Assembly: GCF_033153115.1 (NCBI RefSeq)
Contig: NW_026889779.1
Location: forward strand, 23,126,001 to 23,190,000
Length of the DNA: 64,000 nt
DNA from: Saccostrea echinata
Lineage: Eukaryota
Direction of reading: 5' to 3'
Shown in pieces: positions 1 to 64,000 of the stretch (position 1 is the first letter of the stretch; every line of letters begins with the position of its first letter). Under the pieces are notes generated by a model. It saw nothing but the letters and a program-made list of their open reading frames with translations, was not told the DNA's origin and made no database searches. Made by a program: the position numbers and the translations under genes.

Positions 1-132
1 CACCAAAGGATGCTTTGTGGCAAATTTGTTTGAAATGGGCCCAGTGGTCTTAAGAAGTAAACAATGGACAGATGCCAGCCAAAATGTGATCAGAAAAGCT
101 CATATGAGCTTTCTGCTAAGGTGAGCTAAAAA
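1..132 (+). mobile_element. 3' end of a non-autonomous Helentron-type (HINE/pearl-like) element
   Basis: Near-identical to the 3' end of the element at 14377-16462 (caccaaaggatgctttgtggcaaa...ggcccagtggt...gatcagaaaagctca...ggtgagctaaaaa). Truncated by the window start and the gap at 135-270. Confidence 0.75.
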
Positions 133-134
133 CT

Positions 135-270
135 NNNNNNNNNNNNNNNNNNNNNNNNNNNNNNNNNNNNNNNNNNNNNNNNNNNNNNNNNNNNNNNNNN
201 NNNNNNNNNNNNNNNNNNNNNNNNNNNNNNNNNNNNNNNNNNNNNNNNNNNNNNNNNNNNNNNNNNNNNN
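135..270. other. Assembly gap (N run)
   Basis: Run of n characters. Confidence 1.
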
Positions 271-620
271 AATAATTTATTATTGAAATTAAAATATCAT
301 TGCACAAAACCATATAAATCTGAGGCCTCATGTATACATGCATTTATTTGTGAAAATCTCTTGCATTGCCTTTGGGTACAATAAAGCATGTGTGGAAGAC
401 AGTAACCCTGGGATAAACTGAATTCTGCTTGGATTTGTTTCTAACAGTAACAAAATCAGCTATACATGTATATACCAACTAAATCAGAGAGAGATTATCA
501 CAAAGACATTCATGTACATGTTAAAGTCTCTATTAGTAACAAAAATATAGGAAAAAAATAATAGCACCAAGATTGTAGTAGAAGCATAGAAAGCATCAGA
601 CTTCATGATATTACAGATTC

Positions 621-792
621 TGTGTCAAATCTATGCAACTTGTGGTAACTTGTGTATCAAACCTTTGCAAATACATTTGGTAACTTGTGTGTCAAACCTT
701 TGCAAATACATTTGGTAACTTGTGTGTCAAATCTTTGCATACACATATGGTAACTTGTCAAACTTTTGCAAAATACATTTGGTAACTTGTGT
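621..792. repeat. 35-bp minisatellite, ~5 copies, in the probable TMCO4 3' UTR
   Basis: Unit ggtaacttgtgtgtcaaacctttgcaaatacattt, with GGTAAC recurring at ~644, 679, 714, 749 and 781. Confidence 0.85.
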
Positions 793-1687
793 TGCTATGA
801 GATAATAAAACTCTATAGCTGTTCATAAATGATATCTCTATTTTCTTTCTTGAACTATAAAGGCTTTAGAAAGCATAACACAATGAGGTAATGGTAAAAA
901 ATATTGGGTTAATATGATTAAATTTGTGTATAAAAAATGGCACTAAAATCTCTGGATAGTGTTACAATAAATGGCACTTAACGATCAATAGCACTTGATG
1001 TGTACAAGCGATGAAGAAAAATAATTGAAACCCATACCTGGTTCAAACTATAGATCTACAGCATACAAGACAAGTACGTGTGCTTTAAAGGGTAAACCAC
1101 CCCAGGCCGTACATGGACAGGACAATTGATATGAGATTGACATTAAATTCTGCTGTACATGTAGATCTACTTTCTTTAAAAAAGAAATTATGATTATGAG
1201 GATATCTAAATCCTCCTTAAAAGAACCATAATTTTTGTGACATATCAAAATTAAAACATTTACCCATTTCAAAAATAACCTATAAGTTAACTGATACATT
1301 AACAAAGGAATACATAATTAGATCTGCATGATGTATAACATAAAAATTGCTTATTTGATTAATTCGTTGAGATACTTTCAATATTCTGCTTGTCAGTCTT
1401 TTTATTATACATATAGCTGTAGAAAAAGTAACTGGGAGAATATGCTATACATCTATGACATTCAAGCCTTTCTAGCATACAAAGCCAATTGCAAACATTT
1501 TCAAAGTGGTAATTCTTAGGGAACTCCAAAGGATAAATCTGAATAATCTTCATCAAATGTAAAAAAATATAATGCAAATAAATTGAAAACAAGAAGTTTT
1601 ACCTGCCGATATCACTACTGCAGCATCAGTAGTATATTTTACAAGTGTAAACAATTAATCTGCATACAACTTAGTTATAAATCAGTT

Positions 1688-4600
1688 TTAGGTGTTGGTC
1701 CTCTCCCCCTCTGTGCTGTTAACAGACAGTTGTGAAGGTTTACTAGTGACAGGATCAGCACCATTATTATTGACTCCAGATTGACATGTCTCTGGTAAAT
1801 CAGTAACAGGAAGAGCTCTCTCTTTAGAACCCTGGCTTTCCACTTCTCCACTGCTTTCAATCGGTGGATGCTCCACCTTGTTTTCTTGATTCTTACTATT
1901 ACAGTTAACATCTCCTTTATCTGTTTTATTTCTATCACAGACTGAGTTGATATATTCCTCTGACTTGGTATTACTGCTGTTCTTTCTATCCGTCCCTGCT
2001 TGAGTTGCCGGTAGTGATCCATCAGAACTTAACTGGCTGTTGCTTTTATCACCCTCTACACCACCAGTACTGACTTCTTCTTGGGCCCCTTCACTTTTCT
2101 TCACTATCTCAGCCCCTTTGTATCCACTTCGATCCACCTCTTTTTTCTCTTCCTCTCCCTGGTCACTCTGGTTTTTGGTAGACTTTGAGTCTTTCCCACT
2201 GTGCCCCTTACTACTCTGTGGTCCCTCCTCTGTCTCCTCCTCACTACTAGTGAAGCTATCACAGCTTTCAGACTTGGGAAAGAGTTTATGGGGAGGTACT
2301 TTACCTCTCACCATAGCTTCCTTGGTTCTTATCCCTACAACCTTCAAAATAGTTGGCAGCTGCTTCATGTAGTCTCTGTGTCCAGATACCTAAATACATC
2401 AAAGAAAAAAAATGTATACCTTAAGTACCCATATACTGCTTTAACTGAAATACTTAACAAAATTGCTGAAAAGATTTAACTTCTGGCATCTGATTAACTA
2501 AACAACTTTCTGATGGGATTATTTATTTATACTTTAAACCAAATTCTCGATGCCTTTTGAAAAAAAAAGCAGACATTTGTACATATCCTTTCACTCAGCA
2601 TATAGATGAAAATGAAAACATGTAACTGAAATTGAGCAAAGAAATTTTTAATGTGTTATAAATGAACTGTAGTCAACAAATTTTTAAAATGGTATCATGT
2701 GTGAGTATTGTTCAGATTTCAGCGCTTAAAATTTATGTGTGACCTGACACTGGCACTTACTACATCACTTAGGTCTATGTTGTGCATGCGGCGATTATTC
2801 CACTTGACGGGTCCTAGACCTGCCACTGTTGTGAAGTGCACATTAGCAGTTCGGAACAGGAACTTTAGCAGCCAATCTCCCCTATATCACAAATTATTTT
2901 GAGTTACATTTGTACATCTGACAAACATGTCAATATAATGTATTTTTGGAATTCTGATACATATTTTTTATATTAATATAAAGAATATATAAGCAAATAG
3001 AAACATGTTTAACAATAACTGTACATTTATCTATACACTGAGTACACAGTATTTTGGAGGATTTACTTGGTGTATCCATTTATAATTCGGCCTGCTACAA
3101 CATGGCTCAGCTTCTCCCACTGCTTGACACTCCCAGAAACAGGTGCCCCCAGTAAAACTACATCCTCCACTATCCCCTCACAGCCTGGAAAAGATTTGTT
3201 TCTCTGACATTAATCAACTTGTACAGGACTTCCTGTCTTCATTGCTCCCAGATGCAGGAACCAAAAGAAAACTGTATCATATACAAAATAAACAAGGTCT
3301 GGTAATGAAGACAGTTTAATGTTCTCTGGAAGTAGACTTGACTGGTATTGTAAGGAAATTTACACTTACACTGCAAGGGATTTCATTAAATCTTTGCCAA
3401 ATTTACATACCTTTTCTCTTTACCATTTCCTCCAAACAAGAGAAGATGACTCTAGCACCAAGACTGTATCCAATCAAGGTGACAGGTCGATTTCCCTGTA
3501 CAAAAAGCGGACTCATTACAAAAATGTCCTTAGCATTCAGCTTATCAGTTCTGACTAGTAGTACAACAGTAATCCATATTTGTGCTTAATGTTGTAGAAG
3601 TTGTGCATGGCAATGTACTTTGAGAGCACTTTTACATCTTCACATTTAACATCAATATACTGTTAGCATATCATTTTTGAAGAAACAGATAATTCTCTGA
3701 AAGATGAACAGGGACACCCTATCTCCATTCCAGGACTAGATACTACTCTCCTGCTTGATCTTCATTACCTGCTGTCTGGTCAGTAGAGCCTCGGCTAATT
3801 CTTTCCCTGCATATGTTAGCATATCATAGCAGACTAGATTACCTGTGACTGGCCAGCAGTCCCTCGGTTAGTTCGTTCCCTGTAGATGTAAGCATATCAT
3901 AGCAGACTAAATTACCTGCTGTCTGGCCAGTAGTGCCTCAGCTAATTCTTTCCTTGTAGATGTTAGCATATCATAGCAGATTAGATTAACTGCTGACTGG
4001 CCACAATGCCTCAGCTAGTTCGTTCCCTGTTAGCATATCATAGCAGACTAAATTACCTGCTGTCTGGCCAGTAGTGCCTCAGCTAATTCTTTCCCTGTAG
4101 ATGTTAGCATATCATAGCAGATTAGATTAGCTGCTGACTGGCCAGTAGTGCCTCAGCTAGTTCTTTCCCAGAAGATGTTAGTAAATCATAGCAGACTAGA
4201 TTACCTGCTGTCTGGCCAGTAGTGCCTCAGCTAATTCTTTCCCAGTAGATGTCGCTCTCTGGATACACACGTTCCAGGGATTATCTAGAACATTGGCTGC
4301 AGACAACAGAGCAGAGGGCCAGGCTATGGCTGTCAGAAGACCTACAAAAATAAGCTGGAATTTAAATATTATCAATAAATATTATGCTTGCAACAAATCT
4401 TACTTTTATCGAAATTTTTGTATGCACACCATTTAACAAGTTAATACATGTACTTGTATGATTGATTAGCATCAATTATGTGTAATGTATCTCCAATTTT
4501 TAGTACATTCAATATCTATTTTTCATACAAAGTGTATTGAAAAAATGTTGAATTCACCATAACACAGACAAGGAGGTCAAAATTATTACAATGTCAACTT

Positions 4601-7600
4601 CAGAAATATTAAACATCATAGTCCAATGTCTTAAGTGAAAATCAAAATTCAGGCTCACAGTGAACAGTAACTGTTGCTCCCTCAATTTAGCTATAGATAT
4701 GGTGTGTATTGCTTTAAAAGTTCTATTCCATTCAAAGAGAATTTACCACGATATTGGAAATGCACAGAAACTTTCTTTGTAGCGTAGTCTTGGGGATCTG
4801 TGAATTTAACTTACTACAGGCTGGGTATATTCTTCATTGGGGATCCACAAAAACTTCACTGTATCCTTAAATTTGCAATATTCATGTTTGTACTAGCGGT
4901 AAACCAGTTTTACTGTTTATGTATTGAACGATAAATTTGGATGATCATTGTATTATATCTTGGACACAGTGCAATCATATTTTAAAAAGGCATTAACATG
5001 CTTATTGAATTTATAAGCATAGCTGTCAGTATTATGACATGATAAACGTAAAAAATTTTACAATTCAATGCTTTATTTTATTTCACCATTTATGTTATAT
5101 AATGAATACATATACCCTGTATAATAATTGTTTAGTGGAAAAGTTAGTCCTTAAAGTTTCCAGGTGAACTTTCACTCTATTGCTTTCAACAATCTTATTT
5201 ACCAGACACAATGGTGTACTTGTTTACCAGACACTATAGTGTACCTGTTTACCAGACACAATGGTGTACTTGTTTACCAGACACTATGGTGTACTTGTTT
5301 ACCAGACACTATGGTGTACTTGTTTACCAGACACAATGGTGTACTTGTTTACAAGACACTATGATATACTTGTTTACCAGAAACTATAGTGTACTTGTTT
5401 ACCAGATACTATGGTGTACTTGTTTACCAGACACTATGATATACTTGTTTACCAGACACAATGGTGTACTTGTTTACCAGATACTATGGTGTACTTGTTT
5501 ACCAGATACTATGGTGTACTTGTTTACCAGACACCATGGTGTACTTGTTTACCAGACACTATGGTGTACTTGTTTACCAGACACTATGGTGTACTTTTTT
5601 ACCAGACACTATGGTGTACTTGTTTACCAGACACTATGGTGTATTTGTTTACCAGACACTATGGTGTATTTGTTTACCAGATGCTATGGTGTACTTGTTT
5701 ACCAGACACTATGGTGTGTATACTTGTTTACCAGACACTATGATATACTTGTTTACCAGACACAATGGTGTACATTGTACTTGTTTACCAGACACTATGG
5801 TATTATTGTTTACTAGACACTATGGTGTACTTGTTTACCTGCCACTATGATATACTTGTTTACCAGACACAATGGTGTACTTGAGAGCCTCCTGTGTTGC
5901 CATGCCCATGGCTCCATTAAGGATATAATCGAAGGCTTCTCCCAGATCCATCAGGTACTTAGTCTCCCACCTCAGGCTGTACTGCTCACGGGACTCTGCC
6001 AGCGACTGCCACGGCATCTTAAAGTCTGAAATGGAGTGTTAATCCAAGTTCTTTATGTATCGATAGATATGTCTTACAATTCAAAAGATTGTTGAAGAAA
6101 AAGAATGAAATTCAATTTCTGAACTTTCCACATCTTGCCTTGTTTGTTTTGTTAATTGGCTAAGTTAATTTATTACACACTTAAAGATTGTTTGAAAGAG
6201 AAGATGCCACATCATTTTGTGAAAAATAGAATCTCTTTTTCAGTTTTTGATATTTTTACATCACATAGAAGACTAACCTGGCATTTCCTTGGACAACCAT
6301 CCTGTGACGGCAATGGTCACATGTAGCTGTTTTCCGTCCATCATTAATGGCTCAAACTTAAATTCCTCAACAGCCCCAAATCGCCTCTTCATTTTGTATC
6401 CTAAATAAGAGAATAATTCTGAATCCCTCTATCATTTCTACATATTTGTTGAAGGAAGATCCTTCTATATGTTTGATAAGCAATGACTCAACTAAGAGTT
6501 CAATTTTTTATGGAACACAAGATCTAGTTCATAGAATCCTACAACTGAACAGTCACATTTGCATTCTGGATTTATTGACTTTCACATATGTAAATTACAT
6601 AAACAAACTGTTTTATTCATAGCATTTTCTGCCCTAATTATTTTCCCCCTTTCCATCCTTGAAGCCAGAATACTGTATTTAATTCTCATCAGTAGTGCAC
6701 ACTTACCCCCTAGCCCTGCACCAGCCACCCCAAACAGAGACCCAATGATTGCCACGCCTGCTGTAGACCCTAGAGCGGCTGCCCCAGCACCCCCGATAAT
6801 CGCCCCAGCACCTGCTGCCACTAGAGGAGCTGCTAAGCCCCCTGTCAATCCTGGAAAATGAAACAACATGTGAACAGAACAGGAAAAATATCTAACCATG
6901 AAAATTAAATAAAGGAAGTATTATATTAAAAAATTTACAAAATACTTTGTTGCAAAATTATAAGACATTAATTTGTGCATTTTGAAATTACCATATTTGT
7001 CAATGGTCGAAAAAAATGTATAAAATTGGCCAAGATAACAATGAATAGGGCCGAGTATCGGTTGGGAATTTTATTGCAATATATTGCGATATTTTAAACT
7101 GTATTGCAATATGTATTGCAATATTTTTAATAACAGTTAAAATGCTCTTTTCTTATTTTATTAACCTTCATTTATAATCAGAGTGAATAAACATTTGTGT
7201 TATAAATACCTTATAGCAAAAAAAGACTTCAGTTTTGCATCAAAATACAACCCTTATTGTTTGGCATGATTAAAAGCATTTCTGGCATCTTAAATTTCAT
7301 ATTTTTTTTTTAGAAATCCCAAGCCCAAGCATTTTACTGACATACCGGTACTGGAAAAACATATCGCAATACGATATTTTTTGTTAATGAATCACAATAT
7401 ACCAGAATATTGATATTATTGTGCAGCCCTAACAATGAATCTTACATCTGACATATCTGATCATCCCTAATCTTTGTTTAAAGAGTGAGTACTAACCAAT
7501 CAGAGTTCCTCCTCCAACTGTTGCTAAACCAATCAGAGCTATTCTTTTTATCTTCTTGCGCTTATCTGTTTTGGCTTTCTCTTTTTCCTCTTCCCTGCAA

Positions 7601-10600
7601 CATTTACCAAATGATATGTTCATACTTTGAAGCAATATTTCCATCATGGAATATATTGTTACATTTTCAATAAAATTACATGTAAGTACTAATATTTTTA
7701 TGAGAAATGATCCACAATTTTGCATATTTTTGACAATATGATCAAAGTTAGAAATACTAATATGTAGATGTGCATTTAAAATCAACTTCCCCCATTTCCC
7801 TAAGATTTGAGGTTAAAAATTAGGCAATTTTTAGTATTGGTATAATTTAGGTAAAGAAAAAATATTTAATTTTTTTTATCCAAATAAATACAATGTGTAC
7901 CTAATTTTTTTTAAACCATACACTTTAAACATATGGACATAAACAAAAAAAGTTATATGATGATAAAGATTTATGAACATGTACATCCATTTTAATACTG
8001 ATGTACGACCTCAAAAATAATTTTGATATTGGGAAATGTTAGGACATTTACATGAATAAAATTCTAAAGGATACTGATTTCTAGAACAAACATGCTTAAT
8101 ATTTATATTTAATAAATCAATTAAAATGAAGATGCATAAAATATGAGAAATGATCTATTTAAAAAAATCTGAATGCTCAAGCTTTATACATTTTCATAAA
8201 AAAAATTAAACATATTACCCAAAGGTACAGTTGAATACAATTACACTATAGCAATATTTATAGATTTAGAATCTTATGTCTAAATGTAAAGAAGGATTGA
8301 AGCAATAAACAAATAAAGAAATAAATAAAAAGTGAATGAGAAGTGAACTATAGCTACATGTATAATCAATTGTGTGTATATTCAATACAACATTCACAAT
8401 ACCAGTACCTCCTTTTTCTGGTAAGCAGTTATGAAAGCAATTGTTGGAGAAATTATTACAATATATTGTTGTTTGGTTTGCAAGCTAGTATTCTAAATAG
8501 AAATATTCTTAATGTACATTCAGAAAAGTCTGTAATTGAAACTAAAGTATAAAGTTTTTTTTTAGTAAAAAGTTAGTAAACAGTTTAAATATAAATTTCC
8601 TAAGTTCAAAATCTAACTTCAATCCTACTCATGATGCTGAAATCATACATGTAAGTTTGTTTCTCTTTTGTCAGTCTTAAAGTTAGTTTTTGTGTCTGTC
8701 TAATAACAAAAATCTTTCTACTGACTCTGTATATTGTATGATTGTCTGTCTGTTGACAACTTCTGTTGTCTGATTATCAGTCTACTGACGAGATCTGTGT
8801 GTTGACAATCATGTCAGCATGGTTTCTGTCTAATGTCAACATATATTGTATGTGTGTTGACTATGTCAATCTTTACTGTGTGTCTGTTGACTATGTCAAT
8901 TTTTACCGTGTGTCTGTTGACTAGGTCAATCTATACTGTGTGTCTGTTGACTAGGTCAATCTATACTGTCTGTCTGTTGACTAGGTCATTCTATACTGTC
9001 TGTCTGTTGACTACGTCAGTCTTTACTGTCTTTCTATAATGTCTGTCTGTTTCATGTGTTTATCTCTACTGTCTGTCTGTTGACTGTGTTTGTCTATACA
9101 TCTGTCTGTTTACTGTCTTAGTCTATACTCAATATCTGTTGACCATGTCAGTCTATATAGTCTGTTGCCAAATTCAGTCTTAACTGTCTTTCTGTTGACT
9201 ATGTCAGTCTATACTGACTGTCTGTTGAGTGTGTCAGTCTATACTGTCTGTCTGTTGACTGTGTTAGTCAAAACTTTCTGTCTAATGACTATGTCTATCT
9301 TTACTGTCTGTTGTTGACTGTGTCTTTCTATATTGTCTGTCTGTTGACAGTGTCAGAGTATACTGTCTGTATATTGATTGTGTCTGTCAATACTTTCTGC
9401 CTATTGACTATGTCTCTGTCTGTTGCTAACTGTGTTGACTATGTCTCTCTATACTGTCTGTCTGTTGACTATGTCTGTATACTGTCTGTCTGTTGACTAT
9501 TTCTCTATACTGCCTTGTCTTTTGACTATGCCTGTATACTGTCTGTCTGTTGACTAAGTTTCTATACTGTCTGTCTGTTGAACATGTCTGTATACTGTCT
9601 TGTCTGTTGAACATGTCTGTAAACTGTCTGTCTGTTGACTATGTCTCTATACTGTCTGTCCATTGACTATGTCTGTATACTGTCTTGTCTGTTGACTATA
9701 TCTGTATACTGTCTGTCTGTTGACTATGTTTGTATACTGTCTTGTCTGATGACTATGTCTGTATACTGTCTTGTCTACTATCTGTCTGTTGACTACGCCT
9801 TTATGCTGTCTGTCTGTTGACTATGTCTCTATACTGTCATGTCTGTTGACTACGCCTTTATGCTGTCTGTCTGTTGACTATGTCTGTATACTGTCATGTC
9901 TGTTGACTACGCCTTTATGCTGTCTGTCTGTTGACTATGTCTGTATACTGTCATGTCTGTTGACTATGTCTGTATACTGTCTGTCTGTTGACTATGTCTG
10001 TATACTGTCTTGTTTGTTGACTATGTCTGTATACTGTCTGTCTGTTGACTATGTCTCTATACTGTCTGTACATTGACTATGTCTCTATACTATCTGTCTG
10101 TTGACTATGTCTCTATACTATCTGTCTGTTGACTACGCCTTTATGCTGTCTGTCTGTTGACTATGTCTCTATACTGTCATGTCTGTTGACTATGTCTCTT
10201 TACTGTCGGTCTGTTGACTATGTCTCTATAATGTCTTGTCTGTTAACCATGTCTCTATACTGTCTTGTCCGTTCACTTACTCCGACAGTTTATATTCCCG
10301 GGCCTCCAGTGAATCAGCTAACAAAGACTCAATATCCTCTACCTGGTCCCAGTTGATCCTTATTTGCCAGGCAATATATTTTATCAAAGTTCTCATCCGG
10401 GCATCATAATGACCTACAAATAAACAATTTATCACTCTTTACTTATCCTGAAACAGATACTACAACATACCAACACAAATGCCTATTTGTTATAGAGCAT
10501 ATCCCATATATTTTTTTTTTCAAACTGCCATCAGGGATGTGATTGTTCCCAAATCTTCTACAACATTGTGTACCAGAGAGATGACGTGACTGTAATAAGC

Positions 10601-13600
10601 ATATTCAATCAAACATTACTTTGAGATAAAGATGGACATTTACAACAGATTCAATATTTTTCAGTAATATCCTACTTATCTATTTCCTGGATTCAGAAAG
10701 CATTTCGATAGCTAAATCACTAATATTATAAAAGCTTTGCATTGGTGTCCATAAACATAACTGATAATTTGTGCATGTTACTCAAGACAACAAACACATT
10801 AATTATTACTTTCAACAATATCAATTTCATTATGTCAGACTGAAATAAGTTGCTGTTTAACAATTGCACAAATTATGATGATTACAAATTTAAATTGTTA
10901 TTAGAAGTTTTTTTTTTCAATGTTGAAATAATAAACCTGGAAAAATATAAATGCGATTAAAAATTAATTTATATCATTGATGTTATGAGCAGTTTTAAGA
11001 ATGAAAACTGTTTAGCTGTGAGGAGGCACATGTTATCATTAGGAGTATAACAACAGGCTGATATACCGCAATATATGAAAAAATTGTACCATATCACAGT
11101 ACAAAAACTATATAGCTGTGAAAATGATTTAGAACATTTTAAGCATTTTATTCTATTTCTTTTCAATTAAACCTTCATTTAAATGACTTTCTTTATTCCC
11201 TTCTGCTGTTTTTATTGTGTTCAGGGCTCATTAAATGTTGCTTTATGTATTTCTGAACTGAAGAAATAATCCACAATTTTTATCTTTTCACATTGTGATA
11301 GAGAATTTCTCAACTCAAAACAGAGACACACAAATTATATAGAAAATTATGAAAGGTGAAATATTGTGATGTGTATCGATCGTGATACAGTTCCAGTGTA
11401 TCATGATATACCACGATTTGCCTTAGCCGTATTGTTACACTTATAATTAACACCTACAAATGAACAGTTTAATGCATGTTTTCTTAACGGTTAAAAACAA
11501 AAAGCTTAACTTGGATTGGATGTCCTTTCAAACATTACCATTAACTTTTGTAAGAAATGTTACATTTTGTTGTAAAAATTGACAGCCTGGGTGTGGAAAT
11601 CAAGTTTGGATTGTGAATCAAAACTTTACACCAAAATTTGGTTTACAGTGGTGGAAGGAAAGACAATTGTGGTTGTTTAATTGCCAAAGCCAATTTAAAA
11701 TCAGAACCTAGGTCTGTGCAAAGACATAAATCTTGTCCCAGTGAACAAGTGGAATTTCAAATTCAAATCTCATTCAAAATTTTATCCATCATAGCACACA
11801 GTGAACATATTTTGCATTAAGAATATTATGCATTAAATTTATAATTGAAAGAGCAAATTAAAACTTGAAAAGTAATTCTTATATACTTTCATAACAAAAT
11901 GTGAATCAAATAATTAAATAATGAAGACTTACAATTTGTGCCACTGTCCTCTTAAGTGGAAAGATTACAGTGAAAAATTACATTAAGTAACATAAATTAT
12001 ACCTTGCATAGTCTTGGTAAGAAGTTACTGATATTCTCTTTAAGATGAATTCAACGATGTGCTAATTCATGATACCGCTAATAAATCATTTATAAATACA
12101 ATATATGGCGCGATTGTGTGTAGCCCTAATTCATGAATACGCCAACAACTCAATACCCAGTGATTGCACAAAATTTTGAATACGCTAATTTATGTACACG
12201 TACAGTATTAACATACATGTAGTTCTGAATGCTTGGAAGCAAAATTCAAGTCCCAGAGACTTCTTTATAACCAAGTTGAACTATACTATTGTTTAAACAT
12301 TGGGATTATGATCTTTATGAGAAAAGCAGAGGAATGAAACAGATTTTTATGTACTTAAGTTTAATACATTGATCATGATTCTAACCATTACAGACAGCTA
12401 GTGTTACTAGATCAGTGATGACAGGAAGTCCATTCTTCTGTAGACATTCTTCCTCCAGGAGGGAATCAGCGAAAGCTCGTGGGTCATCACAGCAATTATC
12501 CTCCATCATCACCATGATCGACTCCGATGCCTGCTTAGACAGACATAGATGCTTCATGATCTGCTCTAGTGTCTTCTTCTTAAAAGAACTGAAAATTTAA
12601 ATTGCTATTATAATCATCAAAGCTTAGACACAAAATTCTAGATCTTTTATTAGATTCAATAATTCAGATATTTTGGGTACTTCACTTTGAAACAATTAAA
12701 AGAAAATCAAGTGAATTAAAGCATATTTTATTTATTACTGTACATTTGTTTTCAAAGAGCTAAGCTCACTTTATGCATAAAATGGCCCTGCCCTTATACC
12801 AATTACTGGTACCAGGTAATTGAATATCACCTTATCATGCTTATTTCCCATTTCAAACATCAGTATAAAGTAGAGACTTAGCTCTTTTATTTTCTATATC
12901 AAAAATTCCTTTCAGAGTTCAGGAATTGGAAAACAGGCTTTATAAAACAGCAGTCGTATTGAATTTAATTTGCAGAAAACAGATGTATTTGAGCATCTTC
13001 AGCAAAGAATTAAAATATGAGCACATGCATCCCTTGATCCAAAAAATAAAAAGATATTTCATAATCTTCTGAAACAGTTCTATCATTATATAATTTGCAT
13101 ACTTTGGATCAGGGGTTGTGCTTTATACAAAATATTGAAAATTCCCTTAAACTTTTGGCCATTTTTGAAGAAATTTTCAGGGTATGAGAATAATAACGCA
13201 ATTTATGACATCAAAATGTATCGACTAGCAAGAAAATTAAATCATTTTTAATAGATTGATGTGCAGTCTCCAAGAGTCCAAGTCATATTTAATGCAATGT
13301 CAACTAAAACTATATGAGTAGTTTTCAAATTAACAGAGCAAAAAAAAGGGGGGTCCTAAGTGAACCTTGCTCTTTGAAAAACTTCAGACAGTTTAATTTA
13401 GGAATGACTCTAATTATTGGCCAAATTATTGGAGTATAACCTGGTTTGGGTCGGTTTACACTTTATAATCCATGAAGCAGATTATAAAACAGCGTAAACT
13501 GACCCAAACCAGGTTATACTCCAATAATTTGGCCAAGAATTAGAGTCATTCCTTATAATTTAATTTTAAAATCATTAAATAACTATGGGTGTAAAATTTC

Positions 13601-14375
13601 GTTGCTTTATATTAGTTCAAATTTGCCGCTCAATAATACAACCATAGTTACGGAAGTAACGGAAGTGATGGGAAGCGAGGGGAGGTAAAAACTGATACAT
13701 AGGCCTAGAAGCCTTGTTGTTTGTTTACATGTGGTAAGATCGAATTATTGTTTGAAGTTAAAGGTACATTTATTAAATCTGGAATTTTCCATAAATCCCG
13801 AGGACTGGAAATGAGAGGATTGTATGGATACAAATGATTCAGCTGGTTGTCAGGGGGGGGGGGGGGGGGGGGGGGTCCCCATACCAAACCAGGTTATACA
13901 GAAATAATTTGTGTTCCTTTTGGGATATTAACCAATCAGAGGCTAGAATACAAACAAAATTAATTTATTTGCATATAGTCAGAGACTTTGGAAATTTCAA
14001 GTACATTTAGGTTAATAGCTTGCAGACTAACAATACATACATTATGTAAGAAGCATGTGTATACAAACATCCATCTTCCTTAGTCAAGGCTTCTGATCCA
14101 CTCCACATAAATATTAGAGCAGAGCGGATCGGAAATTCTTGACTTGGGACGATGACAATCATGATGCAAGTCTTGGAATTAAATACATATATCATTAATT
14201 CAATTGCTGAATTGAACATGTTTTATTGACAAGAAGTCAACAGGATTAGATACAAATTCAGTAACTTTAGGCAGTCTTCTAATACAGTTTGTAAAGCTGC
14301 CATATTAAATATATGTACATTTACATGATCTAGTTCTACAAATACATCAGTAGTGTCAAAAACTGAAATTCAATG

Positions 14376-14411
<36 letters not shown>

Positions 14412-16239
14412 CACATTGGCTAGGCAAAAGCACAAATCAGTTCAGTATTGAAAAGATTACCTGGGGGGGGGGGGGGGGGAGGGAGGGGGGCTTGAATTTT
14501 AAACTACCTGATGATGCTTCCATGTCAATATAACAAATGGCTTTGTTGTACTTGAGAAGATTTTAAAAAAATTTTCCCATATATTCCTTTGTAAAAATTT
14601 TATCCCCCATTGTGGTTCCTCCCTATCCCATGGGTCATCATTTGAACTTGAATCTACACTACCTGAGGATGCTTCCATATCAATATGACTAAACATAGCT
14701 TTCCTGTTCTTGAGAAGAAATATTTTTTCTATATGTTCTTATGTAAAACTTTCGATCCCCCAATGGGCCCCACCCAACCCCTGGGGGTCATGGTTTGAAC
14801 AAAATTTTATCTACACTACCTGAGGATGCTTCCATATCAAAATGACTAATCATGGTTTGCAGTTCTTCAGAAGAAGATATTTTCCTATATATTTATATTT
14901 AAGACTTTGATCCTCCATTGTGGCCCCATCCTACCCACGGGGGTCATGATTTGAACAAAATAGATTCTACACTACCTGAGGATGCTTCCACATAAATATG
15001 ATCAATCAGGGCTTTGCTGTTCCTGAGAAGAAGATTTTTAAAATTTTTCCTATACATTTCTATGTAAAACTTTGATCCTCCATTGTGGCCCCATCCTACC
15101 CCCGGGGGTCATGATCTGAATAAATCTGAATCTACCCTACCTGAGGATGCTTCCATATAAATATGAACAATCTGGGCTTTGCTGTTCCTGAGAAGAGGAT
15201 TTTTCCTATATATTTCTATGTAAAACTTTGATTCTCCATTGTGGTCCCACCCTACCCCCAGGGGTCATGATTTGAACAAACTTGAATCTACACTACCTGA
15301 GGATGCTTCCATATAAATATGACTCATCATGACTTTGCTGTTCTTGAGAAGAAGATTTTTAAAGATTTTTCCTATATATTTCTATGTAAAACTTTGATCC
15401 TCCATTGTGGCCCCATCCTACCCCTGGGGGTCATGATTTGAACAAAATAGAATCTACACTACCTGAGGATGCATCCATATCAATATGACTCATCGTGACT
15501 TTGTTGTTCCTGAGAAGAAGATTTTTAAAGATTTTTCCTATATATTTCTATGTAAAACTTTGATCCTCCATTGTGGCCACGCCCTACCCCCAGGGGTCAT
15601 GGTTTAAACAAAATAGAATCTACACTACCTGAGGATGCGTCCATATCAATATGACTCATCGTGACTTTGTTGTTCCTGAGAAGAAGATTTTTAAAGATTT
15701 TTCCTATATATTTCTATGTAAAACTTTGATCCTCCATTGTGGCCACGCCCTACCCCCAGGGGTCATGGTTTAAACAAAATAGAATCTACACTACCTGAGG
15801 ATGCTTCCATATAAATATGACTCATCGTGGCTTTGCTGTTCTTGAGAAGAAGATTTTTAAAGATTTTTCCTATACATTTCTATGTAAAACTTTGATCCTC
15901 CATTGTGGACATGCCCTACCCCCAGGGTCATGATTTGAACAAACTTGAATCTACACTATCTAAGGATGCTTCCATATAAATATGACTCATCATGACTTTG
16001 TTGTTCCTGAGAAGAAGATTTTTAAAGATTTTTCCTATATATTTCTATGTTAAACTTTGATCCTCCATTGTGGCCCCGCCCTACCCCCGGGGGTCATGAT
16101 TTGAACAAATTTGAATGTACACTACCTGAAGATGCTTCCACATGAGTTTCATCTTTCCTGGCCCTATGGTTTTTGAGAAGAAGATTTTTAAATGATGCAT
16201 TTATTTTTTCACTAATTCTTAATTATCTCCCCTTGAAAG

Positions 16240-16289
<50 letters not shown>

Positions 16290-16400
16290 ACTTTGTGGCA
16301 AGTTTGGTTAAAATTGGCCCAGTGGTTCTTGAGAAAAAGATGAAAATGTGAAAAGTTTACAACAACAACGACAACGACAACAACGACGACAAAGACGACA

Positions 16401-16435
<35 letters not shown>

Positions 16436-17295
16436 CAGCCTATGGCTCAGGTGAGCTAAAAAAAACTGTTCATGTCACAAGTTTTTGGACAATACATACA
16501 AGTAATGCCTCTTAACTCACCTGTCCTGCTCATCAAACAGCTGACTTAGGGATACTGCACACAAGGCAGAATAGGAGTAGGACCCCACATCTGTAAGACT
16601 GGCCACCAGACTCTTGGTAGCCATCATATGATTTTTTCGTTGATTACTGCTCTGAAATTACAATCCTATTATATTTTTCACTTTATCTACATAGCATAAT
16701 GAGCATGTGATAATGTTTAGGGCCCCTTAGACAATAAATCCTCTGGGAACTTCAATATAACTACATGTAAATTTGTACAGAAATATAAAGACTTTTGCCT
16801 TTGTTCTTGAGTAACAAATAAATCTTAATTATCATGTTACATTTACAGAAAGACACAATGACTGATTAAAATCAAGTTAGGGGAGGAATCTACGACACAC
16901 TATTTTGTACTATTTTGGAATAAATCGCAGCTAGCAGATTACATTTTGTTTGAAGTTACTGGTAAGACCATTGCCTAAATAGAATTTACATGATTAAGGC
17001 ACCTTGCGTATCAGGTTGAAAGGTGTCCTTCTGGTATATAAATTGCATGCAATTTTTTTTTATATATAAAACTGTTTGACTTGTTCATGCCCATGGACTG
17101 CAAATGGAGTTTGACATTTATGCATAAGCAAAATCATCCACCCAGGGTTTTTTCTTAAACTTAAACTGTTAAAGGGGAGGGGGTGGAGGTTGCATAGCAC
17201 ATAAATAATTAATTAAATCAATCTGTCTTTGTAGTCTAATCCCTAGCCACAAATATGGATCTACAGGACATTATCACTTTAAGGATATAACATTC

Positions 17296-17333
<38 letters not shown>

Positions 17334-17965
17334 CAGGACCCTGTCCTAAACTAGTCTATAAATATGACATCTGTTTTATGTATTCCTTGCTTTTGATATT
17401 TGAGATCAATGAATTATATATCAATTATACAAGTTTCCAGTGCTATTAACAAATAATACCAATTTATTACTTAATGATAGGCTACAATATGAGAATAACT
17501 GTTAAAAACCTGCGCAATTTCATCAATTTTTGCTGATCTTCTGTGTACCTGTCAATTGCATAGCGAGCCCGATGTTAAAAAAACCCCACAAACATACACA
17601 CGCACATCTTTTTGCTCGCTTTGAGTCTTTCCCCGGAGATTCCAGTCTGGTTAAAACTACCCCATTTGTCTTACACTCAGTGATGAGTGTAATGAGATGG
17701 AGTGGTTTTAATCAGACTGAACAACTATGACACCTTCTTTCAAAAAATCGGGATCGATATATCCAAAACAAATTTTATTTCACAACAATTGAGCAAATTG
17801 ACTTTAATTGTCGTACATTTAACAAAAGGATTGGGGTTATAAAAATGTAAAGGATATTTCACTGAAGAAGGTGGTCTGTCTAGTTAGGTGAGTTAACTAG
17901 TCTATTCCTTAAACCTTTCTGTCTCTTTCGTGATGTTGAGCTTAGTAATAAAGTTAGTTTACCAT
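1688..17965 (-). CDS. TMCO4: Transmembrane and coiled-coil domain protein 4 (DUF726 / Mil1-like alpha/beta-hydrolase), ~719 aa, 13 coding exons
   Basis: Exons in transcript order: 17963-17965 (ATG only, tentative; otherwise start at ATG 16627), 16521-16651, 12386-12588, 10281-10413, 7497-7594, 6707-6850, 6278-6400, 5864-6025, 4205-4341, 3411-3495, 3067-3184, 2761-2881, 1688-2389. All introns are GT-AG and phase-consistent (sum 2160 nt). Family motifs: GHYDARMR, IGLATVGGGTLIGLTGGLAAPLVAAG, GYKMKRR, AWPSALLSAANVLDNPW, GNRPVTLIGYSLGARVIF, VEDVVLLGAP, GDWLLKFLFR, VSGHRDY. Confidence 0.93.
3765..4252 (-). repeat. ~73-bp tandem repeat (~7 copies) containing the exon 3' end and splice donor of TMCO4 exon 4205-4341
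   Basis: Unit ttacctgctgtctggccagtagtgcctcagctaattctttccc(t/a)gtagatgttagcatatcatagcagactaga. The copy at 4201-4252 is the real exon end (…KELAEALLARQQ|gtaatc). Confidence 0.92.
5195..5882 (-). repeat. 25-bp minisatellite (~27 copies) containing the exon 3' end and splice donor of TMCO4 exon 5864-6025
   Basis: Unit ttgtttaccagacactatggtgtac. On the gene strand this reads TACACCAT(T/A)GTGTCTG|GTAAACAAG, i.e. codons Y-T-I-V-S-G plus the GT donor. Confidence 0.95.
7046..7431. mobile_element. hAT-type MITE
   Basis: Termini TAGGGC…/…GCCCTA, internal repeated tattgc(a/g)ata motifs, and a perfect 8-bp target-site duplication ACAATGAA at 7038-7045 and 7432-7439 (an 8-bp TSD is characteristic of hAT). 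Confidence 0.8.
8720..10270. repeat. ~28-bp degenerate minisatellite (~1.5 kb) in a TMCO4 intron
   Basis: Unit ctgtctgtctgttgactatgtct(c/g)tata repeated many times. It starts ~10 nt into the intron after the donor of exon 10281-10413. Confidence 0.92.
13400..13553. repeat. Long inverted repeat (foldback, ~60-bp arms), probably part of a non-autonomous element
   Basis: aggaatgactctaattattggccaaattattggagtataacctggtttgggtcggtttac pairs with gtaaactgacccaaaccaggttatactccaataatttggccaagaattagagtcattcct (2 mismatches). A further aaaccaggttatac copy lies at ~13886. Confidence 0.85.
14377..16462 (+). mobile_element. Non-autonomous Helentron-associated element (HINE / CvA-pearl-like) with ~10 internal ~166-bp satellite units
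   Basis: Starts aacaagaggcccatgggccacatcgctcacctgagc and ends gctcaggtgagctaaaaa (subterminal inverted repeat GCTCACCTGAGC/GCTCAGGTGAGC). ctacactacctgaggatgcttcc recurs with ~155-168-bp spacing from ~14650 to ~16140. An (ACA/ACG)n microsatellite sits at 16360-16400. Confidence 0.85.
17298..17330. repeat. (AG)n microsatellite
   Basis: Uninterrupted ag dinucleotide run. Confidence 0.95.
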
Positions 17966-18266
17966 AATCGCCTGCCGATAGTTGTTTCGCTTGGATAGCT
18001 ATGAATGGATCTTTTTTGCTTCTTATATATTGATATGCATGAGAAGAAAAGTTAATGACCAAACGACCCGGTTAGGAGTAGATAAGCTTCTAGTTGGCAG
18101 AACGGTACGAACTTGCGAACACTGTCAATGATTCACTGCAAAAGTAGATTACTACTGATTATACATGCACTTGGTGCTACCTTATTCAGTTATTGACAGA
18201 TCATTTGTGGGATTATAACAGAAATATAAGTCTGTCATTTGTTTAATTAATATATTAATTATTCAG
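17966..18266. promoter_or_regulatory. Probable bidirectional promoter / 5' UTR region shared by TMCO4 and OTUD3
   Basis: Only ~330 bp separate the tentative TMCO4 ATG exon (-) and the OTUD3 ATG (+, 18292). An acceptor-like attcag at 18261-18266 suggests a non-coding OTUD3 first exon within this interval. Confidence 0.55.
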
Positions 18267-18291
18267 GCAAGCTGACAACAATTTTACATTG

Positions 18292-21200
18292 ATGTCTGCT
18301 CGGAGAATTCAAAAACTTCGCAACTGTGATCCTAAAATGACGAGGATACAGCATAATAGATCTGATGCTGTGACAAGAAAGCGTGAGGAGAGGGCTGTTA
18401 GAGAACAATACAAGCGAGAGAGGAAGATAGAGTCTTACCTAGCTGATGATGAAAACTTTCCCAGCTTCTCAGCACAGCTTGGAAAACTTGGTCTTCAGCT
18501 TAGAGACATACCAGGAGATGGGTAGGTTTGGTTTATTTTGTGAATCATCTGTCAGTGTTATGTGAAGATGTTTTATATAAAAGTATTTTCACAATGTAAG
18601 TAATATAGATCTAATAGGTGTTACTGTCTTCACTAAACTCTACTTTAAAGCACATTTTAACTCTCAGATCTGATTGTCCAGTGAACGTAGAGAATTTACC
18701 AATTTTTTATCCCCTTTTCCTCCAACAGTTATATGTTGAGTTTTCATTATTGTTGATTTACTGCTTTGGGAGGCAGTGAAGCAATTAACTTATTACATAT
18801 TATTTGTGTGGTACAAACATCATGGCAGAGTATACTGTAGATCTATTCAATATTGATAAAAAAAATTGTTCCCATTTCTTGTTATATATTTGGCTGGAAG
18901 GTAAACTCGAGCTCTCTTTAATTTTCTATATCTCCATACTTGAATATTTACCATAATTATAAATACAGTTTAGGTTGTAGTGAATACTAGGTATATAACT
19001 TTTTATTGGACATGTAGTATGCAGAACTGTGGGAAATACATCAGGGTTACCTGTCTCAGGTGGGATAGTTAGACCTGGCATTCACCTGTAACAGCTGATC
19101 AATGAAATACCTGTAAAACAGGTTTTTAAAGAGACTGTTCAAGTGAAAAGAAACTGGCTTAAGAATACACAGAATTCTGATTCATAAATTCTAGTCCAAG
19201 GCATATATTTAATCTTAGAGGGAAAATCACCTTAAACTTTGATCAGTGTCTGTCTTTCCCTAATTCTGGACAAGACATTGCATAATTTTTAAAATGCTCG
19301 TTTTGTTTATTTGCTGTAGATGAGTAAATCCCATTGAAATCCAAACAATTGAAGGAATGTGTCCTAAATTTCTCAAAGCTGTTGAACTTAGATTTAAACC
19401 AGACAAAGTTATACAACAATTAGAAGAGGCATATACTTTTAAATATTCACATGACTGTGGGAAATACTTGCTGTTCTTTAACAACACATGTACATGTATA
19501 TATATATCGTGTGTTTTTGATATCTCTACACCTGACACATTTCTCTGCTTTTTCATCAATATCAGTTGCTGTTTGTCAATAGAAGTAATGGTGTTTAAAA
19601 CACTTAACAGTAATAGCCATGCTTGTAAATAACAACATGTAAGGTAATGTACCTGGTAGATACACAGACTATAACAGAGGTCAGTGTATGTCTGTATGAT
19701 GATATGCAGGATAGTTTTAATCATAACCAGCTTAGGAACACATTTCAATCCTCCCCAACAGAATTACCTGGTAAAGCATTAGGTATTTTTGATGAAATGT
19801 AAATGAGTTATTGTTATAAATGAGATTTTGATGCAAATCAGGTGCTGAGGTGCACCAACAGACAGCAGTCTTTATCATTTTTCCTTTGTTGAGGGGGGTT
19901 GGTAACTATTGTCTGCAATTTCACCTTCATCAGATGACATACATACATTTTATTATAAATAATCTGAAATTAATAGGGAAAATTGCTTTAAATTTTAGAA
20001 GACATTAGAAGATATAATATTAAATAAATGTATAAAGTAATTTTACTCTAAAAATTTTGTATGACTATAAACATGATAAATAATGAATACATGATATATG
20101 TGTATTATACATACATAGTCACATGAGTGATTCATGTATTAAATATGATTTGGTATCCTTAAATTTCATTGTTAATCTGTATCCATTTAAATAATGTTAC
20201 ACAGAGACTAAAGTAAAGGCCATGGTCTCCTGTGACAATGTGACATTTACAGCCATTCATGATTGAGTCTTTGTTGACATACCTGTACATTAATATCCTT
20301 AAGAACTTTGTTCAATTTTGAGAAGTAAGAAGAAATGTCAACAAAGATTTTCTGAATAAGAAAATTACATAGAGCAAACATCTCAATATCTACAGTAATC
20401 TAGGCAAAGTATATGCCTCTATAGAAATTGTAAAAGGGTCAATCTTTCATTGCTTTGTTGATTTTTCATTGGAAATAGAAAAAAAAAAGAAAACAAAGGA
20501 TACTTTCAAATATGAAAAAAACTAAGGTGGAATTTAATTAAAACATAAAATTCACAAGTATAAATTCATTTTACCAGGGGTGATGTCCCAGATTTATATA
20601 GCTAGTATTATTGTAGCAGTGAATATGTGGCTAATATAGACTTATACACTGACAATTAATAATGAATTCAACAATTTTGTATTGCTTATTGCCATATATA
20701 TTTCACATATTTAGTCCTTTATGCAGTGGATTAATAGCTCATAGGATTTTTCAACTCATTGTGTGTTTTTATCCCCTCACCAAGGCTTGGGGATAAAAAA
20801 ACACAACTTGTTGGATAAAAAATCATGTCCAACCACAAACCATGGGAGATTCTATATGCATCTATATTGGTACAAATAAGCTGGGAAGGGGGGGGGGGTG
20901 TTTACATAATTGTGATGTAACATGGATTAAAAAAGGTAAATCCAGAGTATAAAACAATGAACACCTGTGATGCCTTTTCTTAATGAAGCTCATTGTTCTT
21001 TGTAAAAACTTCGTTTTAGTAAATGTACTTATAGTCAATATAGAGAAAGAAAGGCTCATAAGTATTACAAACTTTTATGTCAACATGTTTTTATCAGAGG
21101 ATGACAGTACAATGGGCATAATCATGTATTAAGTGTTAAATGCTTAGTTAATACTTTACAAATCTACTTTATGGGGTTGTACCTATAGGTACTAATTATA

Positions 21201-24200
21201 AGCACATTACACACACAGTGAAATTCAGCCTGTCACAGATTGTCATAATATATACTCTTAGAGAGTCATTTAGAATTATTTTTCATTCTTTTATTTTTTC
21301 ATTCATTGCATCCTAATGGGTAAAGAGGATTCAAGTTTGTTCAGATACATGTAAATGATAAAATATGTAAATACAAATTTATGAAGGCTACACCGAGTCA
21401 ATTAAAATACATGAACTACTGCTATACATTGTATTCAAGTGGATTTAACAGCATATTAATTAACACTGTTCAAAGCTAGGGCTGGGCTACAGCAGGAGTC
21501 AAAATTAAATGAATTTTACACATTATGAAAAATCTTAAAATATTTAAAATTTTCTGTGGAATATGTACAGCTAGACTAAAGAAAATCTCTTGAAATTAAA
21601 TTTCAAACATTAATCATGATTAATTATCTTGCAGTTTGATATGGTTTGTCCTTAAAATCATGGAAACATTTTAAAATTGTCGAAATTAATTTAAAAGCAT
21701 CAAAATACATTCTTTCAAAAAAGAAATTTGAATATATTTTGTTTTAATTTGGGGCTCCATGAAAAGGTTTATTGAATATTTTGTTTTCCGAGATATAGAA
21801 ATGTGACCTAGGCAAGAGTTGTAAATGTGTCTCAGTAAGGGTTGTGGCACTTTGATCTTTTTCAGATAAATTAATGAATAGGCAATTCATGCTTTCAAGA
21901 TGTTCATAATAATAGAAATATAGAGGTTATCTTCTCATGATTATCACAAGCCTTTGGATCGCTTAAATCCAACTTGAATAAAAATTGGGGTTTATTTTTT
22001 TTAACACCATAATTTTTTAAAGCGATCTAAGGGCCTGTGATGATATTATAAAGATAGATGACAATTTTGTCACACTTAATTTATTTTTTCCTTGTGACTA
22101 ATTAGATTTTTTCTTTTTAGGAATTGTCTGTTTCGTGCCCTCGGAGACCAGATGGAGGGACATGGTCGTAATCACTTTAAGTATAGGTTTGATGTGGTGA
22201 CATACATGTCTGATAATCGAGCAGACTTTGAACCATTTGTGGAAGATGATGTACCTTTTGATAAACACTGTAAGAACTCAGTAATATCTGTGATTGATAC
22301 AAATTTTATGTATATTTTTATGCATAATCATGAAGAGACTTGTATCCTTTTTTAAAATGGCAAGAAAAATAATGCATGTACTTTGAATATTTGTTACAGT
22401 ATCTAATCTATGTAAACTTGGAACCTATGCAGGGAATGATGCTATTGTGGCATTTGCTCGACTCCACTATGTCAACGTTGTTATTCATCAGCTGAATGCC
22501 CCATTCCTATTGGTAAGTTATGAATAACTAATAAACTTAATGTCGCATTCCTATTGGTAAATTAGGAATAACTAATCAACTTAATGTCCCATTCCTATTG
22601 GTAAGTTATGAATAACTAATCAACCTAATGTCCCAGTCCATTTTTTTCCCCAATACATTATATGGTCCCTAAAATTAAATATATTAAAAAAATTCTGTCA
22701 CATATATTTCAAAATTCATGTTTATTCCATGCAAAAATGACAATAAAGTATAAGTGAATGCAAGAGTAAGTAAATCAAGTCGTCCCTCAGTGCTACAAAC
22801 AAAACTGCTCCTAGGCATGAAGAAAAATATGATTATAAATATTATCTTCACTTGTAGATTCAGGGTAACCAGAGCAGCACAGGCCAAATCAAACAGATTC
22901 ACATTGCCTACCACAATGGAGACCATTACTCTAGTGTCAGGAGAGTTCATGACAACACTGAGTCCCCTGCCAGTATCAAGATCAAGGTAACATATCGAAG
23001 TCAAGGTCATCTGTGAAAAAAAGTCCCCTGCCAGTACATTATCAAGATCAAGGTAATGCATTAAAGTCAAGGTCATTCATTACAATACTGAGTCTTTTGC
23101 TAGTATCAAGGTAATGCATCAAAGTCAAGGTCATCCATAACAACACTGAGTCTTCTGCTAGTATCAAGATCAAGGTAATCAGTCTGTGAAATTTTACCCT
23201 AGCCCTTGTACCAAAGATAAGGTCATGATGACAATCTCGGTCCTGTGCCAGTCTCAAGGTCAAGATAATCAGTTAATGACATTTGACCAAGTCCACTATA
23301 TCAAGGTCAAGGTCAGCCATGACAATACTGAATCCCCTGCCAATGTCACTGAAACCAGGCAGAATCACAGTGTCAAAATACATGTAATCAAATGAATAAA
23401 AATAACAAGTTTTCCACCAAAAGTTTTTCTTCACTTTCAGTCAGGTAGATGCTGTTGACTTGGATGTGGTCAGATTAATCATGGTTCATTCATATATTTT
23501 ACTTTTGTGTAACAGATAGGGGAGGAGTCTGAGAGTAAGAGTAAAGTAATGAATGGTCATGTGACAGGAGGTGTGGTCTCAGCTGTCCGTGATGAACAGA
23601 GCATTGAGGAGGAGGTCATGCTGGCCACCAGCTGTATGGTATGTGTTACAAAAACATGCCCACAAGTTATCTTAGTATATAAATTGGTGTCCTCTGAAGC
23701 ATTGAATATCATTTTGTTGATGTTGCTGTCAGTAACTTAGGTTAAAGTTTTGGATCAGTTCCATTTCCAAATAATTGTGAATCCCAGGAAGTTAAGCTAA
23801 TATGAATCATAATGCATCTAATGATGTATACTTTTACATAATATTAGGTTTGTTACTGTCTATGGAACAATCTCAGAGATGATGAGATGAAGCCGAGTGA
23901 TCTTTGAGATTGATCAGTTGATATTTCTGTAGACAGTCAGTAACAAACCTAATCAACAATTTAATTTCTTGAGGATTGGAATATGAGAAATATTTTCATA
24001 ATAGGATATAAATTCTCACTTGCCTGGCACACATATATAGCCAAAAATCACGTGTGAGGTTTAATGAAAGTGCAACATTCTAGTCTGAGAGATTAAAAGT
24101 AACTATAAGCCCTACCTTAATAAAAATTGCAAGTATGTTGCATTTAGTGATGCAAGCTGCATCTTTCTTCAGTTACTTTATATTTTTTTACCTAATGATA

Positions 24201-27200
24201 TGTATGTAAAACACTGATATGATGAAATTTTTCATTGCTTCTTAATAAAAAATTATTTGACTTGAGATGTTGCCTTTCCTGATGATAACATATGTTGAAG
24301 TGAACCAAATCAATTTTGATTATTAGGGCCCCGCTCTGCGGGCACCCTATAGTGATCAGTCTGTCCGTCCATCCGTCCAACTGTCCGTCTGTCCGTCCGA
24401 GATCTCTTGTTCGGAGCATATCTTCTCTCTCCTTGGCCCAATCGGGCTCATACTTCACCCACAGAGTGTCTTTGGATAAAGGGTGTGCAGTGATTTTGAA
24501 CCATGTTTCTAGGTCTAAGGTTAAGGTCATAGCAGAATTATATGAAAAATCCTTGTCCAGAGCATATCTTCTCTCCTCTTGGTCCAATGTGGCTCATACT
24601 TCACTCACAGAGTGCCACTGGTCAATGGATGTGCAGTGACATTGAAGGGTTTCTAGGTCAAGGGTCAAGGTCAAAAATAGCCTCTCTGTTTAAATTCTTG
24701 TTCTGAGCATATTTTCTCTCTCCTTGGCCCAATCTGGCTCATACTTCACCCACAGAGTGTCTTTGGGTAAAGGGTGTGCAGTGACCTTGAACCATGTTTT
24801 TAGGTCTAAGGTTAAGGTCATAGCAGAATTATATGAAAAATCCTTGTCTGGAGCATATCTTCTCTCCCCTAGGTCCAATGTGGCTCATACTTCAATCACA
24901 GAGTGCCACTGGTCAATGGATGTGCAGTGACCTTGAACAAAGTTTCTAGGTCAAGGATCAAGGTCAAAAATAGCCTTTCTGTTTAAAATCTTTGTTTGGT
25001 GCATAATTTTTTTCTCTTAAGTCCAGTCAGCCTCAACTTTACCAATTGACTTAGGTTACTTAACATTTGTAATATTCCTTCCATATTTTGATAGAGGATA
25101 TGCAACAATTTTCATAGAGGATATTTTTGTGCTTTTGTTTGATAGAGGGTATGGAGCACTCGTGATTTTCGTGCCATTTTTTATTATAACAAGGATGACA
25201 TAGAATCCCTTTAGACTCAAACAGCACATCCCTTAATAGTACACAAATGTTCCTCTTCAAAATAAACCCTTTTCAGCTACCCTTACATTTTCATGTTCGT
25301 TGCTGAAAGCGGGGCCCTTTGAGATGGCCACCATCTCAATGATATCTAGTCTACATATATTTTCTTTGAGTTATATTTATAATTTAAGAATTCTGTTCAT
25401 GTACATGTACTTATTTTAGTGTGATCAAAATTTTGCGTTAATGTAGTTCTTGCACTGATTTGAACCATCATAAAATCCTTATTTGGTTATGATACGCTAT
25501 AGTAGTATGAGTCCATTCTAGACAAGGGTTCCAGAATCAACATTATGACACATTCTTTAGTAGATACGAGTGGTTTAATGACTGATGTACACATTTTAGG
25601 ACATAGAGCAAATTCGTGAAGTTCTAGTGGACTGTGGGTATGATGTTGAACTTGCTATTGCCACATTATTGCAGATCATGGAAGTCAGCGAGAATGGTAG
25701 GTCTAGAAAAATTCAAAAAATAAATTTTCACATTTAATCTGTAGTTTTTTTGAACGAATAAACTTTTAGGGAATAAATATTCTAAAGAATTTAAGATGTG
25801 ATTTGAGAAACAGACTGGGCATTCAAGATATAAATGAATCAAAGGGACAGAAATGCATAAGTTTTTTCCATATTACATGTAGTAAGGTAACACTTCAGAA
25901 TTGCAGAGTACAGTACATTTCATTTTTTTTCCAGGTCATGAGGAAACTGCCTCTCTAGCTTCTCAGATGACCTCCACAGACAGTGGGGTGTGGTCTGAAG
26001 CCTCACGGTCCTCTGGGGATTACGCCTCCCCCCAAACTGGGGCCACCCATGTACGAGAAAATAGTTATGGTGGAAGCTCAGGTTATGGATCACTTAGCAG
26101 CTTTCCAGGTGGAGCTAGGCCTAAACAAACTCAGGTATACTGTTAACTCTAAGTTAGCTAGACATAACAGACACAGGTAGAGAGGTTAACTAGACCTAAA
26201 CAGACTCAGGTATACTGTTAACTCTAGATTTGCTAGACCTAAACAGACTTAGGTATACTGTTAACTCTAAGTAAGCTAGACATAACAGACACAGGTAGAG
26301 AGGTTAGTTAGACCTAAACAGACTCAGGTATGCAGTTAACTCTAAGTTAGCTAAACATAACAGACACAATTAGAGAGGTTAGCTAGACCTATACAGACTC
26401 AGAAATAGGGTTCACTTCAATTAAGTTAACTAGACCTAAACAGACTCTGATATAGGTAGGGTTCACTTCAGTTATGTTTTTTGCAATGATATAGGGTTCA
26501 CTCCAATTAAGTTAGCTATACCTAAACAGTTCAACCCAATTCATGTAGCCATGTAGATATAAGTTCTCTTACATTAAGTTAGCTATACCTAAACAGACTC
26601 AGGTATTGAAATGGACTGAATTAAGTCAGCTAGACCTAAATAGATTCAAGAGATTAGTTAAACATCAAATTTGTTCAATCCAGTTAGCAAGATATGATAG
26701 ATCTAGGTCAAGAGTTTATTAATATTAAGCACAGACACTTGATGTTATAATTTTTCCTATCATAAAAAAATTATATTTGCAAATGTTTTCTCTTAAATAA
26801 ACTATTTAAGCAATGCATATCTATCACTGTATTAATAGGTCCTTAAATCATAAATGTTCGACATAAACATTGACGTTTTAATATGTTGAACATTTATGTT
26901 CACATTCGACATGATCCGTTAAACATGTGTCAACAAAGGGTTGATGCATGTTCAACAGATCAAATGCTGTTGAGTTTTGAGAAATAATACATTTCATGAG
27001 TTAAAGGTTATAATTAAGCAAATATAATTATAATATGGCCACAAATATATATATATAAGTAATAAAGTATTACTTTTAAACATCTATAAGGATATAGATA
27101 CAGGTTAGTAAATGATCATGTCTTTGATCACGTGACCAACCCGTACCTATATCCAGATAGATGTTTAAAAGAGATGCCTTATTTCTTAAATAACTCCCTA

Positions 27201-27598
27201 CCTTATTCCTAAACAGCCTCAGGTACTGGCTAATATCATGTAGGGGTTTATATTTTTTTGTGATAAGAAAAATATATAATGTCAAGTGCCAGTGATAAAA
27301 GTTAGCAAGTACCAAACATTCTCTGGGAATAATTTACTTTAATTAAGTTAGTTAGACAGAATGAAAAGTTCATTCCAATTTTCTTATGACCTACTTCTTA
27401 ATTTGAATATGGTTTATTTTACAGATCAAACCTCAATCAGCAAAGGAGAAGAGAGAGAATAAAAAGCTGGAGAAGAAGAAACGAGCCGAGGAGAGACATA
27501 AGATGAGGATTCAGGGGAATTCCCCACAAGTTCCCACAATGTATGATGATAACGCGGTTACCGTGGTCTCCAAGGACATTGGCATGATGAAAATCTAA
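18292..27598 (+). CDS. OTUD3: OTU domain-containing deubiquitinase 3, ~404 aa, 8 coding exons
   Basis: Exons 18292-18521, 22121-22269, 22400-22512, 22858-22986, 23516-23638, 25600-25696, 25935-26134, 27425-27598. All GT-AG and phase-consistent (1215 nt). Cys box [37 protein letters not shown], His box [17 protein letters not shown]-like [20 protein letters not shown], basic C-terminal [14 protein letters not shown]. Confidence 0.94.
22490..22635 (+). repeat. 44-bp tandem repeat (~3 copies) spanning the donor of OTUD3 exon 22400-22512
   Basis: cattcctattg|gtaa occurs at 22502, 22546 and 22590. Confidence 0.9.
22948..23345 (+). repeat. Degenerate ~60-bp tandem repeat (~6 copies) spanning the donor of OTUD3 exon 22858-22986
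   Basis: Recurring cat(g/t)acaa(c/t)actgagtc…tgc(c/t)agtatcaag(atcaag)gtaa…aagtcaaggtca. The first copy is the exon end [13 protein letters not shown]|gtaac. Confidence 0.82.
24322..25350 (-). mobile_element. Non-autonomous Helentron-type element (second HINE family)
   Basis: Subterminal inverted repeat AGGGCCCCGCT (~24325) / AGCGGGGCCCT (~25308), (GTCC)n microsatellite at 24360-24400, two ~300-bp direct repeats (24410-24700 and 24700-25000) and terminal hairpin gagatggccaccatctc. Confidence 0.75.
26113..26660 (+). repeat. Degenerate ~33-42-bp tandem repeat spanning the donor of OTUD3 exon 25935-26134
   Basis: Recurring gctagac(c/a)taa(a)cagac(t/a)caggta. The first copy is the exon end GARPKQTQ|gtatac. 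Confidence 0.85.
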
Positions 27599-27827
27599 AA
27601 ATATTCAAAGGAACTAATGTGTCGGGGTTGTGGTATAAAACAAGGCATATTTATTTACCTAGTTATTGGATGCATCATCCCTGCTGTTCCCCATCTCTAG
27701 TAAGAAATTAGGAACAGAAAACTGGTGTGTAAATAACTAATTTAAAATAAGTTCCATTTACTTTTTGTGATTTTATGTGGTTAGTTTATGGACTTAAATC
27801 ATGAAAAGCTGTGCAACTGCTCACTAT

Positions 27828-28188
27828 TAGGCCAAAAAAAATTAATCAATAGTTTCTCAGGCATCGCTGCATCAGGTCAAACACTGCCGCATTGATCAAT
27901 TTTATTGACATATTCAAAAGGGAAATAACTCAATTTTCCATTTTTCCAAGTTGAAAAAGAAAATTGAGTTATTTCCCTTTTCATAAATGCTAATAGATAG
28001 ACGTTTTTATTAGATAAACAATACTTTTCTTGTTAATATGGTATTTTATGAATTAACTTTGTTTGGAACAACATTATTTAAAGTTGAATACATTTTATAA
28101 TTGATGTAAGAGAACAAAAAAAAGTAAAAATAAGTTTATATCATCATTTTGTTGAGCAACTGACATGAAAAAAGGTATAACACCTGCT

Positions 28189-28226
<38 letters not shown>

Positions 28227-28282
28227 CTGCCCGCCGCATTGAATTTTGAAATTTTTGGCCTAATTAATTTTGTATGGCCTTA
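27828..28282. mobile_element. Probable TIR MITE in the OTUD3 3' UTR, with an internal hairpin
   Basis: Ends TAGGCCAAAAAAAATTAAT / ATTAATTTTGTATGGCCTTA (also AATTTTTGGCCTA). Internal inverted repeat aaaagggaaataactcaatttt / aaaattgagttatttccctttt at ~27916-27981. Confidence 0.55.
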
Positions 28283-30326
28283 TATTGCACCCTGTCATGA
28301 TTTACTTTGTGATGGATATCAGTTTTGACCTTCTATGCTTTCAGCATTTCATATTTCTTTTCTGTTATGAAAGGAAGGAAACTTTGCTTCGGACAATCTT
28401 TATTCTTTCATGTATCATTACACTTTATTGGATATTTTGAATAATTTCTATCTAATAATTTCAACTGTCTTCAAAACACTTATTTGTACATGTATTTACT
28501 GCCTGTCAGTCTTTTCTGTTGTGTTTTGATGTGAAATTTAAGAGTGTAGGGGAAAAAACCTTCTGGATCTGTCTTTAAAGGGATTTGGGTTACTAAACAC
28601 AAATTTGCAACCAAACCCACTTTATGCCATGATATGACTGATATGTAATTCAGAAAATCAGTGAAAACTCCTCATAAGAATATTTTAATAGGGTGTTAAG
28701 ATATACCACCCTGTAGAATACTAATCTTTGATTTACATTGTCAGTTACATGTAAAAGTATGTTACCGACAGGAGATTAAATCTAGTTATCGTACAAAATG
28801 TATGTGATAATATTACCTATGAACATGTATGCATAGTTGTTGCTTATTGATAGTGTAAAAACACAAAAATGTAATCAGAAAAAGAAAAAATGTTAGTAGT
28901 TACCAAATGAAAATTATGTAATAGACACTAGTTCCTGAAATCTTGAGTGTGTCAGATTTTTTCCTTTATTAAACAGTCTTCACAAAATTAGTGTGATTAT
29001 TACTCCACTTGTCTTTCATTGTTATATATTGTTTAATTTATATATTGTTGTTATATTTCATTTACTTTGTTGTGGATATGTACTGTATGAAATTGCATAA
29101 GAATATGATGTAGAGATGGTCTCACAGTTTTCATGTGAAGTTGTAGATAGATGTACATATAGACTTTTGTAACTATTAAAACTGGTATACATATACATGT
29201 ACAATATAACTTAGAAATGGTACATTTTTTGAAGATTTTTTATCTTCTACTATGTACATGTATTTTATATCCAGTATGAAAATTTTGTACCGGTAGGTTT
29301 ATTTGAAAAGTGATGTAGAAAATTCAGGGATTAATATTTTTGGTATTGATGTAACTCATTATTGCTAATCACATCTTCATTATAGCCAACTATTCAAAAT
29401 GTTTCTCTTTTCACAAACCCTTGGCCTATTATACTACTAAAATAAAGGATTTGGGTGGATAAAGTGTGATTGGACCCGATTGATTCCCCTCCACCAATAA
29501 GGAGGGTGCAGGAAAGATACAGTCACTGACACCAGTCTGGATGAATTTTGAAAATTTCAAAAACACCTGGCTAGCAAAGATGTGCTAATCAAAGTAAAAG
29601 AAAAATGCTCGCAGAAACCCGAGATTTTTTGATACATAGTGAAATGTAGAGAGCTGTAATGAAAAAGTCCCTTGGCTTATATTTCCTGGATCAGATTTGA
29701 TTAATATTTGTGTGTTACTTGTTATTTTCTCTTTTCCTATTGACTGTGTTATATTCTGGACAAGAGTTTCAGTTATTACAAATATATATATTTTTCTGTA
29801 ATAAAAATATGCTTTATATCAGGTGTTTATTTTATGAAGAAAAGGTCTAAATTTTGGAATTCTGACTATGGTAATATTTTCCTGAAAATTCCACAAGGCA
29901 AATTGTAAATAGTTTAAATTGATTTTTAAGAGCAGTGTATACATGTAGGTACAGAACTGTAGCTCTATGGAGAATACTACTACTAATTTTGGAGGGATAT
30001 TAATGATGCTTAATTTAAATATTCAAAAATCTTATATCTAGCAAATGAACCATTCCACATTAAATTGAAATTTGATTTTACCATTTTCTTGCCCAATTCA
30101 ACAAATTGAAGAAATCTGTCAGTATTAAACCTTAATGTGAGTGTTTAATTTGTTATATCTTAATCTCAAACAAATTGCAGAGGCAAGTTAAAAAATGCAC
30201 TTAAAACGTACAATTGTAACAAAGATAAACAACAGTATTTATATAACAATTTCATCATTCACACTACAGATATGAACAAGAATTTCACTTCACCATTTCT
30301 TCTTACAGTTTCATTCTAAATTTATA

Positions 30327-31703
30327 TCAGAAGAGGTTCGTTTGGAGCATTATACGGATGAATTCTGATTGGTCGACTCGACCATCTCCATTTATATCTG
30401 CCTCTTCTATCATTTCTTCTAGCTCCTTCTGTGTGAATTTTATACCAGCATCTTCACATGCCATTTTCAAATTGTCTAATGATATTGCCCCCGATTTATC
30501 TGAAATAAAAAAAAAAATGCTGTGTGATCTTCATAGTGAGAATAATATAGTTTTTTTCCCTTTGGATTGAGTGAAGTGTTTTAATTTAAAACACTTGTAC
30601 AGAAATTTCAACTGCGATAGGAAAAAAATAATTGAATGAGAAAGTGAGTTTCAAGTTTATGATTTTTATTATGTTTGATAGTATTACTTCTATATTAACC
30701 CGTTTTAAAACCTGTCTATCTTCTGAGGGGCAGATGAAATTTAATCTTTACAAGGTGTCACTTGTATATATTTAAATTAACTTCATAATAATGAACTGAC
30801 CATAGTCAAACATGCTGAATCCCTTGAGGATTTCATCATACATATCTCGAGAATCTCCTTGTCTATCAATGATCACCTCCAGAAATTCAGTGAACTCAAT
30901 TTGACTGGAAAAAAAAAAACCGGACGAATGTAAAAATGATTTTCTATCATAAACATGTTCAAGGTAATTTAGAAGGGAATGAAAGGGACTAACCTCCTGC
31001 CTTTTAAATTGACATCTACAATCATTTGCTTGGCATCATCTCTGCTACACTTAAACCCTAGGGCTCTCATTGCTCTTCTAAGTTCAGCAGAGTTTATGTA
31101 CCTGAAATAATTTCATGATATCTTTTACCTATAACCACCAGTAAACATTACAAGATAAAACTGTCTGAACAAAATCAGTTTCTTACCCATCATTATTTGT
31201 ATCAAACAACTCGAACACAACCAGAAGATCTCTTATCTCTTGAGCTGTAAGGTGTTTAAGGATTCTGTTAGACATTTTGTATCCATGGACTTCCTTTTCA
31301 TCCACAGGATTTGAGGTCAACAATTTAACAAGCTGAAAATATTGGGGGAAAAGTAAACTTCCCGTTAAATCAATATTTTGCTAACATTGTACAGCACAAG
31401 TCTTTATTATTTTATAAGAAAGTGTTTCATGTTTTTGTATAACTACACGTAATACAAATCTTAATCATTGAGTACAGTATAAAATATTGTTCCAGTAAAG
31501 GCCAATTTCCATATACAATTTTGTTGAGTCTTTAAGTATGGACATTACCTTTAGAAGATACTTACACTTTCTCCTGGTTTAGGGGGAGGAGGAACAAAAG
31601 CAGGTGCGATTGGATCTGACGGGGAGTTATTCTCCTTTAGAGATTTACTGCCGCTCTTCTTACTCTTGCTCTTTTTTGACTTCCCCTTCTTTTTACCCGG
31701 CAT
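30327..31703 (-). CDS. Centrin/caltractin-like four-EF-hand calcium-binding protein, ~222 aa, 5 exons
   Basis: Exons 31566-31703, 31187-31332, 30994-31101, 30801-30904, 30327-30499 (669 nt, phase-consistent). FELFDTNNDGYINSAELRRAMRALGF, IEFTEFL, FSMFDYDKSGAISLDNLK, ELEEMIEEADINGDGRVDQSEFIRIMLQTNLF*. The AMRALGF segment and TNLF C-terminus are centrin-like. Confidence 0.88.
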
Positions 31704-32877
31704 TATTGTTATCAAATGTAAGACACTAAAAATTGATGTTTGTTTACAACAAGCACCTGTTGTACGCCATTTTGACGCTACCTGTGTTGCCCCCTGACGT
31801 AACAATTTTCTTTATCACTGATTGGTTTAACTTTTGAATATAAATTTAAAATCAACCTTATGTATCACGTTTTTCCGGATTATCTTCAAAAAGTTTTTCT
31901 CTTTCATTTTAAGCTCACCTGTATAAGGCACCGTTTTTGGTACTTTCTAGGTATTCCATGAAATCAAATAGGGATTTTTTTCAATCAAGAATTCATTTTT
32001 TGATATTGAAAAATGAATGAATGAATGAAAAAATAAATAAATAAATAAATAATCACAGAAAATAACTTGAAAGAGAATTTCGTGATATCAATTTTTTTTT
32101 CTTATTTTCCGATATCAGAAAACCATTTTTTGAACATCCAATATTCAATTTTCTGATAAAATAAATCATTTTAAGATAACAGAAATTCACCTTTAAAAAA
32201 AAAAAAATTAAAAATTCGAATTTCAACCAATAATGCCTTTAAGATTTATGAAAATTATCAATTTATCTCCTGACCTCGCACTTGTTGCATTAAAGAAAAT
32301 TAACATAATAAATTTTTGCTATTTTCGGGTGTTCATTGTCTAGTATTTACATATATTAGAAATATTAAAAAAAAGACGGTTACCAGTGTCGTAGTTGCCA
32401 TGGCCTCGAATTTATTTATGTTTATTTAACTTGTATTTTCCCGCTATTTCACGTATATCTTGTATATTGTCTTTGTTTGTATATATTGTATATAGAACCT
32501 CATTTGAGTGAATAAATTGAACTTGAATTTTATAAGAGAGATGGACATAGATTTTTTTTAAATACATGTATCTGAATTTAGGCTTTCATAGGAAAAAAAA
32601 GAATCTTCTCAGGAACAGCAAAGCCATGATTGTAGTTATATTTATATGGAATCAAAAAGAGACCCTACTGAATGCGGTAAAGGTTAATGAATTTCAGTTT
32701 ACAACATAATTTTCTTTGTCTTTCGGAAGTATGGATATCCTTATAAAAGTGATCATGAATTTCTTTGTGCTCCTATTTTAATATTTCTTCACTTAAGGCA
32801 GTTATGATAGTTTAAGAGTTTTTGTAAAATGTGCTTTATGAATAATTTTTTTTTTTTATTTTTTATTACAATGTATG

Positions 32878-33070
32878 CATGCGCGGATCTAGAGGAGGTG
32901 GGGAGGGGTGGGGTCCGGAACACCCCCCCCCCCCCCCCGAAGGTATTTTTCACGTCGGGGAAAGGCTTTTTTTGTTTGTCAAGATATTTCTGGGAGAAAA
33001 TTTTTTGCTCGGGTGGACACTCCACCCCACCCCACCCCCCTCCCGGAAAAAAATTCTGGATCCGCGCCTG
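32878..33070. mobile_element. Short TIR element (PIF/Harbinger-like MITE)
   Basis: 16-bp terminal inverted repeats CATGCGCGGATCTAGA / TCTGGATCCGCGCCTG with G/C-run-rich interior. The superfamily assignment is inferred from the GCGGATC-type ends. Confidence 0.65.
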
Positions 33071-33111
33071 GCATGTATTCGGGGGGGGGGGGGGTTCCTG
33101 TCAACAAGCAC

Positions 33112-33208
33112 CTGTGGCATAGATTGCCAAGTGGTCTAGCGCACTGTTTCTGTTCTGCTAGGAGACAGGTTGCGTAGGTCGAGAGTTCAACCCCGGGTTG
33201 GAGCGGAA
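33112..33208 (+). mobile_element. tRNA-derived SINE head (degenerate)
   Basis: A-box-like TGCCAAGTGGTCTAG and B-box-like GAGTTCAACCC. No clean cloverleaf acceptor stem. Confidence 0.5.
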
Positions 33209-33463
33209 GTGGGTATCCTTATAAAAACGATCATGAATTTCTCTGTGCTCCCCCTCTCTCTCTTTCTATATATATATATATATATATAAACTTCTGTTTT
33301 CCCACTTTGATACCATGACTTTCCATCGACAACGACATGGGGATTCTCTCTTCAAACTAAAGGCTTTAATTTTAAAATAAATTGCGTAAAAGAGTATTTT
33401 TGGGTTCGAAGATAATGCAACAAACCAGACCAGTATTCGAACACTGGTCCCCTCAATTTTATG

Positions 33464-33601
33464 NNNNNNNNNNNNNNNNNNNNNNNNNNNNNNNNNNNNN
33501 NNNNNNNNNNNNNNNNNNNNNNNNNNNNNNNNNNNNNNNNNNNNNNNNNNNNNNNNNNNNNNNNNNNNNNNNNNNNNNNNNNNNNNNNNNNNNNNNNNNN
33601 N
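33464..33601. other. Assembly gap (N run)
   Basis: Run of n characters. Confidence 1.
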
Positions 33602-33944
33602 ATAGAATTCATTTATTTAACAAAAACAGAATTTTAAACAGAAAAAATCTTATCATATCTCATCGCAAATGCAAAAAGAATCTCCCTTAATTTTAAATAA
33701 AACTAATATTTGCATGTGAAGATATATCAATTACAATATTTCTTAAAACACAACATAACTGTAAAAATAGATATACGATACACATAGACGGTTTTCCTAA
33801 TTTTCGCAAGAAATAACATTACAATACATTATCAACATTATCCCCACCATTATCTGCAATTCACAGGAAATTAAATGCGTAAAGAGATTCTCACAAAATT
33901 ATCACATCGTTTTCGTCTGTTGCCAAGTTACATGTTTTATCATT

Positions 33945-36900
33945 TTAGTGACGCTGTAATAAAGTTTTCCCTGAAAAAAAATTAAAATAGGTATCAAACT
34001 AATAATGTATCAATCTGGACTTAAGATAAGGACGCAATTATTAGATTGTATACACTAGTAGAAGAAATCAATATTTAGAAACCCATCTTTCACTTTTGTG
34101 TGTGTGTAAAAGGGGGGGGGGGGTGTCGAGATCTACCACTGTGTGAAAAATTCATTGTACTCTTATGTGATAATTATTAAAAAAAAATAATGACTAACGT
34201 AAATAATTGAAAAATTGCAAAGAAAGAAGAAAATGCCAAAATCATTGATTATTTGATCCGCCCTTCTGATTCTCCTCAAACACTTACCGGCGTTTCTCTC
34301 CAGGGTACCCTCTGATTCTGGTGTGGAAGCTCGGGAGGAGTCAGATATCTCCGACTGAAATCCCTCCCTACGCAACAACCAATACGTCCTCACGGTGCCT
34401 TTGAAAGCATGAAGGAGGTCACGATCATTCTGATTAATATAACGATATTTTTTCTTTAGTATTTGTTCCCCATTTTTCTGAAAACATGCGTCTTTTTTCA
34501 TGCAATTTTACGATATCATCGGTTTGTCCCCATGTATAAGTTCTAATGCCCCAAGACCGTAAACTGAGAACAGACTTAGGTCAAAATTTAGATTTAGAAT
34601 ATCTTGATTTTAATTTAAAAACCATGGTTGTAAAGGTGCAGTTTGTAAAATATCCAAATACAAACATTCAATTTAAATTGGTTTTATTTCCTTATTATTT
34701 AACTGTTCTCAATCTATGGTCTTGCAGGGTTTGGAGGTATCAGTATCTTTTTGGTTAATGAAATTACATTTATCTGAAGCGGGGGGTGGGTGGGGGGATT
34801 TAAATACAAATAAAATTCAGTATCAGAGTACCTTAATGTTGTCCTTGCGTTCTTCTATGACAAAACCTCCCAAACCATCTAAGAGTTCGAAGGTCGTCTC
34901 ACTAATATGGATTCGATTGGCTGAAACATATCATTAATAAAGCACCAAGGACCTTGTAATAAAAAGTTCTGAAAGTTTTACTTCATGATCAACAATCTTT
35001 ACCTTTTCCAAGTGACTCCATCTTAGAAGCAAGGCTCACCGTCTCACCAAACAGACAATATCTCGGCATCTTTGACCCAACCACTCCAGCTACTACGGGA
35101 CCTGGAAAACAAATAGCAGCAGTGTTCTAATACTAGTATCTAAAAGTCAGTCTGACAAGAACTAACTAATGAAAGCTCAGACTATTGATGACAATCTAAA
35201 TTTGGACTGTTTTCAATTTGAATTAAACTTATTTTTAAAAGAGACGCACCAGAGTGACAACCGGTCCTGAGTCTGAACTTGGTCCCAGGAAGATGAGGTA
35301 TCTCAAGTCGGTTGATGTGTTCCAACAGATCTAGTGCCATGGTTGCGATCTCTGCAGCGTGACGCCGTCCATTCTGACGAGGTACTCCTGAATGGCATAA
35401 GAAAGCATACCAAATGCATTTACATGAGTATTGCACAACTATCGATATGTTTTACCACAAAGTATACCGGTATTGTTCAGTAACATCTATCTGCATGATT
35501 GATACTTGGAATTTCTACAACGTTCCTTACCCGACACCACCATGTAGGCATCACCAATGGTTTCCACTTTGTACACGTCATACATCTCGATCCGCTGGTC
35601 GAAACAAAGATATAAACTGTTCAGCATGTCCACGACCTGCAATGGGGAACTCTGAGAAGAAATCTGAGTGAATCCCACAATGTCGCTAAAGAAAATGGTG
35701 GACTCGCTAAATTGTTCCGCGTCAACAACTTCGTTCTGCTTTAGTCGCTCAGCTACAGACTTCGGCAACATTTGGTACAAAAGGGTGTCTGTTCGTTTCT
35801 TCTCTTTATTTAGCGCTTTTGTTCTGAAACAAATGAATAAGGATTTAAAGAAATATACTATCTAGTACCAATTCTTTGTTGAAGCGTCAAATAAACCAAA
35901 GAATACTAGTAGCCGTACAAACCGATTTGCAATTGAAATGGAATACGTCTGAATCTCTGAGGTCAGAGAATACACCGCGAACACGATCAATGGACATATA
36001 ATGAGAATTACTCCGAACACGATGCATATAGTAATCACGTTCCTCAGATCGTCATTGGAACTTTCTGATAGAAGCTGGTCTATTTTTGTTGCTAACTGTC
36101 TTTGAGTGGCCCTAAGAGCGTTCATATACACTGTCATGTTGTTGAACCACCATTTTGCACGCTCTACAGAACCACGTGACGACGAACTCCTATTCGAGCG
36201 AATCTCGTTCCTCATTTTCTGCATAGGTTCAATGATATTAGCGTTCCTCATCAACTGCGCCTCGTACATGTCATAAGCCAGTTCTGAATACAATCTGGAC
36301 GACTGGAAAGTGATGTTAGCGATATCTTGGCTTTCCACAAACAACAGATATTCGTCTCTTGTATTAAATCGACCAACGGCGTAAAAAGACACACCAAGTC
36401 CTCTCTCTCGTCCAAAGAACTCACTAGCCACGATAATTTCTTGATAGGCCACCAAGCTCTTCCACACTGATCCTGACTGAGTTTCAACAATTGCCTCATA
36501 CAACCACTGGATGAAGACTTCGATGCTGTCGGAGTAGAATTGCAGCTCCTCTTTGATGGTCCTGTTGTAAGAATCCAGCTGATAGCGATGTCTGTTGAGG
36601 TAGGAGAGGAACTTTTCTCGGGTTTGAAACTCGTCCCTGACGATATTGGCACTGGTTGGCCAGGAGGACAGGTTCTGAATGGCGATGTCGGTATCGGGGT
36701 ATCGCTGTAGGAGGAGGTCTTTGGTTTCCAGTTCTATATTACTCACGTACAAAGCGCTCATATCTCGTTCCCTCTGAATGTTACCGAGCAAAATACCCAA
36801 CTCAATGCTAAAAAGAACAAAGGGAAGGATGGTTAATATTTATTGGTGTCATAGCAATATGTAAAATACAAATATTTTGGTCTCAACAATTTTTCGCCGG

Positions 36901-37842
36901 GCGTCATTTTTTGTTATCTTTGTGGTTGGCAAAACCGTTCAACGAACTACATGATGGCAAATCTTTACTTATGATAGAATAGAATGATCGGAGTGAGTGT
37001 TGAGTGAGAGAATTCATGGAAATCACCACAGGTCGACAATTTGGCCGAAAGAATGTACCTAAAGTAGAGAATTCTCTGCTAATTTTGGAGGATACAATAT
37101 ATAGCTCTCCAGGGATAAAATATAGAATACCTAAAGTAGAGAATTCTGCTGATCTTGGAGGATACAATATAGTTCTCCAGGGATAAAATATAGAATACCT
37201 AAAGTAGAGAATTCTGCTGATTTTGGAGGATACAATATAGCTCTCCAGGGATACAATGAAGGTGTTGGCTGTCATCCCCGTGAGCACAATAACCGGAATC
37301 AGTACCACCGCCAACATCTTTACCATCTGCTGCCGCTTACCGGCGTCCGTGATCGGGTTACCTGGTGAAAGATTTAGTAAATTACTCCAGTATCAATATT
37401 CACTTAAATAATTATTATTGTATGTATTTATTTTAAAAATAAAGGTCTTAGTTAAAAATCGAAAATCATTTTAATTTATTTTTATCTGGATCTTTTAAAA
37501 TCGAAGTCCAGTATACAAAATAATCATTAATGGAGTATGCAAACAAGAATTTTAACATTTTTCCTTTCTGTACAGAAATAAATGAAAAAGTTGTTCGCAC
37601 TTTATTCTACAGATTATGCTACAAAGATGCAGTTGTTAATATTTTCCGGTCCTACCTCGACAAACCTCCTCGCACCTGTTCCAATTCTGTCCAAGGTTTA
37701 ACATATCCATAATGGCCAGATTCAACTGTGATTGAGTCAGGGACTCCATGGAGCTGGCCAATGAGGGTTCCTTCTTCCCATCCCCGGGGCGGACCCGACC
37801 CCCGCGCTTCAGCCACGTCATCTTAGAGCTTACCTCAGCCAT
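33945..37842 (-). CDS. Membrane NIT (nitrate/nitrite-sensing) domain guanylyl cyclase (NIT-GC), ~673 aa, 9 exons
   Basis: Exons 37656-37842, 37199-37361, 35923-36807, 35531-35823, 35250-35387, 35003-35101, 34832-34920, 34288-34429, 33945-33970 (last exon tentative). 2022 nt, phase-consistent. TM1 [22 protein letters not shown]; NIT-like motifs IQRERDMS and [10 protein letters not shown]; TM2 [23 protein letters not shown]; signalling helix [14 protein letters not shown]; cyclase [40 protein letters not shown]. No kinase-homology domain. Confidence 0.88.
37056..37253 (-). repeat. 68-72-bp tandem repeat (3 copies) spanning the donor of NIT-GC exon 37199-37361
   Basis: tacctaaagtagagaattct(ct)gct…ttggaggatacaatata…ctccagggata, with donor-equivalent AC at 37057, 37129 and 37197. 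Confidence 0.92.
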
Positions 37843-38934
37843 TTATCTGGTAAAGAAATATCGGGGATGGTTTATTTTAGCTCTTACAATTCTTTTGCGC
37901 AGAGAAATTTGTCTCCTTATACTTTACAACTTCTCATTTTGCTGTAAATGAGATTATTTATTAGAAAATAAAAATAACATTAACGCATGGAAGAGTTAAG
38001 CCTTTTTTCACTTTGAACAGATATACATATAGAATTGACGACCCGGTAAATTTTTACATATTTAAAACGAATTCAGAAGTAAATATATTTAACTTTCCAG
38101 TTGATATACTAGTCTAACTGGATATATAAGAGACAATTAATTTCGATATTTTCTGTAATGGTTTGATTAGTACTCACAGAAGAGACCTGGCTGCTAAAAC
38201 ATTGTTTCAGAAGTTGTCTGTGTTGTAGATCTTTTGAGGTTGTGAAAGAACAGCAGAGATGATGGTGATGAAGAGGAAATAATAGAGGACTCTTAGCTGC
38301 CAATTACATTGGGTGATAACAGGACATTTTATTTAGCATGCAATCGGTGAAGTTCAATGTGCCAGGTAACCTTTAACCACAGTTAGGGTGAACAATACTT
38401 TACTATAAATTATTCAACTTCGTACAAAGGAATAAAACAAAATGCAATAAACTACTTTATATGACTTTAAAGATTTTTAGATATAATGTAATTTAAAGAG
38501 AAATTATGCTCTCTGATTAAGTCATGGCTTGCACTTATATACATTACACTGTACCATTGATGAAATTGCTTAATCATAAAAGTAGACAAGGACTTTCGTG
38601 ATATATACATGAGGCACGACTTTGTCATTTCTGAATCACATTAAAACTTCAATATTTGACTGTCCAAGAAATCAAATGTAATACTGACAATAATATGTAC
38701 GTACACATTCTCCCCTCCCAGAAACTCCCCTGAATTGCAAATCGGTTTAAAAGTGATAAGTAACACTTTCCGCCCTCTTTTCAAAAAATAAAGTCAAATT
38801 AATTATATAGATTTGATTCTGTCTTTTCTGATATACAGACTGTGAATGTGAGTATCTCACATTAGACACAGAGTATCTTTAGATAACCAGCAATTATCCC
38901 CCATCCAATCAAACTGGCATCACTTAGATGGTGA

Positions 38935-39660
38935 TGTATAGGTGAAGATAACAATTACAATGATCAGTTCAATAAATCTAGTGAACAAAACGAACAGGGC
39001 AAAACACGGACCCCTGAAAACACCAGAGGCGGGTCAGCTAGGTGCCTAGGAGGAGAAAGCATCCACTGTCGACCGGTCACCTCCGCCGTGAGTCCTATGT
39101 ATTGACTGGGTAGACGGATTACTCCGTAGTCAAATTTATTATAGAATCAATGATATAACAAATGTTATGAAACATGTCAAACAAATTCGACCCAACGATA
39201 GTGTTACATGTATTTACAAACAAGTTCATTATAATGACCGTAGAATTTGCGAAAAGCTTACTTTAAAATGGGGTTATAGAAATATTTGTAACATCAACTT
39301 ATTTGTCAGTAGCTTGCCTGCCATTGTTTAATATTGATCATACTCAGAGCATGCTCTTCAGTATTGAATAAGTTGGGAGACATAAATACTATATGCAGGC
39401 GATGTTGGAATATTACTTCATAAGTAAGGGAAAAGATGAAGTCATCTGTCATTTTATCACACAGTTTAGCCATAAGTTGGCCATTATCTTTAAAATCAGT
39501 AAAACATCCAAATATGAAACAGATCTGACAGTCTCTGTGGTGTCTTTTATTTGGAGTTCGAGTCGGCTCACTATTTGATAAAACGTCGTCAATATATTAA
39601 AATGTTGAGTTGAAGGCCACAGCAAAATTTTTCTTTTTCCGTAAAATTTTTAACGTACTT
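38935..39660 (-). mobile_element. Degenerate Penelope-like retroelement 3' fragment
   Basis: Minus-strand remnants AVAFNSTF*YIDDVLS and ELQIKDTTE, plus the conserved 3' module (ggcggaggtgaccggtcgacagtggatgctttctcctcctaggcacc). Confidence 0.75.
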
Positions 39661-40949
39661 GAATAAAAAGTAAGAACAAAATCTCTACATTCTTTTTATG
39701 TTAGCATATATATATAATAAATAACAAATATTTCACGCACACTGACAAGCACACCCACCCAGCCACAGGTGCAAAGCCTTGTGTGTGCAGAATCCTGCAT
39801 TAATTACTTTCCTTTCATGATAATCTGCTAGACATTCTGTATGATATGGTGCTCTTTACTTATTGTACCCTTTTAATAAAATTATTATAAGGCTTTTACT
39901 AAGATGGAATTCCAAATCTAAATTTAGAATTAAAAAACTTAAACACTTGCATAAACACAACGTCTTGTCTGGCAAAAAGGGACATGCAGATCCTTGACAG
40001 GTAAAATTAAATTGTATTTGACGTCAAATAATTTCATTTATTTTTGTGAAGGTTCTTGCTTTAAAAAGTTTTGATTTAAATTTATAAAGAAACTGGATGT
40101 ATTTGATATGATCCATTGAGTCCAGTCGAAAACTGCAACCAGGAAGTGGTTTTATATAATGCAGTGTTATCACAAACAAGTTTCTCCTAGCTACGCAAAA
40201 ATTTCGCAAGTGAAGAGAAAAATGTCCAAATGTAAAACAAACCCCTTGTTTTGTTAGCCATGTTTCATACATGTATCAAAAGTAAATTACTGCAAAAATT
40301 ACTTTCGCGCATGAATGGTTTCAACCAAAGCGTTCGTAGGACCAGATATGCGCACAGTGACTATAATTTTACTTAATATATATGTACAGAATATTTAGGT
40401 GTGCAAATGTGATATCATTAACGGGCCATTATGCCATACCATTATTACATTATTTTCTTAATAGTCAATTTTAAGGAATTCTTTGTTACACACAAATACT
40501 GCTTATGTATAAGCTAAGAGATGTGATTATACATGTATATTCCATTGACCTGTACGTCCGTTACTAAGAATGCTGAAAGGTATCGCTCCTAACATCATTA
40601 ACGTATATTTCGATAGAAAAAATACCTACTGCAGACCTTAGTTTGATTCTTAATGTTGCAAAATTGAAAATGTCAGACATTCTTTGGAAAAAAAGAACTG
40701 TTTACAATGCGGTTTGTCGACATCGAAACTTTAAGCTTTATATGGAATCATAATGTTCAATGCGTGGGTATAATAAGAAACAATTTACAAAAGTAAAATC
40801 ATATTAGAATACATTTCTTGTGACGCATATTATATCAAATTCTTAGAACTGAGCAACCAAATAAACATGCGGTGATCGAGTCCAGTCGTAAATTGCAACC
40901 AGGAAGTGGTTTTATCAATGCAGTGTTATTACAAACTTGTTTGTGATAT

Positions 40950-42165
40950 GCAGTGAAGGAGAAACTTCAGGTGTACTATACAACGGCATGTTCGAGAAGT
41001 GGTGTAAATCAGATGTGGATACTTAAACCTCCAAGGAAATTTGAGAAAATTTTAACAAAATCAATTACATCAAAACGTACGACTTTTCAACACTTAATAC
41101 AATCATTCCAAACGATAAATTAAAATCCAGGCTTTTAGACATCATAACTGCTTTTTCAATAAAAATGGAACTCGTAAATATACTTATTTCTTGTCACTGG
41201 TCATTTGCAAAATTATTTTGTTAAAAAGCATTCTGATTGTACACACAAATACTCTGAAGTTGATATTAAAAAGTTTCTGATTGACATAGTTTTTGGAGAT
41301 CAGTTCTTTCAACAATCTGTTGGAATTTCTATGGGTACCAATTGCAACCCCCTTGTTAGCAGGCCTACTTTTGTATTCATAAAAACAACATTTATCCAAA
41401 AACTTCTACACGAGAAAACGAAAACACTTGCTGTGGCCCTCAACTTGGCATTTAGAAATACCGGTATGGACGGCGTATTATCAATTAAAATTAGTTACTT
41501 CCATTCATATGTCGACTTGATATATCCCAGTGAGCTTTAAATGAAAGATACCACAGAGTCTGACACATCTGTTTAATATTTAGATATTTTACTTGAAAAA
41601 GTAAAATTAGAAAAATGGTAACCTAACAACAAAGCTTTATGATAAACGTGATGACTTCAATTTTTCAATCGTCAACTTTCCTTACTTATGTATTTGTATA
41701 CCCTTATCACCTGCTTATGGGGTTGTTGTCTCCCAGTTGATTTGATACGTAAGAACATGTTCTTCGTATGAACAATTTCTAAAACGAGGCAAGCTATTGA
41801 CAAACAAGTTGATGAAACAAGGATATCAATAGTCTCGTTTGAAGAATTATTTCGCAAGTATTATCGTCGATACAATGACCTTGTCAGCAAATACAACCTA
41901 TCATTGTGTCAAATGCTGATTGACTTTTCATACTAATTGTTAGGCCATTATTTACACACTGAATTGTCCACGATTTTTTCCTTTTTTCCCGATAATGACA
42001 AGGAGCACACGGCGGGTGTCTCCGGTCGACAGGGGATGATCATTCCTCTATGGCACCTGATCACACCTCTTATGTTTTTGGAGGTTGTGTTTGCTCTGCT
42101 CCCGATTTGTATTGTCTAATTGGTCTTTGCGCTTGAAAACTGTTATCTCTATATTTCATTCCTTA
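40950..42165 (+). mobile_element. Degenerate Penelope-like retroelement (RT region + 3' end)
   Basis: VKEKLQ…SRSGVNQMWIL, TYDFSTLNT, FQQSVGISMGTNC and DKRDDFNFSIVNFPYL, broken by stops and frameshifts, followed by the conserved 3' module at ~42005-42100. Confidence 0.85.
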
Positions 42166-42254
42166 CAATAAGGTGACTTTAAAACTACATGTTATTTTCA
42201 CCTTCTACTACAATTTTATAGAGAAAGTGGGGTGTTTCTGACATAGGAATGTCA

Positions 42255-42480
42255 AAGTAAAAGGTTATAACAAGCAGTGATGAATCTAATAAATTCAGTA
42301 AACAAAACGAATCGTGAACAGGACACGGACCCTTGGAAACACTAGTGTTGGACCAGGTGCCTAGGAGGAGTAAGCATCCCCTGTTGACCGCTATGAGGCC
42401 TGTGTTTTGATCAGGTAGACTGAGTACTCTGTAGTCAAATTTAGTAAAGACAAAGACTGTGAAACATGTCAGACAAAATA
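42255..42480 (-). mobile_element. Short Penelope-like 3'-end fragment
   Basis: ggacacggacccttgg…caggtgcctaggaggagtaagcatcccctgttgaccg is the reverse complement of the shared 3' module. Confidence 0.65.
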
Positions 42481-42714
42481 AGGTAGTATGTCTGTTTATG
42501 CATTTTCTTAACGATACTGTAGCATTAATTTTTTTTTGGAGTGCAGGTCACATCACTTTAAAATCTTAACCCAGATTAGGAGTGTTTAGATAACATGATG
42601 AAAGGTATATCTAACTTAATATAAATGTTTATTGATGGAATCCAAATATAAAATGAACGAAATGGTTCACCATAATGGGCGTATTGCAATGTGATCTACC
42701 TGGGTGAGCGGAGC

Positions 42715-42847
42715 TGACTCACAAAGAAAACATCTATAATGCGAATCTCAATATATCTATCTTTGACCTTCATTGACGTCTTGTATAGAGAATTAATGGT
42801 ATAAAATTACTTGGAAAGCCCGAAAAGAAACGAAAGTTGGGTATTCC
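42715..42847 (+). promoter_or_regulatory. Candidate inducible promoter/enhancer: AP-1, CRE-like, two kB-like and one ISRE/IRF-like motif
   Basis: TGACTCA 42715-42721; TGACGTC ~42774; GGAAAGCCC 42813-42821 (= GGGCTTTCC); GAAAAGAAACGAAAGT 42822-42837; GGGTATTCC 42839-42847. The cluster ends ~330 bp upstream of the kinase-like ATG. Motif match only. Confidence 0.4.
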
Positions 42848-43178
42848 ATAGATCTGAATACCGTGCAATTTAGATGAGATTTACCTGCGTGGTTTTCTTA
42901 AATACGATCTGATATTGGTTTTTAATATACCTTGTTTATCTGCAGAAAATATGTTTCTACCGAGAAAAACCCAAAACGTTATGGCCATTTTATTAAACCG
43001 AGAAAGAATAGTTGGAAAAATCAACACAGAAGTTCATTTTTCTCTCTGATTATAGCATTTTCTTGTTGCTTTGTCTGGCGGGTGAATTTCAAAAATAATG
43101 GTGAAAATGCATTATCCATGTACATGAATAATCGTTAAATAAATATATTTATTTTGTAGATAACAGTAAGATATCATT

Positions 43179-46100
43179 ATGACTGACAAAAATAAAGATT
43201 ATGAATACGTGTATCCTGAGATAGAGGATCCATTTGTCAGTGTGGAGACCTGCAGAAAAACGGACAAAACCGAACCACAGATATTACAAAGTCTGATCTC
43301 CCAGGAGAATGGTTAGTTATGGAAAAAACTATCAGTAGCAATATTCTTCAATATTAGTCAACAAGTAACAAGCTAGAGAATTAAAATATTAATAAAACAA
43401 TTAATTTTAAAAAATTCTTTATCAGTAAAATCCGTAAATTGGGAGAAAAATAGGTATGTATGCATAGGACCATTTTCATAAAAATCATAATCTTATAATA
43501 GATTCATTTACACATTGACATAATATTTTATGCCTCACTCTTTTATATACAATAATATTTAATATGGAAACAAAATGTTAATTAGTACTGATTGACTGAT
43601 CACCGGTAGCTTATTGTACATGTAGTACAGTAGAAGAATAACAAACAAGGCAGTACCTAACGGAATTTGTAGATCACTATGTCCTGTGTGTTATCAAAGT
43701 TGGTAATTTACATATACATTAAAGCTATATATGGCGTATCTGAGCTAAAAAAATACGAGATTGAGTGTAGATGAACATGATATTTGTTATTTACGTTCAA
43801 ATTAATTTTTTTTTACCCCGCGTTTTAATAGTTAAATTGACTTTAAACTGTGTCTGATATCTAAATGCGGAGTCGGTAAATAAATCGGTCATTGTTTTAA
43901 ATTTCTAATATCTATGAAACGCGATTGATTTAAATTGTGTAATTTACAGGAAAGTCCTATCTTTATATAAAGTAATAAAACAAATAGAACTAATCTTTTT
44001 AATTTTAGTTAGTCTGAACTTATCAAAAATACGCCACATATGACTTTAATTATTCCCTTCAGAAGATAATTTAACTAGTTTTCTAGTAGTATTATTTGGA
44101 TTGGAATATTTTATAAACATTTATTACATACTTAGTAATAAATACAGGATTTTTGCATATGTGATATGCCTGACGTCACAATAGCCACTGTACTACATGT
44201 ACAATAGCAGGGCTGATATGGATCTGCAGGGCTGATACGGATCAATATCACACCCCTGGTAAATTAAACCTCAAAAAACAGTACTTGTGCAGGGCTCTAA
44301 TTGTCGACTAATTTCGTCGCCATGGTGCCTAAAAATTATGATTGGCGCCTAAATATTTTCTATAAGTCGCCAAATTGGCGACCATTTTGAATTTACTTGG
44401 TGTTCGTCAAATTACTGACCTTTAAACATTTTCAATTTTTATTTTATAAAGAGCAGAAAAAAATTCAAAAAGTTAGCAAAGGACATATCTCTATATATTG
44501 ACTAATATCAGTTTTAAAATTGATGCCTAAGAAAAATTAGCATTGGCGACTAATTTATTTTGATTAGGGGCCAGTTGGCGCCTAAATTCTAGAAGTCACA
44601 TATAGAGGCCTGTTGTGGTGACACACATACCGATATTTTTTTTTTTTTTTTTTTGGAACACATTCTTTCTGTTCTTTAATACAATAAGCCATGTGCCTGT
44701 TAGAAGTCAGTGCATGATTATTTAATTGTTTTTTTTCTCAAATTGATGTGTGCTGTATTTTATTACTAAGTATGTAATAAACATAATAAAACATGCCCTT
44801 GTCCACATCACATCCTGTATCAGCCCTCGACCAACATCAGCCCTGAGGCCTTCGGCCCTCTGGCTGATATTGGTGTCTCGGGCTGATACAGGATGTGATA
44901 TGGAAAAGGGTATGTTTTACTCTCTCTATATATAGTGTTATCACGTATTCCCACCCTTGTTTATGCAAAGGTACACAGTTAATAGATATAAATCAGTTGA
45001 TTTTGTACTGATACAATACATTATACTTAGTTTAGTCAAAGGTAAGAAAATTTCGAAAATTGCAAAATGTGAAGCCTAACAGAAGAAATTGAGTTAATTA
45101 CAGATCATTTTGATGATCCTTACATTTCTAGAATAAAATAAATGCATGAACATGAAGGGGACATCATTCGTAGAATCAATTGGAATTTAAACAAGCTTTG
45201 TTCACTAAGAAACTTTGTTGTTCAGCAAGTTTCACCCAATTTGCAGAGATGCTGTCATATGCGGTTAATCAAGACCTTACGATAATGCATGCATATATAA
45301 CGTTTTGATATATATGTCTAAAGTAAAGAATTTTGTTTTGATTTGATTTAAGCTCATAATTATATGTTTTTGGGCAATTTCACATGTAACGAGTTACCAC
45401 TATGCTCTCTTTTCAAAGATGCAGTTGTTAAGATTTTCAAACTTTGTACTGTGATTTAATTTTTCGTATATTTGTATCGATTAGGCATATTAGGCTAATG
45501 CACAAGAATGTTTTTTTTTATATAATCGTTCATCCTACCAAACCAACAAATTTTTTAGGAAACATCAAAGACTTGACTGCCGAAGATTTTATTTCATTTC
45601 TGGAAAATATTCAGGGAACAGTAGAAAAAGATTACCTGAGATGTGCAGAAACACTTTTACTACCAAAACTACAAAAATCCAAAGACATGACATCGCTCTC
45701 AAAGCTGCTTTCCATTGACGAAAGTAAATTTCAGAATTGTGTTTTGAGATCTCTTCAAAAATTATTCATGGAGATGGATCTAAATGAATACTCGGTGGAA
45801 GTCATTCAAGTGTGTCTGAAAAATGTCGCACAACTTTTACAAAAATCACAAGAGGAAGATTCTCTTCAAACAATTATAATGACGCTACAAACAGTACTTA
45901 GAAGTTGTGCAATAGCTGTAATGCTCCATTGCTCCTACAGAAAGGAAAAGAAAACTGTGTTTAACAGCATAACTAAGAGTTTGGAGACAATAGAGAAGAT
46001 GTGGAAGATCGGAATTTCTAGAAGGAAAATAAAAAACGAGGAACCATTAAATTACCAAATGGTTCAGGGGAGTTTGGCTCTCGTGGCGTCTATGGGGAAA

Positions 46101-49100
46101 TTTAAGTATGGGAAATTTTTAAAAGATGTTTTTCAAAATTTGGATGATTCTTTCACCTCCTCGGACCAAGAGGTGTCACTTGGGAAGATCGGAATTAGTG
46201 GACCTGTTGCCGAGCAATACGTTATTATTCTGGGAATTTTGACAAAGGTTTGAAATCAGTTTTTGAACATTAAATATCTTTTCAATTGTCTAGGTAGCTT
46301 GCTGAATAGTACATTTATTGCATGAACTTCCTTTCTAGATGACAAGCAATCCACGACAAATGTGTGAGAAGTTCGTTAGTTTTCTGCGTCCAATACTTCA
46401 TCAAAAACATATGGAAAAGAGATGGACAGAACCTGAGTTCAAGCAACTTAGATATCTTGTTATTTGTGGCATAGCATTTGTAGCAAGAAAATGTATGTAT
46501 CATATATGCCAAATCAGCTCATTCCTTCATTAAATAATTGAATAACCCAATATATACCAAATGTAACAAATTGTACTAACTCTATTTTGTTGTAGTTTCT
46601 CAAATAGAAACAGGGCGTGTTCACAATATCAATCTTTGTGCACCTGATCAACAACTTGTCCCCGAAGAAATGTCTGACTTTCTGTTGTCCGTAAACACAA
46701 AAGTTGCACAACCAATTATTTCTTGCTTGAATCTGTCCGAGGGAACGATGATTCAGCTGGCCGAGTCCTATATTGGGAGAGCAATTCCGGGGCTGGTTGT
46801 TCATAACCAAGATCGTAGAAATCTCCCAAAATTGTCAGATCATTCTCACTGGATGGTATCCGGAGGTCGACTGTTTAAAAACTTGGTGCGTATAGCAATT
46901 AGAGTGCCAGGAATATCGGGTATTCAGATTCAAAATTGCAAGAATCCGATCGAAAGCAAACAATTACTGAATGAATTTGATGTAATAAAGACATTACAAG
47001 GAGACAAAATTCATGTGAATATTGTGAAAATGTTTGCATTCAACCCTAATCCCAGTCCAATACCATTTTACGTCATTGAAAGTTTTCAAACATTTCTTAT
47101 CGATAAACTTCTGCATGCAAGAAAACGCCAAGAGTTTCTTTCACAGGATTGGATGAACAACCGGTTTTTGGACATTGCAAGTGCCATCGATTTCCTTCAT
47201 CAGAAGAAAATTATACACAGGGATATAACCATAAACTCTTTTGCAATAAGGGAGTACCCGTCTAATGGTCACGAGAAAGCTGTTCTCTGTAGCCTTGAGA
47301 TGGCATGCTCAAACGACATCGAAGCATCAGCAAACACTGGACATATAGGGGGTCAGTAATAGGGAGCTCTATGAACTTTTTTTTTGATTTCGTAGATTTT
47401 CTTTTCGTTTAAAAAAGACAACAAGTACTATAATATTTTTAAGAACAAGAGACGTTAATTATGAGGTGTTATAAAAGTATCTCATTCTTTTAACCAGATA
47501 TTCATGGAGAGAACATTCCAACAAGATGGTCAGCTCCAGAATCACTATGGGATGATAAATACGATGTTTATACTGACATCTGGATGATCGGTCACGTGAT
47601 CCATACACTGTTCACTTACGGCTGTGAGCCATACACGGAGTTATACAGTGAAACAACTGACGATATCATGGCTAAGGTCGTTTCCTGTGGACTGAAACCG
47701 TACAAATGGCGATGTGTTCCTCTTCCTTACCATCAACTTGCCACCGAGTGTCTGCACTTTGACAGGAGAAAAAGAACACCAATAGATAAAATGTGTCAAC
47801 GGTTAAAAGAAATGAGAAAGAATCAAGAACATTTGCGGAAATCTTGTAAGCATGAAAGATATTTTATTGATCGTCTAAACATTAAATTTGGATAAGCAGA
47901 TTTCAAACTTTCGTTAGATAAATTTTCTATCAATGTGTAACAATTTTTCAATACGGTATTTCTCTATGCTTTTATAATCTGATTTTGATAAAACTTGCTA
48001 GTTTCCAAATGCTTCTTCGACAGTTTTGGTTCTATTTATGCCAAACCTGGTACATATGAGACTACATTAAGATACATAATTCTCTACAAAGAGTTGTGAT
48101 TTCGAAAAATGATATTTCTATGATAATAATCCTGAAAATTTCTATGAAAATTTTTCATATCGCTATTTCGCCTATACATTTGATCATATTAAAAGCAGGT
48201 CCGCGTCAACGGTTTCAAAAGGGGAGGGGGAGCAAAATTATCTGACAAGCAAATTTCATCTATCAGTTTTTAATTTTGACTGAGTTGTTATGATTACTAA
48301 AGGATTATGTGAAATTCTTTCAAAGCGATTCTCCTCTTACAGTTTGGTCCAATTTTTATAAAGTATAACACACACTTAGGTGATTCTAGGATGAAATGTG
48401 AAAATAACGATCAGAAATCATGCTCAAAAGTCCAAATGTAAAAAATAAAAATGAAGAGCAGTCTCCAAGGACTACGTAGATACTATTAGTGCAGAACTCT
48501 AGCATCTTTTTTTTTAAAGTGTAGGATCAGAATGACTTTTGGCACAATTTCAGAGAGTTTCATTTTTCTTGAAGCAGTAGTCAATGGTATTGTCATGTTG
48601 TAAATTTTGAATCTACCGGGTGGCAGTAAATACAAAATTTTCAATGTAAATTTTGTATTTACTGCCACACGGTAAATTCCAAATTTACAACATGACAGTA
48701 TCGAAAAGCCTTGTTTTTCATTTATCTTCTTGGAGAGTAGTTTTATAAAGTGTTGAAAAGTCAAAACATTTAGATATTATTGATTCGGCAAAATTTTGTA
48801 ATCTGAAAGTTTTCTAAAGTAGTTTTTTAAACTATATTATTAATATTATATTTGATTAACAGTCCACTTTTCGAATATGTTGTTGCACAATACTGCTGAA
48901 GTTTCTCCTTCATTGCTGTTAATATTTTTGTGAGGAGTAAAGGAAGAGGCTTTTTTTTTATTTAGATAAAATTGTATATCTGATGGTATTAGACGAACAA
49001 TGTTGCCTGTTGTTGGTTTATAGAAATTTCTATTAAATGCTTTCATAATGTTACTTTTCTGAAAGTTTTGACTCGTTTTCAATAAAACTTGCTTATTATC

Positions 49101-60231: not shown

Positions 60232-62945
60232 AATGAAATATGAAGATAACCGTACAGTATTCAAGCTAATAAGTCCAGTAAACAATACATATTTTGAAGC
60301 AGAGCAAACACGGACCTTTAAAACATAGAGGTGGGATCAGGTGCCATGGAGGAGTGAGCATCCCTTGCCGACCGGTCACACCCGCCGTGTTTTCCTTGTC
60401 ATGATCGGGAAATAACGGGAAAATCCGTCGACAATTCAGTGTGTAAATAATGGCCTAACAATTAATATGAAAAACGTCAGTCAGCATTTGATTTAATGAT
60501 AAATTGTATTTCCTGACAAGGTCATTGTATCGACCATAGAATGTACGAAATAACGACTTTAAACGAGACTGGTGATATGCTTGTTTCATCAACTTGTTTG
60601 TCAATAACTTACATCTTTTTAGAAATTGCTCATACGTAGATCATGCTCTTGCGTATCGAATCAACTGAGAGATATATAAACCCGTATGCAGGTGATGAAG
60701 GTATATTGCTGCATAAGTAAGGGAAGTTGACGATTGAGAAGTTAAAGTCATCACATTTATCAGAAAGCTTGGTTGTTAGATTACCATTAACGTCTTTTTC
60801 TAGTAAAATATCCAAATATGTAACAGATGTGTCAGACTCTGTGGTATCTTTTATTTCAAGCGGCACAAGAATGGAAATAAGAATTGTTAATTGACAATAC
60901 GTCGTCGATATATCTAGATGTCGAGTTGAAGGCCACAACAAGTGTTTTCTTCTTTTCATGTATAAGATTTTAAACAAACTCTGCTTCATATGAATACAAA
61001 AATAGGTCTGCTTATAACGAGGCGCAATTGGTACCCATGGGAATTCCAATAGATTGTTGGAAGACCTGGTCTCCAAAAACCACATAGATATCGTCAATCA
61101 GAAACTCAAACATCTTTTTAATATCAACTTCAGAGTACTTGTGTGTACAATCAGATTGTTTTTTTAACAAAATAATGTTGCAAATGACCATTGACAAGGT
61201 AAATAAATTTACGAGTTCCATTTTTATTGAAAAAGCAGCTTTCAATGATATCAAAAAGCCTGTACTTTAATTTATCGTGGGAAATGGTTGTATATAAAGT
61301 TGAAAAGTCATAGTGTTTTTATGTTGTTGATTTTGGTAAATATTTTGTGGTTTCAATTTTTTCAAAATTTCATTGGAATTTTTAAGTATCTACATCTGAT
61401 TTACACCACTTCTCGAATATATTGTTACACAGTACTCTTGAAGTTTCTCCTTCACTACTGTTAATATCTTAGTGAGGAGTAAAGAAAGAGGCTTGGTAGA
61501 ACATTTACTGGAACCCGCTATGTATCTTTGTTCGTAAGGATCTTTATGAAGTTTCGGAATCCAATATAGATATGGTAATTCAAATTCTTGATGGTTGTTG
61601 GGAATATTAAAAATATTTAAAACTGACATATGATTTTGAAGAATTTCCTCCTTAGAAAGGGAGCTAAGGGTATAAGTTGGATTACCACTTGTAGAATTAA
61701 ATCCAACTTTCTCTGAAATACAATTTAAATAATGAGCCTTACAAACAAAGACAATGTTGTTACTTGCTTTGTCAGCAGGGCCCAGGACATACTGATCGTA
61801 ATCTAATTCTTTTTTTCACTTCTAAATTATCGAACACAGAAGTATAGTTGGTTTTCATTTTACCCCTCAATCGCTTAATTCGAGATTTTAACATACATCT
61901 GACATTTAATCCAGTCTGACAACGTGTCAAAGTTTTCGTTTTCGTGTCTGGTCCATCGCCCGGCGTAATTTTCCACAGAATCCATAATATTTATGAATTT
62001 ATGACGCCAGTTAAAAGATCGGGGTTCCCTAAATTTTGGCCCTTTTAAAATTAATGATTTAAGGTCCTCATTAACTATATTTACGTCACCAGTAATAACG
62101 TGTCCAGCAGGACTATAGTTGTAGGGTGAAGAAGAACATGAACAGGAAGGAGGATTATGATTCAAATATTCGATATCTAGGCTCTGATAAGTTTTCTTGT
62201 AATTAAAAAGTTTGAGCAATAGTCAATGCACATTTTTAGGAAATACAAGGTGTAGTCTTCAACTTGAAATATGGTGAAATACAAGACTGGACCCTTTTGT
62301 GATAAAGAATATTAGGATACTTATATTAGCCGCGTCAATTCCTTTGTTGGCATATTGGAGTCTAAGGAAAAAATGGGTTGTTTTAGCCGCAATTTCTTCT
62401 GTTAAAAGTGGCAGTTAAAAAAACAGATGATTTGCAATATCCATAACCACAGATTCGAGCCTGTATTCCGGAGTCGAGGAAACAAAAATGGACTTTCTTT
62501 GACCTTTTCAAGTAGACTATTTAAAAGTTTCAAAAGGACAGAGTAAAGTTTGGTGCTAAAGTGATGAGGACCTAACTGTTTATTTACATGAGGTAATTAT
62601 GAATCAAAAGAGACTTCGTGTATTAAAGGTTTATTGTAAGACCGATGCCCATGACTACGCTGACGTCTCTGTGTATGGATAAAAAGTCCCGTCACATTTA
62701 CATTGTTACACTGTGGACTGGAAAGATTCCCAACACTATCGACATTGCCATTGCATCCATAGGGAAAACCCGTGCCTAGTTTTCTAATCCAATAGTCTTC
62801 TCGTTGTCTACGAAAAGGTGTTCTCAGTGATGGAGTGTTGTATCATGGCAAATCGTTTCTAAAATTTTAACTTTCAATGACAAAATAGAATGATCAGGTA
62901 AATTAAAATGCTTGTAAAGAAGCTGCTGGCCCGCATTGTTAATAT
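60232..62945 (-). mobile_element. 5'-truncated, decayed Penelope-like retroelement with GIY-YIG endonuclease upstream of the RT (Naiad-type)
   Basis: Order on the minus strand: LYKHFNLPDHS…ILE…RRQREDYWIRKLGTGFPYGCN (C-terminal half of GIY-YIG, ~62750-62940); CSCSSSPY…GHVITGD, KGPKFREP; PADKASNN; LPYLYWIPKLHK..Y..RYIAGS; DFSTLYTTI; FQQSIGIPMGTNC; RYIDDVLSINN; DDFNFSIVNFPYLCSNIPSSPAYG; 3' module at 60310-60390. Multiple frameshifts. Confidence 0.85.
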
Positions 62946-63755
62946 TAAAAGACGAGTTCCAACGAGTCCAAATCCTGACTACTCACCTTGTGTGATGACT
63001 TTGGGCCGGGGGATCTTCTAACCCAAGATGAACCAAAGATTAGCAGGAAGGTATGTATATAAATCAAACTGGATATTGATTAAACAAACAAAACTTGTTG
63101 TTATATTTTCTTCACATACTTAAACTGAAGAATAGAAGGATACAAATGAATAAGAATGGGGTATCTGAGTATCTTGAAAATTCCCCTTATATATATCCCC
63201 CACGCCCTTAATTTAAGATAAATTGTTTAAACCACTTGATGATCCTCATTTTGTTTTACTCAAATGAATCGTGAATTTGTATTAATTTTAAAAGATCAGT
63301 GATCTTAAAGTAAAATTATTTTTAATTGAAGAGATTTAAAGTTGAAGTTGGGGAAAAAAATAACTGTAGAATTTCATGACAAAATGCTCCTAAAATTAGA
63401 AAAGATTTTGGTGAGAAAGCATGCATAACAAGCTGGCCACCAGAGAAGCATCGTTACACTCTAAGGGAAGTAAAAATAATATTAGTAAGGATATACAAGC
63501 TTCTGAAAAACTAACCTGACATTTTTGTCATATCACATTTACGAACACAAACGTATCAAATTGTTTCCATAGACATACAGGTTTCCAATAGCTATATGAC
63601 TCCCGTATATTTGTACACATTTTTACAGAAAAAATTAGGTGATCCCCTCCATATTGTATATCAAGTTACATATAATGTGAAAAGAATGCATGTAAAACGT
63701 TGGCTATAGGTTAATGTAACTAACATTTATATTCAAGAGGAAAACGATTTTAAGA
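62945..63755 (+). pseudogene. Partial pseudogenic paralogue of the tandem pseudokinase gene (homologues of its exons 8-10)
   Basis: 62945-63050 IKRRVPTSPNPDYSPCVMTLG… with a 1-nt deletion relative to 49982-50112. ~63331-63484 is homologous to 50514-50666, with frameshifts. ~63573-63754 is homologous to 50765-50947, with an in-frame TAG (tggctatag) and the GT donor lost. Intron positions are conserved. Confidence 0.85.
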
Positions 63756-64000
63756 TACTTTTAATCTAGGTAGGCTACAATTCATCATGTCCTTATACGT
63801 TACAAAAATGGGTATAACGTTTAGTTAGAAATTTGTCTGGTTTTTTAAAACTAGATCGTGAATAAACTTTTATGTTTGACCTCTAAGGACAGTTTTAATA
63901 TATTTTATTTTGAGAAATCGTGGATTTGCCATTCTTGCAATTCAAACTGTTTTCATTTGTAGGCTTCTTTCGCACTGATTTGAATCTCTATTTTCTTATT

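What the first reader, a model, noticed from the sequence alone, without database searches (positions are those of the whole stretch)
35003..35101. The cyclase is a half-site 'alpha-like' subunit, implying an obligate heterodimeric NIT-GC
Seen: [19 protein letters not shown] in place of the canonical [19 protein letters not shown]. The transition-state Asn and Arg become Ser and Lys, while both metal-binding Asp residues (FSDIVG, IGDAY) and the guanine-specifying Glu/Cys are intact. Established: sGC alpha subunits show the same loss (GNNVTLANKFES) and need a beta partner. Inference: this membrane NIT-GC is weak or inactive as a homodimer and works with a complementary NIT-GC paralogue, a convergent alpha/beta receptor system, or acts as a dominant-negative regulator.
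Basis: partly seen in the sequence, partly recalled or inferred. Interest (0 to 1): 0.72.

Follow-up and report, generated by a model that had tools for sequence, protein, structure and literature searches.

The report
Half-site oyster guanylyl cyclase subunit
This oyster membrane enzyme for making cGMP, which carries a nitrate/NO-sensor-type domain, keeps only the metal-binding half of its active site, and a related group of genes in the same genome keeps the other half, so the two likely work as a mixed pair, a design known from the mammalian NO receptor but untested in this family.

Summary
Observation confirmed. 35003-35101 is exactly exon 6 of a spliced 9-exon, 673-aa NIT-domain guanylyl cyclase. 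It reads [12 protein letters not shown], with no differing letter in an independent spliced contig. The loss is wider than reported: the third partner-side residue (the KGKG-loop Lys) is gone too. It is also old. In a clade spanning molluscs, nemerteans, brachiopods and an annelid, 0 of 35 non-redundant members keep Asn+Arg+Lys, while 33 keep the whole metal side. A related clade, with 7 loci in this genome, shows the mirror pattern: most keep Asn, Arg and Lys and have a decayed metal side. Best reading: an alpha/beta-like heterodimer (about 0.6). 'Obligate' is not shown. Three oyster candidate partners still hold all eight textbook residues, there is no co-expression evidence, and the complex prediction was weak. 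Heterodimeric cyclases are known (sGC, DAF-11/ODR-1, chytrid NeoR/RGC); I found none described for NIT-GCs. The scan noted a half-site NIT-GC before on another genome (e1-9567342), without a partner.

The parts
33945..37842 (-). NIT-domain membrane guanylyl cyclase gene, 9 coding exons (37842-37656, 37361-37199, 36807-35923, 35823-35531, 35387-35250, 35101-35003, 34920-34832, 34429-34288, 33970-33945), 673 aa, clade A (alpha-like)
   Evidence: Gene model with GT-AG introns and open frame; all 8 introns seen as joints in an X1 contig; P0001 99% identical
37270..37326 (-). Predicted transmembrane helix 1 (residues 75-93)
   Evidence: Hydropathy peak 2.2; coordinates
36081..36785 (-). NIT (PF08376) sensor domain between the two TM helices; QxER and GxER arginines R131 and R252 kept
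   Evidence: Pfam E 3.6e-29 on P0001; R131 kept in 100% and R252 in 97% of clade A; ligand not tested
35982..36038 (-). Predicted transmembrane helix 2 (residues 374-392), followed by a long helix (coiled-coil, HNOBA tail) leading to the cyclase
   Evidence: Hydropathy peak 3.2; HNOBA hit; helix 324-423 in the AlphaFold2 model
34376..35723 (-). Class III cyclase domain (PF00211), spread over exons 4-8
   Evidence: Pfam E 9.5e-59; Foldseek match to the GC-A cyclase domain 9bcv, rmsd 1.8 A
35682..35684 (-). Asp459, first metal ligand (kept)
35550..35564 (-). Glu499 (guanine), Gly502 and Asp503 (second metal ligand), all kept
35266..35268 (-). Arg550, beta4 phosphate-binding Arg of the metal side (kept)
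   Evidence: role from Table 1 of PMC6005667
35003..35101 (-). Exon 6 (the finding): Cys571 kept (35057-35055); Asp->Glu575; Asn->Ser578 (35036-35034); Arg->Lys582 (35024-35022); Glu584 kept
34394..34852 (-). beta7-beta8 loop (end of exon 7, start of exon 8): KGKG motif replaced by a longer, variable loop; a Lys at 628 remains and is kept in 46% of the clade
   Evidence: KGKG pattern in 0 of 31 clade A rows that cover the loop

Best explanation
The gene encodes a two-pass membrane NIT-domain guanylyl cyclase that keeps the metal-binding half of the active site and lacks the Asn/Arg/Lys half, and it likely makes cGMP as the alpha-like subunit of a heterodimer with a paralogue of the related clade B. 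Shown: gene structure, splicing, residues, their conservation, and the mirror pattern in clade B. Inferred: in the A-B dimer one site is complete (Asp459, Asp503 and Arg550 from this protein; Glu, Cys, Asn, Arg and Lys from B). The second site (B's Asps, this protein's Glu499 and Cys571) would be non-catalytic and might still bind GTP as a regulator, which would explain why both sets are kept. The homodimer would be inactive or nearly so. The stimulus (nitrate, nitrite or NO via the NIT domains) is assumed from the family and was not tested.
For: (1) Cyclase active sites are built from two subunits: Asp, Asp, Arg from one; Glu, Cys, Asn, Arg, Lys from the other (PMC6005667 Table 1; PMC2576301 passage). 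(2) Clade A, 35 rows after 90% de-duplication of 63: Asp1 33, Gly 34, Asp2 35, beta4 Arg 35; Asn 12, Arg 4 (Lys 28), KGKG 0 of 31; none has Asn+Arg+Lys. The columns A has lost all lie in helix alpha4 or the beta7-beta8 hairpin. (3) Clade B, 40 rows of 49: Asn 33, Arg 34, KGKG 28 of 38; 1 of 40 keeps Asp-Gly-Asp-Arg. The defect differs by lineage: first Asp->Gly in nemerteans, second Asp->Glu in Lingula, Gly lost in 33 of 33 mollusc rows. (4) Trees on non-cyclase columns only: A support 99-100, B 92-94, A+B 83-87. (5) This genome has 5 A and 7 B loci among 16 NIT hits; L002, L009, L010 and L011 keep Asn, Arg and KGKG. (6) Strong purifying selection on the A cyclase: pN 0.12 with saturated pS to L006 and L001; dN 0.007 against dS 0.39 for L006/L007. 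(7) Among solved sGC subunits, P0001 scores higher against alpha-1 (185 against 150 bits) and nemertean B against beta-1 (160 against 144). (8) Abalone A, B and A genes carry consecutive locus ids on one contig (inferred from ids). (9) Precedents: NeoR with Thr/Lys, DAF-11/ODR-1, engineered RetGC1 complementation; mutation of the Asn cuts kcat 30-100-fold in adenylyl cyclase (cited in PMC10553838). (10) Complex prediction of TM-NIT-TM parts (P0001 with P0069): weak support, score 0.60 against best control 0.00; runs share at least 51% of contacts, partner pLDDT at least 68. The mark was reached by 51 of 78 solved and 2 of 108 mismatched pairs, but at 0.60 or under by only 5 of 78 and by all 4 passing mismatches. 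Close cousins pass 10 of 12 times, so it does not tell heterodimer from homodimer.
Against: No activity or binding data exist for any clade A or B protein. L002, L009 and L010 keep all eight textbook residues and Owenia B (P0130) is complete, so B may work alone and A may be optional or inhibitory. The role of Gly->Asn is inferred: the Gly backbone contacts guanine through water in RhGC, and I found no mutant data. Arg->Lys is conservative, 12 of 35 A rows keep Asn, and Lys628 might partly stand in. Littorina and Lineus have B but no A among the 120 best hits listed of 624 in the clade A profile search; chiton and Capitella have A but no B in the lists seen. A+B sisterhood is unstarred (83-87) and unresolved in the 92-row tree. 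No A gene lies next to a B gene in this genome. Outside A and B, 5 of 23 degenerate rows lost both sides, so plain decay also happens; L004/L005 is a dead-looking B. Platynereis NIT-GC1 made cGMP alone in COS-7 cells; its clade is unknown to me.
Confidence: 0.6

Rival explanations
1. Regulatory or dominant-negative subunit: B (or a complete NIT-GC such as L012/L014) is active as a homodimer, and this protein joins it optionally, halving the sites and changing ligand response or lowering output.
For: L002, L009 and L010 keep all eight textbook residues; Owenia B is complete; B without a detected A in Littorina and Lineus; the isolated RGC1 cyclase is an active homodimer and mixing with NeoR halves Vmax.
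Against: A purely inhibitory subunit need not keep both metal Asps and the beta4 Arg at 33-35 of 35; B's metal side decays in several independent ways.
Confidence: 0.2
2. Low-activity homodimer: Lys582, with Lys628 or the new loop, partly replaces the Arg and Lys, giving a slow but real cyclase.
For: Six of eight textbook positions could be served if Lys628 stands in; Arg->Lys is the commonest change (28 of 35), which suggests selection for a positive charge; Glu and Cys are kept in 34 of 35.
Against: NeoR with Thr/Lys has no detectable activity; sGC alpha-1 also has Lys there; the position is Met or Ala in scallops and a clam and Gln in Capitella; Lys628 is kept in only 46%.
Confidence: 0.12
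3. Non-catalytic receptor: a homodimeric pseudo-cyclase that binds metal-GTP and signals by conformation or scaffolding.
For: All GTP- and metal-binding residues are kept, and only the turnover residues are lost.
Against: Does not explain the mirror decay in clade B or the A-B-A gene ids in abalone.
Confidence: 0.08

Closest known systems
NIT-domain guanylyl cyclases (Moroz 2020, PMC7400543; Platynereis NIT-GC1/2, bioRxiv 10.1101/2023.08.02.551600)
   Same: TM-NIT-TM-coiled coil-cyclase layout, no kinase-homology domain; expanded in molluscs.
   Different: NIT-GC1 works when expressed alone. Neither text discusses catalytic-site loss or dimers of NIT-GCs ('heterodimer' 0 times in the preprint, once and unrelated in Moroz). 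I saw passages of both, one section of the preprint and part of one supplement of Moroz, not the preprint's supplements.
Chytrid NeoR/RGC1-2 heterodimeric rhodopsin guanylyl cyclases (PMC12264004, passages)
   Same: Membrane sensor cyclase. One subunit has Thr/Lys for Asn/Arg, is inactive alone and gives the metal Asps. The partner keeps its own Asps, and the second site is regulatory.
   Different: Fungal, rhodopsin sensor, shown by experiment; unrelated origin.
Soluble guanylyl cyclase alpha/beta (GC-1) and adenylyl cyclase C1/C2
   Same: Same division of the eight catalytic residues; alpha keeps Glu/Cys in the dead site and has Lys at the Arg position.
   Different: sGC is soluble with an H-NOX heme sensor. 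The window cyclase is closer to GC-A/GC-C (261 and 219 bits) than to sGC alpha (185), so the alpha-like state is convergent.
C. elegans DAF-11/ODR-1 receptor guanylyl cyclase heterodimer (PMC5225109, review passages)
   Same: Animal membrane cyclases in which each subunit supplies part of a single site.
   Different: Single-pass, kinase-homology type, nematode-specific, no NIT domain.

Membership tests
NIT-GC | NIT domain (PF08376) flanked by two transmembrane helices | tested here: met
NIT-GC | C-terminal class III cyclase domain of the receptor-GC type | tested here: met
NIT-GC | Two conserved NIT arginines thought to bind ligand | tested here: met
   R131 and R252 conserved; their identity with the ligand arginines of Moroz Fig. 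7B is my inference from the QxER/GxER motifs
NIT-GC | cGMP production in response to NO, nitrite or nitrate | not testable with these tools
   needs an assay
Homodimeric receptor guanylyl cyclase | All eight catalytic residues in one chain | tested here: not met
   Asn->Ser, Arg->Lys, KGKG loop replaced
Alpha-type subunit of a heterodimeric class III cyclase | Metal Asps and beta4 Arg kept; Asn, Arg, Lys lost | tested here: met
Alpha-type subunit of a heterodimeric class III cyclase | A complementary paralogue in the same genome | tested here: inconclusive
   Clade B keeps Asn/Arg/Lys and shows metal-side decay, but oyster L002, L009 and L010 keep both Asps
Alpha-type subunit of a heterodimeric class III cyclase | Physical pairing with the partner | tested here: inconclusive
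   weak pass, 0.60 against 0.00; cannot tell family members apart
Alpha-type subunit of a heterodimeric class III cyclase | Co-expression in one cell; activity only when co-expressed | not testable with these tools
   only bulk contigs were available
Soluble guanylyl cyclase alpha | Soluble H-NOX/PAS architecture | tested here: not met
   Pfam finds NIT, a short HNOBA tail and the cyclase only; two TM helices

The most novel reading that the evidence does not exclude
Marine invertebrate NIT-GCs have split at least twice into alpha-like and beta-like subunits: once in lophotrochozoans (clades A and B) and again in echinoderms and hemichordates, where all 7 rows of one clade have lost the second Asp and the Gly, and sea-urchin and starfish members of its sister have Arg->Lys. 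This gives a combinatorial set of obligate heterodimeric membrane nitrate/NO receptors (5 A loci by 4-5 competent B loci in this oyster), each with one catalytic and one regulatory GTP site.
Probability: 0.4. Interest if true: 0.75.

Novelty: new variant of a known kind. Interest (0 to 1): 0.6.

Why it matters
NIT-GCs are a recently found class of candidate NO/nitrate receptors, with one member assayed in the papers I found. If many molluscan members work only as mixed pairs, single-gene expression tests would wrongly call them dead, and the gene lists point to which pairs to co-express. It would also add one or two independent origins of the alpha/beta division in animal cyclases, with the intermediate steps visible in living lineages: brachiopod and chiton A genes lost the Asn and the Lys loop but kept the Arg.

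Tried and rejected
Sequencing error or private allele: rejected. Pseudogene: rejected (open frame, spliced contig, purifying selection). A partner next to the gene: none; one search lists one NIT hit in the window, and the nearest others on the same contig are 10 and 17 Mb away. Run search: no RNA holder listed on record. L002 was covered by spliced contigs in X6 (a related organism whose run also holds the A gene) but only by one 160-nt, depth-2.4 piece in X1 and by no coding piece in X2 or X5; bulk contigs say nothing on co-expression, and the blanks are no evidence. A single origin of the alpha-like and beta-like types across lophotrochozoans and deuterostomes was rejected by AU tests (p 0.0065 and 0.0003), but the groups were named after seeing the tree and the model was LG+G4 quick. 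The Platynereis NIT-GC1/2 sequences could not be placed: the eLife version is not held and the preprint's supplements are closed. Monteagudo-Cascales 2023 on NIT domains is not held; PMC11804620 was the wrong paper. PMC1435932 passages had nothing on residue loss in receptor cyclases. Moroz supplement 4 cuts cells at 400 letters, so few cyclase motifs were visible. The script stopped with an error after L012; its printed rows were used.

Full report
1. What is there. The finding's coordinates are exon 6 of a minus-strand gene of nine coding exons (37842-33945), all introns GT-AG, 673 aa. A 2519-nt contig from run X1 has joints at all eight introns and no differing letter in the finding's exon; a short contig from a second study agrees over 35003-35087. 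The protein has two hydrophobic helices around a NIT domain, then a long helix and a class III cyclase. The closest named relatives are oyster proteins; P0001 is 99% identical.

2. The active site. PMC6005667 Table 1 (passages) assigns eight residues: Asp, Asp and Arg from the alpha/C1 side; Glu, Cys, Asn, Arg and Lys from the beta/C2 side. The window protein keeps Asp459, Asp503, Arg550, Glu499 and Cys571. It has Ser578 for Asn and Lys582 for Arg, and a longer loop in place of KGKG. Its cyclase is closer to GC-A than to sGC alpha, so the likeness is convergent.

3. Conservation. I pooled own-genome models with hits: 231 rows, 188 kept and 43 dropped for incomplete NIT or cyclase cover. Trees used only columns before the cyclase. 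The window gene lies in clade A (support 99-100; bivalves, gastropods, chiton, nemertean, brachiopod; Capitella and a partial Owenia protein were added). Of 35 rows under 90% identity, 33 keep the full metal side and 0 keep Asn+Arg+Lys; Arg 4, Asn 12, KGKG 0 of 31. Brachiopod and chiton members keep the Arg but lack the Asn and the loop. All 8 further A rows that cover the site lack Asn or Arg. The domain is under strong purifying selection.

4. The candidate partner. The genome has 16 NIT hits: 5 clade A, 7 clade B (L004 and L005 near-identical) and 4 distant ones (L012 and L014 with Asn/Arg; L015 and L016 altered). Clade B (support 92-94) is the mirror image: Asn 33, Arg 34 of 40, KGKG 28 of 38, and 1 of 40 with Asp-Gly-Asp-Arg. 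Nemertean B has lost the first Asp and matches sGC beta-1 motifs closely. Lingula B has Glu for the second Asp. All 33 mollusc rows have lost the Gly before the second Asp and the Glu after the catalytic Arg. The oyster's own adenylyl cyclase C2-type domain has also lost those two residues. In abalone, A, B and A genes have consecutive locus ids on one contig. A and B group together at 83-87 support in two trees and are unresolved in a third.

5. The weak point. By the eight-residue table, oyster L002, L009 and L010 are complete; L011 has Lys for the beta4 Arg. Their metal-side defect is inferred from Gly->Asn and its neighbours. In favour of that inference, 6 of 7 rows of the echinoderm/hemichordate beta-like clade have the same Gly->Asn next to an outright Asp->Glu. 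Against it, I found no mutant data, Owenia B is complete, and B occurs without a listed A in Littorina and Lineus. The chytrid NeoR/RGC1 pair offers a close model (PMC12264004 passages). NeoR has Thr/Lys for Asn/Arg, is inactive alone and gives the Asps. RGC1 keeps everything, its isolated domain is active, yet the full protein needs NeoR, and the second site is regulatory. That would explain why A keeps Glu/Cys and B keeps its Asps.

6. Binding. One prediction of the TM-NIT-TM parts of P0001 and P0069, leaving out the cyclase so that it could not pass by likeness to solved cyclase dimers, gave weak support: 0.60 against 0.00 for the best of three controls, at least 51% shared contacts, partner pLDDT at least 68. 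At that score only 5 of 78 solved complexes and all 4 passing mismatches fall, and close cousins usually pass, so it changes little.

7. A second case. In echinoderms and hemichordates two sister clades (support 87-90) show a similar split. All 7 rows of one lack the second Asp. In the other, 3 of 10 (two sea urchins, a starfish) have Arg->Lys, 5 of 10 are complete, and 2 have other losses. AU tests reject joining these with clades A and B (groups named after seeing the tree). Outside A and B, 48 of 71 scored rows are complete, 9 lost the beta side only, 9 the alpha side only and 5 both.

8. What is known. NIT-GCs were described by Moroz 2020 (passages, part of supplement 4) and one was assayed in Platynereis (preprint section 9 and passages). 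Searches listed no paper on half-site or heterodimeric NIT-GCs. The library lacks most subscription papers, and the preprint's supplements and Monteagudo-Cascales 2023 could not be read. Heterodimeric cyclases are established for sGC, DAF-11/ODR-1 (review passages) and NeoR/RGC, and complementation works in engineered RetGC1. The scan's note e1-9567342 reported a half-site NIT-GC on another genome without a partner; I saw it after forming my reading and could not check that locus.

9. Verdict. The half-site state is real, old and selected (about 0.85 that the homodimer is inactive or nearly so). A productive heterodimer with clade B is the best explanation (0.6). New variant of a known kind; interest 0.6.

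Noticed in passing
window 37036-37243 (-): The last 45 or so bases of exon 2 and its splice donor are repeated three times in tandem (about 68 bp units) at the start of intron 2. The X1 contig uses the first donor at 37199.
   Followed up: partly
window 30330-31811 (-): EF-hand gene 2 kb downstream on the same strand (Pfam EF-hand_7); centrin-like by recall. No evidence of a link to the cyclase.
   Followed up: no
window 46580-57804 (+): Tyrosine-kinase-like gene with an odd catalytic loop and no DFG motif in the exon read; a second kinase-like exon near 52304. Possibly a pseudokinase.
   Followed up: no
window 1691-14738 (-) and 18259-27595 (+): A DUF726 gene and an OTU-domain gene (TMCO4-like and OTUD3-like by recall).
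   Followed up: no
L004 (G000:C16:2.44 Mb) and L005 (G000:C54:33.88 Mb): Near-identical copies of a clade B gene that has lost Glu, Cys, Asn, Arg and the KGKG loop, a likely dead cyclase that is conserved in another oyster (P0051). A pair of adenylyl cyclase domains is likewise duplicated on C27 and C30.
   Followed up: partly
L015, L016 (G000:C28:2.58 Mb, C29:8.23 Mb): Distant NIT-GCs next of kin to L014 with altered helix alpha4 motifs; L016 has Thr for the catalytic Arg.
   Followed up: partly
P0245 and P0198: Sister proteins (P0198 from a barnacle, P0245 unnamed) with beta-like and alpha-like patterns; a possible third split, but not known to be from one species.
   Followed up: partly
P0011: A pearl-oyster model joins an HSP70 domain to a clade A protein; probably two genes merged by annotation.
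   Followed up: no
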